Part shown: piece by piece, positions 1-64,000 of the stretch
How positions within the stretch are numbered: the first letter of the stretch is position 1
How the letters are laid out: every line of letters starts with the position of its first letter
The notes under the pieces: generated by a model
Database searches by the model: none
Seen by the model: the letters and a program-made list of their open reading frames with translations, nothing else
Told to the model about the DNA's origin: nothing
Program-made: the position numbers and the translations under genes
Source of the DNA: Myxococcota bacterium
GTDB lineage: Bacteria; Myxococcota_A; Polyangia; Polyangiales; Sandaracinaceae
NCBI GenBank assembly: GCA_036149055.1
Contig: JAYZQJ010000004.1
Location: 1-64,000 of the forward strand
DNA length: 64,000 nucleotides
Direction of reading: 5' to 3'

Positions 1-122
1 GCCCCCAGCGCCCCGTCGCTGGGGTCGCGGCGCGAGCGCGAAGCGCGAGGCGCCGACGGAGTCGGGAGGGGGGCCCCATTGGCGCTTTGCCCAATGGGGG
101 GAGGGTTTGCACCAAACCCTCC
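1..122 (-). repeat. Multi-hairpin dispersed repeat (REP/MITE-like), copy 1, cut off by the window edge
   Basis: Reverse complement matches 52353-52474 at 121/122 nt; hairpins GGAGGGTTTG-GTG-CAAACCCTCC and CCCCATTGG-N8-CCAATGGGG. Confidence 0.9.
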
Positions 123-133
123 GAAAAGAGAGC

Positions 134-931
134 TCAGCCGTAGCGTTTGGTGTGCTTGACCAGGGTGTTCTCGGTCTTGGCGAGGGCGGACTCGAGGCTG
201 GAGACCAGCTCGGGGCCGCCGCGGCGGAGGGTGGCGGAGTGCGCGGCGCAGACGTGCTGGAGGTCGCGCGCCTCGTCGATGAGGCCGCGGGCCCACTCGC
301 GGAAGTCGCGGGCCGCGCCGGGCCTCGGCTCGAGGGACTTGCCGAGCGCGGGGTGGAAGCGGAGCACGTCGCGCTTGAGCCACCGGATCGGGCGCGGGAG
401 CTTCACGTAGACGAGCGTGTCGTCCACGTGCAGCGTGCTCGACGCGTCGTGGATCGCCAGCACCGAGCCGAAGTGCACGTTCGGGTCGTCGGTCACCAGC
501 TGCACGCCGCGGGGCACGGTGAAGCGGAGCGTGTCGGCGAAGCGCGCGCGGATCGCGTCGCCCTCGGTGGTCTCCTCTTCCCAGGGGAGGTCGGGGGCCT
601 TCTCGCGGTGGCGCTCGGTCCCGTAGAGGGCCGCGCGCGGGTAGCGCTCGTGCATCTCGCGCACGCTGACCGTGTGGAACGGGTGCAGGTGCAGCACCGC
701 CTCGAGCTTCGCGCCCCCCTCGGTGATCGCGTCGAGCCAGCGCGCCACGTCGCCCTCGACGCCGCACGCGTCGAGCAGCAGGTAGCCGCCGCCGGGGCGT
801 CGCACGAGCGACGCCTGCGTCCCGAGGTCGACCCCGAGCAGGCGGAACGAGCCGCGGATGTTGAAGAAGCCGGCGCCGAGCTCGAGCACGCCGTCCGGGA
901 CCGTCGCCACGTCGTTCACGGCCCCACCCAT
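134..931 (-). CDS. Conserved hypothetical protein, metallo-beta-lactamase-like fold
   Basis: HLHPFH motif, HVDDT, late CAAH; normal protein composition; start may be GTG at 919. Confidence 0.6.
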   Translation of the reverse strand: MGGAVNDVATVPDGVLELGAGFFNIRGSFRLLGVDLGTQASLVRRPGGGYLLLDACGVEGDVARWLDAITEGGAKLEAVLHLHPFHTVSVREMHERYPRAALYGTERHREKAPDLPWEEETTEGDAIRARFADTLRFTVPRGVQLVTDDPNVHFGSVLAIHDASSTLHVDDTLVYVKLPRPIRWLKRDVLRFHPALGKSLEPRPGAARDFREWARGLIDEARDLQHVCAAHSATLRRGGPELVSSLESALAKTENTLVKHTKRYG

Positions 932-984
932 GGGTCACGGAACCCCGCTCGGCAAGTACGGCGCGTTCGGCTACGCTGGCGAGC

Positions 985-1857
985 GTGTCTGCGTACCGTG
1001 CGTCCGCTGCCAGCTGGACTCTCCCCGTCATCGCTCCCGAGCGGGTGGCAGCGCGTCGCCTCGCGAGCCTGGTCATCGGGCTGCTGGTGACCGCCGTGCT
1101 CTTCACGGGAGTGGGCTGGCTGCAGCTGGCGGCGGACCTCGAGGGCCCGGTGATGGTCCTCTCCGCGGTGGCGTCCGTGATCGCGCTCGAGGTGGCGCGG
1201 CGGCTCTCCACCGTGCCCGACGGGGCGCTCCGCGCGACGTCGCTGTCGGCGGAGGCCGGAGGCCGGCTCGTCGTCGGCGCGCGCACGATGCGGGTCCGCT
1301 CCTTCGTCTACGACTGCGTCGAGGAGCTCCTCTGGGTGCGCACGCACCTCGGCCTGCCGCTCACCGTCGTCAAGGCCCGCCGGGAGGAGGCGTGGGAGAT
1401 CGTGCAGGCCCTGCAGCGACCGGAGCTCGGCCTCCGCAGCCTGCGCGGGGCGTCCGGCGTGGTCGCGCTGCCCTGGGTCGGCTTCCCGCTCACGCTGGCC
1501 GTGGTGTTCGGCGCCGTCGCCGGGATCGCGCTCGCCTTCGTCGCGCCTCCGTGGATCGGCGCGCCGGTGTGCGCGGTCGCCCTCGGGCTGGCCGTGTTCG
1601 CGCTCTGGCCGGCGTATCTGCACGTGAACGAGGAGCGCGTGGAGTGGCGCTGGTGGCGCTGGACGCGTCGGGTGCCGTTGGCCTCGATCGCGGCGGTGCG
1701 GGTCTCCAACGAGACGCTCGAGCTGGTGGAGCGGGGCGGCCGGTCGCGTCGCTTCCGCATGCGGCACGACTTCGGCGGCAGGTGGGGCGACCCCGAGGGG
1801 GCGACGGCGCTGCGGGTGTTCGCGGACCAGATCGAGGCGCTGCGCGCGGAGCCGTGA
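985..1857 (+). CDS. Membrane protein with two TM pairs, each followed by a PH-like domain
   Basis: Hydrophobic helices; C-terminal 'RVPLASIAAVRV...LELVERGG' is typical of bPH-like domains. Confidence 0.55.
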   Translation: MSAYRASAASWTLPVIAPERVAARRLASLVIGLLVTAVLFTGVGWLQLAADLEGPVMVLSAVASVIALEVARRLSTVPDGALRATSLSAEAGGRLVVGARTMRVRSFVYDCVEELLWVRTHLGLPLTVVKARREEAWEIVQALQRPELGLRSLRGASGVVALPWVGFPLTLAVVFGAVAGIALAFVAPPWIGAPVCAVALGLAVFALWPAYLHVNEERVEWRWWRWTRRVPLASIAAVRVSNETLELVERGGRSRRFRMRHDFGGRWGDPEGATALRVFADQIEALRAEP

Positions 1858-1895
1858 GGTGGAGTGCCGGGCGCCTCGCGGCGCCCGGCCATCCG

Positions 1896-2249
1896 TCAAG
1901 GCCCGGTGCACGCCTCGCTGCCCGGGTTGTCCGTGCAGAACGCCACGAAGCAGCTGGTGAGCGCCGAGGTCTCGGCCTCGCAGCCGCCCGTCTCGCAGGC
2001 CGCGCGCCCGTCGGTGCAGCTCACGACGGCGTCGAAGTCGCCCTCGCAGCCCGCGGTGACCGCGTTGGCCCGGGCGGTGACGCGCGCCTCCGCCTGGTCG
2101 TCGCAGCTCATCTCGCAGTCCACCGACTCGTTCACGCAGCCCATGTCCTTGCCCTGCTCGCAGCGCGAGATGCAGGCGTCACCGTCGCACCCGAGCAGGC
2201 CCAACAGGCCCATCGAGGCGACCACCAGGGCGATCGTCATCTTCCTCAT
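1896..2249 (-). CDS. Small Cys-rich lipoprotein
   Basis: Lipobox LLGC after a hydrophobic signal; multiple Cys. Confidence 0.65.
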   Translation of the reverse strand: MRKMTIALVVASMGLLGLLGCDGDACISRCEQGKDMGCVNESVDCEMSCDDQAEARVTARANAVTAGCEGDFDAVVSCTDGRAACETGGCEAETSALTSCFVAFCTDNPGSEACTGP

Positions 2250-2327
2250 CACGTTCCCTCCCATGCCCCGCGCGTGCGGGACCCGCCGACGATACGCACC
2301 GACGGCGCTCACAGGCAACGAACGCGA

Positions 2328-3068
2328 TCAGCGTGCTCGGGCGGGGAACCGGTCCTCGAAGAGCCCGTCGCGCCACTCGAGCAGGTCGGCGTACTCCTCG
2401 GCCAGGCCCTCGTCCGTCCAGCAGGCGCGGCTCGCGTCGCCGAGGTGATCCCAGCGGGCGCCCGGGGGGCGGACGCAGGCGAGCGCGGCCGCCATCGCCA
2501 CGTCGGCGAAGGTGAAGCGGTCGCCCACGAGGAAGGGATCTCCGTCGAGCGCCTCCCGGAGCGTCGCGAGGCCCCGCTCGATCACCTCGCGGCCTCCGGC
2601 GCGGTCGCTGCCGTACTTCCTGGCCAGGAAGCGCGCGCCCATCTTGCCCACCGGGACCAGCAGCGGACCCAGCACGCGCGGCCCGGGCACCGACTCGAGC
2701 AGCGCCTCCCTCGAGGCGAGGCTCCGCTCGATCACCCGCGCGCGCCCCGCGTCGAGCACCTCGTCGGCGATGTCGTTCCAGCGCTCGATCTCGGCCTCGA
2801 GCCCGGGCGGGAAGAGAGGCTCGCCTTCGCCATGCGCGTCGGCCCACCGCGCGATCGCGTCGCTCTCCATCACCGCGCCCGCCTCGGTCAGCAGGATCGG
2901 GACGCTCACCTTGCCGGACCACCTCCCGGTGCGGAGCCGGAGCAGCGGCTCGCCGAGCATCGGCAGGTGGGTGCCGAGCCGGTAGCGCACCCGGTGGTGG
3001 TCCAGCGCCCACTTCGCCTTCAGCGACCAGGGCGAGTAGGGCAGCGAGACGAGGTGGGGACGCGACAT
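2328..3068 (-). CDS. Glutathione S-transferase family protein
   Basis: SPWS..A.WAL, VPIL..E.G..MESDAIARW, FLVGDRFTFADV. Confidence 0.85.
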   Translation of the reverse strand: MSRPHLVSLPYSPWSLKAKWALDHHRVRYRLGTHLPMLGEPLLRLRTGRWSGKVSVPILLTEAGAVMESDAIARWADAHGEGEPLFPPGLEAEIERWNDIADEVLDAGRARVIERSLASREALLESVPGPRVLGPLLVPVGKMGARFLARKYGSDRAGGREVIERGLATLREALDGDPFLVGDRFTFADVAMAAALACVRPPGARWDHLGDASRACWTDEGLAEEYADLLEWRDGLFEDRFPARAR

Positions 3069-3093
3069 GGCGGTCCATGCTAGACGACCGGCG

Positions 3094-3951
3094 ATGGCTG
3101 GGAAGATTCAAAAGGTGGCGGTGCTCGGCGCCGGGACGATGGGACACGGCGTGGCGCAGGTCTGCGCGATGGCGGGCATGGACGTGTGGATGCGCGACCT
3201 GACCGACGACGTGCTGGCGCGCGGCGTGACCGGCATCGAGAGGTCGCTCGCGAAGCTCGCCGAGAAGGGGAAGATCACGGACGCCGAGCGCGACGCCGCG
3301 CGCGCCCGGATCCAGACCACCACCGACCTGAAGGGCGCGGTCGCCGAGGTCGATCTGGTCGTCGAGGCGATCCCCGAGAAGATGGAGCTGAAGCTCGAGA
3401 CGTTCGCGGCGCTCGGCGAGCACGCGCCGAAGCACGCCATCCTCGGCACCAACACCTCGTCGCTCAGCGTCACCGAGATCGCGGGCGCCAGCGGCGACCC
3501 GGGCCGGGTGGTCGGCCTCCACTTCTTCAACCCGGTGCCGCTCATGAAGCTGCTCGAGATCGTGCGCGGCCTGTCCACGCGCGACGAGAGCGTCGAGGCC
3601 GCGCGGGCGTTCGCGGAGACGATCGGCAAGGAGCCGATCGTGGTGAAGGACTTCCCGGGCTTCGCGACCAGCCGCCTCGGCGTGATCCTCGGCGTCGAGG
3701 CGATCCGCATGCTCGAGAGCGGGGTGGCGAGCGCCGAGGACATCGACAAGGCGATGGAGCTCGGCTACCGGCACCCGATGGGCCCGCTCAAGCTCGGCGA
3801 CCTGGTCGGGCTCGACGTGCGCCTCGCGATCCTGGAGCACCTCCACAAGGAGCTCGGCGAGCAGTTCCGGCCCCCGGCGCTCCTCCGCCAGATGGTCCGC
3901 GCCGGCAAGCTCGGCCGGAAGTCGGGCGAAGGTTTCTACAAATACGGTTGA
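3094..3951 (+). CDS. 3-hydroxybutyryl-CoA / 3-hydroxyacyl-CoA dehydrogenase
   Basis: GAGTMGHG Rossmann motif, EAIPE, NTSSL, GLHFFNP, HPMGP, LGRKSGEGFYKY. Confidence 0.92.
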   Translation: MAGKIQKVAVLGAGTMGHGVAQVCAMAGMDVWMRDLTDDVLARGVTGIERSLAKLAEKGKITDAERDAARARIQTTTDLKGAVAEVDLVVEAIPEKMELKLETFAALGEHAPKHAILGTNTSSLSVTEIAGASGDPGRVVGLHFFNPVPLMKLLEIVRGLSTRDESVEAARAFAETIGKEPIVVKDFPGFATSRLGVILGVEAIRMLESGVASAEDIDKAMELGYRHPMGPLKLGDLVGLDVRLAILEHLHKELGEQFRPPALLRQMVRAGKLGRKSGEGFYKYG

Positions 3952-4055
3952 GGCGGTTCGCAACGGGTGCGCGCGCCGATTCCCTGGGCGTGCGGTTTCG
4001 CCTCACTCGTGCGCAGGTGCGCGTCGGCCCCGCGCCGATCCGAGGGGCCGACGGT

Positions 4056-4070
4056 TGGCACGGCGAGTGC
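4056..4070 (+). promoter_or_regulatory. Putative sigma54 -24/-12 promoter
   Basis: TGGCACGGCGAGTGC (GG-N10-GC) upstream of the acetyltransferase. Confidence 0.55.
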
Positions 4071-4111
4071 GCTACCTCGGGGCGTCTGAAGCACCGAGGA
4101 GGACCCCCACC

Positions 4112-4792
4112 ATGGCAGCCCAGGATCAGAGCGCTCGCGACGACCACGCGAACGTCGTCGATCTTCACGACCCGTCGCGCGGACGTGCGCAGCGTCGGGA
4201 CAGCAGCATCCGACCCCGCGTCACGACCGTGGAGCCGGGGGATCTGTCGGGGACGAGGAACCAGAACCCCGAGGGCGTCTCGCTCCGCGATCTCGTGCTC
4301 GAGGACTTCCGCACGCACGACTCGGATCCGAGCCAGCTCGGCTTCTGGGCCCTGGCCGTGCACCGCTTCGGCAACTGGCGCATGGGCGTCCAGAACCCGA
4401 AGGTGCGGACCGGCCTGAGCGCCGTCTACAAGACGCTGTACCAGGGGGTGACGATCGCCACCGGCATCGACCTGCCCTACGCCACCAAGATCGGCCGGCG
4501 AGTGCGCTTCTGGCACCACGGCGGCACCGTCATCTCGGCCCGCGCGGTCGGGGACGACGTGACCTTCCGGCACAACACGACGGTCGGCGTCGCCCGCACC
4601 GACGCCCCGGTGAACGAGAAGCCGGTGATCGGGAACCGCGTCGACGTCGGCGTCGGCGCCGCGATCCTCGGCCCCATCGAGGTCGCCGACGACACCGCGA
4701 TCGGCGCCAACGCGGTGGTGGTGAAGAGCAACCTCCCGGGCGAGGTCCTCGTCGGCATCCCGGCCAAGCCGCTGAAGAAGAAGAAGCGGTGA
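4112..4792 (+). CDS. Serine O-acetyltransferase-like hexapeptide acyltransferase
   Basis: GIDLPYATKIG, HHGGTVI, PVIGNRVDVGVGAAILG, IGANAVV, GIPAKP; RBS GAGGAGGA. Confidence 0.85.
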   Translation: MAAQDQSARDDHANVVDLHDPSRGRAQRRDSSIRPRVTTVEPGDLSGTRNQNPEGVSLRDLVLEDFRTHDSDPSQLGFWALAVHRFGNWRMGVQNPKVRTGLSAVYKTLYQGVTIATGIDLPYATKIGRRVRFWHHGGTVISARAVGDDVTFRHNTTVGVARTDAPVNEKPVIGNRVDVGVGAAILGPIEVADDTAIGANAVVVKSNLPGEVLVGIPAKPLKKKKR

Positions 4793-4826
4793 GGCCGCCG
4801 TCGCGGATCGGATCTACCCTCCGGTC

Positions 4827-5252
4827 ATGCGACGCGCCCTCATCGCCCTGACCCTCCTCCTCGGCGCCTGCGGCGGAGACGCCGCCGAGGCCCTCCCCGC
4901 GGACGAGGCCCGCGAGCAGCTCCTCGACCGCAACTGGATCGACGTCTGGCCCGAGTCGAAGGACGAGCAGCTCCACGTCTACCGCTTCGTGCCCTCGATG
5001 GGCGGCGGCGTCTTCCAGGACCGCACCGTCTTCGAGGGCCGCTTCGAGCTGTTCCAGTTCGAGGCGACCGGCGACGAGATCCGCTTCCACTTCCCGGGGC
5101 CGGAGGAGCGCGAGACCCGCGCCTACCGCATCGAGCCGGTCGACGGCCCGGCGCCCTTCACCCACCGCCTGGTCATCGAAGACGACCCCCGCGGCCCGGG
5201 CACCTACTACGGCTGGAACGAGCGCCAGACGGCCTCGCCGTTCCTGCAGTGA
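4827..5252 (+). CDS. Lipoprotein, hypothetical
   Basis: Signal peptide with LGAC lipobox. Confidence 0.7.
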   Translation: MRRALIALTLLLGACGGDAAEALPADEAREQLLDRNWIDVWPESKDEQLHVYRFVPSMGGGVFQDRTVFEGRFELFQFEATGDEIRFHFPGPEERETRAYRIEPVDGPAPFTHRLVIEDDPRGPGTYYGWNERQTASPFLQ

Positions 5253-5605
5253 GGACGCGGCTGGGGTGGGGCTGGGGCGTGATCGCGGCCGGCGCGCTCG
5301 CGTTGACCTGGACCCAGAACGTGCAGTGGATGGCGGCCAACCCGGACGCGTCGCCCCTGAAGTTCGTCACCGACGGCTTCGTGAACCACGCCGCCGCGAG
5401 CCTGAGCTGGGACCTCGTGGCGCTGACCACCGCCTGCGTGATCTTCATGGCGCTCCAGGCCCGCGAGCACGGCGTCCGCCATCTCTGGGCCTACGTGCTC
5501 TTCTCGTTCGTCGTCGCCATCTCGGTCACCTTCCCGCTCTTTCTCTGGGCCCGCGAGCGCGCGATGGCTCGCGCTACGGATCGGCCGCGCAGCGGAACCC
5601 CGTGA
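5249..5605 (+). CDS. DUF2834-like small membrane protein
   Basis: N.AAASLSWDL, C-terminal S..FPLFL..RER; 4-nt overlap with upstream gene. Confidence 0.7.
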   Translation: MRTRLGWGWGVIAAGALALTWTQNVQWMAANPDASPLKFVTDGFVNHAAASLSWDLVALTTACVIFMALQAREHGVRHLWAYVLFSFVVAISVTFPLFLWARERAMARATDRPRSGTP

Positions 5606-6380
5606 ATTCGTCGTGATCGGTGGGCGCGATCGCGGCGCCGATCATCTTCGCGGCCGGGTCGTCGTCGCCCCAGGCGGCGCCGAGCACCGGTCGTCGCGGG
5701 TCGGCCGGATCGAGGGGCGCGCACCACTCGGCGACGTTGCCGCCGAGGTCCTGTACGCCCTCCGGCGTCGCGCCCGCCGGGAACGCCCCGACCGGCGCGG
5801 TGCCCGCCCAGCCGTCGTCCAGCGGCGCGCGGCGGGGGACCGGCACGAGCGCGTCGGGGGTCTCGGTCCCGAGCACGTTGGCGCGCGTCGCGTCGAGGGG
5901 CGCGCCGCCCCAGGGCATCGGCCGGGCGTCCGGGCCGCGCGCCGCCCACTCCCACTCGAGGGCGGTCGGCAGCCGGGCGCCACGCCACGCGCAGAAGGCC
6001 TCCGCCTGCGCGAACGTGACGCAGTTGATCGGATGGTCGGCCGCGCCCTCGCGTCCCGCGTTGCACGCCGCGCTCCCCGCCTGCTCGCCCGCGCCGTACG
6101 AGATCGTCCGCGCCGCCTCGGGGCACGCGCCGTCGGCCACGCAGCGCGCGTAGGCCCGGACGGTGACCTCGGTGCGATCCAGGCAGAGCGCGTCGACCGC
6201 CACCGCCCCGTGCGCGGGCATGCCCGACCAGCGGTTCCCGGGCGACGGCGCGGTCGTGCCGGCGGCGACGGCGACCATGCCCTCCGGGCAGGGCGCGGAC
6301 GCGGACGTGGAGGGCGCGGGCGGCGCGGGCGCGCCGCAGCCGAGGGCCGCCGCGAAGACGAGCGCTCGAGCGGTCCTCAC
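5574..6380 (-). CDS. Formylglycine-generating enzyme (FGE-sulfatase/SUMF1) domain lipoprotein
   Basis: DRTEVT, HPINCV, LPT..EWEWAARG, DLGGNVAEW, GFRC; GTG start overlaps the upstream stop. Confidence 0.85.
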   Translation of the reverse strand: MRTARALVFAAALGCGAPAPPAPSTSASAPCPEGMVAVAAGTTAPSPGNRWSGMPAHGAVAVDALCLDRTEVTVRAYARCVADGACPEAARTISYGAGEQAGSAACNAGREGAADHPINCVTFAQAEAFCAWRGARLPTALEWEWAARGPDARPMPWGGAPLDATRANVLGTETPDALVPVPRRAPLDDGWAGTAPVGAFPAGATPEGVQDLGGNVAEWCAPLDPADPRRPVLGAAWGDDDPAAKMIGAAIAPTDHDEFTGFRCAADP

Positions 6381-7300
6381 GAGCTCGGCGGTGTCGCGCC
6401 CACGAGCGGGCGGATCGTGTCGACGAGCGTGCGCACGCAGGCGTCGATCACCATCGCGTTCGCCTCCGCGTCGTCGGGCTCCTGGGAGCGCCGGCACCCG
6501 CCGCTGCTGTCCGCCCATTCGACGCACGTCAGGCCCCCGAAGGTGTTGTACCCGCACCGGAAGCCGTCGTCCTGGCCGGCGATGCGGAGCTGGCCGTAGC
6601 TCCGGGAGTGGCGCGCGCGCTCGGGCCCGCGCGGGAAGATCACCGGCTCGGGGAAGAGGTCGCTGGCGATCGTGCGGTTCTCGCCCGACCAGACGACGTC
6701 CCCCGTCGCGGTGCGGATCAGCGCGGCGTCGACCGCGACCTGTAGCGGCTGGACGCGCGCGACCCGGCAGCCGGGCGGGCCGTTGTGGACCGCGATCGGG
6801 GCGTCCGCGTAGCCGATGCGCGAGTCGCGAACGAGCAGCGCGAGGTCGGCGTCGATCGCCGGGGCCAGCTCGGCCGCCAGATCGAGCAGGGTGAGGTCGC
6901 CGCGCTGCTGGGCCCGCGCCTCGACCCGCGCGACGACCTCCGGGTTCTGCAGCGCCGCGAGCAGCGCGCTCGAGTCGACGGGGGTGAGCCCGAGGCTCAG
7001 CAGGTGCCGCTGGAACGCGGAGTCGACCGCGTCGTACGCGGACAGGTAGGCGGTGATCTCGGCCTGCGCCGTCGGCTGGGCGTCGTTCGGCTTGGTCGGG
7101 TCGGCGGGGCCGTAGCCGAACGCCACCAGCAGGTCCGGGCTCAGCACCATCACCCGCCGGTTTCCGGCGTCGAACGCGGCCCCCGCGCTCCGCGGCGTCA
7201 TCGGCGTCGTCGGGTGCCCGATCGTCGTGATGGTGATGCCCGGCCCGCCGCAGCCGGCGGCGATCAGGGAGAGCAGGAGGACGAGGCGAAGGCGCTGCAT
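6377..7300 (-). CDS. Lipoprotein, hypothetical
   Basis: MQRLRLVLLLSLIAAGC lipobox; 'LIRTATGDVVWSG' resembles CsgG/LpoB-like folds. Confidence 0.65.
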   Translation of the reverse strand: MQRLRLVLLLSLIAAGCGGPGITITTIGHPTTPMTPRSAGAAFDAGNRRVMVLSPDLLVAFGYGPADPTKPNDAQPTAQAEITAYLSAYDAVDSAFQRHLLSLGLTPVDSSALLAALQNPEVVARVEARAQQRGDLTLLDLAAELAPAIDADLALLVRDSRIGYADAPIAVHNGPPGCRVARVQPLQVAVDAALIRTATGDVVWSGENRTIASDLFPEPVIFPRGPERARHSRSYGQLRIAGQDDGFRCGYNTFGGLTCVEWADSSGGCRRSQEPDDAEANAMVIDACVRTLVDTIRPLVGATPPSS

Positions 7301-7347
7301 GCGCCGAGGATCGACGCTCGGTCCCCGGAGGGCAAGCCTGGCCGCGC

Positions 7348-7656
7348 TCAGGCAGCGGCGGCGCGATCGGTCAGCCGGCCGGTGCGGGAGACCCAGAGAT
7401 CGAAGGCCAGCGTGCCGAGCGGCGGGAAGGCGGCGGCGAGGCCGGCGGCGGTGACGGGCAGGTTCCAGCCGAAGCGCCTCGCGGCGAGCAGGGTGATCGG
7501 CACGTAGGCGACGAACGCCGCGCCGTGCAGGGCGCCGAAGATGCGCACGCCGATCGTGTCGCCGGTGAGGACGTACTTGAAGAGCATGCCCACGAGCAGG
7601 CCCACCCAGGTGAGGGCCTCGAGGATCGCGATGGCGCGAAAAGCGACGGCGGTCAT
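7348..7656 (-). CDS. DUF3817 family membrane protein
   Basis: FR.IA.LEA.TW..LL.GM..KY, G..HG..F..Y, PP.GT. Confidence 0.8.
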   Translation of the reverse strand: MTAVAFRAIAILEALTWVGLLVGMLFKYVLTGDTIGVRIFGALHGAAFVAYVPITLLAARRFGWNLPVTAAGLAAAFPPLGTLAFDLWVSRTGRLTDRAAAA

Positions 7657-7682
7657 GGCCCGGAGGATGGGGCGGAAAGAGG

Positions 7683-7712
7683 CTGCGTCCATCCCGAAAC
7701 CAGCCCGTCTTC
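7683..7712 (+). promoter_or_regulatory. Putative ECF (SigZ-type) promoter upstream of arsM
   Basis: CTGCGTCCATCCCG-N8-CCGTCTTC, same motif and spacing as at 8568-8597. Confidence 0.65.
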
Positions 7713-7733
7713 CAGGTCAGAAGGAGGCCAGAC

Positions 7734-8537
7734 ATGGAACAGGAAGAGATCAGGAAGACGGTTCGAGACCACTACGCGGAGGTCGCTCGGACCGACGGCG
7801 CGGTCGGCTGCGCGCCGAGCTGCTGCGCCCCCGGCGCCGAGGGATCGCTGGCGCTGGGCTACTCCGAGGCGGACCTCGCGGCGGTGCCCGAGGGCGCCAA
7901 CATGGGGCTCGGCTGCGGCAACCCGCAGGCGATCGCCCGGCTCCGCGAGGGCGAGACCGTGATCGACCTCGGGAGCGGCGGCGGCTTCGACTGCTTCCTC
8001 GCCAGCCAGCAGGTGGGCGCGGAGGGGAAGGTGATCGGCGTCGACATGACGAGCGAGATGATCGAGAAGGCGCGCCGGAACGCCGAGAAGCTCGGCGCCG
8101 ACAACGTCGAGTTCCGGCTCGGCGAGATCGAGTCGCTGCCCGTCGCCGACGGAGTCGCCGACGTCATCCTCTCGAACTGCGTCATCAACCTGTCGCCGGC
8201 CAAGGAGCGGGTCTTCGCGGAGGCGTTTCGGGCGCTCGCGCCCGGCGGCCGGCTGGCCATCTCCGACGTGGTCGCGCTGAAGCCGATCCCGCCCGCGCTG
8301 ATGGAGCAGGCGATCGCGCTGAGCGGCTGTGTGTCCGGCGCGGCCCAGGCGGCGGACGTGGAGCGCATGCTGGTGGAGGCCGGCTTCGAGCAGGTGAAGG
8401 TCGAGGTCCGCCCCGAGAGCCGCGCGTTCATCGCCGGCTGGCTCCCCGGCAGCGGCGCCGAGGAGTACGTCGCGTCGGCGACCATCGAGGCGATCAAGCC
8501 GGGCGGCGCCTGCTGCCCGCCGACCTGCTGCGGGTAG
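7734..8537 (+). CDS. arsM: Arsenite S-adenosylmethionine methyltransferase
   Basis: GLGCGNP, DLGSGGGFD, GVDMT, SNCVINL, GCVSGA; N- and C-terminal vicinal Cys; RBS AAGGAGG. Confidence 0.92.
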   Translation: MEQEEIRKTVRDHYAEVARTDGAVGCAPSCCAPGAEGSLALGYSEADLAAVPEGANMGLGCGNPQAIARLREGETVIDLGSGGGFDCFLASQQVGAEGKVIGVDMTSEMIEKARRNAEKLGADNVEFRLGEIESLPVADGVADVILSNCVINLSPAKERVFAEAFRALAPGGRLAISDVVALKPIPPALMEQAIALSGCVSGAAQAADVERMLVEAGFEQVKVEVRPESRAFIAGWLPGSGAEEYVASATIEAIKPGGACCPPTCCG

Positions 8538-8567
8538 CGCGCTATCCTGGAGGAGGGCGCAGAAAGT

Positions 8568-8597
8568 CTGCGTCCATCCCGGAGATGGGCCGTCTTC
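8568..8597 (+). promoter_or_regulatory. Putative autoregulatory ECF promoter upstream of the sigZ-like gene
   Basis: Second copy of CTGCGTCCATCCCG-N8-CCGTCTTC. Confidence 0.65.
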
Positions 8598-8610
8598 TCG
8601 GTCGAGAGCC

Positions 8611-9183
8611 ATGCAGACAGGAGACACCACCCCCCACGCTCCGCCCGCCTGGGCGGAGCTCTCCACTCGCCTCCGCCCCTTCGTCCGGAGGCGGGTGGAC
8701 AGCGACGTCGACGCCGACGACGTGCTCCAGGACGTGCTGCTCAAGGCGCACCGGAGCCTCGGGGACCTGCGGGACGACGACCGCCTCGAGGCGTGGCTGT
8801 ACCGGGTGGCGCGCACGTCCATCGCCGACCACCTCCGGGCCCGGCAGCGTCACCCGCTCACCCGCCGCGAGGCGCCCGAGGCGGCGCACGAGCCGTTCGC
8901 CGAGGACGACGACGCGGTCGCGCGCGAGGTCGCGCTCTACGTGCGGCTCTTCGTGCCGCTGCTCCCGGAGCCCTACCGGGAGGCGATCGAGCTGGTGGAG
9001 CTCGAGGGGCTGACCCACCGGGAGGCGGCGGAGCGGCTGGGCATCTCGGTGTCGGGCATGAAGTCCCGCGTCCAGCGCGGCCGGGCCAAGCTCCGGCAGC
9101 TCCTCGAGGCCTGCTGCGAGATCGCCCTCGACGCCCGCGGCAAGCCGGTCTCCTGCGAGCCGCGCGGGGGCGACTGTTGCTGA
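8611..9183 (+). CDS. sigZ: ECF sigma factor, SigZ-like, with Cys-rich C-terminal tail
   Basis: DDVLQDV, AWLYRVAR, region 4 'A.RLGISVSGMKSRVQRGR', tail CC..ALDARG..SC...CC. Confidence 0.8.
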   Translation: MQTGDTTPHAPPAWAELSTRLRPFVRRRVDSDVDADDVLQDVLLKAHRSLGDLRDDDRLEAWLYRVARTSIADHLRARQRHPLTRREAPEAAHEPFAEDDDAVAREVALYVRLFVPLLPEPYREAIELVELEGLTHREAAERLGISVSGMKSRVQRGRAKLRQLLEACCEIALDARGKPVSCEPRGGDCC

Positions 9184-9186
9184 GCG

Positions 9187-9486
9187 TCAGCTGCCGTAGG
9201 CGAGCCAGGTGACGGTCACGTTCATCACCTTCATGTAGCCGTTGGTCTTCACCTCGAGCTTCATCTTGTCGTGCTCGGTCTTCACCACGCGCACGGCGAG
9301 GCGGAAGTTCTCGTCGTCCTTGCTGCGGGCCTCGAAGCCGGCGAGGGAGACGCTCGCGGTGGGCGGGACGGCGAAGGGCTCGGGGTACTTCACCACCCAG
9401 CGGTGGGTGCGCGGGCCGTGGCCCTTGTGGAGCTCCCAGTCGGAGTCGTCGTTCCCCATCTTCGCGGTGCCGGTCTGGATCTTCAT
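9187..9486 (-). CDS. Stand-alone H-type lectin domain protein
   Basis: V.Y.EPF..PP...VSL.GF, R..V.V, C-terminal V.WLAYG. Confidence 0.7.
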   Translation of the reverse strand: MKIQTGTAKMGNDDSDWELHKGHGPRTHRWVVKYPEPFAVPPTASVSLAGFEARSKDDENFRLAVRVVKTEHDKMKLEVKTNGYMKVMNVTVTWLAYGS

Positions 9487-9575
9487 GCAGCCAGCACGGT
9501 AGGCAGCGGCCGACGGCACCGTCAACGTGATTTCGAGGGCAGGACCCCGGGCGGTTCGGCGTATCCTCGCCGGCC

Positions 9576-10037
9576 ATGGGGCGGAGCGTCATCGCGGGGA
9601 GGCGGGAGCTGCCGAAGAAGCGGAACCTCAAGAAGGTGCCCTTCGTCGAGCTCGCGCCGGGCAGGCTGCAGGGCGTCGTGTCGAGCGGGTCGGACGCCAA
9701 GCGGGTGTACGTCTCGTTCGTCGACGCGGGCAGCACCGACTTCTACTGCAGCACCAACAACAACCGCCCGTGCGGTGGGCTGCGGGGCGCGCCCTGCAAG
9801 CACATCCAGGCGATGATCGACAACGCGGTCGCGCAGTATGGCGGGGCGCGGGTCGCCAAGCACCTCGGCATCGCCGAGGCCGCCGACGCCCGGGCGATCC
9901 GGAGCGGGATCCGGGGCGCCCAGAACAAGCAGCCGGCGAGCGAGGTCTTCAGCCGCTTCCTCGCCTACCTCCGCTACGTCGAGCTCGACGGGACGCGGGA
10001 GCCGATGCCCGAGCTGAGCTGGTTCGTGACCGGATGA
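9576..10037 (+). CDS. SWIM-type zinc-finger-like protein
   Basis: YC-x-NNRPC...PCKHI; first gene of a translationally coupled operon. Confidence 0.65.
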   Translation: MGRSVIAGRRELPKKRNLKKVPFVELAPGRLQGVVSSGSDAKRVYVSFVDAGSTDFYCSTNNNRPCGGLRGAPCKHIQAMIDNAVAQYGGARVAKHLGIAEAADARAIRSGIRGAQNKQPASEVFSRFLAYLRYVELDGTREPMPELSWFVTG

Positions 10038-11320
10038 GCGCGCTCGACGAGACCCTGCCCGAGGGCGTGCAGGACGCGCTCGACGCGGTGGCGGCGCTGG
10101 ACGCCGGCCTGATCGGCGGGCTGTCGCGGCTCGGCGGCCCCGCGCGGGCGCAGGTGGAGGGGCTGCCCTCGCTCTTCGCCGGGACCCCGCTCGCCCCGGC
10201 GCTCGAGCGGGCCGCCCCGGGCTTCGCCAAGGGCACGCCGACCGACGACGACGTCGCCGCGCTCGCCGCCGCCCGGGCCTCGCTCCTCGGCGCGGTGCAC
10301 GACGCGCTCGTCGCTCAGGCCTGCGCCGCGCTCGGGCTCGAGGCCCCCGCCGACCCTGTCCTCGGCGCGCCGGTCGCCCTCTCGGACGAAGACGAGGCGC
10401 CGCTCCGGAACGCGCGGCACTGGCTCCTCGAGCTCGCGAGCGCCGGCCTCTCGCAGGTGAGCCCGGACGCGGTCGCGCCCTTCGCCTCGACGCTGGAGAC
10501 CCTCGCCGAGCGCCCGGCGCTGCAGCGCGCGGCGGTGATGCTCACCGGCTTCTTCGACGAGCTGGCCGAGGCGCTGCCGCTCGCGAGCCGGGACGACGCG
10601 CCGGTGCCGCGCTGGCCGGATCTCTGGATGCAGAGCGTCATCGCCGCCGGGCCTCGCCTCGCGGTCGAGGAGGCGCCCTTCGAGGGCGCGCTGCTCCCGC
10701 TCGGGGTGGAGCTGCGCCACCACGATCACGCCATCGCGGCGGTGGTGCACGGCGCGCTGGACGGCGCGCTGGTGCGGGCGACGTTCACCGGCTGGAAGGT
10801 CGACGCGCTCCTCGGCGACGAGGCGCTCCGGGTGCTGCCCGCGCCGGCGCTCGAGGCGATGACGAGCGACGTGGCGCTCGCGGTGAAGGGCGTCCGCCGC
10901 GGCGCCGATCTCCTGGTCACCGAGGTGAAGGCGGGCGCGAAGCACGACCCCTACACGCTGGGCGCGCTGCCCTTCACCTGCGCCGCGCCCGCCGACCGGC
11001 ACCCGGTGCAGATCGCGATCCCGGTGGTCTTGCCCGAGTGCCGGGTGTCGGCGGGGCGGGTCGAGCCGCTCGGGGTGCGCCTGGCCGACGAGCGGGTGAG
11101 CCCGCTCTACGCCGCGAAGAAGGGCCAGCTCGAGGAGGCCGACGCGATGATCGGGCTCTTGCGCTGGGACGACGGCTGGGCGCTCCAGCCGCTCGACGCG
11201 AAGATCGGCAAGGACCGCTGGAGCCTCGACGCGGCGGTGACGGCGGCGAAGAAGGCGAGCAAGACCACCGACACCCTGAGCGTGCTGACCGAGCGCGCGG
11301 GCAAGCTCCTGAGGAGCTGA
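10034..11320 (+). CDS. Hypothetical protein of the MoxR/VWA operon
   Basis: ATGA overlap with the upstream gene; TGATG overlap downstream. Confidence 0.75.
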   Translation: MSALDETLPEGVQDALDAVAALDAGLIGGLSRLGGPARAQVEGLPSLFAGTPLAPALERAAPGFAKGTPTDDDVAALAAARASLLGAVHDALVAQACAALGLEAPADPVLGAPVALSDEDEAPLRNARHWLLELASAGLSQVSPDAVAPFASTLETLAERPALQRAAVMLTGFFDELAEALPLASRDDAPVPRWPDLWMQSVIAAGPRLAVEEAPFEGALLPLGVELRHHDHAIAAVVHGALDGALVRATFTGWKVDALLGDEALRVLPAPALEAMTSDVALAVKGVRRGADLLVTEVKAGAKHDPYTLGALPFTCAAPADRHPVQIAIPVVLPECRVSAGRVEPLGVRLADERVSPLYAAKKGQLEEADAMIGLLRWDDGWALQPLDAKIGKDRWSLDAAVTAAKKASKTTDTLSVLTERAGKLLRS

Positions 11321-12768
11321 TGGACGAGCGCGCCGCGAAGAACCGCCGCAGCCTGCTCCTCTGGCGCACCCTCGCCGAGGCGATGGGCAGCGAGCGCGCG
11401 CGGGAGCTCGACCCGGCGGCGACGGAGATCGTCGTGGAGGCCGGCCTGCCGCCGCTCCTGCTCGACGCGCGCCCGTCGGTCGCCCAGGTGGTGCGGCGAC
11501 ACCCCGAGCTCGCGGCGGAGCTCGAGGACGTGGTCCCGGACGCAGAGGGGCCGATCGACGCGGAGTCGCTCCGGCGCACCGCGCTCTTCTCCAAGCTGCT
11601 GCTCAACGTCTTCGCGCCGGGCGCGGGCGACGGGCAGATCGAGGCGAGCCAGTACTCGCAGTGGATCGAGGACGTCGGCGCGTTCGAGAAGGCGCTCGGC
11701 TACCCGCCCGGCGAGCTGATGGGCGGGGCCCCGGCGTCGGGGCGCTCGAGCGGCGCGCCCTCTCCCGCCGGGGTGGACACCCCCGCGTCGGGCGGCGGGC
11801 CCGAGGTGACCGACGAGGACCTGGCGCTCGCGCTGGGCGAGATCCGGCGCGGCCGCGGGCTGATGAGCGAGCCCGAGATCAAGGCGGGGCTCTCCGGCAT
11901 GGAGAAGCGCCTCGTGAACCGGATGGCGCTCCACGAGGTGCTGAAGGATCGCGCCCTCGCCGAGAAGCTCACTCCGTCGATGGCGCTCACCGAGCAGCTG
12001 CTCCGGCAGAAGGGGCGGCTCGAGGGCGAGGCGCTCCGGAACGCCAAGCGGCTGATCCGCCGCTTCGTCGATCAGCTCGCCGATCTGCTGAAGAAGGAGG
12101 TCGTCAGCGCGCCGAAGGGCAAGGTCGACACCTCCATCCCGCCCAAGCGCGTCTTCCGGAACCTGGATCTGAAGAAGACGATCCGGCGGAACCTGACGAA
12201 CTGGGACCCGGACGAGCAGCGCCTCCTCGTCGACCGGCTGTACTACCGGCGCACCGCGACGAAGAAGCAGAACACCCGGCTCATCGTGGTGGTCGACCAG
12301 TCCGGCTCGATGGTGCACGCGATGGTCAACTGCACGATCCTCGCGTCGATCTTCGCGGGCCTGCCGCGGGTCGAGGCCTACCTCTACGCCTTCGACACCG
12401 AGGTCGTCGATCTGTCGCCGTGGGTCGACGACCCGTTCGAGGCGCTGCTCCGCACCCAGCTCGGCGGGGGCAACGACGGGCCCAAGGCGATGCGCGCCGC
12501 GGCCGCCCGGATCCAGGACCCGCGCAAGACGGTGATGGTCTGGATCAGCGACTTCTACGAGTTCCAGAACGACAAGCCGCTCTTCGCGATGATCGAGGCG
12601 GTGAAGCAGTCCGGCGTCACCTTCATCCCCGTCGGCTCGGTCTCGAGCGGCGGCTACTTCAACGTCAACCCGTGGTTCCGGCAGAAGCTCAAGTCGATCG
12701 GCACCCCCGTGGTCAGCGGCAGCCTGAGGACGCTCGTGCGCGAGCTGAAGTCGGCGCTGCCCGTGTGA
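11320..12768 (+). CDS. VWA (CoxE/YehP-like) domain protein
   Basis: LDLKKTIRRNL, MIDAS DQSGS, QLGGGND, ISDFYE. Confidence 0.85.
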   Translation: MDERAAKNRRSLLLWRTLAEAMGSERARELDPAATEIVVEAGLPPLLLDARPSVAQVVRRHPELAAELEDVVPDAEGPIDAESLRRTALFSKLLLNVFAPGAGDGQIEASQYSQWIEDVGAFEKALGYPPGELMGGAPASGRSSGAPSPAGVDTPASGGGPEVTDEDLALALGEIRRGRGLMSEPEIKAGLSGMEKRLVNRMALHEVLKDRALAEKLTPSMALTEQLLRQKGRLEGEALRNAKRLIRRFVDQLADLLKKEVVSAPKGKVDTSIPPKRVFRNLDLKKTIRRNLTNWDPDEQRLLVDRLYYRRTATKKQNTRLIVVVDQSGSMVHAMVNCTILASIFAGLPRVEAYLYAFDTEVVDLSPWVDDPFEALLRTQLGGGNDGPKAMRAAAARIQDPRKTVMVWISDFYEFQNDKPLFAMIEAVKQSGVTFIPVGSVSSGGYFNVNPWFRQKLKSIGTPVVSGSLRTLVRELKSALPV

Positions 12769-12778
12769 GAGAGAGACG

Positions 12779-13903
12779 ATGGCCAAGAAAGAGAAAGCCG
12801 CCCTCCGCCTCCCCGCCGAGGCCCGCTACGCGGACGAGCTCCGCTACCTCGCCGAGGCCGACACCGGCCCGCGCCCCTTCTCCTGGCGCCTGACGCCGAA
12901 GATGGTGCGCGTGTTCGTGCTCGGGAGCCGCCCCGAGGACGGGCTCGACCGCGAGGTCCCGCAGAAGTGGTTCGGGCAGGCCTCGATCGTCGAGCGCGCG
13001 ATCGTGACCCTCGCCTCCGACCGCGGCCTGCTGCTCATCGGCGACCCGGGCACGGGCAAGAGCTGGCTCGCGGAGCTGCTCTCGGCCGCGATCTGCGGCA
13101 CCTCGACCTACGTGGTGCAGGGCACGGCCGGCACGACCGAGGACCAGATCAAGTACTCGTGGAACGTCGCGATGGTCATCGGCAAGGGGCAGACGCGGGC
13201 CGCGCTGATCCCGTCGCCGATCATGACCGCGATGGAGCTCGGCGGGCTCGGCCGCTTCGAGGAGCTGACCCGCTGCACCTCCGACGTGCAGGACGCGCTC
13301 ATCTCGATCCTCAGCGAGAAGTACGTCTCGATCCCCGAGCTCGACGAGGACAACACCGCCTTCGCGCAGCCGGGCTTCAACGTCATCGCCACCGCGAACA
13401 GCCGCGACCGGGGCGTCAACGATCTCTCGAGCGCGCTGAAGCGCCGCTTCAACTTCATCCACATCCCGGTGGTGACGAACAAGAAGCAGGAGCAGGAGAT
13501 CGTGCTCTTCCGGGTGAAGGACCTGCTGAAGCGCAACCAGTTCGAGGTCGAGGTCCCGCCGACGATGCTCGACCTCCTGCTGACGACGTTCCGCGATCTC
13601 CGCGAGGTGATGCGCGCCGCCGACACCGACGACGAGCGCATCGAGAGCGCGCTCTCCACCGCCGAGCAGATCGGCGTGCTCGAGGACGCGGTGCTGCACA
13701 GCCACTTCTTCGGCGCCGCCGAGCTGCGCCCGGACACCCTGGCCTCGTCGCTGGTCGGCACACTGATCCGGCGCCTCCCCGAGGACGTCGCGGTGATGAA
13801 CCGCTTCTGGCACTCGGTGGTCGACAAGCACGCCAAGGACGAGAAGGGCGACTGGGAGCCCTTCCTCGAGGGCGGCAAGCAGGCGATGGCCAGCCTGAAG
13901 TGA
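12779..13903 (+). CDS. MoxR-family AAA+ ATPase (YehL-like)
   Basis: Walker A GDPGTGKS, FEELTR, ATAN.RDRGVN.LSSALKRRFNF. Confidence 0.9.
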   Translation: MAKKEKAALRLPAEARYADELRYLAEADTGPRPFSWRLTPKMVRVFVLGSRPEDGLDREVPQKWFGQASIVERAIVTLASDRGLLLIGDPGTGKSWLAELLSAAICGTSTYVVQGTAGTTEDQIKYSWNVAMVIGKGQTRAALIPSPIMTAMELGGLGRFEELTRCTSDVQDALISILSEKYVSIPELDEDNTAFAQPGFNVIATANSRDRGVNDLSSALKRRFNFIHIPVVTNKKQEQEIVLFRVKDLLKRNQFEVEVPPTMLDLLLTTFRDLREVMRAADTDDERIESALSTAEQIGVLEDAVLHSHFFGAAELRPDTLASSLVGTLIRRLPEDVAVMNRFWHSVVDKHAKDEKGDWEPFLEGGKQAMASLK

Positions 13904-16641
13904 GCGGGCGCCTCGAGACGCTGCGCGAGCAGCTGCTGGCCGCGGCGGCGGCGATGAGCGACGAGCCGCTCGAGGGGCTGCTCTCGGGCATGGCCGACGA
14001 CGTGGCGCGCGCGAGCGCGGAGCGGCTGGAGATCTTCCCGGTGGCCCACCACAGCCCGGCGAGCGCCGTGCACCTCGTGCGGCGGCTCCGGGAGAGGGCG
14101 CCGCGCGTGATCTTCCTCGAGCTCTGCGAGGACCTCGACGCGAAGCTCGACGAGCTCGGCGACTGCAAGCTCCCGGTGGCGCTGCAGGCGTTCGCGCACG
14201 AGACCGACGGCTTCCCGCCCGAGCGCGCGCCGCTGAGCGTGGTGGCGCCCCTGACCGAGCACAGCGCGGAGCTGCAGGCGATCGCGTTCGCGCAGACCCA
14301 CCCGGAGACCGAGATCGTCTTCGTGGACCGCTCGGTCGACCACGTCTTCCAGTGGGAGCGCGACCCGGAGCCGGACGAGGACGTCGAGGAGGAGGACGAG
14401 AGCGCGCGCCTCCACGGCGGCGCGATCGGGGTCGAGGTCGGTCAGCTGATCCCGAGCTTCGCCGCGTTCCGCGAGACGATCTGCGCCCACGCGAAGGTCG
14501 CCCACTGGGCCGAGTGGTGGTCGCTCTACGTCGAGCAGGCCACGCTCGACGCCGACTACCAGACCTACCGCGAGGTCTACTTCCTCATCGGCAGCCTGAT
14601 CCGCCGGCTCGGGGTGCGGCGCGAGCTGCTGGAGATGGACCGCGATCGCGAGCGCTTCATGTGGACCCGCATGAAGGACTGGCTCGAGGCGCACGACGTT
14701 GCGCCCGAAGACGCCTTGCACATCTGCGGCGCGGCGCACGCGGCGAGCGACGTCGAGGAGTTCGGTGTGGACAGCCCGGCGCGCTGGGACCTGCCGCCGC
14801 GCACCGCGACGAAGTGGCTCTACGGCTTCATCCCCTCGAGCCATCACGCCATCGAGCATCAGTTCGGCCACCCGGTCGGCACGATCACCCTGGCGGCGGA
14901 GACCTGGCGCAAGGCGACGAAGGGGCTCTCGCTGACCCCCTTCGCGCTGCCCAGGCCGGGCAAGCCGAAGAAGCCCAGGAAGGCGAAGAAGCCCAAGGCT
15001 CCCGTGGCGATCGAGGGCGGGGTGCTCGGGCTGATGCAGCGGCCGCCCGCGCTCGCCCAGGAGGACCACCAGGAGCTCTTGCGGTGGTGCACGGGCATCG
15101 TCGCGCTCGCCCGGAAGAACGGTTACCTCGCGACCACCGCCGACTCGATCGCGATCTACGAGACCGTCATCCTGCTCGCCCGGCTGCGGGCCCGACGCCA
15201 CCCGAGCGCCTACGACTTCATCGACGCGGCGGTGACCTGCCTCGAGAAGGTGGAGGTCCCCGGCAAGCGCGACGTGCGCCGGCTCTGCGAGATCCTGCTC
15301 GGCGGCGACCGGGTCGGGCAGGTCGGCTACAGCTCGCTGCCGCCGCTGGTGCAGGACGTCTACGACCGGCTCGCCTCGACCGGGGTGGCGCCGGGCAAGT
15401 CGACGGTGACGCGCTGGCTGGTCGACTTCGGCAAGGACCCGGGCAAGCGCGGCTGCTCGGATCTGCTCTGGCGGCTGAGCTGGCTGCTGCCCGGGACGCG
15501 GGTGGCGCGGCCGATCATGGGGCAGCGCGCGCTCGGCGAGCGGTCGCCGCAGGAGAGCTGGGACATCAAGCTCGGGGGCACCGAGCAGCGCCACCTCATC
15601 GAGCTCGCCTACGAGGGCGTGACGGTGGAGCACGTGCTCGAGCGGCGCCTGCGCGAGCACGCCTTCGGGCCCGGGTCGACGACGCTGACCGCGCTCGAGG
15701 CGGCCGAGCGCAGCCTCGCGCTCCTCCACTCGCCGCGGCTGACCGAGGACCTCGGCGAGCGCGCGGTGCACCTCCTGATGGGGGAGCGCGGCGCGGCGGA
15801 CGCGCGGCCGATCTTCGAGCAGGCGCGGCGGCTCGTGCACTTCTACCGCGGCACCCCGAAGGGCCTCGCCGGCTGGCTCGAGCGCTTCGTCACCAGCGGC
15901 TACTCGCACTACGCCAGCCAGCTCCCGGACGCGTTCGCCGACCGCGGCACCAGCCCCGAGCAGCTCGCCGCGATGCTCGCCTTCGTGTTCACGCTCGAGA
16001 GCCTGGCGCTCTCGCTCGGTTGCGACCGGAGCGAGCTGATCATCGCGCTCGAGCAGGCGGAGACCGACGACCCGAACAAGCTCGGGCTGCTCTGGGTGGC
16101 GAGGTGGCTGCTCGATCTCGAGACCGAAGGGGAGCTCCGCGAGCGGCTCGCGCGGGTGCTCGAGAGCCCCCTCCTCCGGCGCGCCTTCCCGGCCTACCTA
16201 GGCGGCCTGCTGCGCGCGCTCGAGCTGTCGCCGCGGGTGAGCGCGATCGCGACCGAGCTGCTGACCCGGGCCTTCGCCGAGCTGCCCGACGCGGTGCTCT
16301 TGCCCTGGCTGCCCGGCCTCTTCCAGACCCTGCAGCCGCTGGCTCGCGACGTCCTGCCCGCGCTCCTCGACGAGCTCACCCGGGTCATGCCGACCCGGCT
16401 CGACGCCCTCGACGCCTGGGCGCCGACCGAGGAGCCGCCGACCGCGCCGTCCGCGCCGATCGCCTCGGCCCCCACCGGCGCCGGCGCGCTCCTCTTCCGC
16501 CACCGCGCGTCGACCTCGGCCCACGCCGCCCGCCTCGGGAGCGCCGCCTCCTGGGACGCGCCCGCCGCGCCCTCGGTGGGGGAGAGCCTCGTGCGCCGCT
16601 ACCCCGCGTCCGTGTCCGCGCACGCCCGCCGGCTCGATTGA
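13900..16641 (+). CDS. DUF5682 / YehM-like protein
   Basis: FPVAHHSPASA, RERFM, ICGAAH; GTGA overlap with the ATPase. Confidence 0.8.
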   Translation: MSGRLETLREQLLAAAAAMSDEPLEGLLSGMADDVARASAERLEIFPVAHHSPASAVHLVRRLRERAPRVIFLELCEDLDAKLDELGDCKLPVALQAFAHETDGFPPERAPLSVVAPLTEHSAELQAIAFAQTHPETEIVFVDRSVDHVFQWERDPEPDEDVEEEDESARLHGGAIGVEVGQLIPSFAAFRETICAHAKVAHWAEWWSLYVEQATLDADYQTYREVYFLIGSLIRRLGVRRELLEMDRDRERFMWTRMKDWLEAHDVAPEDALHICGAAHAASDVEEFGVDSPARWDLPPRTATKWLYGFIPSSHHAIEHQFGHPVGTITLAAETWRKATKGLSLTPFALPRPGKPKKPRKAKKPKAPVAIEGGVLGLMQRPPALAQEDHQELLRWCTGIVALARKNGYLATTADSIAIYETVILLARLRARRHPSAYDFIDAAVTCLEKVEVPGKRDVRRLCEILLGGDRVGQVGYSSLPPLVQDVYDRLASTGVAPGKSTVTRWLVDFGKDPGKRGCSDLLWRLSWLLPGTRVARPIMGQRALGERSPQESWDIKLGGTEQRHLIELAYEGVTVEHVLERRLREHAFGPGSTTLTALEAAERSLALLHSPRLTEDLGERAVHLLMGERGAADARPIFEQARRLVHFYRGTPKGLAGWLERFVTSGYSHYASQLPDAFADRGTSPEQLAAMLAFVFTLESLALSLGCDRSELIIALEQAETDDPNKLGLLWVARWLLDLETEGELRERLARVLESPLLRRAFPAYLGGLLRALELSPRVSAIATELLTRAFAELPDAVLLPWLPGLFQTLQPLARDVLPALLDELTRVMPTRLDALDAWAPTEEPPTAPSAPIASAPTGAGALLFRHRASTSAHAARLGSAASWDAPAAPSVGESLVRRYPASVSAHARRLD

Positions 16642-16656
16642 ACACTCACCGCATCT

Positions 16657-17154
16657 TCACTCTTCGGCGGCGGCGCGCGCCTCGCGCTCGTAGGCGAGCA
16701 CGAGCCCGTCGGCTTCGCGCACGGCGGCGGGGATCTGGCAGCCGGCGACGCGCAGGTCTCCGCCCGGGGCGGCGAAGGTGAGGCGGAAGTCGCAGCCGGA
16801 GTCGGGCGAGAGGGAGGCGCCGCCCGCCGGGTAGCAGCCGGAGGCCTCGTCGTAGACCCCGGTCGCGGTGAGGTCCGCCTCGAGCTGCGCGACGCGCTCG
16901 GCGCCGAGGCTGGGGAGCTCGCGGACCTCGCCTCCCGCGTAGACGCGCGTGAGGCGGCCGTCGCGGTGAATGGTGAGCGGCGGCTCGTAGTCGCCGGCGA
17001 AGCCGATCCAGATGCTGCGGACCACCAGGTAGTCCTGCGCCTCGGGGCCGGGCAGGAGGCGCTCCTCGCAGAGCGGCTCCTCGGCCGGGAGGTAGCCGTC
17101 GACGCAGCCGGTGAGCAGCACGAGGGGGAGGGCGAATCGAAGCGAAGCGGTCAT
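16657..17154 (-). CDS. Lipoprotein, hypothetical
   Basis: LTGC lipobox. Confidence 0.65.
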   Translation of the reverse strand: MTASLRFALPLVLLTGCVDGYLPAEEPLCEERLLPGPEAQDYLVVRSIWIGFAGDYEPPLTIHRDGRLTRVYAGGEVRELPSLGAERVAQLEADLTATGVYDEASGCYPAGGASLSPDSGCDFRLTFAAPGGDLRVAGCQIPAAVREADGLVLAYEREARAAAEE

Positions 17155-17167
17155 GCCCCCGCCTCCA

Positions 17168-17182
17168 GCAAGCTTCGGTCCG
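17168..17182 (-). promoter_or_regulatory. Putative sigma54 promoter
   Basis: CGGACCGAAGCTTGC (GG-N10-GC) ending 14 nt before the ATG. Confidence 0.4.
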
Positions 17183-17238
17183 ACCCCGAACCCGGCGCGG
17201 AGCCCTGTGTCGCCGTGTGCCGACGCGCCGGCCGGTGG

Positions 17239-17682
17239 TCAGATCAGCACGTCGACGGGCGGCGCGCCGTAGGGCGGGCAGCAGCGGTCGGAGAGATCGG
17301 GGCGCACGGGGCGCGGGTGCTTGCGGCCCTCGGCGTGGACGCGCTCGGCGCGGGCGCGATCGGTGGGCTCGTGCACGCGCTCCGCCTCCACGGCGCGGGC
17401 GCTCGGCGGCACCTCGACCTCGGGCGTCGCCCGCACCGGCTGCATCGGCGCCTCGAGCCCTGGATCGACGATCCCCACCGGCTCCGGCGGAGAGGGCGCC
17501 TCGGCGCGGCCTGCACAGGCGCTCAGGGTCACGCCGCCGTAGACGAGGAGCGCGCGGGTCAGGGGGCCGACGCGGGGCGGCTCGCGGACCGACCGGGGCG
17601 GCGCGTGCTCGGCTCCGCAGAAGGGGCAGGCGGCGGAGTCGTCCCGGACGTGGCGGGCGCAGGCGCGGCAGGGGGAGAGCAT
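17239..17682 (-). CDS. Small protein with N-terminal Cys4 ribbon and C-terminal PYGAPP motif
   Basis: CRAC..HV.....CPFCG, hydrophobic segment ending LSAC, CCPPYGAPP. Confidence 0.6.
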   Translation of the reverse strand: MLSPCRACARHVRDDSAACPFCGAEHAPPRSVREPPRVGPLTRALLVYGGVTLSACAGRAEAPSPPEPVGIVDPGLEAPMQPVRATPEVEVPPSARAVEAERVHEPTDRARAERVHAEGRKHPRPVRPDLSDRCCPPYGAPPVDVLI

Positions 17683-17849
17683 GCGGTCTCCGACGTGCCA
17701 CCGGGCGGAAGGGTTCAACCCGGGTCTCCGGTCTCCGGCGGCGCGTCCAGGGCGCCCGGCGCTCGGGTCCAGGGTCCCCAGCGGGGCCCGATTCGAGCCG
17801 CCAACAGCCCCATTTCGAGACGGAACGAAGTCTGCTGTAGGGAGGGGCG

Positions 17850-19250
17850 ATGACCCCCGTCACCCGCCGCCTCCTCCCCGTCGTGGTCCTGCTCTCCGGC
17901 TGCATGGCCGCGCCGCCCGAGGGGAACCTCGACGAGCAGACGTCCAACCTGAGCGCGCGCGAGCGCCGGGAGCGGGCCGGTCGGATCCGCGACATCGCCG
18001 CCGAGTACGGCATCCGCGAGGGCAGCTGGCTCGTGGCCGGGGTGGGCGACGCCGAGACCTACCTGACCCAGTGCGAGCACAACCTCACCTGGGCGTGCCA
18101 GGGCCCGGTGTCCTCGGACTGCGGCGGACGCCCGGTGGTGGCCGGCTCGGGGGACGGCCCGTGTCACCGTCAGCAGGGCGGCATCGGCATCTTCCAGCTC
18201 GACGCCGGCACCTATGCCCAGACGCTGCGCCGCGAGGGGAACCGCATCCTGAGCATCGACGGCAACATCCGCGCGGGCATCGAGTTCATCCTCGACATGG
18301 TCGAGCGCTCCGCCTACATCGGCGGCGTCTCCACCCGGGCCGAGGCGGCCGCCTGGATGAACGGCGTGACCGTCAGCAACTCGCGCTTCCCCATCTGGGT
18401 CAAGACGGTCACCCACTACTACAACGGCTGCCGGCCGGGGTACTCCTGCTACAACGAGCGCTTCGCCCGCTACCGCCGCTTCGCGCGCGACATCCGAAGC
18501 GAGTTCGGCTCCACCTTCTGGAGCTCCAGCACCGGCGGCGGCGACTGGATCGGCAGCGCCTGCGACCCCTCCGCCGCGGGGGAGTGCGAGCTCGGTCTGT
18601 CGGGCGACCGCTGCCTGAGCGCGGGCGGCGCCGGCGTCTGCGTCTCGTCGTGTGAGGGCTTCTGCCCGGACCGCGCCGGCTTCGCGACCACCTTCTGCGT
18701 CTCCCTCGACGGCGGCTCCACCGGGACCTGCCTGCCGACCGCGGCCGGCGGCTGCCCGACCGGCACCGAGGCCCGCGAGATGAGCCGCCACGTCGGCTCG
18801 AGCGGCGCGGCGATGAGCTCCAACACCGTCTGCGTGCCCACGGGGACCGACCCGACGCCCCGCGGCCTCTGCGCCGACACCTGCGCCAGCGCGGGCAACG
18901 GCACCTGCGAGGACGGCGGCGCGGACTCGGTGTTCTCGGACTGCGCGTTCGGCACCGACTGCGGCGACTGCGGGGTGCGCGACCCGGGCGACACCCCGAT
19001 GGCCTGCCTCGCGACCCGCGAGAGCTGCGGCGCCGGCGGCACCTGCTGCGGGGACCTGTCCTGCCGCGACGGCGTGACCTTCGAGGACCAGTGCTGCGTG
19101 GAGGCGGGCGGGGCCTGCGGATCCGGCAGCGAGTGCTGCGGCGCGATGGCCTGCGTCGCCGGCATGTGCGCCTGCCACAGCGCGGGCCGCAACTGCGTGG
19201 CCGACGCGGACTGCTGCTCGGGGAGCTGCAGCGCGGGTCGCTGCCGCTGA
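17850..19250 (+). CDS. Lipoprotein with putative lysozyme-like N-terminal domain and Cys-rich C-terminal modules
   Basis: LSGC lipobox; AET...GIGIFQLD...YN spacing; many Cys in the C-terminal half. Confidence 0.65.
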   Translation: MTPVTRRLLPVVVLLSGCMAAPPEGNLDEQTSNLSARERRERAGRIRDIAAEYGIREGSWLVAGVGDAETYLTQCEHNLTWACQGPVSSDCGGRPVVAGSGDGPCHRQQGGIGIFQLDAGTYAQTLRREGNRILSIDGNIRAGIEFILDMVERSAYIGGVSTRAEAAAWMNGVTVSNSRFPIWVKTVTHYYNGCRPGYSCYNERFARYRRFARDIRSEFGSTFWSSSTGGGDWIGSACDPSAAGECELGLSGDRCLSAGGAGVCVSSCEGFCPDRAGFATTFCVSLDGGSTGTCLPTAAGGCPTGTEAREMSRHVGSSGAAMSSNTVCVPTGTDPTPRGLCADTCASAGNGTCEDGGADSVFSDCAFGTDCGDCGVRDPGDTPMACLATRESCGAGGTCCGDLSCRDGVTFEDQCCVEAGGACGSGSECCGAMACVAGMCACHSAGRNCVADADCCSGSCSAGRCR

Positions 19251-19579
19251 TGCTCTACAAGATCATGCCCCGCGCGCTCTGGGAGAGCCGCGTGGGCGCG
19301 ATGCCCTGGGCGCCGGTGGACCGGGCGGACGGCTTCGTGCACCTCAGCGACGCCGACCAGGTCCGCGAGACCGCGGCCAAGCACTTCGCGGGGCAGACGG
19401 GGCTCCTGCTGCTCGACGTGGACCCCGCGAAGCTCGCGCCCGAGACCTTGAAGTGGGAGCCCTCGCGCGGCGGCGCGCTCTTCCCGCACGTCTACGGGGA
19501 CGTGCCGGTCGAGGCCGTCGCCCGCATCCGCCCCCTGCCGTGGATTGAGGCCGGCTTCGTCTTCCCCGAGCCGCTATGA
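19250..19579 (+). CDS. DUF952 family protein
   Basis: LYKI, D..DGFVHLS..Q, LKWE.SRGG.LFPHVYG. Confidence 0.88.
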   Translation: MLYKIMPRALWESRVGAMPWAPVDRADGFVHLSDADQVRETAAKHFAGQTGLLLLDVDPAKLAPETLKWEPSRGGALFPHVYGDVPVEAVARIRPLPWIEAGFVFPEPL

Positions 19580-20344
19580 GTCGCGGGCCGCGGAGGCCTC
19601 GTCGACGAGCCCCTGCACCCTCTGCCGGAGCGCCTCGGTGTCGTCCGGGGTGCGGGGCACGTCCATCGGCTCGCCGACCGCGGCCCAGATCGGGGTGCGG
19701 CGGCGCCGGGCCATGCGGCCGAAGTGGTCGCCGAAGCTCTCCTCGTAGAACTCGTCGCCCGGGCGGTAGGCGAGCCCGAGCGGCAGCACCCGCACCAGGT
19801 CCAGCCCGCGGGCGGCGGCGAACGCGCCCCGGAGGAAGGGCCGGACCTCGTCGCCCGGGTAGGTCGTGCCCTCGGGGAAGACGATCAGGTTCCGCCCCTC
19901 GACCAGCGCGCGCCGCATCGAGCGGATGGCCCGGGCGCCGCTGCGGCGGTCGTCGCGGTCGACGAAGATCGTGTCGGTGGCCACCGCCGCGGTCCCGACC
20001 ACGGGGATCTCGCGTACCCCGTGGTGGCTGAGCACCACGCCGCCGACCAGGTGGATCGCGACCAGGATGTCGAGGGGCGAGCGGTGGTTGGCCACCACCA
20101 GGAACGGGCCGACGCCGCCCTCCGGGACCTCGCCCGAGACGAGGTTCAGATCGAGCCCGAAGAGCGGGAAGACGCCGTGGCTCCACGCGTCGATGAAGCG
20201 CTGCTTGCCCCACGGGGTCGCGAGGTCGGAGTCGAAGAGGCTCAGCGCTTTGTGGCCGTAGACGACGGCGCTGGTCCAGGTGGCGAAGCCGAGGGCGCGG
20301 CTCGCGAGGCGCACGGGTCCGAGCGGGTCCATCGCCGCGCTCAT
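19574..20344 (-). CDS. Lysophospholipid (1-acyl-sn-glycerol-3-phosphate) acyltransferase family
   Basis: NHRSPLD, FVDR, FPEGT motifs. Confidence 0.88.
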   Translation of the reverse strand: MSAAMDPLGPVRLASRALGFATWTSAVVYGHKALSLFDSDLATPWGKQRFIDAWSHGVFPLFGLDLNLVSGEVPEGGVGPFLVVANHRSPLDILVAIHLVGGVVLSHHGVREIPVVGTAAVATDTIFVDRDDRRSGARAIRSMRRALVEGRNLIVFPEGTTYPGDEVRPFLRGAFAAARGLDLVRVLPLGLAYRPGDEFYEESFGDHFGRMARRRRTPIWAAVGEPMDVPRTPDDTEALRQRVQGLVDEASAARDS

Positions 20345-20386
20345 AGCACGGGTGACAAGCCTCGGACCGAGGTCGTAAGATGGGGT

Positions 20387-20953
20387 GTGACCAGCCAGCT
20401 CGCGCCCGGCCTGCTGGTGGCGGCCCCCGGCATGGGCTGCCCCTTCTTCGATCACACCGTGGTCCTCCTGGTGGAGCACGGTGAGGAGGGGGCGCTCGGC
20501 TTCGTGATCAACCGGCCGACCGAGCAGCCCGTCACCTCGCTGATGGAGGGCCTCGAGATCGACGACCTGGCCGAGGAGATCGACGGCGAGGTCTGGATCG
20601 GCGGCCCGGTCGCGCCCGACACCGGCTGGGTCCTCTTCGACCCGACGAGCGGCGACACCGAGGACGTCGACGCGCTCCGCATCGAGCCGCGGGTGGCGGT
20701 CAGCGCCTCGCGCCTCTTCCTGGAGCAGATCGCCGAGGGCGGCGGCCCGGAGCGCTACGCGGTGCTCCTCGGCTACGCCGGCTGGGGCCCCGACCAGCTC
20801 GACGACGAGCTGCGCGAGGGCGCGTGGATCCCGATCGACGTCGACCCGAAGATCATCTTCGACCTGCCGCCCGAGCAGCGCTGGACCGCCGCGCTCGCGA
20901 CCCTCGGCATCGACCCGGCGCGCTTCGGCCGCCTGGGTGTCGCCGAGGCCTGA
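20387..20953 (+). CDS. YqgE/AlgH family protein
   Basis: LLVA.P, GALGFVINRP, GGPV, GYAGWG..QL..EL..GAW. Confidence 0.9.
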   Translation: MTSQLAPGLLVAAPGMGCPFFDHTVVLLVEHGEEGALGFVINRPTEQPVTSLMEGLEIDDLAEEIDGEVWIGGPVAPDTGWVLFDPTSGDTEDVDALRIEPRVAVSASRLFLEQIAEGGGPERYAVLLGYAGWGPDQLDDELREGAWIPIDVDPKIIFDLPPEQRWTAALATLGIDPARFGRLGVAEA

Positions 20954-20971
20954 TGTGCTAGGAGCCCGGGC

Positions 20972-21442
20972 GTGAGCGAAGGCAAGACCGCGCGCGCGTC
21001 CTACACCGAGATGACGGAGCTGGTGCTCCCCCAGCACGGGAACGTGCTCGGATCCGCGTTCGGCGGGACCGTGCTGGCGTGGATCGACGTCTGCGGCGCG
21101 ATCGCGGCCCAGCGTCACTGCCACCGGGTCGCGGTCACCGCGGCGATCGACGAGGTGAACTTCCTCGCGCCGATCACGGTCGGCGACGTCGTCGTGCTCT
21201 CCGCCCGCGTCAACGCGGCCTTCCGCACCTCGATGGAGGTCGAGGTGGAGGTGAAGGTCGAGGACGCGAGGACCGGCCACCGTCGCCGCTGCGTCGACGC
21301 CTTCATGACCTTCGTCGCGGTCGGCGAGGATCGGAAGCCCTGCGCGGTGCCCCCGCTCATCGCCGAGAGCGCCGACGACGAGCGCCGCCGCGCCGAGGCC
21401 GAGGCCCGGCGCGCCGAGCGGCTCGCCAAGCGGCGAAACTGA
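20972..21442 (+). CDS. Acyl-CoA thioesterase (hotdog fold)
   Basis: N..G..FGG..L.WID, VTA.ID.V.F..PI.VGD, RTSMEV, TFVA. Confidence 0.9.
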   Translation: MSEGKTARASYTEMTELVLPQHGNVLGSAFGGTVLAWIDVCGAIAAQRHCHRVAVTAAIDEVNFLAPITVGDVVVLSARVNAAFRTSMEVEVEVKVEDARTGHRRRCVDAFMTFVAVGEDRKPCAVPPLIAESADDERRRAEAEARRAERLAKRRN

Positions 21443-21499
21443 GGAGCGGCGAAATTGAGGAGCGGCGAAACTGAGGAGCGGCGAAACTGAGCAGCGGCG
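21429..21499 (+). repeat. 16-bp tandem repeat, about 4.4 copies
   Basis: AGCGGCGAAA(C/T)TGAG(G/C) at 21429, 21445, 21461 and 21477, plus a partial copy. Confidence 0.95.
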
Positions 21500-21514
21500 C
21501 GGCCAGCGCGCGTC

Positions 21515-21919
21515 TCAGCCGCCGTGGTAGTGCTCGAGCACGACCTGGCCGGTGGGGTAGCTCGAGCCGCGCGGCTCGGGGGTGACCATCAGGCGGAAGC
21601 GGTCATGGGGCGTGATCGTGGTCAGGCGGCCGCGGCGGTCGCCGGCGTCGTACTGGAGCCGTCCGGCGAGCACCGGGGTCCCGCCCGCGGGCGCGATCCA
21701 CACGTGGTAGGTCTCGAAGCTCGCGCCGAGGCGGTTGGGCGGCGGGAGGTGCCGCACGTCGAGCTCGATGCGCCGGTTATCTCCGGCGACGCTCGCGACC
21801 TCGAGCTCGGCGTCGGTCCCGATCGCGGGGCCCTGCCCCTGGAGCTGGTAGGCGGAGCCGCCGCAGCCCGCGAGGGCGAGCAGCGCCGCGGCGATCATGG
21901 CGTGTCGAATCATCTGCAT
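21515..21919 (-). CDS. Lipoprotein, hypothetical
   Basis: LAGC lipobox; HLPPP..L....Y.VW, resembling anti-sigma-K C-terminal-like domains. Confidence 0.65.
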   Translation of the reverse strand: MQMIRHAMIAAALLALAGCGGSAYQLQGQGPAIGTDAELEVASVAGDNRRIELDVRHLPPPNRLGASFETYHVWIAPAGGTPVLAGRLQYDAGDRRGRLTTITPHDRFRLMVTPEPRGSSYPTGQVVLEHYHGG

Positions 21920-21932
21920 GGTCGTTCGCAGC

Positions 21933-21947
21933 GCAAGGCCCGTACCG
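21933..21947 (-). promoter_or_regulatory. Putative sigma54 promoter
   Basis: CGGTACGGGCCTTGC (GG-N10-GC) ending 14 nt before the ATG. Confidence 0.5.
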
Positions 21948-22038
21948 ACGCGGCGAGCGCGGGCCCGACGGGCCGAAGATCGGGGCAGCGCGTCACGGGC
22001 GCGCGCGTCCGTCCCGCCTCGTGGTAGACGGAGCACCG

Positions 22039-23145
22039 ATGGCGGACGACGGCAGAGAGGGGCGCGGCGGGCGCTGGGGGCTCTTCGTCCTCGCCTTCTT
22101 CGTCGGCCTCCCGCTGCTCGCCCTGTGCGGGCTGACCATCCTCGGGCCGCCCTCGCCGGAGACGATGGTCTTCACCCTCGCGGTCACCGCGATGGTGGTC
22201 GGCGGGTTGATGGCGCCCTGGTCGCCCCGGCTCGCCTGGGGGGCGCGGCTCGGCTTCGTCGTGCTCTTCCTGGTGGTCGTCTACCGGGTGTTCGCGGCCG
22301 ACGCGGGCCGCACCGTGCGCGCCCACACCGGGCCGGCGATGACCGGGGGCCGCCTCCTCGACCGCATCGTGCCGGAGCGCGACGTGGCCATCGGGGGCAC
22401 GCTCCTGCTCACCGCGCTCGGGGAGATGGGGCCGCGCGAGCCCGGCCTGCTCGACGCGCTCCGCGACGGCTACGGCCGCATGCGCCGCGATCAGGGCCCG
22501 GTGCCGTCCTCCACCGTCTCGACCTTCGTGCTCGGCCAGACCCCCGAGGACCACACCGTCTTCCGCATCGCGCCCGCCGATCGCTTCAACCCGCCCGAGG
22601 CGGTCGTCGTCTTCCTGCATGGGTCCGTGGGCAACATCACCATCGCCTGCTGGCAGGTGGCCCAGGCCGCCAACCCGGTCGGCGTCGACGTGGTGTGCCC
22701 CTCGATGAACTGGACGGCCCACTGGGAGGAGCCCGACGGCCTCGCGATCCTGAACGCGACGCTCGCGCGGCTCCGGGCGGAGAACGTGCGGCGCATCTAC
22801 CTCGCCGGCCTGAGCCAGGGCGCGATCGGGATCTCGCGCATGCGCTCGGTCGACGTGGACGGCGTGGTGCTCATCAGCGGGGTCTCGGCCCGCGCGGTGC
22901 CCAAGCGCGTCCCCACGCTGGTCCTGCACGGGCGGACCGATCCGCGCACCCCCGTCGCTCCCGCGCGCCGCTACGCCCGCGCGGTGCGCGCCACCTATCA
23001 CGAGCACCCGGAGGCGGGGCACTGGCTGCTCTTGAGCGAGCACGCCTGGCTCACCGATCACCTCCGCCGCTGGCTGGCGGCGCGCGAGGGCCTCGGCGCG
23101 GTGCACGGCGAGGAGGCTGCGGAGCCCGCGTCGGGGGATAGGTAG
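22039..23145 (+). CDS. Membrane-anchored alpha/beta hydrolase
   Basis: N-terminal TMs; FLHG, GLSQG nucleophile elbow, HG.TD, GH. Confidence 0.8.
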   Translation: MADDGREGRGGRWGLFVLAFFVGLPLLALCGLTILGPPSPETMVFTLAVTAMVVGGLMAPWSPRLAWGARLGFVVLFLVVVYRVFAADAGRTVRAHTGPAMTGGRLLDRIVPERDVAIGGTLLLTALGEMGPREPGLLDALRDGYGRMRRDQGPVPSSTVSTFVLGQTPEDHTVFRIAPADRFNPPEAVVVFLHGSVGNITIACWQVAQAANPVGVDVVCPSMNWTAHWEEPDGLAILNATLARLRAENVRRIYLAGLSQGAIGISRMRSVDVDGVVLISGVSARAVPKRVPTLVLHGRTDPRTPVAPARRYARAVRATYHEHPEAGHWLLLSEHAWLTDHLRRWLAAREGLGAVHGEEAAEPASGDR

Positions 23146-23151
23146 GCGCGC

Positions 23152-23454
23152 ATGGGCTGCGCCATCGGATGCCTCGCGCTCGCGTTCCCCCGGCTCGCGC
23201 TCGCGCTCGTCTGGCTCTTCGGGCCGGTCGGATATCTCTCTCGCCCGTTCCCCGGCCTCGTCTGGGCGATCCTCGGCTTCCTCTTCCTGCCGCTGACCAC
23301 GCTCGCCTTCGCGTTCGCGAGCAACTCGATCGGCCCGATGAACGACGTCACGCCGTTCGGCTGGTTGCTGGTGATCCTCGCGCTCCTCGTCGACCTCGGG
23401 CTCCTCGGCGGCGGCGGCCGCGCGGCCCGTCGCCGGCGCGACGAAGAGACCTGA
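23152..23454 (+). CDS. Small membrane protein
   Basis: PRL, LGF.FLP.TTLA, three hydrophobic helices. Confidence 0.7.
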   Translation: MGCAIGCLALAFPRLALALVWLFGPVGYLSRPFPGLVWAILGFLFLPLTTLAFAFASNSIGPMNDVTPFGWLLVILALLVDLGLLGGGGRAARRRRDEET

Positions 23455-23528
23455 GCGTGCGTGTGCGCGCACGTGCGCGCACGCGGTCTCTCCGGGGCCG
23501 ATCCAGGTCTCCGCGCCGCCGCGCATGA

Positions 23529-23543
23529 CGGCACACGCCTTGC
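23529..23543 (+). promoter_or_regulatory. Putative sigma54 promoter
   Basis: CGGCACACGCCTTGC upstream of the protease gene. Confidence 0.6.
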
Positions 23544-23585
23544 CCCAGGGCGCCTCGCCGCGTGTGGCGGCGAAAGGAGACCTGC

Positions 23586-25229
23586 ATGAGAGAGATGAGG
23601 ATCGGCCTGTGCGCGGTGACGATGGTGGTCACCGGCTGCGTGAGCCCGACGGGCGCGCCGGGGGCGGACGACGTCGCCGCGAGCGAGGAGGAGATCATCT
23701 TCGACGCGGAGGACTGGAACGACATCACCGCCTTCGAGACCAGCCCCACCTATCAGATCGGCGCCCTCTACGGCCGGGCCACCGCGGGGCTGTTCAACCG
23801 CTCCCAGGTCAGTGAGGACGACGAGCCGTTCTGCTCGGGCTTCCTGATCGACGACGAGATCCTGGTGACCGCGCATCACTGCCGCCGGGGCAGCTTCTCG
23901 TCGCCGCAGCCCATCGTGGCCCAGTTCGGCGAGTTCGACCTCGGCCTGCTCGACGCGCGCGAGCGCATGCGGTCCCTCGGCTTCCCGGTGCCGCAGGCGC
24001 AGAACATGGCCTTCGACGGCAGCGCGCGGGAGTGGACCTGCGACTTCATCGCCAGCGACTACCCGACCTACCGGCGCGACATCGACTACTACCGCTGCCG
24101 GCCGAACCGGGTGACGCCCTGGGCGCCCGCGGGCGCGCCGATCGTCGATCTGCTGCCCGGCCACGTCTGGGGCCACATGAACGTGACCACGCGGCGCGCG
24201 AACGTCGACGACCGCATCTACGTGCTCAGCGTCAACGATCCGAGCTGGCAGATCGGAGACGACGACGTCCTGCTCTCGCCCTCCGGGTCGATCTGGGACG
24301 ACTGGGACGACCTGCCGGTGAGCGACGACGGGTTCGACTACAACGGCGGCTTCGAGTGGGGCGACTCCGACACCCTCTGCGGATCGTCGGGCGGCCCGGT
24401 GCTCTACCGCAACGGCTCCTACGGTCACCAGGTGCTCGGCGTCGTGCACGGCCAGTACGATCAGTGGGGCGGAGACAGCTGCCGGCGCACCCGGGTGAGC
24501 GAGGACAGCTGGTCGCTCAACTTCTACTCGAACACCGGCACCTACCTCATGGGGCAGGCCCGGACGATGTCGTCGACCGCGCCGCTGACCGAGACGATGA
24601 GCGTGCGTTGGCACTACGACACCACCGCGCTCGGCGGCACCGGCGGGTCCGAGCACGTCGCGCAGTGCCCGTCCGGGTTCGCGGTGGCCGGCTTCGTGGG
24701 CGAGACCATCGACGGAGGCAGCCGCGACGGCGTGGTCGGCAACCTCGGCGTCGTCTGCCTGCCCTTCCGCAACCGGCACACCACCGTCAACGGCGTGATC
24801 CCGTGGGAGCTCGACCGGGCGGTCGTCCTCTCCGCCGGCTCGGTCAACACGCCGCGGATCGGCTCGGGCGGCGAGGACTTCAACACCTACCACCACGAGC
24901 GCCTGGTCCCGAACAGCACCTACGGGCTGCCCAACGGGGAGCAGACGCTGATGATCTGCCCGCCGGGCACCTACGTGACGGGCGTGGAGGTCCGCGCCGA
25001 CTCGATGATCAACATGGTCCGGCGCCTCGAGTGCGGCTCGGTCAGCCGCAACGGCGCCGGCTACGACGTGAACGGCATCGGCTGGCAGACCGGGCACCGC
25101 ACCATCGGGGAGCGGAACTACGGCTCGACCCAGACCAGCGAGTGCGGCAGCCGCGCGATCTTCTCGGGCGTGCGCTTCCGGGCCGGCTGGTACACCGATC
25201 GGCTCCAGCCGCGCTGCGCGCAGCTCTGA
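23586..25229 (+). CDS. Trypsin-like serine protease lipoprotein with C-terminal beta-prism/lectin-like repeats
   Basis: VTGC lipobox; CSGFLI..VTAHHC; GSSGGPV; repeats GG.GG...CP.G..V.G; RBS AAAGGAGA. Confidence 0.8.
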   Translation: MREMRIGLCAVTMVVTGCVSPTGAPGADDVAASEEEIIFDAEDWNDITAFETSPTYQIGALYGRATAGLFNRSQVSEDDEPFCSGFLIDDEILVTAHHCRRGSFSSPQPIVAQFGEFDLGLLDARERMRSLGFPVPQAQNMAFDGSAREWTCDFIASDYPTYRRDIDYYRCRPNRVTPWAPAGAPIVDLLPGHVWGHMNVTTRRANVDDRIYVLSVNDPSWQIGDDDVLLSPSGSIWDDWDDLPVSDDGFDYNGGFEWGDSDTLCGSSGGPVLYRNGSYGHQVLGVVHGQYDQWGGDSCRRTRVSEDSWSLNFYSNTGTYLMGQARTMSSTAPLTETMSVRWHYDTTALGGTGGSEHVAQCPSGFAVAGFVGETIDGGSRDGVVGNLGVVCLPFRNRHTTVNGVIPWELDRAVVLSAGSVNTPRIGSGGEDFNTYHHERLVPNSTYGLPNGEQTLMICPPGTYVTGVEVRADSMINMVRRLECGSVSRNGAGYDVNGIGWQTGHRTIGERNYGSTQTSECGSRAIFSGVRFRAGWYTDRLQPRCAQL

Positions 25230-25245
25230 CGGGGCGGTGACCGGA

Positions 25246-25280
25246 GGCCGTGTCCCAAGGGACGTCCCAGGGACACGGCC
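25246..25280. promoter_or_regulatory. Nested inverted repeat (terminator or activator binding site)
   Basis: GGCCGTGTCCC-AA-GGGACGTCCC-A-GGGACACGGCC. Confidence 0.55.
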
Positions 25281-25325
25281 CGTCTCGCGTACGCGCTCGT
25301 CCGCGGGTTCGCCGATGGCGCGCGG

Positions 25326-25340
25326 TGGCACGCGCCTTGA
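25326..25340 (+). promoter_or_regulatory. Putative sigma54 promoter
   Basis: TGGCACGCGCCTTGA (-12 is GA rather than GC), 14 nt before the ATG. Confidence 0.5.
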
Positions 25341-25353
25341 GGAGGGGCCGGGC

Positions 25354-25923
25354 ATGCGAACCGCGCTCGTCCTCTTCGTCTTCGCCCTCGCTCCCGCTGG
25401 CGCCGCCGCGCAAGTCACCGCCGGGGCGCCGGTCGCGCAGGTGCCGGTCCAGGTGCGCTCCGCCTCCGAGGGAGTGACGCTCCACCACGTGCTCGTCGAA
25501 GGCCGACGGAGCCGCTGGACGGGGCGCTACGCCGACGCCTCGCGCCCGGTCTGCACCGCGCCGTGCGAGATGCTGATGCCGGTCGGCACCTACCGCTTCG
25601 CCCTCTCGGACGGCGGCGACCCGCGTCGGGTCGAGCGGCTGGTGGATCTGCGCGCGCCCTCGCTGCTGTCGCTGGAGTACGAGAACCGCGACGGGCTCCG
25701 CACGACCGGCTGGGCCATCTTCGGCGGCGGCGCGCTGATCGGCGCGATCACCGCCCTCGTCGGGGCGCTGTTGGTGCTCGAGCCCGACCAGGAGGACCTC
25801 GGCTACGGGCTGATGATCGGCGGGCTCTCGGCCATCGCGGTGGGCGGCCTGATCAGCATCCCCTTCGTCGGCTTCCAGGACCACGCCGAGATCGGGGTGG
25901 GGCCCCTTCAGCCGATGCCGTAG
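25354..25923 (+). CDS. Exported protein with CTAPC motif and C-terminal TM hairpin
   Basis: Signal peptide; resembles 63097-63702. Confidence 0.7.
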   Translation: MRTALVLFVFALAPAGAAAQVTAGAPVAQVPVQVRSASEGVTLHHVLVEGRRSRWTGRYADASRPVCTAPCEMLMPVGTYRFALSDGGDPRRVERLVDLRAPSLLSLEYENRDGLRTTGWAIFGGGALIGAITALVGALLVLEPDQEDLGYGLMIGGLSAIAVGGLISIPFVGFQDHAEIGVGPLQPMP

Positions 25924-27218
25924 GCCTTCATCCAGCGGTAGATCTGCTTGCGGTCTCGCTGGAAGTGCTTCGCCGTCGCTCGCACGGAGCCCCCCGTCTC
26001 CTCGAGCACGCGCCGGAGCTCCTCCGCGGACGGCTTCCCCGGACGCCCCTCGGGCGTCGACGCCTCGCCCGGCGCTTCCCCCGGACGGGCGGGCGCGAGC
26101 GCCCCGAGGGCGTCCGGGGTCACCGTCGCGCCGGGCCCGAGGTGGGTGCGGAGCTGATAGACCGCGCGGTCGAGGCCGCGGAGGTTGTCGGGCCAGTCGG
26201 CGAGCATCGCCCGCTCCATCGCCTCGGGCGCCCACGCGAGCGGCGCGCCGCCCTCGCGCTCCCGCCACCGCGCGTCGAAGCGTCCGAGCCAGCCGGGCAC
26301 GTCGCCCCGTCGCTCGCGCAGGGCGGGCACCGTCAGCGTGCCGATCGACAGCCGCGCGTGCAGGTCTCGCCGGAAGCGCCCGTCTCGCACCCGCGCCTCG
26401 AGCGCCGGGTGGGTCGCCGCCACCACCCGCACGTCCACCCTCGTCGGGGCGCCGCCCAGCGGGGTGACCTCGCCGGTCTCGAGCACCCGGAGCAGCTTCG
26501 CCTGCACCTCCGGCGCGAGCTCGGCCACCTCGTCGAGGAAGAGCGTGCCCCCGTCGGCGCGCCGGAAGAGCCCGTCGTGGGCCGCGTCCGCCCCGGTGAA
26601 GGCGCCCCTCGCGTGGCCGAAGAGCTGACTGTCGGCGAGCTGGGGCGTCAGCCCCGCGCAGTTGAAGGCGACGAACGCGCCGCGCCCGCTCAGCCGGTGC
26701 GCCTCGGCCGCGATCCGCTCCTTGCCCGTCCCGGTCGCGCCCAGCAGGAGCAGGTGCGCCGCGCCCGGAGCCATGCGCCCGAGCAGCCTCCGGAGCGCGA
26801 CCACGCTCGGCGCGTCGCCCGGGATCGCGGCCCGATCGACCGCGTCGTCGTCCTCCTCGACCCGCTCGATCACCGCGCAGACGTCGCCCAGCCGCAGCAC
26901 CGCGCCGTCGCCCGCGAAGCGCGGCGCGTCGAGGGGCTCGCCCATCAGCCAGGTGCCGTTGTGGCTCCCCTCGTCGCGCGCCTCCAGCACGAGCCCGGCC
27001 TTCCGGATCCCGAGATGTCTGCGCGAGACGGTGCCGTGCGGGATCGCCTCGCCGCGCCCCAGCACCTGCCAGCCCTTGCCCGGCTCGAGGGGAACCGCCC
27101 CCTGCACCGGGTGGGTCAGCCGGAGCCGGAAGCGAAGCGGCGGGACCTCGTCTCGGCCCGCGCCGGCCGAGGTCACCGTCCTGTCGAGCGGGTCGCCCAC
27201 GCCCCGAGGGTCGCGCAT
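25908..27218 (-). CDS. FHA-domain sigma54-dependent (NtrC/Fis-type) transcriptional activator
   Basis: FHA motifs GR, VSRRH, S.NGT; G.TGTGKE; GAFTGA; FLDEV; WPDNLR; C-terminal HTH. Confidence 0.92.
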   Translation of the reverse strand: MRDPRGVGDPLDRTVTSAGAGRDEVPPLRFRLRLTHPVQGAVPLEPGKGWQVLGRGEAIPHGTVSRRHLGIRKAGLVLEARDEGSHNGTWLMGEPLDAPRFAGDGAVLRLGDVCAVIERVEEDDDAVDRAAIPGDAPSVVALRRLLGRMAPGAAHLLLLGATGTGKERIAAEAHRLSGRGAFVAFNCAGLTPQLADSQLFGHARGAFTGADAAHDGLFRRADGGTLFLDEVAELAPEVQAKLLRVLETGEVTPLGGAPTRVDVRVVAATHPALEARVRDGRFRRDLHARLSIGTLTVPALRERRGDVPGWLGRFDARWREREGGAPLAWAPEAMERAMLADWPDNLRGLDRAVYQLRTHLGPGATVTPDALGALAPARPGEAPGEASTPEGRPGKPSAEELRRVLEETGGSVRATAKHFQRDRKQIYRWMKAYGIG

Positions 27219-27283
27219 CGGGCACGCGACGCAACTCGACGCGTCTTGGCGCCACCGCGGGCGCAGCTGGTAAGCTGAACGCG

Positions 27284-28684
27284 GTGCCTGCCTCCGATCT
27301 GAGCGACGCGCGGCTCCTCGCGTTCGCGCGCCGCCTGCAGTCCCTCGAGTCCTTCGACGCGCTCGTCGACGAGCTCTGTCGCGAGGTCCGGGAGGCGGTC
27401 GGCTACCACACCGCCTGGCTGGCCCTCTTCGATCAGCGCGGTGACCAGGTCCGGATCCTCTCGGTGCAGGGCGAGATGGCGGAGCGGGTCTGGGAGTCGT
27501 CCGCGATCATCCCGGTCGAGGGTGACCCCTACATGGTGCGGATCCGGGACGAGCGGACCGTCCAGATCATCGAGGACGCGCAGGTCGCCGAGGACGTGAA
27601 CCGCGAGATCGTCGAGGCGCTGGGCAACCGCACGATCGTCAACGTGCCGCTGGCGCTCATCGACCGCGCGGTCGGCGCGATCGGGACGGGCACCTTCGGC
27701 GACCAGGGTGTTCGGCTGCCGAGCGAGGGCGAGCTCCGCTACCTCGAGGGCATGGCCCAGCAGCTCGTGATGGCGTCGGCGCGCCTCCTGCTGGACAAGC
27801 AGCGCGAGGAGGCGGCGGCCGAGCGGGAGGCGCTGCAGCGCAAGCTCGAGGAGCGGCACCGGCTCGAGAGCCTCGGGCGGCTCGCGGGCGAGGTCGCGCA
27901 CGAGTTCAACAACCTCCTGACCGTCATGGTCGGCGGCGCGTCGCTGCTGCTCGCCGACGAGGACGACCCGGAGCGCGCCGAGGAGCTCCAGGCGATCGTG
28001 CACGCGGGGGAGGGCGCGTCGCAGCTCGCGCGCAAGCTCCTCGCCCTCGGCAAGAAGCAGCCGCTCCAGCTCCGCGCGCTCGACCTCCGGGACTGCCTGG
28101 AGGACGCGGTCGGGATCGCGAGCCGGGTGCTGCCCGACGGAGTGACGCTGACCTACGAGGCGGCGGCGGACGCGCAGCCGGTGAACGCCGACATGGGCCA
28201 GATCCGCCGCCTGCTCCTCAACCTGCTGATCAACGCGCGCGACGCGATGCCGGACGGCGGGCCGATCACCCTGCGGAGCGAGCCGGTCACGCTCGACGAG
28301 GCCTACGCGCGCGCGAACCCCTGGGCGCGACCCGGCCGCTACGCGAGGATCGTCGTCGAGGATCGCGGCGAGGGCATGACGCCCGAGGTCCTCGGCCAGA
28401 TCTTCGAGCCCTTCTTCACCACCAAGCAGGAGGAGCGCGGCTCCGGGCTCGGGCTGGCGATCTGCCGCGCGGTGGTGGAGCAGCACGGGGGCTTCGTGCA
28501 CGCGAGCAGCGCGCCGGGGGAGGGCTCGACCTTCGAGGTGCTCCTGCCGGCGTCAGCGCAGGATCAGCCCGCCGAGCAGGGCCTGGACGAGCAGGCCGGC
28601 GAAGGCGGCGCCGACGCTCACCGGCCAGGAGACGCGGTGGGCGACGCGCAGGGCGAGCGCGCTCAGCACCCAGACCCACAGTGA
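27284..28684 (+). CDS. GAF-sensor histidine kinase
   Basis: GAF; AHEFNNLL H-box; NL.INARDAM; D.GEGM; FEPFFTTK; GSGLGL. Confidence 0.9.
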   Translation: MPASDLSDARLLAFARRLQSLESFDALVDELCREVREAVGYHTAWLALFDQRGDQVRILSVQGEMAERVWESSAIIPVEGDPYMVRIRDERTVQIIEDAQVAEDVNREIVEALGNRTIVNVPLALIDRAVGAIGTGTFGDQGVRLPSEGELRYLEGMAQQLVMASARLLLDKQREEAAAEREALQRKLEERHRLESLGRLAGEVAHEFNNLLTVMVGGASLLLADEDDPERAEELQAIVHAGEGASQLARKLLALGKKQPLQLRALDLRDCLEDAVGIASRVLPDGVTLTYEAAADAQPVNADMGQIRRLLLNLLINARDAMPDGGPITLRSEPVTLDEAYARANPWARPGRYARIVVEDRGEGMTPEVLGQIFEPFFTTKQEERGSGLGLAICRAVVEQHGGFVHASSAPGEGSTFEVLLPASAQDQPAEQGLDEQAGEGGADAHRPGDAVGDAQGERAQHPDPQ

Positions 28685-29146
28685 CGCGGCCGGGAGGCTG
28701 ATCCGCGCCGCCACCCGGAGGGCGTCGATGCCCCCGGCGAGGTAGGCGGCGAGCTCGGCCAGCACGTGCACGATCATCGGCGCCGCGTAGGCGAAGCCGA
28801 GGGCGGCCCGGACCCCGGGCTCGTCCCCCTCGCCGCCCGCCTTCGCCGCGATCCGGTGGCTCAGCTCCGCGTGCACCCACCAGAGCCCGGTGAGCACCGG
28901 CAGCATCAGCAGCGCCTGGGCGAGGTAGTAGAGATCGGCGGGGATGGGCAGGAGCACGAAGGCGGGCGCGTGCCCGGCGCTCCACAGCCACACGAGGAGC
29001 ACGCTCCAGAAGAGCGCCAGCAGCGCGATCGCCGACGCGCCGGGGCGCGCCGACGGCTCCCGCGCGAGGCCGGCGAAGGTCGCGCGGGGCGAGAGCAGCG
29101 CCCCGATCAGGCTCGCGGCGAGGCGCGTGTCGGCGGGCTCGGTCAC
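28553..29146 (-). CDS. YIP1 family membrane protein
   Basis: L.SPRATF..L; about 5 TMs; coupled to the dus stop codon. Confidence 0.7.
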   Translation of the reverse strand: MTEPADTRLAASLIGALLSPRATFAGLAREPSARPGASAIALLALFWSVLLVWLWSAGHAPAFVLLPIPADLYYLAQALLMLPVLTGLWWVHAELSHRIAAKAGGEGDEPGVRAALGFAYAAPMIVHVLAELAAYLAGGIDALRVAARISLPAASLWVWVLSALALRVAHRVSWPVSVGAAFAGLLVQALLGGLILR

Positions 29147-30165
29147 GCCGCGGCGGGCGTGACCGACAGCCCCTCGGCCTCGCGCTGGGCGAGGTAGGCC
29201 TCGTACTCGTCGTAGAGCGCGTGGACCTCGTCGAGCGGATCGGCGCGGTTGAGCCGGTTGCGCAGGGTCGAGCTGCCCGGCAGGCCCTTCAGGTAGCCCG
29301 GGTAGTAGCGGCGCATGTAGCGCACCGCGCGCAGCGGGCCGCGGCGCTCGACGTTGGCGGCGAGGTGCTCGCGGCAGAGGGCCATGCGCTCGCGCCAGCC
29401 CACCGGCTCGGGCTCGACGCCCCGGTCGAGCAGGTCGCGGCACTCGCCGATGATCCAGGGATGCGCGATCGCGCCGCGCCCCACCATCACGCCGGCGCAG
29501 CCGGTCTCCTCGATGGCGCGCTGGGCGTCCCACGCGGACTTCACGTCGCCGTTGACGATCACCGGCATGTCGACGACCTCGCGGGTCTTCGCGGCCCAGC
29601 TCCAGTCGGCCTGGCCGGAGTGGCCCATCTTGGCGGTGCGGCAGTGGATGGTGATGACCCGCACGCCGACGTCCTCGAGGCGGCGGGCGAGGTCGACGAT
29701 CGGCATCTCGGACTCGGGGCCCCAGCCGATGCGCGTCTTGACGGTGACGGGGAGCGAGACCTGCTTCACGACCCGGGCGGCCATCTCCACCATCGCCTCC
29801 GGGTCGCGGAGCCAGCCGGCCCCGGCGCCGCGGCGCGCGATCTTGGGCACCCAGCAGCCGCAGTTGATGTCGAGGAACACCGGCTCGGCCGCCTCGGCGA
29901 TGGTGGCCGCCTCGACCAGGCGATCGGGGTCCGAGCCGTAGATCTGGATGGCGGTGGGGTGATCGGCCGGGCGCTCGAGCACGAGCTTGCGCTTGGCGTT
30001 CTTGCAGCCCCGGAGCAGCCCCTCGACGTTGACGAACTCGGTCACGCAGAGGTCGGCGCCGCGGTCCCGGCAGAGCTTGCGGAACACGGCGTCGCTCACG
30101 TCCTCCATCGGAGCCACGATGGCGGGCTGGCTGGCGAAATAGGCGTCGAAGTCGAACGGCTGCAT
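29143..30165 (-). CDS. dusB: tRNA-dihydrouridine synthase (DusB-like)
   Basis: APME.VSD..FR, TEFV, QIYGS, DINCGC, VTVKTRIGW, H.RT, NGDV, VMVGRG. Confidence 0.88.
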   Translation of the reverse strand: MQPFDFDAYFASQPAIVAPMEDVSDAVFRKLCRDRGADLCVTEFVNVEGLLRGCKNAKRKLVLERPADHPTAIQIYGSDPDRLVEAATIAEAAEPVFLDINCGCWVPKIARRGAGAGWLRDPEAMVEMAARVVKQVSLPVTVKTRIGWGPESEMPIVDLARRLEDVGVRVITIHCRTAKMGHSGQADWSWAAKTREVVDMPVIVNGDVKSAWDAQRAIEETGCAGVMVGRGAIAHPWIIGECRDLLDRGVEPEPVGWRERMALCREHLAANVERRGPLRAVRYMRRYYPGYLKGLPGSSTLRNRLNRADPLDEVHALYDEYEAYLAQREAEGLSVTPAAA

Positions 30166-30226
30166 CGGAGCGAAGGGTATGAGCCAAGAACGGGCCCGAT
30201 GCCACTCCGCGCCGGGGCCGGCGGGA

Positions 30227-32521
30227 TCAGGGAGTGCAGGCGTTCGGCTCCGGGGCGCCCGTCGTGGTGAAGCGCACCGCGTCGCCGGTGAGCGAGAACG
30301 AGACCGCCTCGCGCCCGCTGACCGCGTAGCCGTAGTCCCTCGCCGCGTTCTGGACGCCCTGGGTGTGTGGGCCGCCGTCGGTCGGGCAGCTGACGCAGAT
30401 CACCTCGGCCTCGTCCACGCCCTCGCGCAGCACGACCTGGAAGGTCACCAGGTTGCCGCCGCCGAAGTGCGGGACGTCCTCGAACTCGACCACGAACTCG
30501 CGGTTCGGCGCGGCGCCGAGGAGCTGGTGGCGGATGCGGCCGCCCCCCGACGGGTTCAGGTCCTCCCAGAACGCGGCGATGCCGGGCCCGGGGAGCGAGG
30601 TGCTCGGCAGGGTGCGGCCCGAGCAGCAGCCGCTCCCGCCGGTCGCGAACGCGACCCAGCCGTTCGAGCCCACGTAGGCGCTGCTGTAGGCGGTGCCGAA
30701 GAAGTCGAACGAGAAGCCGATCGGCAGCGCGCTCGACACCTGATCGTCGGACAGCGTGAGCGTGGTGGCCGCCGCGGTGAGGGCGCGCCGGCTCACCGGG
30801 ACCGGCCGCGCGATCGCGCGGTCGCCGCCGCTGCTCGAGGCGGTGGGCGGATCGTTCGACAGGCGCGGGCAGGGATCCGACGCGTCGCAGACCCCGTCCG
30901 GGCCCGCGCTCACGCCGGTGACGTAGCGCACCGCGTCTCCGATCGCGCCGAACGTGGTGCCTTGCCGGAGCGGCATCGAGTAGCCGAAGCTCTGCGTGCG
31001 GTCCTGCACGCCCTGGGTGTGGCTGCCTCCGTCGCTCTGGCAGTTGACGCAGAGGATCTCCGCCTGGTCGTCGGCCTCGCGCAGGACGAGCTGCATCGTG
31101 ACCGGCGTGCCGCTCGGGAAGTGCTGGATCGCGTCGAACTCGACCACGAATTCCCGGCTCGGCGCGGCGCCGATCGTCTGGTAGCGGATCGCGCCGCCCT
31201 CCGGCGGATCGAAGTCCTCCCAGAAGAGCGCGATGGCGCGGTTGGGCAGGGCGGTCGAGGGGAGCACGCCGCCGCTGCAGCAGCCGGAGCTGGAGGGCGC
31301 GTCGAAGCTCACCCAGCCGTTCGAGCCGACGTAGACGGACGAGAAGGCCGTCCCGAAGAAGTCGAAGGTGAAGCCGATGGGGAGCGCGCCCGAGAAGGCG
31401 TCGTCGCCGAGGGTGAGCGTGGCGGGCGCGGGCAACGTCCGGCGGCTGAGGGGCACCTCGTAGCCGTAGGCCCACGGGCCGCTGACGTCCGAGTCGGGGC
31501 AGCTCGCGCCGCGGCACGTCCCGGCGGTGCAGACGTCGCCCGTGGTGGTCGGGTCTCCGTCGTCGCAGGCGGTGCCGTCGACGATCGGGGTGGCGCGGCA
31601 GCCGCCGGTGGCCGGATCGCAGCTGCCGACGTTGCACATGTCGGTGAGCCCGGAGCAGTCGGTCGTGGCGCCGCCGCAGGCGCCCGCGGAACAGACGTCG
31701 CCGGTCGTGCAGAGATCGCCGTCGCTGCAGCCGGTCCCGTCGGCGAGCGGGGTGGCCACGCAGCTGCCGGTCCCCGGATCGCAGACGCCCGCGTTGCACC
31801 CGTCGGAGAGACCCGAGCAGTCGCGCGGGGCGCCGGCGCAGCTGCCCGCGGTGCAGACGTCGGCGGTGGTGCAGAGGCTGCCGTCGTCGCAGGCAGTGCC
31901 GTCCACGCGCGGCATGGCGACGCAGGCGCCGCTGCTCGCGTCGCAGACGCCGACGTTGCACATGTCGCCCGCGGCGCTGCAGTCCACCGTCGTCCCCGCG
32001 CAGGCGCCCGCCGCGCAGGCGTCCATCGTGGTGCAGGCGTCGCCGTCGTCGCAGGCGGCGCCGTCCGGCACCGGGGTCGCGACGCAGCTCCCGGTGGCCG
32101 GGTCGCAGCTGCCGACGTTGCAGGCGTCACCGGATCCGCTGCAGTCGAGCGCGTCTCCGACGCACGCCCCCGCGCTGCAGGCGTCCATCGTGGTGCAGGC
32201 GTCGCCGTCGTCGCAGCTCGTCCCGTCGGGGCGCGGCGAGACCCCGCAGCTCCCGTCGAGCGGGTCGCAGGTGCCCACGTTGCACGCGTCGTCGAGGCTC
32301 GAGCAGTCGACCCCGAGGCAGAGATCGTCCGGGCCGGCGTCGGGCGGGTCCTCGCCGCCGTCCTCGCCGCCGTCCCGCTCCTCGCCGGCGTCGATCGTGT
32401 CGCCACCGTCGAGGGTGGCGACGCCGGAGTCGAGCTCGGTCTCTCCGGCGTCGCCGTCGGTCCCGCCGCTCGCGCACGCGGTGGTCAGGACGAGGGCGAG
32501 CAGGATACGCGTGTAAGTCAT
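30227..32521 (-). CDS. Lipoprotein with tandem Cys-rich repeats and two duplicated NIDO-like domains
   Basis: TTAC lipobox; five CNVG.CDP..G.C...P..DGT.CDDGD.CTT.D.C.AG.C repeats; two copies of LPIGF.FDFFGT...YVGSNG...FWED. Confidence 0.8.
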   Translation of the reverse strand: MTYTRILLALVLTTACASGGTDGDAGETELDSGVATLDGGDTIDAGEERDGGEDGGEDPPDAGPDDLCLGVDCSSLDDACNVGTCDPLDGSCGVSPRPDGTSCDDGDACTTMDACSAGACVGDALDCSGSGDACNVGSCDPATGSCVATPVPDGAACDDGDACTTMDACAAGACAGTTVDCSAAGDMCNVGVCDASSGACVAMPRVDGTACDDGSLCTTADVCTAGSCAGAPRDCSGLSDGCNAGVCDPGTGSCVATPLADGTGCSDGDLCTTGDVCSAGACGGATTDCSGLTDMCNVGSCDPATGGCRATPIVDGTACDDGDPTTTGDVCTAGTCRGASCPDSDVSGPWAYGYEVPLSRRTLPAPATLTLGDDAFSGALPIGFTFDFFGTAFSSVYVGSNGWVSFDAPSSSGCCSGGVLPSTALPNRAIALFWEDFDPPEGGAIRYQTIGAAPSREFVVEFDAIQHFPSGTPVTMQLVLREADDQAEILCVNCQSDGGSHTQGVQDRTQSFGYSMPLRQGTTFGAIGDAVRYVTGVSAGPDGVCDASDPCPRLSNDPPTASSSGGDRAIARPVPVSRRALTAAATTLTLSDDQVSSALPIGFSFDFFGTAYSSAYVGSNGWVAFATGGSGCCSGRTLPSTSLPGPGIAAFWEDLNPSGGGRIRHQLLGAAPNREFVVEFEDVPHFGGGNLVTFQVVLREGVDEAEVICVSCPTDGGPHTQGVQNAARDYGYAVSGREAVSFSLTGDAVRFTTTGAPEPNACTP

Positions 32522-32561
32522 CCGTGGATTCTTACACGTCCTCCCTCGCCTTACGACGATC

Positions 32562-33812
32562 TCACAGCGACCGCAGATAGGCGGCGAGATCGGCGGCCGC
32601 CTCGGCGGACAGGCCCAGCCCCAGGACCGCGTCGTAGTGGGCCACCACGTCCTCGAGGGTCTCGGCGCTGCCGTCGTGGAAGTAGGGCGCCCGGTGCCAG
32701 GCGCCCCGGAGCGGCGTGGTCCGGTACATGCCCGTGACGCTGCGGCGGGCCTCGGTCGGATCCATGCCGGTCTCCTCCGGCGCGTGCAGCGTGGGCGCGT
32801 CGGTGAACGTGCTCCCCGCGTGGCAGCTCGCGCAGCTCGCCTCGAAGACCGTCCGCCCGCGCGCGGCCGCGGCGGCGTCGAAGCTCCCCTCGGGCGGAGA
32901 CGGCGCGGGGATGGACAGCTGGTAGTCGCGGAGCGCCGGCAGCTTGGGGGTGACCAGGTCCGGCTCCTGCACGATGTCGAGGCCGAGGCGCTCGTCCTGG
33001 AAGTTGCCGTGCCCACCCATCTGGGTGACCGCGACGTAGGCGTTCCAGTACGAGAGGGGTCCCTCGCCGGTGTAGGTCTCGAGCGGCACGCCGGCGAGCC
33101 CGTAGGCCGGCGGGATGAGGACCGGCGCGCTCTCCCCGTCCTGGTTGAAGCGCGCGTCGAAGCGGCCCGGTCCCCAGCTCTCGAGCGCCGCCCTCGCCGC
33201 CTCGGTCTCCACCCCGAGGCTCGCGGCCAAGGTCGGGAGGCCGGGCGTCAGCGCGAGGATCGCGCCCGGGTCGAGGTCGCGGTTCGGCCAGCCGTCGAGC
33301 CGGCTCCCCACGCCCGGCATCGCGGAGTCGTCCACCGTCGAGTGGCAGAGCGCGCAGGTGATGCCGACGCGGGTCACCGCGCCGTCCTCGACCGTGGCGC
33401 GCACCCCCACCACCGCGTTCAGCGAGAGCAGGGCCACGGTGGTCGCCGGGTCGTCGAGGTCGGCGGACGCGAGCACCTCCGGCGGCACCGCCTCCGCGTC
33501 GACCTTCAGCCCGACCGCGAGCGCGGTCGTCGGCGGGATGGCGCTCACCAGCTCGTTCAGCCGGAGCACGTCGGTCCACAGCTGCTCGTCACCGAAGGTG
33601 TCGTGCCGGAAGATGCATTGCCCGTCGTCGAGCGCGCATGGGCCGAGGTCCACGCCGCCGTCGGTGGGCCCCGCGTCCGGCGGTCCGGCGTCGGCGGTCG
33701 GCCCCGCGTCGAGTCTCCGGCCGGCGTCGTCCGGCTCGGCGTCGCCGTCGTCGCAGCCCACGAAGAGCAGGGCGAGGACGCCCAGCGCGCTCCAGATGAT
33801 TCGTCGTTCCAT
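32562..33812 (-). CDS. Di-heme c-type cytochrome lipoprotein
   Basis: FVGC lipobox; CALCH and CASCH; YRT.PLRG...APYFHDGS. Confidence 0.8.
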   Translation of the reverse strand: MERRIIWSALGVLALLFVGCDDGDAEPDDAGRRLDAGPTADAGPPDAGPTDGGVDLGPCALDDGQCIFRHDTFGDEQLWTDVLRLNELVSAIPPTTALAVGLKVDAEAVPPEVLASADLDDPATTVALLSLNAVVGVRATVEDGAVTRVGITCALCHSTVDDSAMPGVGSRLDGWPNRDLDPGAILALTPGLPTLAASLGVETEAARAALESWGPGRFDARFNQDGESAPVLIPPAYGLAGVPLETYTGEGPLSYWNAYVAVTQMGGHGNFQDERLGLDIVQEPDLVTPKLPALRDYQLSIPAPSPPEGSFDAAAAARGRTVFEASCASCHAGSTFTDAPTLHAPEETGMDPTEARRSVTGMYRTTPLRGAWHRAPYFHDGSAETLEDVVAHYDAVLGLGLSAEAAADLAAYLRSL

Positions 33813-33877
33813 GGCTGTCTCCCCTCGCCACGCCGAGCCGCGCGGGGCGGACCGCGTTACAGGCGATATGCTCCGGC

Positions 33878-34714
33878 GTGGCCTTCGACCCGGCTCCCAA
33901 CCGCGACCCGTCGGGGAACGAGCGCTGGATGGTGCTCGGGGCCTTCGTGTTCGGGGTCGTCGCGCTGGTGGCGATCGTGATCGACGACTACCAGCCGGCG
34001 AAGCTCGCGCCGGTCTTCATGCTGCTCGCGTGGTTCCCGCTCATCGCCCTGCACGAGCTCGGGCACCTGCTCGCGGCCCGCGCCCTCGGCTGGGAGGTGC
34101 GGGAGATGGTGATCGGCTTCGGCTCCGAGATCGCGCGCTTCACGGTGCGCGGGCTCCCGGTCCGGCTGAAGATGTATCCGATCGCCGGCTGGGTGACGCC
34201 GGTGCCGACCACGCTGCGCGGCGTGCGCTGGAGGAGCGCCCTCGTCTACCTCGCCGGCCCGCTCGTCGAGCTGACGCTCGTGCTCGTCCTGCTGGGGGTG
34301 ATCGGCTGGGACGAGATGCTCTCTCGCACCGATCGCGTCGGCGTGATCGCCGCGCAGGGCGTGGCCCTCGCCGCGCTCCTCGACGTCATCAGCAACCTGA
34401 TCCCCCGGTCCGCCCAGACCGAGCACGGCTGGAGCCACACCGACGGCCTCGGGGCCCTGCGCGCGCTCAGCCGCCCGCGCGCCGAGTACGTCGCGCTCGT
34501 GCGCGAGGTGCACGAGGAGAAGATCGCGGACGCGGTGGCCGCGCGCGACGGCGGCGCCCTGCTCGACGCGTGCGAGGTGGCCTACGCCGCGCTCGGCGAC
34601 GACCCGCACCTCCGCTCGATGATGGGCGCCGCGGTGGCCGAGCTGTCGCGCGACGGCGGCCTCGACGCGCGGGGCCGCCGCCTCCCGGACGCGGTGCTGC
34701 GGCGCGCCGGCTGA
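33878..34714 (+). CDS. Site-2 protease / M50 family metallopeptidase
   Basis: HELGH, IGFG, LAGP, NLIP...TDG. Confidence 0.85.
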   Translation: MAFDPAPNRDPSGNERWMVLGAFVFGVVALVAIVIDDYQPAKLAPVFMLLAWFPLIALHELGHLLAARALGWEVREMVIGFGSEIARFTVRGLPVRLKMYPIAGWVTPVPTTLRGVRWRSALVYLAGPLVELTLVLVLLGVIGWDEMLSRTDRVGVIAAQGVALAALLDVISNLIPRSAQTEHGWSHTDGLGALRALSRPRAEYVALVREVHEEKIADAVAARDGGALLDACEVAYAALGDDPHLRSMMGAAVAELSRDGGLDARGRRLPDAVLRRAG

Positions 34715-35977
34715 TCAGCGCAGGGCGCGGAGCGCGCGCTGCACGGCCTCGCGATCGATGGTGCCCTGCCCCTCGAGCGCCCGCTGGTAGAAGGTCCGCG
34801 CCTGGCCGGCCTGACGGCGCGCGCGCATCACGTCGCCCATCAGCGCGAGGGCGGGGGCGTGGCTCGGGTGCTGCCCGATGACGCGCTGCAGGAAGCCGAC
34901 GGCGAGCACCGGGCGCTCCTGCGCGAGCGCGAGGCGGGCGGCCTGCACGAGCGGCTCGGGGTTGCGGGGGTCGAGGTCGGCGGCGTGGCGGTACTGCTCG
35001 TAGGCCTCCTCCGCGCGCTCGGTGCTCGCGAAGACCTGCGCGAGCGCCATCACGCTCTCGGCGTCGTTGGGCACGTCGTCGAGCGCGTCGCGGAGGGTCT
35101 CCTCGGCCGCCTCGTACTGGCCGGCGGCGGCGAGGGCCCGGCCGAGCCCGGCGCGCGCGCCCGCGAGGTGCGAGTCGCCCGCGATCGCCTCGCGGTAGAC
35201 GCGGATCGCCTCCTCGTGCTCACCGGCGGCGCTGAGCGCGTCGCCGAGCGCGGCCTGCGCCGCCGACCACCCGGGCCGGTTCTGCACCGCCTCGCGGAGG
35301 TGCTGCGCCGCCTGCGGGCCGCTGAGGAGGCGGCCGAGCTCGAAGTCCACGTCGGGGTCGTTCGGGGCCAGCTCGTGGGCGCGCCGGAGGTGCTGCACGG
35401 CCTGCTCCTCGCCATGCGCGGCCGCGAAGAGCTGCCCGAGGCCGAGGTGCGGCTCGGCGCTCTGCGGGTTCGCTCTGATCGCGCGACCGTAGGCCTCCTC
35501 GGCCTCCTGGATGGAGCCGCGCAGCCGGTGCGCGTCGCCGAGCGCGAGCAGCGCCTCGAAGTCGTTCGGCGCGGTCTGGAGCGCGGCCTCGAGCTCCTCG
35601 AACGCGCGCGACGAGCGGTTCCAGGCGAGGAAGGCGCGGGCCATGCACACGTGCCCGACCGCGCTGTCCCGATCCGCGCGCTGGATCGCGCGACACTGCC
35701 CCCGCGCCCGGCGGTACTCGTTCTGCGCGAACTCGACCCGCGCCGCCTCGTAGAGCGCCGCCGGATCGCCGCGCCGCAGCCGGGCCGCGCGCCGCAGCGT
35801 CGCGCTCGCCTCCCGGTAGCGCCCCGCGTCGAGCTGCGCCCGGCCGAGCGCGACCTGGGCGTCGTAGTCCCGCGGGTTCGCGCGCGCGGCCTCTCGCAGA
35901 CCGGCGAGCGCCGTCTCCTGGGCGAGCGCCGGGCTGGCGGCGAGGACGAGCGAGAGGGCGATGGTGAGTCGAATCAT
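34715..35977 (-). CDS. Exported tetratricopeptide repeat protein
   Basis: Signal peptide; many 34-aa TPR repeats. Confidence 0.88.
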   Translation of the reverse strand: MIRLTIALSLVLAASPALAQETALAGLREAARANPRDYDAQVALGRAQLDAGRYREASATLRRAARLRRGDPAALYEAARVEFAQNEYRRARGQCRAIQRADRDSAVGHVCMARAFLAWNRSSRAFEELEAALQTAPNDFEALLALGDAHRLRGSIQEAEEAYGRAIRANPQSAEPHLGLGQLFAAAHGEEQAVQHLRRAHELAPNDPDVDFELGRLLSGPQAAQHLREAVQNRPGWSAAQAALGDALSAAGEHEEAIRVYREAIAGDSHLAGARAGLGRALAAAGQYEAAEETLRDALDDVPNDAESVMALAQVFASTERAEEAYEQYRHAADLDPRNPEPLVQAARLALAQERPVLAVGFLQRVIGQHPSHAPALALMGDVMRARRQAGQARTFYQRALEGQGTIDREAVQRALRALR

Positions 35978-36053
35978 GAGAGACCTCGGGGGCTTCCGAC
36001 GCAGCGAGGCGTCGGATCTTCAGTGCTCTCTATACCACCGGCGCGCGCCGCGC

Positions 36054-37787
36054 TCAGAAGGACCGGAGATGCGCCACCAGATCGGCGCGCTGGCCGTCGT
36101 CGAGGTGCTCGATGCGCCCGTGCCCCGGCGTGTGGCACTCCGCGAACCGGGCCTCGAGGGTCTCGGCGCAGCCGTCGTGGAACAGCGGCAGCCGCTCGGC
36201 GAGGCCCACGAGCGGGGGCGTCTGGAACGCGCCTCCGGTCCCGACGTCGTGGGAGCGGCCGTCGGTGCCGCGGGCGCCCGAGTGACAGCGCGCGCAGCCG
36301 ATCTCGGGGTCGCGGAAGAGGGCCCGGCCGCGTCGGGCCGCGTCGCGATCACGCTCGAGCGGCCGCGGGGGATCGGGGAGGGTGTCGACCCAGCGCTCGA
36401 GCGCCTCGACGTCCCCGGGGCCCGGCGCCTCGCCGCCCATGCGCTCCACGAACACCAGGCTCATCAGATCGGCGAAGGAGGCGACGTCGCCCGCCCAGTG
36501 GAAGGGCGCGCTCCCCGCGATGCCGCCGGTCAGCGTCTGCGTGCGGCGCGCCGCGTGGTCGAGGCGCCAGACGTGCCCGTCGTCGGCGCCCTCCGGATGG
36601 CACGTGGCGCAGGCGACGCCCCGCGCGGTGACGTCGTGGAAGAGCTCGTGCCCGCGGTCCGGGGGCGCCCCCTCGCCGAGGCGCGCGTGTCGGCCTCCGT
36701 ACTCGGTCGGCCGGCGGTCCTCGAAGATCCCGATCCCCGGCGGGTCGACGTACTGGGTCACGATGCCCACCGCCGGGTGGAAGGCCAGCGCGACCGGCCG
36801 GCCTCCGTCGTGCCTCCGCGACGCGTAGGGGAAGTCGCGGCCCGTCTCCGGGTAGAGGATGGTGACCTCGCGCCGCCCGGCCTCGGCGACCGCGATCCGA
36901 TCCGGCGCGAGCGCCACCGCGTCGACCGGGAGCGCGACGAAGTCGAAGGCGGCGGTGCGCTCGACCCGCCCGTCCCGGAAGCGGGTGACGCCGGTCTCGA
37001 CGACGCCGCCCCCGTAGTACCGGTCGCGGCCCTCGAGCGCCTCGCCGACCAGCGGATCGGTCAGGTGCCACTGGTGCAGCATCCAGTGCCCGCCGTCGGG
37101 CGCGCCCAGCGTGCGCCAGGCGACCCGGGCCGCGAACCCGAGGTCGTCGACGTCGCCCACCGGTCCGCGCCGGTCCGGCGGGGTCGTGGACACGGCGCGG
37201 GCGCTCGAGACCCGCACCAGCTCCGCGCTCCGGAAGCGGGACACCCAGACGCCCTCGGCGCCGGCCCCGACGTCGCGGAGATCGCCCCGGAGCTCGCGCG
37301 TGCGCCGGCCGCCGCGCGGGTCGAGGGTCACGAGGTCGCCCCCCGCGCACGCCACGTGCAGGACGTCTCCCTCGAACGCCAGGCCGGTGGGCGACGGACA
37401 GACGGCGCGCCGCCGGGGGCGAGGCCGACCGGTCGCGAAGGACACGACCGCCGCGGCTCCGCGCAGGGTGACGTGCGCGACGCCGACGTCGTCGACGACC
37501 ACGCGGCCCGGGCGGTCCCCCGGGTCCAGCCACACCGGCTCGAGGACCTCCAGCGCCTCGCCCTCGAGGTCGACGCGCCACACGACGTCGCGATCCGGAT
37601 CGGCCGCGATCGCCATCCGGCCGTCCGGCGTGAGCGCGAGGCTGCCCCCCGACAGCGGCGCGGGCGCGCGGTGAGCCCTCACCTCCGGGTGCGGGATCTC
37701 CGTCTCGACGGTCGGCGCGGCGGCCGGCGGCTGGGTCAGCGGCGGCGCGCAGGCGGAGAGCGAGACGAGCAGGAGCCAGGGGCGCAT
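36054..37787 (-). CDS. Beta-propeller plus di-heme cytochrome c (peroxidase/MauG-like) lipoprotein
   Basis: LSAC lipobox; CATCH..G..DG..W, PFHWAG, CARCH, FQTP.L.G....PLFHDG. Confidence 0.8.
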   Translation of the reverse strand: MRPWLLLVSLSACAPPLTQPPAAAPTVETEIPHPEVRAHRAPAPLSGGSLALTPDGRMAIAADPDRDVVWRVDLEGEALEVLEPVWLDPGDRPGRVVVDDVGVAHVTLRGAAAVVSFATGRPRPRRRAVCPSPTGLAFEGDVLHVACAGGDLVTLDPRGGRRTRELRGDLRDVGAGAEGVWVSRFRSAELVRVSSARAVSTTPPDRRGPVGDVDDLGFAARVAWRTLGAPDGGHWMLHQWHLTDPLVGEALEGRDRYYGGGVVETGVTRFRDGRVERTAAFDFVALPVDAVALAPDRIAVAEAGRREVTILYPETGRDFPYASRRHDGGRPVALAFHPAVGIVTQYVDPPGIGIFEDRRPTEYGGRHARLGEGAPPDRGHELFHDVTARGVACATCHPEGADDGHVWRLDHAARRTQTLTGGIAGSAPFHWAGDVASFADLMSLVFVERMGGEAPGPGDVEALERWVDTLPDPPRPLERDRDAARRGRALFRDPEIGCARCHSGARGTDGRSHDVGTGGAFQTPPLVGLAERLPLFHDGCAETLEARFAECHTPGHGRIEHLDDGQRADLVAHLRSF

Positions 37788-37845
37788 GTCGTCGAGCGGT
37801 ACCGTCCGGAGCCGCTCGCGCATTCCCGTGGGGTAGAGTCGCGGG

Positions 37846-38688
37846 GTGAGCGACACGGTGACCACCCACGCGGGCGTGACGATGCCCGCCATCGTCTACG
37901 GGACGGCGTGGAAGAAGGAGCGCACGGCGGAGCTGGTGGCGACGGCGCTCGCGTGCGGCTTCCGCGGGGTCGACACCGCCTGCCAGCCCAAGCACTACGA
38001 CGAGGCCGGCGTCGGGCGGGGCCTGATGAGCGCGCTCGGCGACGGGATCGCGCGGGACTCGATCTACGTGCAGACGAAGTTCACGCCGCTGCCCGGCCAG
38101 GACCCGGCTCGCGTGCCGTACGACGCCGCGGCCCCGCTCGCCGCGCAGGTGACCCAGTCGGTCGACCGCTCCCTCGCGAACCTCATGGTCGGCCGCCTCG
38201 ACTCGCTCGTGCTGCACTCGCCGATGGCCCGGGCGGAGGACACGCTCACCGCCTGGCGCGCGATGGAGGCGGCGCACGACGAGGGGCGGGTCCGCCAGCT
38301 CGGGATCTCGAACTGCTATCGGCCGGAGGTCTTCGAGCAGCTCTGGGCGGCGGCGCGGGTCAAGCCGGCGGTGCTGCAGAACCGCCTCTACCGCGAGAGC
38401 GGCTACGACGTGGAGCTGCGCGCGATCTGCCGCGAGCGCGGCGTCGCCTACCAGAGCTTCTGGACCCTGACCGCGAACCCGCACCTGCTCGAGGGCGGGC
38501 CGATCACGGCGGCCGCGGCGGCGCACCGGCGAACGCCCGCGCAGATCTTCTATCGCGCGCTGACCCAGCTCGGCGTGGTGCCCCTGATCGGCACGACCTC
38601 CGAGGCCCACATGCGCGAGGACCTCGACATCTTCTCGTTCACGCTCGACGACGGCGAGCGCGACGCGATCGCAGCCCAGCTGCGCTGA
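37846..38688 (+). CDS. Aldo/keto reductase
   Basis: YGTAWK, GFRGVDTA...Y.E..VG, QTKF, VLHSP, LGISN. Confidence 0.9.
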   Translation: MSDTVTTHAGVTMPAIVYGTAWKKERTAELVATALACGFRGVDTACQPKHYDEAGVGRGLMSALGDGIARDSIYVQTKFTPLPGQDPARVPYDAAAPLAAQVTQSVDRSLANLMVGRLDSLVLHSPMARAEDTLTAWRAMEAAHDEGRVRQLGISNCYRPEVFEQLWAAARVKPAVLQNRLYRESGYDVELRAICRERGVAYQSFWTLTANPHLLEGGPITAAAAAHRRTPAQIFYRALTQLGVVPLIGTTSEAHMREDLDIFSFTLDDGERDAIAAQLR

Positions 38689-39955
38689 GGAGCAGCAGCG
38701 CCAGCCAGGGCGTGGACGCGCCGCCGGCCGCGCGGCAGCCGCAGCCCTCGGAGGGCGACGGCGGCGCGGGCCCTGCGTCGACGCACGCCGCCGGCGGGGA
38801 GACGTCGCGGGGCGCGCCGGTCACGCCGCCGTCGGGCGCCTCCGCGCCCTCGTGGCCGAGGTCGAAGGCGAGGTCCGGGTACCAGGCGGGGCAGACGTAG
38901 GCGACCTCGCTGCACGTCGGGCAGTCGGGCAGGCGGCGCACGTCGTCGAAGCGGAGGACCGGCGTCACGGTGTCGCCGCCGTCGGTCGAGCGCCCCACGG
39001 CGTAGCCGTCCCGGGTCTCGTCCACGCAGACCCAGAGCGTGTCACCAGAGGCGGTGACGCACGGGAAGTCGCCCTCGTGCGCGAGGGTGAAGGTGCGTCC
39101 GCCGTCGTCGCTCCGGTGCAGGCCCTCGGACGCGCGCAGGGCGACCCAGGCGCGCGCGCCGTCCGCCGAGAACGCCGCGTCGGCGACCGCGAGGCCCTCG
39201 AGCACGAGGGCGAAGGAGCGCCCGCCGTCCTCGCTGAGCAGCACCCGCTCGGGGCGGCCGTCGACCGCCCGCCGGGTCAGGTGCACGAGCAGCCGATCGG
39301 CGTCGGTCGGATCGATCGCGAGGAGCCGCGCGTTGCGCTCCCCCTCGAGGAGCGGGATCTCCCAGGCGGTGAACGAGCGGCCGCCGTCGCCCGAGCGATG
39401 CACGCCCACCGCCCGGGGCGTGGACGCGTCGGCGAGCCGCACACCGCTCAGGTAGACGACCTCGGGGTCGCTCGGGGCGAGGCGCAGCCGCTCCATCACC
39501 GTGCCCTCCGGGCGGGTCGCGATCCGCGCCCAGGTCCGCCCGCCGTCCTCGCTGCGCTCGAGGTGGTCGACGCCGTCGCTGACGAGCGCGTAGAGCTCGT
39601 CGGGGGCGCTCGGGCGCGCGTCGAGGTCGATGACGGAGGCGGCGTCGTAGGCGCGCTCGAAGCCGCAGCGGCCGCCCTGGCTGCGCCAGATCCCGGCGAT
39701 GTTGCCGACCACGATCGCGCCGTCCGAGGCCAGGACGAGGGGCGGGTCCTCTCGGGTCGGCAGCGTGCCCATCGCCGCCGCGCAGACCCAGCGCCAGTCG
39801 TCGCCGTCGTCGGTGAGCACCAGCCCCCAGGTCGCCCGGGCCACGAGCGCGCCCGAGCCGGGGTTCACCGCGATGCGCCCGACGAAGGGCTCGCGGCCAT
39901 GCGCCGCGGCGGGCGCGGGCGCGAGGAGGAGCAGGCCGAGGACGAGCCACCGCAT
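38639..39955 (-). CDS. BNR/Asp-box beta-propeller exported protein with MYXO-CTERM-like sorting signal
   Basis: Repeated S.DGG.(S/T)(F/W); C-terminal GCGC..AG...WLALLLL...RRRR. Confidence 0.82.
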   Translation of the reverse strand: MRWLVLGLLLLAPAPAAAHGREPFVGRIAVNPGSGALVARATWGLVLTDDGDDWRWVCAAAMGTLPTREDPPLVLASDGAIVVGNIAGIWRSQGGRCGFERAYDAASVIDLDARPSAPDELYALVSDGVDHLERSEDGGRTWARIATRPEGTVMERLRLAPSDPEVVYLSGVRLADASTPRAVGVHRSGDGGRSFTAWEIPLLEGERNARLLAIDPTDADRLLVHLTRRAVDGRPERVLLSEDGGRSFALVLEGLAVADAAFSADGARAWVALRASEGLHRSDDGGRTFTLAHEGDFPCVTASGDTLWVCVDETRDGYAVGRSTDGGDTVTPVLRFDDVRRLPDCPTCSEVAYVCPAWYPDLAFDLGHEGAEAPDGGVTGAPRDVSPPAACVDAGPAPPSPSEGCGCRAAGGASTPWLALLLLSAAGLRSRRARRRRA

Positions 39956-40042
39956 CCCGCGAGCGAACCATCCCGTCGCGCCCGCGTCGAGGGCTGGCAC
40001 AGGGTGGCGCGTCGCCGGACATGTCGGCCCCTGTGGGTGCGA

Positions 40043-40057
40043 TGGCACGGCCGCTGC
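40043..40057 (+). promoter_or_regulatory. Putative sigma54 promoter
   Basis: TGGCACGGCCGCTGC ending 15 nt before the ATG. Confidence 0.55.
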
Positions 40058-40071
40058 CTGAGGGCGCGCCC

Positions 40072-40878
40072 ATGCGACGACTCGTCTTGTCTTGTCTCCT
40101 GCTCGCCGGCTGCTCGAGCTCTCACGGCACGGGCCCGGACGCCGGCCGCCCGCTCGACGGCGCGTCCTGCGCGGGCGACCCGGACCTGTTCTGCGTCGAC
40201 CTGTGCGGCAGCGACGTGGGTCACTCCCCCGTCTGCGAGGACGGCGCCTGGCGTTGCCCCGGAGGGACCCGCGACGCGGAGAGCTGCCCGCCCGGCTGCG
40301 TCGGCCCGCCGCCCGGACCCGGCTGCGAGTGCGTCGGGGCGGCCTGGAGCTGCGACGACGGAGTCTGCCCCGACACCGTCCGCCCCTACGAGCGAGAGCA
40401 CCCCGCCAACCGCTGCACCGACGAGGGCGCCACCTGCCGCGCCGGGGACGGGGGCTGCGGGACCAACCTCTTCTGCACCTGCGAAGGCGGTCGGTGGGAC
40501 TGCCTGGTGGCCTCCCCCGACCCGGCGTGCTGGTGCGAGATCGAGCCCCGCCTCGGGAGCCGCTGCGTGGAGGAGGGCGCGAGCTGCGGCACCTGCTGTC
40601 CGGGCCCGGGCGAGTGGGGCCCGATGACCTGCGAGGACGGCCGCTGGGTCGACGCCCCCTGTCCTCCGATCGAGTGCGAGCACGAGTGCGGCAGCGAGGT
40701 CTGCGGCGACGGGCAGTACTGCCGATCCGAGTGCGGCCCGGCCGGCGGCCAGGTCTCGCGGTGCGAGGAGCTCCCCGCGGGCTGCGAGGGCTGCGATTGC
40801 CTGGAGGTCGACGACGAGCGCGAGGAGTGCGAGCGCCACGGGAGCCGCACCTACGTCTTCCCCCAGGTCTGCTTCTGA
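40072..40878 (+). CDS. Cys-rich lipoprotein
   Basis: LAGC lipobox; repeated C.C..G.W.C modules. Confidence 0.75.
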   Translation: MRRLVLSCLLLAGCSSSHGTGPDAGRPLDGASCAGDPDLFCVDLCGSDVGHSPVCEDGAWRCPGGTRDAESCPPGCVGPPPGPGCECVGAAWSCDDGVCPDTVRPYEREHPANRCTDEGATCRAGDGGCGTNLFCTCEGGRWDCLVASPDPACWCEIEPRLGSRCVEEGASCGTCCPGPGEWGPMTCEDGRWVDAPCPPIECEHECGSEVCGDGQYCRSECGPAGGQVSRCEELPAGCEGCDCLEVDDEREECERHGSRTYVFPQVCF

Positions 40879-40882
40879 GCCG

Positions 40883-40903
40883 GAATCGTACGGCGTACGA
40901 TTC
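40883..40903. promoter_or_regulatory. 21-bp palindrome (operator or terminator hairpin)
   Basis: GAATCGTACG-G-CGTACGATTC, 4 nt after a stop codon and upstream of bamD. Confidence 0.5.
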
Positions 40904-41070
40904 GGACCGCTCCGACTGTCCTCGCGATGGGACATGCTGGGCGCGGGCGGATCGCGGTCGCGAACCCCTGCTCGTTCCCCCCACGAGCGTGAACCCTCGC
41001 GATCGCGGTCCCACCCCCTCTCCTCTCCCGCGCGTTGCCCCCCGAGGGGTGCCGGGCTAGCTTCGCGGCC

Positions 41071-41859
41071 GTGACTCGACTCCTCCTCGGCGCCGGCCTC
41101 TTCGCCCTCCTCGCGCTCGGCGCGATCGGGTGCGGCGGGAACCGTCCGCGCGAGGCCCTCAGCTACGGCGAGAACGCGCGCCGCTCCTACGAGAACGCGC
41201 GCCGGGCCTTCGAGGACCGGGACTGCCTGACCGCCGATCCGCTCTTCCGCCGGATCCGGCGCGAGTACCCCTACAGCCGCTACGCCGCCCTCTCCGAGCT
41301 GCGCATCGCCGACTGTCACCTGGTCCAGAACCACTACACGGAGGCGATCCGCGCCTACCGCTCCTTCGTGCGGCACCGCCCGGCCCACGCCGACGTGCCC
41401 TACGCGGAGTTCAAGATCGCCGAGTCGTACTTCCGGCAGATCCCGAGCGAGTTCTTCCTGTCCCCGCCGCCCCAGGAGCGGGACCAGGCGGCGACCCGCA
41501 ACGCGCTGCGCCAGCTGCGCCGCTTCGTGCTCGACCACCCCGAGAGCGAGCACGTCGAGCGGGCCCGCGAGATGGTCCGCGACGCCCTCTCGCTGCTCGC
41601 CCGGCACGAGCTCTACGTGGCCGAGTTCTACCTGGGGCGCGACCAGCCGATGGCCGCGGTCGGTCGGCTCCGCCGCCTGCTCGACGTCTACGAGGGCAGC
41701 GGCATCGAGCCCCAGGCCCTGCTCCTGCTCGGCCGCGTGTACCTGCACATGCGCGAGGTCCGCGACGCCCGCCGCACCTTCGAGGAGCTGATCGATCGCT
41801 TCCCCGAGAGCGGCTACAGCGAGCAGGCGCAGGAGTTCCTCCGCCGCTTCGAGGGCTAG
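41071..41859 (+). CDS. bamD: Outer membrane protein assembly factor BamD
   Basis: Lipobox; YPYS.YA...LRIAD, F...P.H..V.YA.F, ERDQ, LARHELYVAEFY. Confidence 0.88.
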   Translation: MTRLLLGAGLFALLALGAIGCGGNRPREALSYGENARRSYENARRAFEDRDCLTADPLFRRIRREYPYSRYAALSELRIADCHLVQNHYTEAIRAYRSFVRHRPAHADVPYAEFKIAESYFRQIPSEFFLSPPPQERDQAATRNALRQLRRFVLDHPESEHVERAREMVRDALSLLARHELYVAEFYLGRDQPMAAVGRLRRLLDVYEGSGIEPQALLLLGRVYLHMREVRDARRTFEELIDRFPESGYSEQAQEFLRRFEG

Positions 41860-41861
41860 CG

Positions 41862-42029
41862 CTAGCTCTTCCGCCTCGGCCGCCCGAAGAGGCGCTGCAA
41901 CCCGACCACCGCGACGAGCGCGACGCCGAGCGCCGCCACCAGGCCGATCGCCTCGTGGGTCAGCCACACGAGGGCGGCGAGCGCCCCGGCCACCACGATC
42001 GCCAGCGCGAAGCTGCGGAGCTTGCGCAT
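41862..42029 (-). CDS. Small two-TM membrane protein
   Basis: 55 aa, hydrophobic, basic C-terminus, coupled to the upstream stop. Confidence 0.55.
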   Translation of the reverse strand: MRKLRSFALAIVVAGALAALVWLTHEAIGLVAALGVALVAVVGLQRLFGRPRRKS

Positions 42030-42556
42030 CACTCGAGCTGCGCCGAGGGAGCGACCAGGACCTCGATCCGGACCGGCAGCTCGGTCCGGTCCTGCACGCC
42101 GAGGTGCCGCGCCGCCTGCTCCGAGAGCGCGATGAGCCCGAACGGCAGCTCCTCCTGGCGCCGCACCTGCACCGTCACCGAGCGGCCGTCGTCCATCCGG
42201 GTCACCCGGACGAGCGTCCCCGCCGGGAAGCGCGGGCTCACCGCCACGTAGCGATCGTGCGGATCGTCGGGCGGTGTGGCCTCCTCGGGCTCGCGGGTCC
42301 AGAGCACCGCGGTGCCCTCGAGCGTGGCCTCGACCTCGGCGTCGCCGAGCTGCTCGGCCCACGGATCGCCGGTGTCGGGCAGATCGCTGTCGTCCGTGGA
42401 CGAAGAGTAGGTGCCGCCGTGCTCGTGGGAGCCATCGGCGGCCAGGGCCGCGGCGGGACCCGGCGAGGCCTCCCCGTGAGCGCAACCGACCATCGCGGTG
42501 CCGGCCCACAGGACGCACGCCAGGGCCCGACGCGCGCTTCGGGAAACGTCTCGCAT
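42029..42556 (-). CDS. RlpA-like (double-psi beta-barrel) lipoprotein
   Basis: MVGC lipobox; P.GTLVRVT....GRSV.V.V; I.LS..AA..LG; catalytic DRGP not evident. Confidence 0.7.
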   Translation of the reverse strand: MRDVSRSARRALACVLWAGTAMVGCAHGEASPGPAAALAADGSHEHGGTYSSSTDDSDLPDTGDPWAEQLGDAEVEATLEGTAVLWTREPEEATPPDDPHDRYVAVSPRFPAGTLVRVTRMDDGRSVTVQVRRQEELPFGLIALSEQAARHLGVQDRTELPVRIEVLVAPSAQLE

Positions 42557-42651
42557 CGGTCCTCCACCCCGATCCCTAGGCTCGTCCGGCCGAAGGCCAA
42601 ATGGCTCCGATGTTGCCGCGGCCGCGCGCGGCCCGATACCATGGGGCTCGC

Positions 42652-43407
42652 ATGGACGAACGCACCAAGCAGCTGTTGTCGTTGGGTCGCGAGCACTACG
42701 AGAAGCGCGAGTTCGACAAGGCGGAGCACTACTTCCGCCAGGTCCTCGAGCGCGACGAGGTGAAGTTCGCGGACGTCTACAACATGATGGGCGTGATCCA
42801 TCACGATCGCGGTCGGTTCGAGGAGGCGCAGGGCTGCTTCGAGGAGTCCCTGAAGATCAACCCGAACTACACCGAAGCCGCGCTCAACCTCGCCGTCACC
42901 TACAACGACCTCGGCCGCTACGACGAGGCGAAGAAGATCTACAAGGCCGCGCTCTCGCGGGGCGAGGAGTCCCCCGGCCAGCTCGACCCGTTCGTGAAGG
43001 GCAAGATCGCGAACCTGCACGCCGAGGTCGCCCAGGCCTACGTCGACGCCGGCATGCCCGCCGACGCGATGCACGAGCTCCGCAAGGCCATCCTGCTCTG
43101 CCCGACCTTCGCCGACCTTCGCCTGCGCCTCGCCAACCTCTACCGCCAGACCGGCGACCTCGAGGCGGCTCGCTTCGAGCTCGAGGAGGCGGTCGCCGCC
43201 AAGGCCGGCTACGTGCCCGCGCACGTCGCGCTCGGCGTCGTGCTCCTCGCCTTGAACAAGAAGGACGAGGCGATGAAGCGCTGGCGCGAGGCGCTCTCGA
43301 TCGACCCCGAGAACAAGGCGGCCGCGATGTACCTCCGCATGGCCCGCGGCATCAAGGACTCCGGCTCCATGGCCCCCGTCGCCGAGCGCAAGCCCGACGA
43401 GGAGTAG
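42652..43407 (+). CDS. Tetratricopeptide repeat protein
   Basis: FADVYNM.G, INPNYTEA.LNLAV; TPR repeats. Confidence 0.88.
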   Translation: MDERTKQLLSLGREHYEKREFDKAEHYFRQVLERDEVKFADVYNMMGVIHHDRGRFEEAQGCFEESLKINPNYTEAALNLAVTYNDLGRYDEAKKIYKAALSRGEESPGQLDPFVKGKIANLHAEVAQAYVDAGMPADAMHELRKAILLCPTFADLRLRLANLYRQTGDLEAARFELEEAVAAKAGYVPAHVALGVVLLALNKKDEAMKRWREALSIDPENKAAAMYLRMARGIKDSGSMAPVAERKPDEE

Positions 43408-45297
43408 CTACTCGACGATCCAGCAGCCGAGGTCGATGCCGGCGGGAGGCAGCGGCCCGGCCGCGTTGATGGGCCAGCTTCCGAAGTGGTCGAACTGCAG
43501 GTGGTACTCGCCGGGGAGCACCCACCGCTCCGTTGGATAGGGCGAGCTTCCGTCCTCTTCGTACAGCCCCCAACTGCTCGCCTCCGGATGGGCGGGGGAG
43601 CCCGCATGCACGTTCACATGGGAGGGCCAGTTTCCGGCTTCCCAGGGGGGATCGCTTGGATCCCACGGGGGAAACGGGCGTCCCCCGAGGGTCACTTCGA
43701 CGTGCACGAGTCGTCTCGGTAGCTCAATCTCGATGTCCGCCGTCGCCAGGGGGCCGACGTGGACCACGCCGGGCGTCGCCGGCCATCCGGCGTACCCGGG
43801 CGTACCGAGATAGTGGACCGTCCAGGGGCGATCCGCGAAGTAGATCATCCGCTGGTCCAGGGGCTGGAGCGCGCCCAGGCCGGTCCCGTCTCCGACGAGC
43901 CAGGCGGGGACCGGCCAGCCTCGGGGCGCGGGCTGCCGCGTACCCCCGAACACCGCGTGCAGCGTGGCCTCGCGGACCGGGATCGTGAGCTCGTGGACGC
44001 GGTCGGTGCTCACGTCGAACGGCCCCACGACGGCGCCGTGTCCCATCAGCGCGGCTCCGCGCGCGCAGGAGTCGAAGACCTCGAGGGTGCCCGTCAGGTG
44101 ACGCTGAGGGCCGACCCAGACCGCCTCCGGGGGTTCGCCGAGATGGGAACCGTGCAGCCAAGGCTCTTCGCCCCAGCGAATGCTCGCGCGGCAGCGCGCC
44201 GGCGGATCGAGGCCGACCGCGAGCTCCCGGACCACACAGTCCAGGTCCAGCGCCTGGCGGGCCTCCCTGCCCGACACGGTCGTCGCCGCGAAGCAGCCCA
44301 CCGATCCGGGCACGCCGATCTGCACGGTCGAGCCTTCGAGGAGCGTGACCTCCACGCGCCCCGCGTCGTGCGAGACCTCGGTGAGGGACGACGCGTACAC
44401 GCCCGGGGAGGCGGCGAGGGCGAGGGTGAGCTCCGGGGGCGGAGGCGCGCCGCCGAGGGTGACGTCGAAGACGGCGTGGGTGGTCGGGATGTCGATGGTG
44501 GCCGCGCCATCGAGCGTCACCTCCGTGAAGGGGAGGGGGCTGCCGAGCGGAAACGGCGCGCCGCCGAGACCCGAGCTCGCCACCCGGTAGGTCCCGGGCA
44601 CGGCGTGCATCCGGACCGTCCCCTCGGTGTCGCCGTCGATGTAGAGCCTGTGGCTGAGGCCGATCGCGACCTCGACCGGGCTCAACACCAGATGGCGACG
44701 GCCCCCGAAGCGCGGCGTCGGTGCGCCGTCGACGGTGATCGTGATCTCGTGCTCGAGCAGCGGCACGTCGAGCGCGAGCCGGGTGAGGTCGGGGGTGACG
44801 TCGACGTACCCGACGAAGCCTCGCGGCACGAGCTCGGTCGCTTCGTCTCTGACGATGACCGCCACGTGCCGGCCCGGAGCCAAGGTCACGGTGGCCGACC
44901 GCCCTGCTCCGAGCTCGGCGAGTGGGAGATCGGAGCCGGCGTCCAGAGCGTCCTCTCGCCAGAAGAGCAGAGCCCCTTCCTCCCCGTCCGGGATCGGCGC
45001 GCCGTTCACCGCCAGCGTCACCTCGACGCGCTGGGCCGGGATGTCGATCGAGATGCGATCTCCGCGACGGCAGCCGGTCGTGCATCGGGCGGTCGAGAGA
45101 TCGCAGACGCCGACGTCGCAGTCGGCGTCGGACCGGCAGCCAGGCTCCGCGCCCGCGTCGTCGCACCCGCGCGGGGCGCACGTCGAGGCCGGCCCCGAGT
45201 CCGCGCTCGCGTCCTCGCGCTCCCCGGCGTCCTCTCGCTCGAAGGACTGACCGCAGCCGACGAGGGTGACGAGGGTCAAGACGAGCAGACGACGCAT
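43408..45297 (-). CDS. Large lipoprotein, hypothetical
   Basis: LVGC lipobox; N-terminal Cys module then beta-rich repeats. Confidence 0.65.
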   Translation of the reverse strand: MRRLLVLTLVTLVGCGQSFEREDAGEREDASADSGPASTCAPRGCDDAGAEPGCRSDADCDVGVCDLSTARCTTGCRRGDRISIDIPAQRVEVTLAVNGAPIPDGEEGALLFWREDALDAGSDLPLAELGAGRSATVTLAPGRHVAVIVRDEATELVPRGFVGYVDVTPDLTRLALDVPLLEHEITITVDGAPTPRFGGRRHLVLSPVEVAIGLSHRLYIDGDTEGTVRMHAVPGTYRVASSGLGGAPFPLGSPLPFTEVTLDGAATIDIPTTHAVFDVTLGGAPPPPELTLALAASPGVYASSLTEVSHDAGRVEVTLLEGSTVQIGVPGSVGCFAATTVSGREARQALDLDCVVRELAVGLDPPARCRASIRWGEEPWLHGSHLGEPPEAVWVGPQRHLTGTLEVFDSCARGAALMGHGAVVGPFDVSTDRVHELTIPVREATLHAVFGGTRQPAPRGWPVPAWLVGDGTGLGALQPLDQRMIYFADRPWTVHYLGTPGYAGWPATPGVVHVGPLATADIEIELPRRLVHVEVTLGGRPFPPWDPSDPPWEAGNWPSHVNVHAGSPAHPEASSWGLYEEDGSSPYPTERWVLPGEYHLQFDHFGSWPINAAGPLPPAGIDLGCWIVE

Positions 45298-45322
45298 GCG
45301 CCCACGGTAGCACCGGGGAGGG

Positions 45323-45853
45323 TCAGCCGGTCCAGCTCTCGAGCGCGCCATCGAGGGCCCGCTCGAGCTCCAGTCGGGATCGGCGCTCTGGCCATACGAC
45401 GAGCACCGGGAGCTCGAGCGGCGCGGCGACCCGCAGGAGCCGCTCGACGAGGAAGTGCTCGAGCCAGAGCACGTGCTCCATCGCCGTCGGCGCACCGCGC
45501 CGCACCGCCCGGCACGCGTCCTGGACGGCGAGGCGGTAGGCGTCGTCGTGCTCCGCGGGCCAGGCGGCGCGCAGCCGCTCGGCCTCGATCGCGAGGTGCT
45601 CGCCCTCGTCGGTCGCGTGACGCAGGAGCCCGCCGTCGAGCGCGAAGGGCACGAAGGTGACGCTCACCGCGCGCTCCAGCTCCGGGCACGCGAGCATGCG
45701 TGCGAGCTCCGTGGAGAGCGCGTCGCCGCCGACCCCGTGATGCGCGAAGCCCTCCGGCGGCCGGGTCACGCGAGCCGCCGGCGGCACGCGCGCGGACAGC
45801 GGCCCGAGGCACGGCACGTCGTCCCAGCCGGCGACGAACATCGAGGCGTTCAT
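45323..45853 (-). CDS. Hypothetical protein
   Basis: Protein-like composition from MNASMFVAGWDD onward; upstream part of the ORF runs through repeats. Confidence 0.5.
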   Translation of the reverse strand: MNASMFVAGWDDVPCLGPLSARVPPAARVTRPPEGFAHHGVGGDALSTELARMLACPELERAVSVTFVPFALDGGLLRHATDEGEHLAIEAERLRAAWPAEHDDAYRLAVQDACRAVRRGAPTAMEHVLWLEHFLVERLLRVAAPLELPVLVVWPERRSRLELERALDGALESWTG

Positions 45854-46826
45854 GAGCGCGGGATACGTCGCCCCGCCGCCCGGCGCATCCGCTGGCATCT
45901 CTGCCGAATCAGGTCCCACCAGCCGGGACCCGCCGTCGCTCGCTTCGCACGTCGCCGAACTCTGCCGAATCGAACGGGCTGCTCTCTCTCGAAAAGGCAG
46001 AGCTCGTAGCGCGCGCCATACCGGCCGGACGCGATCGCGGGCCCGAAACGCCTCGACCGCGCCTCGAGGGCCTCGTGGCCGTGCGAGCTCGACGAGCCAG
46101 CAGCCTTCGAGGAACGCGCGTCCGGCCGGGCCCGAACGCAGCGATCCGGCGTCGACGTCGCCGATCTCTGCCGAATCGAACGAGACTTGCTCTCGAACGG
46201 GCGAGCTCGTGACTCGCGCCGTCCCGGTCCGACGCGACCGCGGAGTGGCTCGTAGCGGCTGCGAGGTCGACAGCGGGCGCACTACGACCGCGCGTGCGCC
46301 GGAGCCCCGGATGAACGTTCCGGCGCTGACGTCGAGTCCGAGCCCGACGCCCAATCCGAGTCCGCGCCCGGGTCGCTCTTCGCCCCTCGGCGCCGCGCGC
46401 TCGCTCTCTGCGCTCGCTACTCGCTGCCGCCGCGCCCGTCGACGCATCTCTGCCGAATCGAGCTCTGCCGAATCGAACGGGGCTTGCTATCTCTCGAAAC
46501 GGCAGAGCCCGTGGCTCGCGCCGTCTGGGGCCGCGCGTCCGCCCCGTGCCCGAATGGAGCGATTCGGGGCCGACGCTCCGAGTCCGAGCCGAATCCGAAT
46601 CCGCGTCCGATCCGCGTTCGGTCGTTCTTCGCCCCTCGGCGGCGCGCGCTACGGACGCTCGCTCTCTGCGCTCGCTACTCGCTGCCGCCGCGCCCGTCGA
46701 CGCATCTCTGCCGAATCGAGCCCTGCCGAATCGAACGGAGCTTGCTCGCTCTCGAACCGGCAGAGCTCGTGACTCGCGCGGTCCCGGCCCGCCGCAACTG
46801 CGACGAGAGGCGCCTCGCCGTCTTCT

Positions 46827-46946
46827 CGAGGCCAAGAGGACCTGCGCCCGCTTCACCTTCCGCGCCCTCGGATTGCCACCGCGCAGCACCTGCTCCAGCT
46901 CCGCTCGTTCCGTGTTCTGCAGCTCGACGACGTAGCGCACGTTCAT
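46827..46946 (-). pseudogene. Truncated IS630 transposase (first ~40 codons)
   Basis: RBS GGAGGTGA; IS630-like N-terminus; sequence switches abruptly into the repeat unit. Confidence 0.75.
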
Positions 46947-47004
46947 GTTCACCTCCGTTTCGGGAGGCGAGTCGATCAAGGGATGAGGGATCCTGTCGAT
47001 CCCC

Positions 47005-47241
47005 ATGGCCAAGTTCACCGACAAGCAGGGCCAGTACCTCGCCTTCATCCACGCCTACACGAAGCTCAACCGACGACCGCCGGCTGAGTCCGACATGCAG
47101 CGCTTCTTCGAGGTGACGCCACCTACCGTTCACCGCATGGTCGTCGAGCTCGAGAAGCGCGGCCTCATCCAGCGGCAGCCTGGCAAAGCGCGAACCATCC
47201 AGGTCCTCGTGCCGACCGAGGAAATTCCGGCGCTCCAGTGA
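47005..47241 (+). CDS. Small LexA/MarR-like winged-HTH protein (IS630 passenger)
   Basis: FT.KQGQYLAFI..Y......PPAE.DMQR.F.VTPP.VH.M...LE..GLI.R.PG.AR.I. Confidence 0.85.
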   Translation: MAKFTDKQGQYLAFIHAYTKLNRRPPAESDMQRFFEVTPPTVHRMVVELEKRGLIQRQPGKARTIQVLVPTEEIPALQ

Positions 47242-48144
47242 GTCGTCAATCGATCACAATCACTGCGGCCGTGTACTAGGCCGCGCGGACTACGGGCGCT
47301 TGCCGCCGCGGGCTCCCGCCGCCGCCGTTCGCTGCCGCTGCCGCCGTTCGCTGCCGCTGCCGCCGCTCGCTGCCGCCGCTCGCTCCCGCTACAAGCATCC
47401 GCAACCCGACTCGGAGTCGGAGCGGCCACTCGGAGCCGCAGTCGCCACTCGCAGCCGCCACTCGCAGCCGCCGCGGCGTCGACGCATCTCTGCCGAATCG
47501 AGCTCTGCCGCATCGAATGGGGCTTGCGCTCTCTCGAAACGGCAGAGCTCGTGACTCGCGCCGTCCCGGCCCGCCGCGATCGCGGACGGGAGGCGCCTCG
47601 CCCACTTCTCGAAGCGGCGGTCCAGAGCGCTTGCGCTTCTCGTGGCTGGCGCGAGGTCGACGAGCCGTTGATCGAGGCCCGAAAGGAGCGATCCGGCGCC
47701 GAGTCCGAGTCCGGACCGAGCGGGCGTCCGATCCGCACGTGGTCGCCCCTCGCCCCGCGGCGGCTTGCTACCGCCATTCGCCGCCGCTCGCTGCCGAATC
47801 GAGCTCTGCCGAATCGAGCTCTGCCTAATCGAACGGGGCTTGCTCTCTCTCGAAACGGCAGAGCTCGCGCGTGCGATCGCCCGATCCGAATCGGAGCCCG
47901 ATCCGCACCCGGTCGCCCCTCGCATGCGCGCGCCGCCGCCGCTCGGTACCGTAGCCGTCGCCCGGCACCAGTGCCGCCGTTCGGTACCGCGGCCGCCGCT
48001 GACCACCGTCCTCGAGACCGCCGCCAGGCCCCCGCCTCTGCCGTCGCGCGCGCTGGTTCCGCCCGCCGCTCGCTGCCCCGGGCGCAGGTTGCTCCCAGGC
48101 CGCCTCCCTCGCCGGCCCCAGATCGGCTCACCGGCGACGCCGGG

Positions 48145-48855
48145 TCAGGCGGCGCGGCGGGCCGCGGGACCGGGGCGACGACCCGGGTCGATCCGGCCTC
48201 CGGCGCGACGCCAGCCGACGGACAGGAGCCACGTCTCCGCGCGCTCGGCGGGGGAGGCGCGGGAGGGCAACATCGAGGGCGTAGTACGCACCGCACGCGT
48301 CCAGCCGTCGAAGAAGAGCCCCGAGCTGAGCGGGTCCACCCAGGTGGGATCGGCGGCGGCGACCCCGTGGCGGCGGGCGTTGCCGAGCACGTAGGCGATC
48401 GCATTCCGGACGGCCCGGGGCGTGGTGAGCGCGCGGCTGTGGTAGCGGTCGGCGAAGACGGTGCCCTTGCGACCCATCACCCGGTTGATCATGCGCGCGA
48501 TGCGCACGCTCAACCCCTGCATGCCGCGCGCGAGGAGCTCCGCGTCCTCCGCCTCGACCAGGAGATGAACGTGATTCCGCTGGATGGAGAAGTGCACGAT
48601 GCGCATCCCGCCGCGGGCGTTCGCCTTCGCGATGATCTCCCACAGCCGCGTCGACAGCCGCCGGCCGCGCAGGCCCCAGATGCCGCGCATGACCTTCGAC
48701 GTGACCAGCACCGGGTGCCGCGCCGCGAAGCGCTCCCGCGTGGTGTGAGGGACGCCCGCCTTCTCTCCCTTGGGCTTGCGCCCGGCGCCCTTCCGCGCGC
48801 CGCCGTGCCTGAACAACAGGAGCGTGCCTTGCTCTGACTTCCTCTTCTTGCGCAT
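48145..48855 (-). CDS. REP-associated tyrosine transposase (RAYT / TnpA-REP, Y1 HUH endonuclease)
   Basis: HUH motif SIQRNHVHLLVE; G.VF.DRYH; AIAYVLGN..RHG catalytic Tyr; DP.SS; basic HGGARKGAGRKP N-terminus; palindromic repeats on both sides. Confidence 0.85.
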   Translation of the reverse strand: MRKKRKSEQGTLLLFRHGGARKGAGRKPKGEKAGVPHTTRERFAARHPVLVTSKVMRGIWGLRGRRLSTRLWEIIAKANARGGMRIVHFSIQRNHVHLLVEAEDAELLARGMQGLSVRIARMINRVMGRKGTVFADRYHSRALTTPRAVRNAIAYVLGNARRHGVAAADPTWVDPLSSGLFFDGWTRAVRTTPSMLPSRASPAERAETWLLSVGWRRAGGRIDPGRRPGPAARRAA

Positions 48856-48913
48856 GCCCGCACGGACGGGGAGCGCTCGGCGCGACTGACGGAAATCGCA
48901 AGAAAAGATGCGG

Positions 48914-49200
48914 GAGCTCGATTCGGCAGAGACCGCCGCAGCCTCCAACGGGAAGCTCTGCCGATTCATCTGAGCGCGATTCGGCCCAGATCGACCGGGG
49001 GGGTCGAGCCCGGAAACTCTGCTGAATCATCCTCGACGGCGGAGAGCCGGCCGCAGATCTCGATTCAGCAGAGATCCCCGGAGCACGCTGAGCTCGACAG
49101 GCTCGGTACGGAGCATCCCGCTCTCGGCCGCGTGGGATGATTCGGCAGAGATGCCCCGCGGTCCCAGCGCCGAGCTGGGGCTCGAATCGGCGGAGATCCG
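48914..49200. repeat. REP-like repeats right of (upstream of) the RAYT
   Basis: GATTCGGCAGAG exact at 48920 and 49139; variants at 48956, 48978, 49017, 49062, 49184. Confidence 0.85.
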
Positions 49201-49246
49201 CGTCCGGGGACGCGTCATTCCCCTGGGGTGACTACGTGTCCTGGAT

Positions 49247-50203
49247 GTGAAGGGCGCGCCTCGTACGGTTCTCGTGACCGGCGCCAGCACCGGGCTGGGG
49301 CTCGCGATCGCGCGGCGGCTGCTCGAGACGCGGCATCGGCTGATCCTGACCGCGCGCCCGGCTTCGCTGAGGCGCTTCGAGGCCGCGGGCGTGACCGAGT
49401 CCGAGCGGGTCCACGTGCGGGCGCTCGACGTGACCGACCCGGGCATGCGGCACCGGGTGATCGCCGAGGCGTACCACCGCTGGGGAGGCGTCGACGTGCT
49501 GATCAACAACGCCGGGGTCGCCTACCGGGCGGTGGTCGAGCACGTGGTCGAGGACGAGCGGCGCGAGCAGATGAGCGTGAACTTCAACGCGCCGATGGAG
49601 CTGGCGCGCCTGGTCCTGCCCGGGATGCGGGAGCGGCGCCGGGGACACATCCTCACCGTCAGCTCGGTCGGCGGCATGATGGCGATGCCGACGATGGCCG
49701 TGTACAGCGCGTCGAAGTTCGCGCTGGAGGGGGCCTGCGAGGCGCTCTGGTACGAGATCCGCCCGTGGAACGTGCGGGTCAGCCTGATCGAGCCGGGCTT
49801 CATCCGCTCTTCGTCGTTCGAGCGGGTCCGCTACACGCCGATGAGCCGGCGCTCCGAGGACGAGTCCGAGGAGCCGTACCACGCCCACTACGAGCACATG
49901 GGCCCGTTCATCGCCCGGATGATGCAGGGCTGGCTCGCGACCCCCGAGGAGAAGGTGGCCCGGGCGGTGGTGCGCACGATGCACCGCGCCGACCCCCCGC
50001 TCCGGGTGCTCGCCACCCTGGACGCGCGCCTCTTCGACGCGATGCGCCGCCTCCTCCCGCGGCGCCTCTATCACTGGCTCCTCTACCGCTCCTTACCCTC
50101 GATTTCGGACTGGGGTTCGCGGCCTCCCCCGGATTTTTCCGCTCGCCCCTTGCCCGAGCCCCCAAAAAGCCTCACAAAACCGAGTCCGGGCCAGGTCTCG
50201 TGA
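49247..50203 (+). CDS. Short-chain dehydrogenase/reductase
   Basis: TGASTGLG, NNAG, SSVGG, YSASK, EPG. Confidence 0.92.
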   Translation: MKGAPRTVLVTGASTGLGLAIARRLLETRHRLILTARPASLRRFEAAGVTESERVHVRALDVTDPGMRHRVIAEAYHRWGGVDVLINNAGVAYRAVVEHVVEDERREQMSVNFNAPMELARLVLPGMRERRRGHILTVSSVGGMMAMPTMAVYSASKFALEGACEALWYEIRPWNVRVSLIEPGFIRSSSFERVRYTPMSRRSEDESEEPYHAHYEHMGPFIARMMQGWLATPEEKVARAVVRTMHRADPPLRVLATLDARLFDAMRRLLPRRLYHWLLYRSLPSISDWGSRPPPDFSARPLPEPPKSLTKPSPGQVS

Positions 50204-50393
50204 GCTTTCTACGGCTTCGGCTTGCAAGCTCGAGTCCCGGCCTCAAGATCCGGCGTACCGCGCGACCGGAGCCCTGCGCCTGCGCAGGCTCCCGGGGGGA
50301 GGCAGCGTGGTCCGGGACGGGTGACACCCGACTCGACCTGGGCAGACACGAACGAACACCTCACTCCTCGCCGCGCACCCCCGAAACGATCCC

Positions 50394-51746
50394 ATGAAGA
50401 AGACGACTGCCACTGCCGAGCGCCGGCCGCGCGCTCGCACGGGCCGCAGCACCCGTGACCCCTTCGACCTCTACCTCGCCGGGCTGGGCGAGCTTCAGCC
50501 GCCGCTCGATCGCGCGGGTGAGGTCGCGGCCGCCACGCGCATCGAGGAGGCCGAGCGCGACTGCCTGGACTGCATCCTCGACAACGGCATCACCCTGCAG
50601 GAGCTCGCCACCTGGCAGCGCCGCTTCGAGGCCGAGGAGATCGACGTCCTCGGGGTCGCGCACCTGGGCCGCTACGAGGGGCCCGAGGGTCGCGAGGAGC
50701 TGAGCAAGAACCTCGAGAAGGCCGCCAAGATCGAGGCCCGCCTCGAGAAGATGTCGGGCTCCAAGCGGGGCACCGCGGCCGAGCGCCGCGTGCGTCGTGA
50801 CCGCGCCTGGGAGCAGCGGGGCAAGGCGGTCCGCCACCTCGGGCTGCACCGCGAGCGCATCCAGGACGTGGTCGCCCGCGTGCACCGCGAGCTGCGCGCC
50901 TTCGCCGCCGCCGACGGCCGCGAGGACGACCAGGCCATCGAGATCATCCGCCGCGCCGAGGACCGCCTCGGTCGCCGCCGCCCCGTGCTGCGTCGGCTGT
51001 GGCCGGAGCTCGACGCGAAGCGCCGCCGCCTCGAGGCGCGCCGCAACGCGCTCGCCGAGGCGAACCTCCGCCTCGTGGTGATGCTCGCCAAGGCCTACCG
51101 CGGCTCGGGCGTGCCGTTCCCGGACCTCGTCCAGGAGGGCAACCTCGGCCTCATGCGCGCGGTCGACAAGTTCGACCACCGCGTGGGGACTCGCTTCAGC
51201 ACCTACGCCACCTGGTGGATCCGGCAGAGCATCGCCCGCGAGGTGACGCGCCACGCCGAGACCGTCCGCGTGCCGTTCGGCATGACCGAGAAGCGCAAGC
51301 GGCTCCGCCGCGCCGAGCGCCAGCTCACCCAGCGCTTCGGGCGCGCGCCGACCGAGAAGGAGCTCGCCGAGGAGGTGGGCATGACGGTGGACAAGGTCCG
51401 CCGCTCGCTCGAGGCGACCACCCGCTCGGTCTCGATCCACGCCCCGATGGGTGAGGACGGGGACCGCAGCCTCGACGAGGTGCTCTGCGACGACGACGCC
51501 CAGCGCGTCGACGACGCGGTGATCGCCCGCGAGCGCGAGGGGACCGCCGAGCGGATCCTCTCGGTCCTCAGCGAGCGCGAGCAGTTCATCCTGCGCCGCC
51601 GCTTCGGGATGGACGGCAACAACGCCGACGGCCTCACGCTCCGCGAGATCGGCGAGGAGCTCAACCTCAGCCGCGAGCGGGTCCGCCAGCTCGAGGCGAT
51701 GGCCCTCGAGAAGCTCCGCGGCGCGCTGGCCCGCGAAGGCGCGTAA
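50394..51746 (+). CDS. RpoD/SigA-family sigma-70 factor lacking region 1.1 (group 2-like)
   Basis: DPFDLYL (region 1.2); ANLRLVV, DLVQEGNLGLMRAVDKFD, FSTYATWWIRQ; TLREIG..NLSRERVRQLE. Confidence 0.9.
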   Translation: MKKTTATAERRPRARTGRSTRDPFDLYLAGLGELQPPLDRAGEVAAATRIEEAERDCLDCILDNGITLQELATWQRRFEAEEIDVLGVAHLGRYEGPEGREELSKNLEKAAKIEARLEKMSGSKRGTAAERRVRRDRAWEQRGKAVRHLGLHRERIQDVVARVHRELRAFAAADGREDDQAIEIIRRAEDRLGRRRPVLRRLWPELDAKRRRLEARRNALAEANLRLVVMLAKAYRGSGVPFPDLVQEGNLGLMRAVDKFDHRVGTRFSTYATWWIRQSIAREVTRHAETVRVPFGMTEKRKRLRRAERQLTQRFGRAPTEKELAEEVGMTVDKVRRSLEATTRSVSIHAPMGEDGDRSLDEVLCDDDAQRVDDAVIAREREGTAERILSVLSEREQFILRRRFGMDGNNADGLTLREIGEELNLSRERVRQLEAMALEKLRGALAREGA

Positions 51747-51777
51747 CCGCCTACGCTCCCGAAACACCCGTCCGCAC

Positions 51778-51810
51778 CGACACCGCCGCCCCAACGGGTC
51801 GGCGGTGTCG
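51778..51810 (+). terminator. Stem-loop after the sigma gene
   Basis: CGACACCGCCG...CGGCGGTGTCG 11-bp stem; weak U tract. Confidence 0.55.
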
Positions 51811-51960
51811 CGCGTTCTACGCACCTGGTCCCCGGCAGGCCGCGAAACGTCCGAGGTATGGGGCTTGCACGCCTGTTCTTGCAGTCCTAACCCGAAACAG
51901 GCGCCGATTTCGTGCCCGCCCGCGATCGGTCCCGTAGATTGACGGCACGGGGGTATTTCG

Positions 51961-52344
51961 ATGACGACCTATCAGACACGAGAGCTGATCGCTTCGCACC
52001 ACGCGGAGCTCGACCGGCTCGCCATCGAGCTCCTCGAGCTCGGCAGTCGCGTGTCCTCGGACGAGCCGGACGTGAAGTCGCTCCGCGAGCGCGTGCGCGC
52101 CCTCGGGGCCCGGCTCCGCGCCCACCGCGCGGAGGAGTCCGCCGCCCTGCTCGCCGACGCCGGACGGGGCCGCGATCGCCTCGCCGCCCGCATGATGCGT
52201 CGCGCCGGCCCGGACGCGGTGGCCGAGATCGAGAAGGCGATCGCGCGCGCCGACGACGGGACTCCGCCGCTCGAGCTGGTGCGCGCCGCCCTCCAGGCCG
52301 CCCGGACCTGTCGCGCGAACCTCGACGCGCTCGCCCGGGACTGA
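51961..52344 (+). CDS. Small helical hypothetical protein (hemerythrin-like His pattern, weak)
   Basis: HHAEL, AHRAEE; helical composition. Confidence 0.55.
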   Translation: MTTYQTRELIASHHAELDRLAIELLELGSRVSSDEPDVKSLRERVRALGARLRAHRAEESAALLADAGRGRDRLAARMMRRAGPDAVAEIEKAIARADDGTPPLELVRAALQAARTCRANLDALARD

Positions 52345-52352
52345 GTTTTCTT

Positions 52353-52880
52353 GGAGGGTTTGGTGCAAACCCTCCCCCCATTGGGCAAAGCGCCAATGGG
52401 GCCCCCCTCCCGACTCCGTCGGCGCGTCGCGCTTCGCGCTCGCGCCGCGACCCCAGCGACGGGGCGCTGGGGGCCCTGCGGCTCGCGCTCGCGCTGCGCG
52501 CTCGCTGGCCGCCCGCTGCCGCGGGATCGACCACAGGAGGGGGTGGGGCGTCGGCTGACTTCGCTTCGCTCGTCGCCCGCCGGCTTCTCGGGTCAGTCGT
52601 CGCGGAAGCGGGCTTGGCCTCCCCCGGCGCCATTGCTTGCCGCCTCTCGCTGCACCGGCTCCGGACTCCGGGGCCTCGCTCGGCCCCGACCCCAGCGACG
52701 GGGCGCTGGGGGCCCTGCGGCTCGCGCTCGCGCTGCGCGCTCGCTGGCCGCCCGCTGCCGCGGGATCGAACACAGGTGGGGTGGCGCGTGGGGCACTTCG
52801 CTTCGCTCGTCGCCTGCCGTCGTCTCGGGTCAGTGCCGTGGAAGCGGGCGGGGGTGCCTCGGCGCCATTGTTTGCCACAG
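52353..52880 (+). repeat. Multi-hairpin dispersed repeat, copy 2, with internal 239-bp-period duplication
   Basis: 52353-52474 matches the reverse complement of 1-122; 52448-52530 is identical to 52687-52769, followed by diverged similarity. Confidence 0.9.
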
Positions 52881-52959
52881 CTCGAGTCTCCCGCCGGGAT
52901 CGGGCGCGCGTCCGCGTCCGCGGGCAGTGAGGCGCGATTCCGCGCTTACCTCCTGGGGC

Positions 52960-53946
52960 ATGAGAGTGTGCCCCCGATGCGGTTTCTCCGAAGCGTCCAG
53001 CCCGCGGCTGGTCTGCTTGCTCTGCGGCGCGGCGATGGAGGAGGAGCGGGAGCAGTGGGCCGGGACCGTCCTCGAGGACCGCTACCGGCTCGACGATCTC
53101 CTCGGCTCGGGCGGCATGGCCCGGGTGCACCGCGGCCTGGACCTCCAGTCGGGGCGGGTGGTCGCGATCAAGGTGCTCCGCCGCGAGCTGACCTACGACG
53201 CGACCTGGATCGAGCGCATGCGGCGCGAGGCCCGGGCGGCGGCCGCGTCGCGGCACCCGAACATCGTCGAGATCTTCGCCTTCGGTCAGACCCCCGACGG
53301 CGCGCCCTACATCGTGATGGAGCTGCTCGACGGAAAGCCGCTCCACCGCATCCTGGCCGAGTGCGGTCGGGTGCCGTGCGCCATCGCGACCCCGATCGCC
53401 GCGCAGATCGCCGAGGCGCTCGCCTGCACCCACCGGCTGGGCATCGCCCACCGCGACCTCAAGCCCGAGAACGTCTTCGTCCGGTGGGACCAGCACGGGG
53501 CGCCGCACGTGACCCTCGTCGACTTCGGGCTCTCGCGCATCCCCGAGGACACCCGGCTCACCGAGCCCGGCCAGGTCGTCGGCACCCCGCAGTACATGGC
53601 GCCCGAGCGCGCCTGGCACTTCGAGGCCGGCACCGCCGCCGACCTCTACTCCCTCGGCGTGGTGCTCTTCGAGATGGTCACCGGCCAGCTCCCGCTCCCG
53701 GCCGGCAGCCCCGCCGCGGTGGTGATGCGAGCGATGCACGAGGAGGCGCCCCACGCCCGCACGCTCCGGGCCGACATCCCGGCCGAGCTCGACCTGCTCA
53801 TCTCCCGCCTGCTCGAGCGGAACCCCGAGGATCGGCCGCCGACCGCCTCCGAGGTGGCCACCCGCCTCTGGAACATCGCCCGCCGCGAGCAGCTCATCGA
53901 GGCCGACAAAAACCAGGTCATTGCTCAAAAGACGGTTGACAGGTAA
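52960..53946 (+). CDS. Ser/Thr protein kinase with N-terminal zinc ribbon
   Basis: CPRC..CLLC; LGSGGMARV, VAIK, HRDLKPEN, DFG, GTPQYMAPE. Confidence 0.92.
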   Translation: MRVCPRCGFSEASSPRLVCLLCGAAMEEEREQWAGTVLEDRYRLDDLLGSGGMARVHRGLDLQSGRVVAIKVLRRELTYDATWIERMRREARAAAASRHPNIVEIFAFGQTPDGAPYIVMELLDGKPLHRILAECGRVPCAIATPIAAQIAEALACTHRLGIAHRDLKPENVFVRWDQHGAPHVTLVDFGLSRIPEDTRLTEPGQVVGTPQYMAPERAWHFEAGTAADLYSLGVVLFEMVTGQLPLPAGSPAAVVMRAMHEEAPHARTLRADIPAELDLLISRLLERNPEDRPPTASEVATRLWNIARREQLIEADKNQVIAQKTVDR

Positions 53947-53963
53947 TAAGTCCGATGTAAAAG
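53936..53963 (+). promoter_or_regulatory. Putative sigma70 promoter of the GntR operon
   Basis: TTGACA-N16-TAAAAG in an AT-rich patch, 7 nt before the GTG. Confidence 0.6.
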
Positions 53964-53970
53964 AAGCCCG

Positions 53971-54711
53971 GTGGCGGAGGGACGAAAGGCGGACCGGGTC
54001 GCGGACGATCTGCTGCGCAGCATCGTTCGCGGTGAGGTCGAGGTCGGCTCGCTCCTGCCCAAGGAGGCGGAGCTCGCCGAGCGCTACGGGGTGAACCGCT
54101 CGGTCGTCCGTGAGGCGATCAAGCTGCTCGAGGTCCACCGCCTCGTGCGCCCGATCCGGCGGCGCGGCACCGAGGTGCTCGATCCGATGCGGTCGGTCAG
54201 CCCCGAGGTGCTGCGGGCGATGATGACCCCGGCCTCGGGCCGGGTGGACCGCGAGGTCTTCCGCGACTTCCTCGAGATCCGGGCGTCGCTCGACGTGCAG
54301 ATGAGCACCCTGGCCGCGGCGCGGCGCACCGACGAGGACGTGGCGATCCTCGAGGGCCACCTCGCCCGGCTGAAGGACGCGCTGCACGACCGGGCTCGCT
54401 ACGACGTGTGCTCGGAGGCGCTGACCCGCGCGGTGGCCCGGGCGACCCACAACCGCATCTTCGAGATGCTGGTGTGGTGGAACCAGGAGGTCGCGCGCGA
54501 CCTCGGCGACATCTTCAGGACGGTGCGGCCGGCCAACGAGCCGCACCTCGCGGGGCTCTCGCTCCTCGTCGGGCTCATCCGGGACGGCGAGGTGGAGCAG
54601 GTGCGCACGCTCGTGGAGGCCTTCCACGACTGGGCCACCCCGAGGCTCCTGGCGGCCGCGGCGCTGTCCACCGGCGCGCCGCTCAGCGCAGTGATGGAGG
54701 GGATCACGTGA
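53971..54711 (+). CDS. GntR/FadR family transcriptional regulator
   Basis: LP.E.ELA..YGVNRSVVREA...L; FCD domain E.R..L, THN. Confidence 0.9.
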   Translation: MAEGRKADRVADDLLRSIVRGEVEVGSLLPKEAELAERYGVNRSVVREAIKLLEVHRLVRPIRRRGTEVLDPMRSVSPEVLRAMMTPASGRVDREVFRDFLEIRASLDVQMSTLAAARRTDEDVAILEGHLARLKDALHDRARYDVCSEALTRAVARATHNRIFEMLVWWNQEVARDLGDIFRTVRPANEPHLAGLSLLVGLIRDGEVEQVRTLVEAFHDWATPRLLAAAALSTGAPLSAVMEGIT

Positions 54712-56435
54712 TGCAGACGGAATCGGTCGAGCGAAGAGGCGAGGCGCCGCTCCGGCGCGCGGGCAAGGGGAGCCACCGCCGGGTGGGCGACGTGCACGTG
54801 CTGTCGCTGGCGGGGAGCGACCACGAGATGGGGCGCCAGCACGGCGAGCTGCTCGCGGACGAGATCCGGCGCGGGCCGATCCCGTACTACCGCCGCATCG
54901 TCGAGAAGCTCATGGGCAAGGGCAGCCTCGGGCCGGCGTCCAAGCTCGTCTGGCCGGCGCTGCAGACGACGCTCGGGCGACGCATCGCGAAGAACCTCCC
55001 GCCGCACGTGCGCGAGACGATCCGCGGCGTCGCCGAGGGCGCCGGACTCGACGTCCAGGCCTTCGTCGACGGCTGCACGATGCCCGACGCGATGATGTGG
55101 GTCGCCGCCCGCGCGATGCAGCTCAAGGGGCACGGTCCCGCGGTCGCGCACCGCGTCGCGCTCGGGCTCGGGTGCACCAGCGCGGTCGCCTGGGGCGACG
55201 CCACGGTCGACGGCAAGCTGCTGCACGCTCGCAACTTCGATTACCACGGCGTGGGCTGCTGGCCCTCGAACAAGGCCGTCCTCTTCCACGCGCCCGATCG
55301 CGGCCAGCGCTTCGTGTCGGTGGCGTCGGCCGGCGTCGCGCTCGGCGGCATCACCGCGATGAACGAGGCGGGGCTCACCCTCACCGTGCATCAGCACATG
55401 TTCACCGACCGCACCAAGCTCGGCGGCACGCCGATCGGGATCGTCGGCGACGAGGTGATGCGCGAGGCCCGCGATCTCGACGAGGCGGAGCGCATCCTCG
55501 GCCGGCACGTGCCGGTGGGCTGCTGGACCTACGTGGTGACCGACGGGAACGCGCGCGAGGTCCTCTGCTGGGAGGAGAACCCGGAGCGGCGCCGCGCCTT
55601 CCGGTTCCGCGAGGAGAGCACCTTCGGCTACGCCAACGTCTACCTCGACGAGGCGCTCGGTCGGAGCGAGGTGAACCTCTACGGCAGCTACTGGCGTCAC
55701 AACCAGGGGCGCCACGCGCGGGTGAACGCGCTCCTCGCCGAGCGCCGCGGGGCGCTCGATCCGCAGGGCATGGCCTCCATCCTCGCCGACACCGGCACCG
55801 GCGGCTGCCGCATCCGCGACTCGATCGCGATGGTGATGACCGTCGGCTCGGTGGTCTTCCGGCCCGAGGACGGGGCGCTCTGGGTCGGCACCGGCGAGGC
55901 GCCGACGAGCCGGGGGACCTTCGTGCCCTTCTCCCTCGCCGAGGGCGGCCACGATCCGTCCAAGGGCGAGCTGACGACCGGCGCGATCGAGGACGAGGGT
56001 GAGCGCGAGGCCTTCGAGCGCTTCCGCCAGAGCTACGTCGCCTACGTCGACGACGGCGACGTGTCGCGCGCCCACGCGCTGCTCCAGGAGGCCTGCGCGC
56101 TCGCGCCCTCCGAGCCGCTCTACCGCTCGCTCCGCGGCCTCTTCGCGCTCGAGCGGGGCGCGCTCGACGACGCCGAGGAGGCGTTCACCGAGGCGATCGA
56201 GCTCGGGCACGTCGACCCGGAGCGCCGCGCGAGCTTCCACCTGTGGCGCGGCCGCGCCCGGGACGCTGCGGGGGCGCGCGACGCCGCGGTCGAGGACTAT
56301 CGCTGGGCGCTCGGCTTCGTGGCCGATCCGCCGGTGCGCGCCGCGGCGCTGCGGGGCATGCGCCGCCCGTTCACCAGGAAACAGGCGCAGAGGATTCACG
56401 TGGACGTCGGGTTGGCCGACGTCGTCTCGCCGTGA
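54711..56435 (+). CDS. C45/acid-ceramidase-like Ntn hydrolase with C-terminal TPR-like region
   Basis: G|CTSAVAWGDATVDGKLLHARNFDY; TAMNEAGL; TGATG overlap with gntR. Confidence 0.8.
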   Translation: MQTESVERRGEAPLRRAGKGSHRRVGDVHVLSLAGSDHEMGRQHGELLADEIRRGPIPYYRRIVEKLMGKGSLGPASKLVWPALQTTLGRRIAKNLPPHVRETIRGVAEGAGLDVQAFVDGCTMPDAMMWVAARAMQLKGHGPAVAHRVALGLGCTSAVAWGDATVDGKLLHARNFDYHGVGCWPSNKAVLFHAPDRGQRFVSVASAGVALGGITAMNEAGLTLTVHQHMFTDRTKLGGTPIGIVGDEVMREARDLDEAERILGRHVPVGCWTYVVTDGNAREVLCWEENPERRRAFRFREESTFGYANVYLDEALGRSEVNLYGSYWRHNQGRHARVNALLAERRGALDPQGMASILADTGTGGCRIRDSIAMVMTVGSVVFRPEDGALWVGTGEAPTSRGTFVPFSLAEGGHDPSKGELTTGAIEDEGEREAFERFRQSYVAYVDDGDVSRAHALLQEACALAPSEPLYRSLRGLFALERGALDDAEEAFTEAIELGHVDPERRASFHLWRGRARDAAGARDAAVEDYRWALGFVADPPVRAAALRGMRRPFTRKQAQRIHVDVGLADVVSP

Positions 56436-56455
56436 GCGAGGGTAGGGGAGCGACG

Positions 56456-57886
56456 ATGAAGATTCCCGAGAAGGGCATGAGCCGAGACGAGGTGATGGCC
56501 GCGATGTCGCGCTACGCCGAGAAGGACACCGACTGGAGGAGCGGTCGGACCTTCGGCTACAGCTACGACGCCGGCCGCGACGCGGAGAAGGTGACGAAGG
56601 AGGCCTACGGGCGCTTCCTCTCGGAGAACGCGCTCGACCCGCGCGTCTACCCGAGCCTCGTGAAGTTCGAGACCGAGGTGGTCGGCATCTGCCGCACCCA
56701 CCTCCGCGGCGACGACGAGGTCGTCGGCACCTTCACCAGCGGCGGCACCGAGAGCTGCATGCTCGCGGTGAAGACCGCGCGCGACTGGGCCAAGGCGGAG
56801 AAGGGCGTCACCGCGCCCGAGATGATCCTGCCGATCACCGCCCACGCCGCGTTCCACAAGGGCGCGAGCTACTTCGGCGTGAAGGTGGTGCCGGTCGACG
56901 TCGACCCGCAGACCTTCGAGGCCGATCCGGCGGCGGTGAAGGCGGCGGTGAACGAGAACACCGTGCTCATCGTCGGGAGCGCGCCGAGCTACGCGCACGG
57001 CGTCATCGATCCCATCGTCGAGATGGGGAAGATCGCGCTAGAGCACGATGTGTTGCTCCACGTCGACGCCTGCATCGGCGGCTTCATGCTGCCGTACGTG
57101 AAGCGGCTGGGGCGTGAGCTGCCGGACTGGGACTTCGCGGTCCCGGGCGTGACGAGCATCAGCATGGACCTCCACAAGTACGCGTACTGCGCGAAGGGGG
57201 CCTCGGTGCTGATGATGAAGAACAAGGAGCTGCGTCAGCACCAGATCTTCGCGTGCGCCGCGTGGACCGGGTACAGCGTCGTGAACACCACGATGCAGAG
57301 CACCAAGAGCGGCGGCCCGATGGCCGCGGCCTGGGCGACGCTCCACCACATCGGCGACGCGGGCTACCTCGAGCTGACCCGCCGCGCGATGGACGCGACC
57401 GATCGCATCGCGGCCGGCGTGGAGTCCATCCCGGAGCTCCGCATGCTCGGGACCCCGGTGATGACCCTGCTCGCCTTCGCGAGCGACGAGGTGGACGTCT
57501 TCCACGTCGCCGACGAGATGAAGCTCCGCGGCTGGCTGATCGGCGCGCAGCTGGAGTACGGGCCGAGCCCGACCAACCTGCACCTCACCGTGGGCCCCAC
57601 CAACGACGAGAAGGCCGACGCGTTCGTGGCCGACCTCCGCGCGTCGGTGGAGGCGGCGAAGGCGCTCCCGAAGAGCGACCTGCCGGCCCAGATCCAGGCG
57701 GCGTTCGCGAACATGTCGCCCGAGGACATCTCGCCCGAGACGCTGAAGCAGATGCTCGCCATGGCCGGCGCGAGCGGCACGGAGCTGCCCGAGCGCGAGT
57801 CCGAGATCAACCACGTGCTCGACGCGCTCCCGCGCGCGCTGAACGAGAAGCTCCTCGTCGGCTACCTCAACGAGCTCTTCGCGTAG
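56456..57886 (+). CDS. Sphingosine-1-phosphate lyase-like PLP-dependent enzyme
   Basis: TSGGTES, HAAFHKG, GSAPSYAHGVIDPI, HVDACIGGF, SISMDLHKY. Confidence 0.85.
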   Translation: MKIPEKGMSRDEVMAAMSRYAEKDTDWRSGRTFGYSYDAGRDAEKVTKEAYGRFLSENALDPRVYPSLVKFETEVVGICRTHLRGDDEVVGTFTSGGTESCMLAVKTARDWAKAEKGVTAPEMILPITAHAAFHKGASYFGVKVVPVDVDPQTFEADPAAVKAAVNENTVLIVGSAPSYAHGVIDPIVEMGKIALEHDVLLHVDACIGGFMLPYVKRLGRELPDWDFAVPGVTSISMDLHKYAYCAKGASVLMMKNKELRQHQIFACAAWTGYSVVNTTMQSTKSGGPMAAAWATLHHIGDAGYLELTRRAMDATDRIAAGVESIPELRMLGTPVMTLLAFASDEVDVFHVADEMKLRGWLIGAQLEYGPSPTNLHLTVGPTNDEKADAFVADLRASVEAAKALPKSDLPAQIQAAFANMSPEDISPETLKQMLAMAGASGTELPERESEINHVLDALPRALNEKLLVGYLNELFA

Positions 57887-57922
57887 CGGGGAACTTCGGC
57901 GCCGGCCCCGTGTCGCAGCCGC

Positions 57923-58570
57923 ATGCGACGAAGCCTGCTGGTGCTCGCGCTCGGCCTCGCTCCCTCCCTGACGTTCGCGCCGGGGGGAGCGGCCGCGTGC
58001 TTCAACGAGATGGAGATCGAGCTCCGTGAGGAGTCGATCAAGACGCTGCGCGCCGAGCGCGCCCTCCGGAGCGGGCACCTGCGCCGGGCGTTTCGGCTGG
58101 CCGGGCGCACGCTCCGGGACCTCGAGCGGAACCCGGACGCGTCTCCGGGGCGCGTGCAGCACCTCGGCGCGCGGCTCCGGCGGGTCGTGGCGGTGAGCAC
58201 GGTGCGGCTCGGCGGCGCGGTGGATCGGCGGCGCTGGCGCACGCCGGGTCACGTGGAGGAGGCGGACCGGGCCGCGAGCCTCGAGTGGGCGGCGTCGACG
58301 CTGCGGGAGCTCGCCCGCAGCCGCGAGCCGATCGACGAGGCGCGCTACGCCGAGGCGCTCGTCCGGCTCGGTCGGCACGCGGAGGCGGCGCGCATCCTGA
58401 GCCGGCTCGCCGAGGACGACGTGATGCCCGACGCCTACGGCTACGCGGCGCTCGCCACCGCCCAGGACGCGCTCGGGCGTGACGGCGACCGCGACCGGGC
58501 CGGCCAGGCGTGCCGCGCGATGACCCGCCGGGAGCAGCGCGGGATTTGCCCGTCCTTCGGCGAGAGCTGA
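57923..58570 (+). CDS. Exported TPR-like hypothetical protein
   Basis: Signal peptide ending AAA-CFNE; helical repeats. Confidence 0.65.
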   Translation: MRRSLLVLALGLAPSLTFAPGGAAACFNEMEIELREESIKTLRAERALRSGHLRRAFRLAGRTLRDLERNPDASPGRVQHLGARLRRVVAVSTVRLGGAVDRRRWRTPGHVEEADRAASLEWAASTLRELARSREPIDEARYAEALVRLGRHAEAARILSRLAEDDVMPDAYGYAALATAQDALGRDGDRDRAGQACRAMTRREQRGICPSFGES

Positions 58571-59757
58571 TCGCGCTGCTGCTGCTGGCCTGCGAGGCGA
58601 GCGCGGCCCCCGCGGCCCCGGCGCCGCCCGCGGCTCCGCCCCCCGCTCCGTCCTTCGGAGACGCGGCGCGGGGGCGGGCGCTGCTCGAGCGCTTCGAGTG
58701 CCATCGCTGCCACGAGGGCACCGGGCTGGCCGAGCCGCCGCCGGAGCGCCGCTGCGTGGGGTGCCATCGCGACGTGGCCGCCGGGCGGGTCGAGGCGCCT
58801 CCCGAGGTGCTCGCCGGCTGGCGCGCGCATCTGCACAGCCTCCCGGACGCCCCGCACCTGGGGGGCGCCGCGCGCTTCGATCCCGCCTGGATCGCCGCCT
58901 ATCTCCAGCGCCCCGTCGATCTGCGCCCGCACCTGGAGGCGACGATGCCGCGCCTCGCGCTCGACGAGGTCGACGCCCGCGATCTGGCCGCCGCGCTCGC
59001 GCCGCCCCGCGCCCCGGTCGAGGCGGCCGGCGATCCGGCGCGCGGCCGGGCGCTGGTCGAGGCGCGCCCGTGCGGCCGATGTCACTCCGTCGGCGGCGCC
59101 CCGCTCGCGAGCCGCGGCGACCCGGGGCTGGACGGGCCGGCGTTCGCGCGCGCCCACCGGCTGGCGCCCGATCTCGCGTTCGCCGCGGCCCGGATGCCGG
59201 CGACGCTGATCGACTGGTTGACGGATCCGGCGGCCGTGCACGCCGAGACCGAGATGCCGCCGACCGGGCTCGACCGCGCCGAGGCCGCGCACGTGGCCGC
59301 GTGGCTCGCGACGGTGTCCCGTCCACCGCCGCCTCCGCCGCTGCCCGCTCGGCTGCCGCCCCTCGAGCGTGAGGTCGGCTGGGAGGAGCTGGACCGGGCG
59401 CTCTTCCACGACACCTGCTGGCACTGTCACTCCGACCCGGGCTACGCGATCGGCGACGGCGGGCCGGGCAACACCGGTGGCCTCGGCTTCGAGGGCCGGG
59501 GCCTCGACCTCGCGAGCTACGAGGCGCTGCGGAGCGGCTCGGTGCACGAGGGCCGCCGCCGCAGCGTGTTCCGCGAGGTCACCCTGGCCAACGGCGAGAC
59601 GCTCCCGTGGGTCGTCGCCACCCTGCGGGCCCGGCAGCTCGAGGAGGCGGGGCGCGATCCCGGAGACGTACGCGGCATGCCGCTCGGGCTGCCCGCCGTC
59701 TCGCCCGAGACCCTGCAGCTCCTCGAGACCTGGATCGCCCAGGGCCGGCGTCGCTGA
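58546..59757 (+). CDS. Tetraheme c-type cytochrome lipoprotein
   Basis: CHRCH, CVGCH, CGRCH, CWHCH; MP distal ligands; LLAC lipobox; start uncertain. Confidence 0.8.
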   Translation: MPVLRRELIALLLLACEASAAPAAPAPPAAPPPAPSFGDAARGRALLERFECHRCHEGTGLAEPPPERRCVGCHRDVAAGRVEAPPEVLAGWRAHLHSLPDAPHLGGAARFDPAWIAAYLQRPVDLRPHLEATMPRLALDEVDARDLAAALAPPRAPVEAAGDPARGRALVEARPCGRCHSVGGAPLASRGDPGLDGPAFARAHRLAPDLAFAAARMPATLIDWLTDPAAVHAETEMPPTGLDRAEAAHVAAWLATVSRPPPPPPLPARLPPLEREVGWEELDRALFHDTCWHCHSDPGYAIGDGGPGNTGGLGFEGRGLDLASYEALRSGSVHEGRRRSVFREVTLANGETLPWVVATLRARQLEEAGRDPGDVRGMPLGLPAVSPETLQLLETWIAQGRRR

Positions 59758-59809
59758 AGCACTCTTTCGGCGGTGGGCCGCGGGCGTGTACGATGTCGCC
59801 TCCCCCTCG

Positions 59810-62800
59810 ATGAGCAGCTTCGATCAGGTCCAGCTCGTCCTCGGTGCGCTGCGCGATCAGCTCCAGCGCTCGCCGGAGCTCTCCCGGGCGTTGCACGACG
59901 CCTGGCGGAGCGGGCGCTTCGAGTCCAGCGCGAGCCTGCCCGCCGACGCGATCGAGGCCGCCAACGGCGCCGACGCGGCCCTCCGGGAGTGGACCGCTTC
60001 CAGCCACGACCCGCAGGCGTTCCGCGGCGCCTTCGACGGCCCGGAGGCGGATCTCGTCTTCCTCTGGTGCGCCGCCAACGCCCCCCGCAGCGACGCGCGC
60101 CTCGCGCCGATCCTCGCCGCCGGGGCCCGGCACCCCGAGCACGGAGAGCGGGCGCTCTTCGTCGCCCGGAACCGCATCGTGCAGGGGCCGCTCGAGGACG
60201 CGCTCCGCTGCGCGCCGCTCCTCGGCTCGCTCGACCGCCCGGAGAGCTTCGACGCGGCCGCCCGCATGGAGATCCTGCTCTGGGAGGCGGGCTCGCGCGC
60301 GCTGCAGCTGCCGGAGCTGGGCAAGTGGATCTGGGGCGCGAGCGAGACCTTCGAGGCGGTGGTCGGCCACCCGGCGCGCGGCTCGCTGCGGGGCCGGGTG
60401 CTCGCCGCGCGCTCGCTGGAGGTGTCGGTGTGCGGCATGCCGCCGATGACCGATCCGCAGCTCGTCGGGCGCACGCTCCAGGCCCTGCAGCCGCTCCTCC
60501 TGCACCCGGAGCCGCTCGTCTGGATCCACGCGGCGCGCTCGTTCGGTCGGCTCGCCGGCGCGTTCGAGCCCCTCGAGGGCACGCTGCTCGACTGGGTGCA
60601 CGGCGCGACCCCGGTGCTCCGGCAGCGGGCGCTGACGGCGTTCGCCTCGCTCCCCGCCGAGCGCCTCATCTTCCTCGGGCATCAGCTCGAGGCGATCATC
60701 GACGCGCCGGAGAACGAGGACTGGGTGCTCGCGGCCGCGGCGGCGGCGACCCCCTATCTGCTGCACGAGCGGCCGGATCTCTGGCGCCGGCTCTGCGCGC
60801 GCATCGTCGACGGAGACGGCGGCGCGGTCGCGGCCCGAGCCCTGGCGCGCGGGCTGGCCACGCTCTGGCGGCGCGGTGAGCGCGAGGTGGTGGAGAAGCC
60901 CTGGCGGGATCTCCGGCAGCGCGCGCGGCACGCCCGGGTCGAGGGCGTGGACGAGTGGCGCCGCTGGCTCGAGACGATCGCGGTCACCGATCCGGTCGAC
61001 GACGCGGAGCGCGACCCGCTCGACATCGAGCTCGGCCTCGAGAACCTGGTCCGCCTCGCCGCGCAGTACGACGACGAGGAGGCCGACGCGCGGGCCGCGC
61101 GCTTCGCGGGCACGCTGGCCGCGACGTTCTCGGAGGCGCGCCGCATCGTGCTCGGCCCGGGCTCGCTCCGGCACCGCGCCTCGGCGATGAACGCCTTCGA
61201 GGGCTGCGCGCGCTCGCTCGCGCTCCGGCTCTGGGGCCCGATGCTCGCGACCCGGCCGCAGGGCGATCCGATCGCGGAGCCGAACCTCGAGGAGACGTGG
61301 GAGCTGGTGGCCCGCGCGCCCGCCGAGCTGCTCGACCTCGTGAAGGAGCGGCGCGGCGAGGGCAAGGCCGAGGACGGCTTCGACGTGGCCCTCGAGGTGC
61401 TCGCCCTGAAGATCGGCGGCTACGCGCTCGACGCCTGCGGGCAGGACAGCGACCTCGGCCCGGGCAGCGGGCCCACCGCGCACGAGACGTGCCGCTGGCT
61501 CCGCAAGCTCGAGGGGCTCGCCGACGGCTCCCGGGAGCTGCCCGCGCCGCTCGAGTCCGCCCTGAGCGCGCTCTTCTGGCGCCTCGTCGACACCACGCGC
61601 GGCACCGCCCTCGGCGAGGTCGACGACGTCGCCTGGCTCGGGCCGTTCGCGGCGTGGTGGGCGCTCGTCATCGACCGGCCGGCCATCCTGCAGCGGCTCG
61701 CCACCGCGCTGCCGATGATCGCCGACGGCGCCCTGGAGCGCTGCTGCGAGCTCGCGGACAAGACGCGCAAGACGCTCTCCTCGGGGCAGGCCAACGGCGC
61801 GTGGGGCGAGACGGTGCGCGAGAGCCTCGCGGAGCTGAAGGCGGCCGACACCGAGCTCGGCGCGTCGCTCCTCGACCTCGCCCGCGCGCTCGACGAGTTC
61901 AAGGAGGCCAAGGGGCCGCTGCCCGATCTCGAAGCGCTGTGCCTGCAGCTGGTCATCGCGGCCGAGCGCCTCCAGGCCGCGCTCGCCGATCCGGTGCGCG
62001 CGCTCCACACCGCCGAGCACGACGGAGACGGCTCCGGCCAGCGCCAGGAGAACGCCCCGCGCATGGCCTCGGTCGTGGCCCGCGCGATCCGTCGCCGCGA
62101 GCCGGCGCTGCTCGAGGTGTGGTTCGCCTCGCTCGGGCCGATGACCTCGTCGCTCGTCGAGGCGTCGGTCAGCGCGGCGATGAAGCGCACGCCGCCGCCG
62201 CCGCCCACCAAGCAGAAGGCCAAGAAGAAGATCGTCGGCTACGAGCTGATCAAGCCGCTCGGCGAGGGCGGCATCGGCAGCGTGTGGCTCGTGCGCAAGC
62301 CGGGCGCCGATCGCTTCTTCGTGCTCAAGATCCCGAAGGCCGACGTGCTCGCGAGCGCGACCGAGTCCGAGCGCGAGAAGATCCTCGCCTCGTTCCACGA
62401 CGAGGCGCGCGCGCTCGCCGGGCTCTACCACCCCAACGTCGCCAACATCATCGACCGCGGCGTCGAGGACGACGTCCCCTACCTCGTGCTCGAGTACCTG
62501 ATCGGCGCCGACCTCAAGATGTACTCGAGCGCCCGGCCGATGACCCTCTTCGAGCTGCGCAAGGTCGTCGGCGAGAGCTGCGCCGGGCTGACCGCGCTCC
62601 ACGGCGCGGGCCTGGTGCACAGGGACATCAAGCCCGCCAACCTCTGGCTGCGGCTCCCGCTCGCGGGCGGCCAGAAGTTCGACCCCGACAAGCACCGCGA
62701 CCCCGCCGCCGCTCAGCCGCTGGCCACGGTGATCATCGACTTCGGCATGGTCCGCGCGACCCGGGTCGAGGCCGACGTGGGCGGCAAGTTCGTCGCCGGG

Positions 62801-63100
62801 ACGCCGGGGTACATCGCGCCCGAGCAGGTGCTCGACCCGGTGGAGCTCGACGGGCGCGCCGACGTCTACGCGCTCGCCGGCACCCTCTACAACGTCACCA
62901 CCGGGCGCACCTTCTTCGACGAGATCGAGGATCCGCGTCAGCGCATCGTGGCCCACATGCGCGAGGATCCGCTCGAGAACGCCGACCTCTCGAGCTACCC
63001 GGCCGCGCTCGTGAAGCTGATGCGCGCCGCCACCGCCCGGGAGTGGAAGGACCGCCCCACGCCGCTCGAGTTCGGGCGCGCCTTCGCGGAGCTGATTTGA
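59810..63100 (+). CDS. Large Ser/Thr kinase with ~800-aa helical N-terminal region and C-terminal kinase domain
   Basis: LGEGGIGSV, VLK, HRDIKPAN, DFG, GTPGYIAPE, DVYAL. Confidence 0.88.
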   Translation: MSSFDQVQLVLGALRDQLQRSPELSRALHDAWRSGRFESSASLPADAIEAANGADAALREWTASSHDPQAFRGAFDGPEADLVFLWCAANAPRSDARLAPILAAGARHPEHGERALFVARNRIVQGPLEDALRCAPLLGSLDRPESFDAAARMEILLWEAGSRALQLPELGKWIWGASETFEAVVGHPARGSLRGRVLAARSLEVSVCGMPPMTDPQLVGRTLQALQPLLLHPEPLVWIHAARSFGRLAGAFEPLEGTLLDWVHGATPVLRQRALTAFASLPAERLIFLGHQLEAIIDAPENEDWVLAAAAAATPYLLHERPDLWRRLCARIVDGDGGAVAARALARGLATLWRRGEREVVEKPWRDLRQRARHARVEGVDEWRRWLETIAVTDPVDDAERDPLDIELGLENLVRLAAQYDDEEADARAARFAGTLAATFSEARRIVLGPGSLRHRASAMNAFEGCARSLALRLWGPMLATRPQGDPIAEPNLEETWELVARAPAELLDLVKERRGEGKAEDGFDVALEVLALKIGGYALDACGQDSDLGPGSGPTAHETCRWLRKLEGLADGSRELPAPLESALSALFWRLVDTTRGTALGEVDDVAWLGPFAAWWALVIDRPAILQRLATALPMIADGALERCCELADKTRKTLSSGQANGAWGETVRESLAELKAADTELGASLLDLARALDEFKEAKGPLPDLEALCLQLVIAAERLQAALADPVRALHTAEHDGDGSGQRQENAPRMASVVARAIRRREPALLEVWFASLGPMTSSLVEASVSAAMKRTPPPPPTKQKAKKKIVGYELIKPLGEGGIGSVWLVRKPGADRFFVLKIPKADVLASATESEREKILASFHDEARALAGLYHPNVANIIDRGVEDDVPYLVLEYLIGADLKMYSSARPMTLFELRKVVGESCAGLTALHGAGLVHRDIKPANLWLRLPLAGGQKFDPDKHRDPAAAQPLATVIIDFGMVRATRVEADVGGKFVAGTPGYIAPEQVLDPVELDGRADVYALAGTLYNVTTGRTFFDEIEDPRQRIVAHMREDPLENADLSSYPAALVKLMRAATAREWKDRPTPLEFGRAFAELI

Positions 63101-63702
63101 GCCGCGCGGCGGCCCTGCTGCCGTTGCTGACGCTGGCGCTCGCGTCCGCGGCCAGCGCGCAAGGCGTCCCGTCTCCGCCCGCCCGCTACGGCGCCGAGGG
63201 AAGCGCGCCGCCGGCCGCTCGAGGCGGGCTCGACACACCCCGCGGCTACCAGGCAGCCCCGCCGCGGGAGTCCGAGGTCACCGTCGTGGCCTGGGGCGAG
63301 ACCGAGCTCCGGCTGCACCTCCGCTCGCTCGACGGCGGATCGGCGCCCGCGCCCTGCACCGCGCCTTGCGCTCTCACGCTGGCGCCCGGCCGCTACGTGA
63401 TGGAGGTCCAGCCGCGGGGCGGGGGCCCGTTCACCGCCGACGAGAGCCCGCAGTACTTCGGGGTCGGCCCGCACGTGATGCAGCTCAGCTACGACCGCCG
63501 CAGCGGGCTGAGAGCGCTGGGCTGGGTCTTCTTCTCGATGGCCGCGACCGCGCTCGCGCTCACCTTCCCCTTCGGGCCGATCATCGGCGCGGTCATCGGC
63601 GCGCCGATCGCCGCCGCGCTCCTGATCCCCTGGCTCCCGCTCGCGCTCCTGCGCGACTCGGTGCACGCGCAGCTCACGCCGGTGCCGCTCTTCCGTCCGT
63701 AG
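63097..63702 (+). CDS. Exported protein with CTAPC motif and C-terminal TMs
   Basis: TTG start overlapping the kinase stop; signal peptide; resembles 25354-25923. Confidence 0.65.
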   Translation: MSRAAALLPLLTLALASAASAQGVPSPPARYGAEGSAPPAARGGLDTPRGYQAAPPRESEVTVVAWGETELRLHLRSLDGGSAPAPCTAPCALTLAPGRYVMEVQPRGGGPFTADESPQYFGVGPHVMQLSYDRRSGLRALGWVFFSMAATALALTFPFGPIIGAVIGAPIAAALLIPWLPLALLRDSVHAQLTPVPLFRP

Positions 63703-64000
63703 TCAGCGGCTGCACACGCCGGCCAGGCAGCGCAGGCCCATCGCGCAGTCGGCGTCCGCGACGCAGTCGCCCACGCAGGCCTCGTCGATGATGAAGTCGC
63801 AGTCGTCGTCGATCCCGTCGCAGGCCTCGGCCGCGCCGGGGAAGACGGTGCCGTCGCTGTCGTCGCAGTCGATCGGGGAGGTCAGCCCGTCGCCGTCGCT
63901 GTCCAGCACCGGGCAGCGCTGGCCGCCGAACATCCCGTCGTCGGGCGCGCAGTCCACCGCGTCGGGCGAGCCGTCGCCGTCTCGGTCCGGGCCGGGCGTG
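63703..64000 (-). CDS. 3' end of a protein with MopE-related putative metal-binding motif (partial)
   Basis: DSDGDG...DCDDSD...FPGAAEACDGIDDDCD..IDE; frame stays open to the window edge. Confidence 0.75.
   Translation of the reverse strand, partial: TPGPDRDGDGSPDAVDCAPDDGMFGGQRCPVLDSDGDGLTSPIDCDDSDGTVFPGAAEACDGIDDDCDFIIDEACVGDCVADADCAMGLRCLAGVCSR

Follow-up and report, generated by a model that had tools for sequence, protein, structure and literature searches.

The window, i.e. the whole stretch of 64,000 nucleotides that was analysed, contains a gene for a predicted arsenite methyltransferase (arsM) followed on the same strand by a gene for a SigZ-like ECF sigma factor. This arrangement, together with the cysteine-containing end of the sigma factor, had been described in a sequence-only reading and was recovered here as two open reading frames, with all five cysteines of the sigma factor located in its tail. 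The features of the locus are as follows.

7684..7711, + strand: promoter-like motif before arsM, composed of TGCGTCC (7684–7690, −35-like), a 15-nt spacer and CGTCTT (7706–7711, −10-like)
7734..8537, + strand: arsM, predicted As(III) S-adenosylmethionine methyltransferase, 267 aa (NF008823, Methyltransf_31, alignment with 5evj)
8569..8596, + strand: second copy of the motif, within the 73 nt that separate arsM from the sigma gene, with TGCGTCC (8569–8575) and CGTCTT (8591–8596)
8611..9183, + strand: SigZ-like ECF sigma factor, 190 aa (Sigma70_r2, Sigma70_r4_2 and SigZ models)
9106..9180, + strand: Cys-rich C-terminal tail of the sigma factor, residues 166–190 (C168, C169, C182, C189, C190)
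9187–9525, − strand: convergent H-type-lectin ORF, next after the sigma gene

The arsM product scored 341 bits against the NCBIfam profile NF008823, ‘arsenite methyltransferase’ (cut-off 263), and is the sole match above that cut-off in the 9.9-Mb genome. It contains a SAM-binding Rossmann domain (Methyltransf_31, 131.6 bits, residues 71–217), and the solved ArsM 5evj aligns with it over the GCGNP, SNCVINLSP and GxC motifs. Four conserved As(III)-binding cysteines are expected in an ArsM. The catalytic-type cysteines found here are C30/C31, C61, C149 and C199; C61 (in GCGNP), C149 (in SNCVINLSP) and C199 (in GC) are aligned with cysteines of 5evj, and the N-terminal C30/C31 is matched to a known As(III)-binding cysteine by position alone. 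C31, C61, C149 and C199 are invariant among 46 sigma-linked orthologs. Judged from its sequence, the protein is an ArsM bearing every hallmark of the family and is predicted to methylate arsenite. Its C-terminal tail, CCPPTCC (C260, C261, C265 and C266), is kept as CCxPxCC in at least 90% of the same 46 orthologs; a CC tail was also found in five of 13 sigma-unlinked arsM orthologs with a complete C-terminus, which ruled it out as a mark of sigma-linked genes.

The protein encoded downstream contains the Sigma70_r2 (PF04542) and r4_2 (PF08281) domains and scored 88.6 bits against TIGR02937 (cut-off 42.9). Its best NCBIfam models are those of SigZ, TIGR02959 (164.3 bits, cut-off 168.65) and NF007215 (174.7 bits, cut-off 212), and since, unlike SigZ equivalogs, it falls just short of both cut-offs, we refer to it as SigZ-like and not as a SigZ equivalog. 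It is the only SigZ-like gene product of the genome (163.9 bits vs. 80.8 for the next ECF). The AlphaFold2 model (mean pLDDT 87) has ECF sigma factors as its nearest solved folds in Foldseek, and by sequence the protein classifies as an ECF (group 4) sigma-70 factor. Group ECF238 (Casas-Pastor 2021) is defined by a short (~20 aa), Cys-rich C-terminal extension and by a neighbourhood free of anti-sigma genes; here, five cysteines fall within residues 168–190 and the contig is devoid of zf-HC2 matches. Because the best matches are SigZ models and SigZ itself is ECF238s9, we infer that SigZ/ECF24 is the section of ECF238 in which the sigma factor should be placed. The CxC motif of the sigma-2/sigma-4 linker, which defines CorE-like factors (original ECF44), is absent, with no cysteine occurring before the last 40 residues, and a conserved linker cysteine was found neither in 50 sigma homologs nor in 46 arsM-linked orthologs. 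The earlier comparison with CorE-type sigma factors stands with regard to the conserved Cys-rich tail and the lack of an anti-sigma factor, but not with regard to the linker motif or the class.

The sigma factor ends in ...EACCEIALDARGKPVSCEPRGGDCC, and all five of its cysteines are confined to the last 23 residues, in a tail which starts straight after the last sigma-4 helix. Among 50 sigma homologs C169 never varies, and at least 90% retain each of C168, C182 and C190; in the 46 arsM-linked orthologs there is no exception for either C168 or C169, at least 90% have C190, and C182 is variable. As far as these alignments indicate, the cysteine tail is a conserved feature of the family. It was modelled by AlphaFold2 as a β-hairpin (strands at 169–173 and 179–184), and no solved chain covering it was found by Foldseek or PDB sequence searches, the matches being limited to the ECF core. 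The lack of conservation of C182 among arsM-linked orthologs makes the set of ligands uncertain, and a structural zinc site would be just as plausible a role for the CC+CC set of cysteines.

No ArsR gene was found on the contig, and all seven PF01022 (HTH_5) matches of the 9.9-Mb genome are on other contigs; nor was a regulator domain detected in the ten flanking ORFs that were tested. The neighbourhoods of the genome's own ArsR genes (C268, C29) contain AHSA1, a PLP enzyme or a weak LMW-phosphatase, and on these neighbours they were rejected as ars operons. A recognisable Acr3 gene was not found in the organism. In related loci, a tblastn search with five ArsR queries revealed no ArsR within 1.5 kb (0/30), but ArsR does occur within ~3.5 kb in five of 20 cassette loci, one of which (L046) is arranged as a co-directional row arsR-arsD-arsA-arsC-arsM-sigma; in loci of this type the sigma factor could be a mere amplifier under ArsR control. 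Hence, the suggested independence from ArsR is borne out in the window but does not extend to all relatives. Further ars-type genes (ArsR, ArsD, ArsA, LMW-phosphatase ArsC, Acr3-type SBF, MIP, GAPDH, ArsI) lie within ~3.5 kb of nine of the 20 cassettes, and a multicopper oxidase adjoins one cassette (L042). The absence of a nearby anti-sigma gene was also confirmed: no zinc-finger (ZAS-type) anti-sigma is encoded on the contig, the eight zf-HC2 matches of the genome are all located elsewhere (five of them adjoining other ECF genes), and the called ORFs of the 20 related loci contain no zf-HC2 other than one inside a protein kinase.

The linkage of arsM to the sigma gene was surveyed in 201 genomes of the window's class, where 51 other genomes yielded a match to the sigma factor at E ≤ 1e-20; in 28 of these 51 the gene directly preceding the sigma gene, in the same orientation, was arsM, and this was so in 25 of the 28 genomes with the closest sigma relatives (E ≤ 1e-45). 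The arrangement was confirmed in 26 of 29 fetched loci. Of the best 80 metagenome loci, arsM was upstream in 71 and absent in two, with seven too short to judge, which amounts to 71 of 73 evaluable contigs. The two genes are mostly packed tightly, with the start codon of the sigma gene overlapping the arsM stop codon or directly adjoining it in the majority of loci. The nearest homolog with a named source is from Minicystis rosea. The pair also occurs in Pseudomonadota (three of 12 SigZ-like loci in a 401-genome sample) and Acidobacteriota (three of 13 loci in a 301-genome sample), including two loci (L143 and L162) in which the sigma gene comes first, yet arsM is still preceded by the motif as a separate promoter. 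No plasmid match was obtained with the sigma query at E ≤ 1e-20, and six distant ECFs without arsM, found in a single-protein locus search of genome contigs, were excluded from the counts because the search patterns had been too specific. The adjacency is far beyond chance, and the expectation that it would prove conserved was thus upheld.

Partner labels were also clustered on a sigma tree of 142 rows built by a quick method, with 17 changes for arsM (shuffled mean 40.4) and five for arsI (shuffled mean 16.3), and none of 500 shuffles gave change counts as low as those observed for either. Since the arsenic partners do not form single clades and 55 of the 139 inner branches are unsupported, we draw no order of events from this tree.

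The promoter-like motif is what connects the two genes functionally in our interpretation. Downstream of the first copy, GAAGGAGG is found at 7720–7727, followed by the arsM ATG at 7734. The ATG of the sigma gene lies 14 nt past the −10-like element of the second copy, leaving a leader of only ~7 nt with no clear ribosome-binding site. The two exact matches in the window compare with 0.12 expected, and exact GCGTCC-N15-CGTCTT occurs three times in 9.9 Mb, two of which are the window sites. Moreover, when the 9.9-Mb genome was scanned with a matrix derived solely from foreign sites (24 arsM promoters), the arsM site ranked first (25.1 bits) and the sigma site third (22.6 bits). The two copies can be aligned with each other, flanks included. 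A copy before the sigma gene was found in none of the 71 metagenome cassettes among the best 80 metagenome loci, and we therefore consider the second copy peculiar to the window genome. Across loci, the motif is present upstream of arsM in 26 of 27 and, at a threshold of at least 20 bits, in 48 of 49 metagenome loci, with the spacing fixed at 15 nt and a position 13–48 nt ahead of the start codon in most cases, while the DNA around it is otherwise unconserved. Patterns of sigma-70-type promoters and of intrinsic terminators were looked for within 7200–9700 and not found, and 7000–9800 yielded no Rfam match.

Among arsM orthologs (E ≤ 1e-85) without an adjacent sigma gene, the motif was absent in 13 of 14 (best score 3.1 bits). 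The sole exception, in genome G143, carries a motif of 31.4 bits, and there the sigma gene is found on another contig with its own 41-bit motif in front. SigZ-like genes that are flanked by something other than arsM have the motif beside them as well. It is thus the sigma gene, rather than arsM, with which the motif co-occurs, and the motif is very probably read by this sigma factor. The proposal that the sigma factor drives arsM is therefore well supported, given the conserved ECF-type promoter in front of arsM, which tracks the sigma gene and not arsM. RNA-library contigs from two studies span arsM, the spacer and the sigma gene at 99% identity or more, which counts as weak evidence owing to possible DNA carry-over. 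In two runs of one sample these contigs end at 8601/8602; a transcript start or end was not read from these ends, as other runs carry variants at 8602–8604.

In a survey of 147 SigZ-like sigma genes, ArsM was the partner in 96 and ArsI/CadI a neighbour in 17 (tblastn criterion), and all six glyoxalase-type neighbours tested scored above the NF041414 cut-off. Paralogs with the same tail and motif adjoin ArsI/CadI, GSTs, DF-family/DUF2703 thioredoxin-like proteins and small metallothionein-like Cys-rich peptides. Since these paralogs share both tail and promoter, what is sensed could be thiol-reactive metal(loid)s more generally.

Cumulatively, these findings suggest that the cysteine-tailed sigma factor probably switches on both arsM and its own gene via a shared promoter type. 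In the proposed mechanism, the sigma factor would guide RNA polymerase to TGCGTCC-N15-CGTCT(T) before arsM and, in the window genome, also before its own gene; with such promoters in front of both genes, it follows that the active factor would raise both ArsM and itself. As the cassette contains no anti-sigma factor, the switch would be the cysteine tail carried on the end of the −35-reading sigma-4 helix. Binding of As(III), or of the MAs(III) that ArsM makes from it, to the vicinal C168/C169 and the terminal C189/C190 (here also C182) would alter the tail so that use of the promoter is allowed, and the signal would decay as ArsM methylates arsenic. We consider it fairly likely that the tail is the sensor; whether its ligand is a trivalent arsenical, as the gene context suggests, or another soft metal or thiol stress is in our judgement evenly poised. 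Taken as a whole, a self-contained, positively autoregulated two-gene cassette with the tail as arsenical switch is a reading that we mildly favour.

The same cassette and promoter could serve a tail that senses Cd, Zn, Cu or thiol-oxidative/electrophile stress, with arsM as just one recruit of a generic soft-metal/thiol-stress sigma family. The partners of the paralogs with the same tail and motif would fit such a role, as would the multicopper oxidase beside one cassette and the response of characterised ECF238 members to Cu, Cd and Zn, as given in the available text of PMC8999054 and PMC7826278. We nevertheless regard this as rather unlikely, keeping in mind that the dominant partners, ArsM (96/147) and ArsI/CadI (17/147), are families named for arsenic or cadmium resistance, that nine of 20 cassettes sit within arsenic gene clusters and that the window ArsM lacks none of the family hallmarks. 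Less probable still is a structural tail (e.g. one holding zinc) on a sigma factor that is constitutive once made and amplifies arsM by positive feedback, with control exerted upstream through ArsR, another regulator or ars read-through. Four to five cysteines arranged as CC...CC on a modelled β-hairpin could indeed form a zinc site, and the ArsR genes near five of 20 cassettes, above all the one-strand row at L046, would provide the upstream control; but neither ArsR nor another regulator was found on the window contig, none of 30 loci has ArsR within 1.5 kb, the cassette retains its own promoter even within ars islands, and a sigma factor that drives its own gene without restraint would lead to runaway expression.

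The overlapping stop and start codons of most cassettes, the CCxPxCC tail kept by at least 90% of the 46 linked ArsM orthologs and the lack of any other anti-sigma factor are also what would be expected if ArsM itself were the sensor partner, holding or releasing the sigma factor according to arsenic load as an enzyme-type anti-sigma; this would account for how closely translation of the two genes is coupled and for the resemblance between the Cys-pair tails of their products. It is, however, very unlikely in view of the inverted order with a separate arsM promoter at L143 and L162, the location of arsM and sigma gene on different contigs in G143, the unrelated partners of paralogous sigma factors, and the 73-nt spacer and separate promoters in the window. 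A complex prediction for ArsM and the sigma factor returned a score of 0.00 without controls and carries no weight for or against binding. Finally, the flanking bases shared by the two motif copies resemble a duplication, as they would if unrelated genes were adjacent by chance and the repeat were a functionless local duplication, but we give this next to no credence, since pairing and motif are conserved over three phyla and 71 metagenome contigs and the motif is missing from arsM of genomes without the sigma gene.

Arsenic-responsive transcription in bacteria is credited to ArsR-type repressors, in which S3 sites, cysteine clusters with a vicinal pair, bind trivalent arsenic. The preferred reading, i.e. 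the arsenical-switched cassette, would share with the ArsR/SmtB repressors of ars operons and arsM a presumed common logic, whereby a cysteine cluster with a vicinal pair binds trivalent arsenic and transcription changes. In contrast to a winged-helix repressor acting by de-repression, however, the window sigma factor has no ArsR fold and is proposed to activate as a sigma subunit. For Cupriavidus, a passing remark in the available text of PMC9045368 states that arsM expression is not RpoD-dependent.

Among known ECFs, CorE and CorE2 of Myxococcus xanthus (ECF44 clade, ECF238) are, according to the available text of PMC8999054 and PMC7826278, switched by metals via their C-terminal Cys-rich domain. 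Like the window sigma factor they have no anti-sigma and a short Cys-rich C-terminal extension, which in CorE/CorE2 is proposed or shown to bind metal; unlike it, they need CxC in the sigma-2/sigma-4 linker and are partnered with copper or cadmium efflux genes instead of arsM. The window factor carries all its cysteines in the tail, in a CC-x12-C-x6-CC pattern on a modelled hairpin, and differs further in a promoter that is conserved and, at this locus, duplicated. Without the linker motif needed by CorE/CorE2, their mechanism is not simply transferable. SigZ of Bacillus subtilis (original ECF24, ECF238s9) likewise has C-terminal cysteines and no anti-sigma in the available text of PMC7826278, and the portion available of the published ECF classification supplement gives no known signal, regulon or autoregulation for it, whereas the window factor can be assigned a candidate cognate promoter and targets. 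ECF41/SigJ-type factors are one-component as well, their activity being modulated by their own C-terminal extension (available text of PMC8999054), as is proposed here, but that extension is a SnoaL-like domain of ~100 aa and not a cysteine-based one of ~23 aa. As a group, ECF238 has no conserved promoter, no autoregulation and, one subgroup apart, no conserved context in the available part of the Casas-Pastor 2021 supplement. With a promoter and targets now named, the whole group, SigZ included, becomes experimentally approachable.

The recurrence of the arsM-sigma pair in many bacteria points to an undescribed control route for arsenic detoxification. If true, a dedicated arsM sigma factor would constitute a second, activating route of arsenic control and could explain the control of methylation in organisms that, like this one, have neither a recognisable Acr3 gene nor an ArsR beside arsM; arsenic methylation matters for volatilisation and toxicity of arsenic in soils and seawater. 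More tentatively, and with somewhat less confidence than an even chance would warrant, SigZ-type (ECF24/ECF238) sigma factors may be phylum-spanning one-component sensors of trivalent arsenicals, which via TGCGTCC-N15-CGTCT switch on ArsM, ArsI/CadI or Cys-rich arsenic-binding peptides. If they do sense arsenicals, they would be the first arsenic regulators to form a class of sigma factors, and they would offer a testable signal for the long-orphan B. subtilis SigZ. The cassette is also small, consisting of one promoter and two genes, and might be put to use as an expression switch inducible by arsenic or as a biosensor part.

The gene pair, arsM followed by a SigZ-like ECF sigma factor gene, is co-directional between a DUF3817 and an H-type-lectin ORF, in a window of 70–78% G+C.

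7348–7692, minus strand: DUF3817 membrane-protein ORF, divergent, bounding the pair on one side
7734–8537, plus strand: arsM, 267 aa (NF008823, 341 bits; cut-off 263)
8611–9183, plus strand: ECF sigma factor, 190 aa; SigZ models are its best among curated ones
9187–9525, minus strand: H-type-lectin ORF, convergent, bounding the pair on the other side

ArsM aligns to solved ArsM structures across the GCGNP, SNCVINLSP and GxC motifs, and the sigma factor misses both SigZ models narrowly (164.3 vs. 168.65 and 174.7 vs. 212 bits). The genome (9.9 Mb, 289 contigs, 96% complete) holds a single ArsM and a single SigZ-like gene, no match to Acr3, one weak ArsB-superfamily match as the sole one of its kind, and two ArsC/Spx-family matches. 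All seven ArsR-type helix-turn-helix matches are on other contigs than the window's, and neither of the two ArsR neighbourhoods examined is an ars operon. None of the eight zf-HC2 anti-sigma matches is on the window's contig and five adjoin other ECF genes; such anti-sigmas are thus detectable in this genome and are missing beside the arsM-linked sigma. The sequence-only reading had described arsM with a Cys-tailed SigZ-like sigma lacking both ArsR and anti-sigma, and these searches bear it out. As to the flanks, the annotated ATG of the DUF3817 ORF (7692, minus strand) falls within the arsM promoter motif described below; with an alternative in-frame Met 12 codons inward (start 7656) the intergenic region would be 77 nt long, and the match to Pfam begins only at residue 17. 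Downstream, a co-directional cluster at 9576–16641 comprises a 153-aa ORF without family match in a Pfam scan, ORFs labelled VWA-like and MoxR-type AAA from their translations, and a 1224-aa ORF.

Conservation of the pairing was assessed with both proteins as queries against 201 genomes of the window's class and by comparison of coordinates, taking in all 54 sigma matches, every arsM match with E ≤ 8.6e-69 and three more on sigma contigs; the remaining arsM matches, checked by eye, share no contig with any sigma match. A sigma match at E ≤ 1e-20 was present in 51 other genomes, in 28 of which arsM directly precedes it on the same strand; at E ≤ 1e-45 this rose to 25 of 28 genomes. Conversely, 39 genomes gave an arsM match at E ≤ 1e-85, and 26 of them have the sigma behind it; tblastn on fetched loci agreed with the coordinates (pair in 26 of 29). 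Scanning metagenomes with 50 aligned sigma homologs gave 539 relatives, and among the best 80 arsM was upstream in 71, seven contigs being too short upstream and two lacking arsM. The arsM stop and the sigma start overlap or adjoin in the majority of cassettes. Outside the phylum, a 401-genome sample reached via a Gammaproteobacteria locus had a SigZ-like gene at E ≤ 1e-28 in 12 genomes, the three best being arsM-linked, and a 301-genome sample reached via a Terriglobia locus had 13 loci in 12 genomes, three of them arsM-linked. The linkage is strongly conserved within the class and among the best metagenome relatives, and it recurs in two more phyla.

Upstream of arsM, the only shared DNA consists of TGCGTCC (usually followed by TTT), exactly 15 nt, CGTCT, a Shine-Dalgarno sequence and the start codon. 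ECF promoters are built of two short blocks at fixed spacing, with CGTC in the −10 block and a short leader; by analogy, the layout before arsM is that of an ECF promoter. A pattern search found the motif in 26 of 27 loci, one with 14-nt spacing, the 27th locus being cut by a contig end, and 48 of 49 metagenome loci with a complete arsM 5′ region scored at least 20 bits, the 49th having 14-nt spacing. When both strands of the genome were scanned with a weight matrix from 24 foreign sites of canonical spacing (28.2 bits of information), the site before arsM ranked first (25.1 bits) and that before the sigma gene third (22.6 bits); exact GCGTCC-N15-CGTCTT occurs three times in the genome. The window holds two motif matches vs. 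0.12 expected, a number reached in 1 of 100 shuffles. In none of the 71 metagenome cassettes does a second copy precede the sigma gene; a 73-nt spacer carrying one is unique to this genome and has the appearance of a local duplication.

A motif used by ArsR or some other factor would be expected to accompany arsM. We scored the 300 nt upstream of 14 arsM orthologs (E ≤ 1e-85) without a sigma gene behind them, and the motif was absent from 13 (best 3.1 bits). Twelve of these 13 genomes have no sigma match at E ≤ 1e-20, and the remaining one, G101, carries just a weaker paralog at another site. The sole motif-bearing arsM, in genome G143 (31.4 bits, 28 nt before the start), coexists with a sigma gene on a different contig, itself preceded by a 41-bit motif. 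Further, the motif adjoins SigZ-like genes with neighbours other than arsM in all three phyla. It thus goes with the sigma and not with arsM, and this tracking is our main argument that the sigma factor probably reads the motif. The suggestion that the sigma drives arsM expression is well supported by the same pattern, a conserved motif before arsM that co-occurs with the sigma and is absent in 13 of 14 unpaired arsM genes. Since the promoter before arsM would also feed the sigma gene, the cassette would be autoregulated. The supplement to the published ECF238 description, the part available, gives promoter motifs as not conserved and the group as not autoregulated, in contrast to the conserved motif and putative autoregulation of the arsM cassette.

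All five Cys residues of the sigma factor lie in its C-terminal tail, which ends EACCEIALDARGKPVSCEPRGGDCC. C169 is present in all of 50 homologs, with C168, C182 and C190 each conserved in at least 90%; the 46 arsM-linked orthologs all have C168 and C169, at least 90% of them have C190, and they vary at the middle Cys. AlphaFold2 (mean pLDDT 87, pTM 0.48) predicts a beta-hairpin continuing the last sigma-4 helix, and comparison with solved proteins by structure and sequence found no chain covering the tail. With no Cys in its linker, the sigma lacks the CxC feature of CorE-type sigmas, and the likeness to them proposed earlier fails on this point. In the ArsR literature, As(III) is classically bound by a vicinal Cys pair together with a third thiol, and methylarsenite preferentially by such a pair on its own. 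The tail could equally be a CC+CC zinc site; for the cassette as a whole, direct arsenical sensing by the sigma would be the most economical reading.

A Pfam analysis covering about 3.5 kb on either side of 20 cassettes (148 ORFs, picked by codon-position G+C, which missed some genes) revealed further arsenic-type genes near nine (ArsR, ArsD, ArsA, ArsC, Acr3-type SBF, MIP channels, GAPDH, ArsI). LMW-phosphatase ArsC occurs also as a fusion to GNAT, which at two further loci is the sole such gene, and one locus has arsR-arsD-arsA-arsC-arsM-sigma in a single row. Because ArsR lies near 5 of the 20, the label "ArsR-independent" is true of the window, where all ArsR-type matches are off the contig, and not of the cassette everywhere.

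The weaker sigma matches of the class are paralogs. Among 147 sigma ORFs from all loci (partners by tblastn; partial matches and ORFs >260 aa dropped), the partner was arsM in 96, ArsI/CadI in 17, other in 26 and undeterminable in 8; six of six glyoxalase-type neighbours tested pass the ArsI/CadI equivalog cut-off. The ArsI/CadI-family genes paired with SigZ-like sigmas are at L167:3064–3624 (minus strand), whose product ends CCAPTCC, the tail type of linked ArsMs, and at 16 further loci. Other motif-preceded neighbours are 54–70 aa Cys-pair ORFs, a GST ending GGGCCG, DF-family/DUF2703 proteins and small ArsR-like genes. The Cys-pair ORFs are metallothionein-like, have no family match and lie directly behind the promoter motif, beside a SigZ-like sigma, in the two other phyla (L144:2139–2303, minus; L153:2060–2233, minus; L156:2212–2424, plus). 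Vicinal Cys pairs are common in motif-preceded targets, as in the ArsM tail CCxPxCC, which at least 90% of 46 sigma-linked orthologs retain and which 5 of 13 unlinked ones have too. A single in-frame TGA in the ArsM orthologs of G003, G064, G155, G030 and G163 possibly marks selenocysteine forms; ArsM selenoprotein models exist in NCBIfam.

A literature search that covered few subscription journals found no paper linking arsM to an ECF sigma, nor any on SigZ, or extracytoplasmic function, together with arsenite methyltransferase; passages of PMC9045368 and PMC8871858 do not make the link either. The cassette is real, as are its conservation and its promoter, and within the reach of this search they are undescribed. 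The sigma is probably a member of the known ECF238 group, with which it shares the Cys tail and the absence of an anti-sigma; new are the dedicated arsenic partners and the cognate promoter.

Near-identical DNA occurs in marine metagenome runs, and RNA-library contigs from two studies cover arsM, spacer and sigma gene at ≥99% identity, one bridging 8227–8708. As these contigs are silent on strand, ends and level, and DNA carry-over is possible, they give only a hint that both genes are transcribed in nature. In one study they carry strain variants (8602 T>A; loss of 1 nt at 8604) at the point where transcription from the second promoter would be expected to start.

The other high matrix scorers in the genome are accounted for by a dispersed repeat, CTTTGCGTCTTTGCGTGAAATTAGTTGTC (15–25 bits; contigs C205, C248, C172, C198, C262, C202, C90, C143, C147, C22 and C100), and these matches suggest a repeat family, not promoters of a regulon. 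The word of the extended −35 block of the window promoters recurs, with A in place of T before GCGTCC, in tandem units of roughly 107 nt and in dispersed copies with GCGTCCATCCCG...CCCGTCCC (C128:160882–161220, C15:97–3114, C143:46276–46494).

Follow-up and report, generated by a model that had tools for sequence, protein, structure and literature searches.

The three genes at positions 53,971 to 57,886 of the 64,000-nucleotide window (the whole stretch of DNA that was analysed) are best explained, with about an even chance in our judgement, as a GntR-controlled two-enzyme catabolic module, in which an amide would first be hydrolysed and the amine thus set free, carrying no phosphate, would then be cleaved or decarboxylated by a PLP enzyme. 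The region had been read in the initial annotation as a putative sphingolipid catabolic operon. Because its lyase relative does not have the residues that usually hold the phosphate, the trio probably degrades another amide-linked compound.

The three genes lie on the + strand, are tightly packed, and encode a GntR/FCD regulator (53,971 to 54,711, 246 aa), a C45-family Ntn acyltransferase/hydrolase with a C-terminal TPR domain (54,711 to 56,435, 574 aa), and a PLP enzyme of the sphingosine-1-phosphate lyase (SPL) family that we call D-type (56,456 to 57,886, 476 aa). Their GC3 values are 0.96, 0.96 and 0.98, respectively, compared with 0.59 to 0.77 in the overlapping frames. The TGA stop codon of the GntR gene (54,709 to 54,711) overlaps by one base the ATG of the C45 gene at 54,711, which is preceded at 8-9 nt by GGAGGGG, while 20 nt separate the C45 stop codon from the ATG of the SPL-like gene at 56,456, in front of which GGGGAG is found. 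The GC3 of the ORFs, the overlap and the short gap indicate that the closely spaced, co-directional genes described initially are real, and the 20-nt gap and the common strand would be compatible with a single transcript.

In the product of 53,971 to 54,711, Pfam recognizes PF00392 at residues 7-69 (5.8e-17) and PF07729 at residues 100-217 (4.8e-09); with both the winged-helix and the FCD domains present, the protein is assigned by its profile matches to the FadR/FCD subfamily of the GntR family. Directly 5' of its start, on the same strand, the AT-rich intergenic segment 53,936 to 53,970 contains TTGACA and, 16 nt further on, TAAAAG; read off the sequence, it is a candidate promoter/operator from which the regulator might control the module. 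This segment was missed by our consensus scan because its second hexamer lacks the final T. The scan of positions 51,700 to 59,000 returned no promoter-like sites, a result that is uninformative in DNA of 72% GC, and one terminator-like site, located inside the upstream kinase gene, versus 1.4 expected.

The second protein matches the NCBIfam model NF040521 (AAT/C45_proenzyme) with 153.8 bits (6.7e-45; cut-off 85) and, in Pfam, PF03417 with 35 bits (cut-off 23.2) together with TPR_16. Its Ntn part spans approximately residues 28-415 and its TPR domain residues 430-560. The hydrolase motif quoted in the initial annotation was recovered as GCTSAVAWGDATVDGKLLHARNFDY, and the TPR-like tail corresponds to TPR matches at residues 444-498. 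Residues G154, C155, T156, S157, R174, N175 and D177 are invariant across 29 homologues, and Cys155, placed after Gly154, is the predicted nucleophile; the loop preceding it (residues 142-152) has low pLDDT in the AF2 model, which reaches a pLDDT of 84.6 and a pTM of 0.87. A C45 homologue, P0061, is encoded by Sandaracinus amylolyticus, a cultivable member of the Sandaracinaceae. The predicted structure has the alpha-beta-beta-alpha Ntn fold, and its best PDB match is acyl-CoA:isopenicillin N acyltransferase (IAT), of peptidase family C45 (2X1C; Foldseek E 3.3e-12, TMt 0.71), with a VIA Z of 36.1 and an rmsd of 2.5 Å over 332 aligned residues at 19% identity. Lower scores were obtained for acid ceramidase (5U81, Z 29.0) and NAAA (6DXW, Z 28.2), with 307-317 residues aligned at 13% identity.

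At E <= 0.01, phmmer retrieved nothing from the PDB for this protein, and the Pfam search matched no ceramidase, NAAA or CBAH family. Judged from its profiles and predicted structure, the hydrolase is thus of the C45/IAT type; acid ceramidase and NAAA come next in fold similarity but do not represent its family, and the fold and superfamily common to the three would not show a function. As for the term ceramidase-like used initially, the nucleophile region and the predicted two-subunit fold do resemble those of acid ceramidase and NAAA, but the family is a different one. With IAT it shares the C45 HMMs, the predicted Gly-Cys self-cleavage site, the CTS...RNxD motif and the top structural match. 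It differs from IAT in its bacterial origin, in the TPR domain at its C terminus and in its pairing with a GntR regulator, and its surroundings contain no beta-lactam genes. With acid ceramidase (ASAH1) and NAAA, which belong to family C89, it shares, in its predicted structure, the Ntn fold with the N-terminal helical subunit and, in sequence, a similar Cys nucleophile motif; the 13% identity and the lack of a Pfam match to C89-type families at E <= 0.01 set it apart. A literature search for bacterial C45 enzymes provided nothing useful.

The third protein matches PF00282 (Pyridoxal_deC) at 1.2e-19 and belongs to the fold-type I, group-II decarboxylase fold. Among PDB sequences, phmmer ranks StSPL of Symbiobacterium thermophilum (3MAD) first, at 9.8e-104 (350 bits, residues 2-410), followed by human SPL (1e-86), yeast Dpl1p (3.7e-86) and Burkholderia S1PL (3.5e-84), while MfnA is found at 3.7e-30 with 108 bits. 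On the NCBIfam MfnA model the protein scores 233 bits against a cut-off of 299.4. By sequence, it is far closer to the validated SPLs than to MfnA or GAD. It shares with StSPL, SGPL1, Dpl1p and Burkholderia S1PL2021 the fold, the family and the PLP lysine. The PLP lysine and the other residues that bind this cofactor (StSPL K311, G168, T169, H310, D274 and H201), which include the PLP-phosphate ligands (GT, H), the ring-nitrogen Asp and the stacking His, are conserved here and in the 30 homologues from relatives; to this extent, the S1P-lyase motif set reported initially is present.

The pocket for the substrate phosphate is different. His129 of StSPL, a substrate-phosphate ligand according to the accessible part of PMC10243590, is replaced by Asp61, accompanied by the correlated changes of Ala103 to Tyr35 and Arg354 to Lys284, and by that of Ser353 to Thr283, so that the phosphate pocket characteristic of S1P lyase is not retained. 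Two fungal SPLs and StSPL carry A-Y-N-H...S-R at these positions. The protein also lacks the N-terminal extension, starting at StSPL residue 70. Lys241 (K311), Lys247 (K317), Tyr37 (Y105) and Asn58 (N126) are kept; the same part of PMC10243590 describes Y105, N126 and K317 as also touching the phosphate in StSPL, and their retention means that an anionic head group could still be accommodated. With the pocket rebuilt by Asp for His129, Tyr for Ala103 and Lys for Arg354, the substrate is most likely not a phosphomonoester, and consequently a kinase step would most likely not be needed.

Based on these observations, we propose the following order of events. The C45 Ntn amidohydrolase would cleave itself at Gly154|Cys155, and the mature enzyme would cut an amide bond, releasing a product that bears a free primary amino group. 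This amine would enter the SPL-family enzyme as an external aldimine, and the bond beside the amino carbon would be broken either by a retro-aldol reaction, in the manner of SPL (EC 4.1.2.27), which splits S1P into a fatty aldehyde and phosphoethanolamine, or by decarboxylation, in the manner of its group-II cousins. The candidate substrates are an N-acylated amino alcohol, such as a sphingoid-type lipid, or an N-acyl or peptide-bound amino acid.

Classical sphingolipid catabolism, with a ceramidase, a kinase encoded elsewhere and a true S1P lyase, would account for the closeness of the PLP enzyme to the validated SPLs, for the retained equivalents of Y105, N126, K311 and K317, and for the rank of acid ceramidase and NAAA among the folds of the hydrolase. 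The accessible part of PMC5234717 adds that Burkholderia S1PLs are active at only ~44% identity to StSPL, and four DAGK_cat lipid-kinase-type genes are found elsewhere in the genome. We nevertheless consider this pathway very improbable here, given the Asp in place of the phosphate ligand with its correlated changes, the assignment of the hydrolase to C45 and not to a ceramidase family, the spread of D-type enzymes over archaea and many phyla, and their direct fusion to amidases (see below), which leaves no room for a kinase step. No DAGK-type kinase was detected among the Pfam-scanned window ORFs chosen from 47,130 to 63,702. The genome has six alpha-oxoamine synthase paralogues, one of which is Kbl and another of which scores close to the BioF cut-off. 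The three NCBIfam Spt models cover other phyla, and all six paralogues stay below their cut-offs, the best score being 317.8 bits versus 640, so that no confident serine palmitoyltransferase was found.

The conservation of the trio was analysed at 49 loci of C45 orthologues, 20 from relatives and 29 from a sample of the phylum. A GntR gene adjoins the C45 orthologue in all 20 loci of the relatives and in 8 of the 29 of the phylum sample, and an SPL-like gene follows it in six of the 49; the remaining 43 (15 in relatives and 28 in the phylum sample) have no adjacent SPL-like gene, and their flanks vary greatly. GntR-C45 is the conserved unit in the relatives, and C45 does not depend on the adjacency of an SPL-like gene. 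The sphingolipid operon proposed initially stands in its operon-like layout, its Ntn amidohydrolase and its SPL-family PLP enzyme, while the family of the hydrolase, the changed phosphate pocket, the infrequent trio and the results for the kinase and the serine palmitoyltransferase argue against it.

The full trio recurs at L105 and L198, on a distant branch of the SPL-like tree, and adjacency to C45 is found on two separate branches. The tree was built with FastTree (SH-like support, midpoint root) and leaves out the validated SPLs and MfnA, so that the placement of true SPLs relative to D-type proteins in it depends on a single H-type sequence (L148), nested among D-type ones. These data bear on the possibility that the genes are neighbours without a common pathway, the GntR-C45/TPR unit being self-contained and the SPL-like gene, inserted in few lineages, encoding a group-II amino-acid decarboxylase that acts alone. 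The 43 loci without the PLP gene and their variable flanks are consistent with this possibility, as are the two gains or losses that the C45-linked SPL-like genes require on the tree. The PLP enzyme also resembles group-II decarboxylases such as GadB and archaeal MfnA in its PF00282 match, its score on the MfnA model and its Asp61, which aligns with the Asp of 'NWID' in E. coli GadB, the overall identity to GadB being 23%. In two archaeal genomes, moreover, the MfnA model finds its highest-scoring match in a D-type protein, with 248-277 bits. Against independent pathways are the spacing and common strand that fit one transcript, the recurrence of the trio on the distant branch, a bit score to true SPLs three times that to MfnA, and the SPL-type 'HKYxYxAKG' lysine (K317), where GadB has Leu. 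Together with the repeated association of D-type genes with amide hydrolases, these points lead us to regard independent pathways as a possible but rather unlikely explanation.

The coupling of an amide hydrolase to a D-type enzyme, on which the module we favour relies, was examined beyond the C45 loci. The genome itself has a single SPL-like gene, that at 56,456 to 57,886. The D-type residue at the His129 position is present in 21 of the 30 homologues from relatives and in 64 of 80 far homologues, a set retained from at least 599 contig matches, and D-type enzymes extend over many phyla and into the archaea. In genomes whose C45 gene has no SPL-like neighbour, amidases of other kinds accompany the SPL-like gene. 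Among the 23 loci of relatives examined, an M81/MlrC gene lies directly 3' of the SPL-like gene at seven, probably nine, and a creatininase-type gene at three. In the far set, the gene is immediately flanked at 10 of the 80 loci by a member of a named family of the amide-hydrolase or peptidase type; these families are beta-lactamase-family serine hydrolase (one locus), M19, M20, creatininase, penicillin amidase, C45, amidase and M81. DUF2817 or DUF885 neighbours at three further loci bring the raw count to 13 of 80, in which related genomes are not independent. The Pfam scan behind these counts covered immediate neighbours at <=600 nt, apart from four ORFs longer than 1100 aa (L120:1870-5958, L141:1620-5942, L151:1911-5876 and L128:7449-10760). 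An MFS_2 gene adjoins the SPL-like gene in 12 of the 80 far loci and is fused to it in six protein clusters. The neighbours of D-type genes are amide hydrolases, of many unrelated kinds, and MFS_2 transporters, and not sphingolipid genes.

Two fusions join the activities in one polypeptide, both with the YYND signature: P0124 (1035 aa) combines Amidase PF01425 with an SPL-like domain, and P0125 (847 aa) an SPL-like domain with Creatininase PF02633. Some fusions could be gene-calling errors, as most clusters have one or two members; P0126 has eight. Fusions and recurrent adjacency provide independent support for the initial suggestion that an amidase feeds the SPL-like enzyme.

A broader proposal, which we hold to be quite doubtful, is that the D-type SPL-family proteins form a widespread class cleaving non-phosphorylated amines, for example free sphingoid bases into a fatty aldehyde and ethanolamine. 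Combined with MFS_2 transporters and with amide hydrolases that could replace one another (C45, M81, creatininase-type, M20, M19, amidase-signature and penicillin-amidase-type), they would carry out a kinase-independent degradation of N-acylated amino-alcohol lipids such as ceramides, of which 53,971 to 57,886 would be the GntR-regulated C45 version. If the substrate were indeed a sphingoid lipid, a kinase-free consumption of sphingolipids by non-pathogenic soil and sediment microbes would be revealed. More generally, the rebuilt pocket and the adjacency and fusion with amide hydrolases and MFS_2 mark a large bacterial and archaeal subgroup whose chemistry is probably different, and whose members may carry S1P lyase or decarboxylase labels through similarity. 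Identifying the substrate would establish a new catabolic route of two steps and show how an SPL-type active site can be retuned. Within the accessible portion of the literature searched, we found nothing on the D-type subgroup or on SPL in Sandaracinaceae. One of the fused D-type homologues is named in the sources only as "aminotransferase class V-fold PLP-dependent enzyme".

The region is 72% GC, so third-position GC content (GC3) was used to tell genuine genes from overlapping ORFs. This measure gives three forward-strand genes, a GntR gene (53971-54711), a C45 hydrolase gene with its ATG at 54711 (to 56435) and an SPL-like gene with its ATG at 56456 (to 57886), whose GC3 values of 0.96, 0.96 and 0.98 compare with 0.59-0.77 in the overlapping frames. 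The C45 ATG shares one base with the GntR stop TGA (54709-54711) and has GGAGGGG upstream, while the SPL-like ATG is preceded by GGGGAG and separated from the C45 stop by 20 nt; the three closely spaced, co-directional genes of the initial annotation are thus borne out. Immediately 5' of the GntR start, an AT-rich stretch contains TTGACA-N16-TAAAAG, which our consensus promoter scan did not call. The trio is embedded in a longer run of same-strand genes, including a sigma-70 gene (50394-51746), a Ser/Thr kinase (52351-53946), a small TPR-like protein (57923-58570), a cytochrome c (58510-59757) and a large kinase (59786-63100), and this wider run is common only to the same-genus genome G001. 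A minus-strand ORF (48145-48969), some 5 kb 5' of the trio, matches an IS200-like Y1 transposase (PF01797, 3.1e-08).

The third protein is most similar to sphingosine-1-phosphate lyases (SPLs), with E-values of 9.8e-104 against the validated Symbiobacterium enzyme (StSPL) and 1e-86 to 3.5e-84 against the human, yeast and Burkholderia SPLs, compared with 3.7e-30 for the decarboxylase MfnA and 1e-20 or weaker for GAD. A review of SPL structures (PMC10243590) names K311, G168, T169, H310, D274, H201 and S353 as the PLP-binding residues of SPL, and Y105, N126, H129, S353, A103 and K317 as those of the phosphate/phosphoethanolamine head group. By alignment to the StSPL structure (PDB 3MAD), the S1P-lyase motif set proposed earlier is present in part: the PLP ligands are all retained, as are Y105, N126 and K317, but H129 is replaced by Asp, A103 by Tyr, S353 by Thr and the next Arg by Lys. 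Two fungal SPLs from the same protein search retain the canonical A-Y-N-H...S-R. In a BLASTP alignment with E. coli GadB, N-A-L-D of our protein lies opposite N-W-I-D, so that the Asp corresponds to GadB's residue at that position, while the SPL-type Lys247 faces a Leu. Judged from these alignments, the protein is not a canonical SPL; it is SPL-like overall, with a decarboxylase-like residue in its head-group pocket. The level of identity to StSPL is by itself no argument against lyase activity, as PMC5234717 describes active Burkholderia S1PLs with ~44% identity to it.

The PLP step may be either a retro-aldol cleavage or a decarboxylation. The former is favored by a bit score to true SPLs three times that to MfnA and by the retained SPL-type Lys, and the latter by the Asp at the H129 position and by two archaeal genomes in which a protein carrying this Asp ("D-type") is the top match to the MfnA tyrosine/aspartate decarboxylase model, at 248-277 bits and below the cut-off of 299.4 (L184, G041:C1:521709-522869; L183, G042:C8:3976-5142).

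The Asp is widespread. The 41 related genomes yielded 30 SPL-like sequences, whose H129 position holds Asp in 21, Asn in 7, Ser in 1 and His in 1; one of the D-type rows (L030) comes from an unpublished genome (G023). In the best 80 of at least 599 matches from a scan of species-representative genomes, it holds Asp in 64, Asn in 7, Tyr in 3, Ser in 3, Ala in 1 and His in 1, with one unreadable. D-type rows come from archaea as well as from Myxococcota, Chloroflexota, Actinomycetota, Bacteroidota and Pseudomonadota, and they make up a coherent subgroup and no one-off. This large, uncharacterised subgroup is now open to direct test; it was not found among the titles and listings of literature on myxobacterial SPL, bacterial SPL-ceramidase clusters, prokaryotic SPL homologues, or Sandaracinus and sphingolipids.

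The first protein of the trio has GntR and FCD domains (Pfam). The second scores 153.8 bits on the NCBIfam C45_proenzyme model, above its cut-off of 85, and also matches Pfam AAT. It contains the nucleophile-region motif CTS...GKLLHARNFDY and, at residues 444-498, TPR matches that agree with the predicted TPR-like tail; G154, C155, T156, S157, R174, N175 and D177 are invariant across 29 homologues. The source names of the closest C45 homologues point to Sandaracinaceae. The best structural match of its AF2 model (pLDDT 84.6, pTM 0.87) is isopenicillin N acyltransferase (Foldseek E 3.3e-12; VIA Z 36.1, rmsd 2.5 Å over 332 residues), followed in VIA by acid ceramidase (Z 29.0) and NAAA (Z 28.2), and then by cephalosporin acylases (about 24) and bile-salt hydrolases (about 20.5). 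Taken together, the HMM matches and this ranking indicate that the proposed resemblance to acid ceramidase and NAAA holds for the predicted fold or superfamily but not for the family, which is C45.

A C45-TPR orthologue (at least 56% identity) is present in 20 of the 41 related genomes, our own included, with one locus (L016) from unpublished genome G023. GntR lies immediately 5' at all 20 loci, and the SPL-like gene comes next after C45 at five (G000, G001, G010, G018, and G005, where a contig end cuts it). Of 301 genomes sampled across the phylum, 37 carry a C45 homologue; the 29 loci listed apart from our own include GntR at 8 and the complete trio at one (L198). Another complete trio (L105, a Polyangiaceae MAG) was reached from the SPL side. 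The trio, whose conservation the initial annotation had proposed as a check, therefore recurs in other genomes but is rare: apart from L105, the SPL-like gene adjoins C45 at 6 of 49 C45 loci. In a FastTree phylogeny of 106 SPL-like rows, C45-linked members fall at two places, requiring 2 changes. Given this difference in adjacency and the widely varying genes that flank GntR-C45, GntR-C45 is a stable unit and the SPL-like gene a lineage-specific addition. The G010 orthologue (L023/L026, G010:C2:774290-775971) is matched in two pieces, with a frame change near residue 157, just past the predicted nucleophile Cys, the cause being a frameshift or a fault in the assembly. A sigma-70-type gene lies a few genes from GntR-C45 in the window and at four loci of relatives (L060, L062, L063, L068), with different intervening genes, and looks like a relic of older synteny.

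Our genome has one SPL-like gene only, and its M81 gene has no SPL-like neighbor. At 23 loci of relatives, the SPL-like gene has TetR upstream at 11, an M81/MlrC-type metallopeptidase directly downstream at 7 (probably 2 more, where an antisense frame was called) and a creatininase-family amidohydrolase downstream at 3. We scanned 119 immediate neighbors (within 600 nt) of the 80 loci, dropping four very long ORFs. By raw counts, a named amide-hydrolase or peptidase-type neighbor occurs at 10 loci (beta-lactamase-family serine hydrolase, at L093 only, M19, M20, creatininase, penicillin amidase, C45, amidase-signature and M81), and DUF2817 or DUF885, which we take to be peptidase-like, at 3 more; MFS_2 transporters occur at 12 loci, TetR at 6, PALP enzymes at 3 and TauE-type exporters at 3. 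In MAGs of Desulfobacterales and Spirochaetota, a protein family of ~455 aa lacking Pfam matches is encoded directly 3' of D-type genes and on their strand (L111:4905-6266, L112:7526-8926, L123:1444-2808, L126:7495-8889).

A search for longer relatives gave eight fused SPL-like proteins, all with the D-type pocket signature YYND: P0124 (1035 aa; Amidase PF01425 at residues 51-489, plus SPL-like), P0125 (847 aa; SPL-like plus creatininase-type) and six MFS_2 plus SPL-like clusters (P0126-P0130, P0137; 36-52% identity to our protein). The case for the two activities acting in one pathway is made most strongly by the fusion of the PLP enzyme with an amide hydrolase, which also gives a kinase step no obvious room between them.

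The most likely reading of the locus, in which our confidence is about even, is that an amide hydrolase would feed an SPL-like PLP enzyme under the control of a local regulator. This keeps the general logic of the regulated ceramide or N-acyl-amide module first proposed but not its specific route: the classical pathway from ceramide through S1P to the lyase is not supported, because the PLP enzyme has a rebuilt phosphate pocket, the hydrolase belongs to C45, the D-type subgroup extends to archaea and many phyla, where its genes neighbor those of peptidase-type enzymes, and the trio is rare. The main rival explanation is that the adjacency is incidental here and the PLP enzyme works alone as a decarboxylase, which we consider possible and rather unlikely. 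The locus is a variation on known kinds, a C45 hydrolase with an SPL-family enzyme whose pocket is retuned.

As noted initially, no sphingosine kinase is adjacent: the Pfam-scanned ORFs chosen from 47130-63702 include no DAGK_cat gene, and the genome has four. None of its six alpha-oxoamine synthase paralogues reaches the NCBIfam cut-offs for serine palmitoyltransferase. One BioF-like paralogue (G000:C185:23906-24985; 424.5 bits, cut-off 426.45) lies ~15 kb from a lipid-kinase-type DAGK_cat gene on the same contig (C185:39570-39923).

The sequences with Ser at the His129 position (L155, L159, L168) form their own clade together with Asn-type rows in the FastTree phylogeny. At two of these three loci, a TauE/SafE-type sulfite/sulfonate exporter gene lies directly 3' of the SPL-like gene; retro-aldol cleavage of capnine, a sulfonate-bearing analogue of sphingoid bases, would yield taurine.
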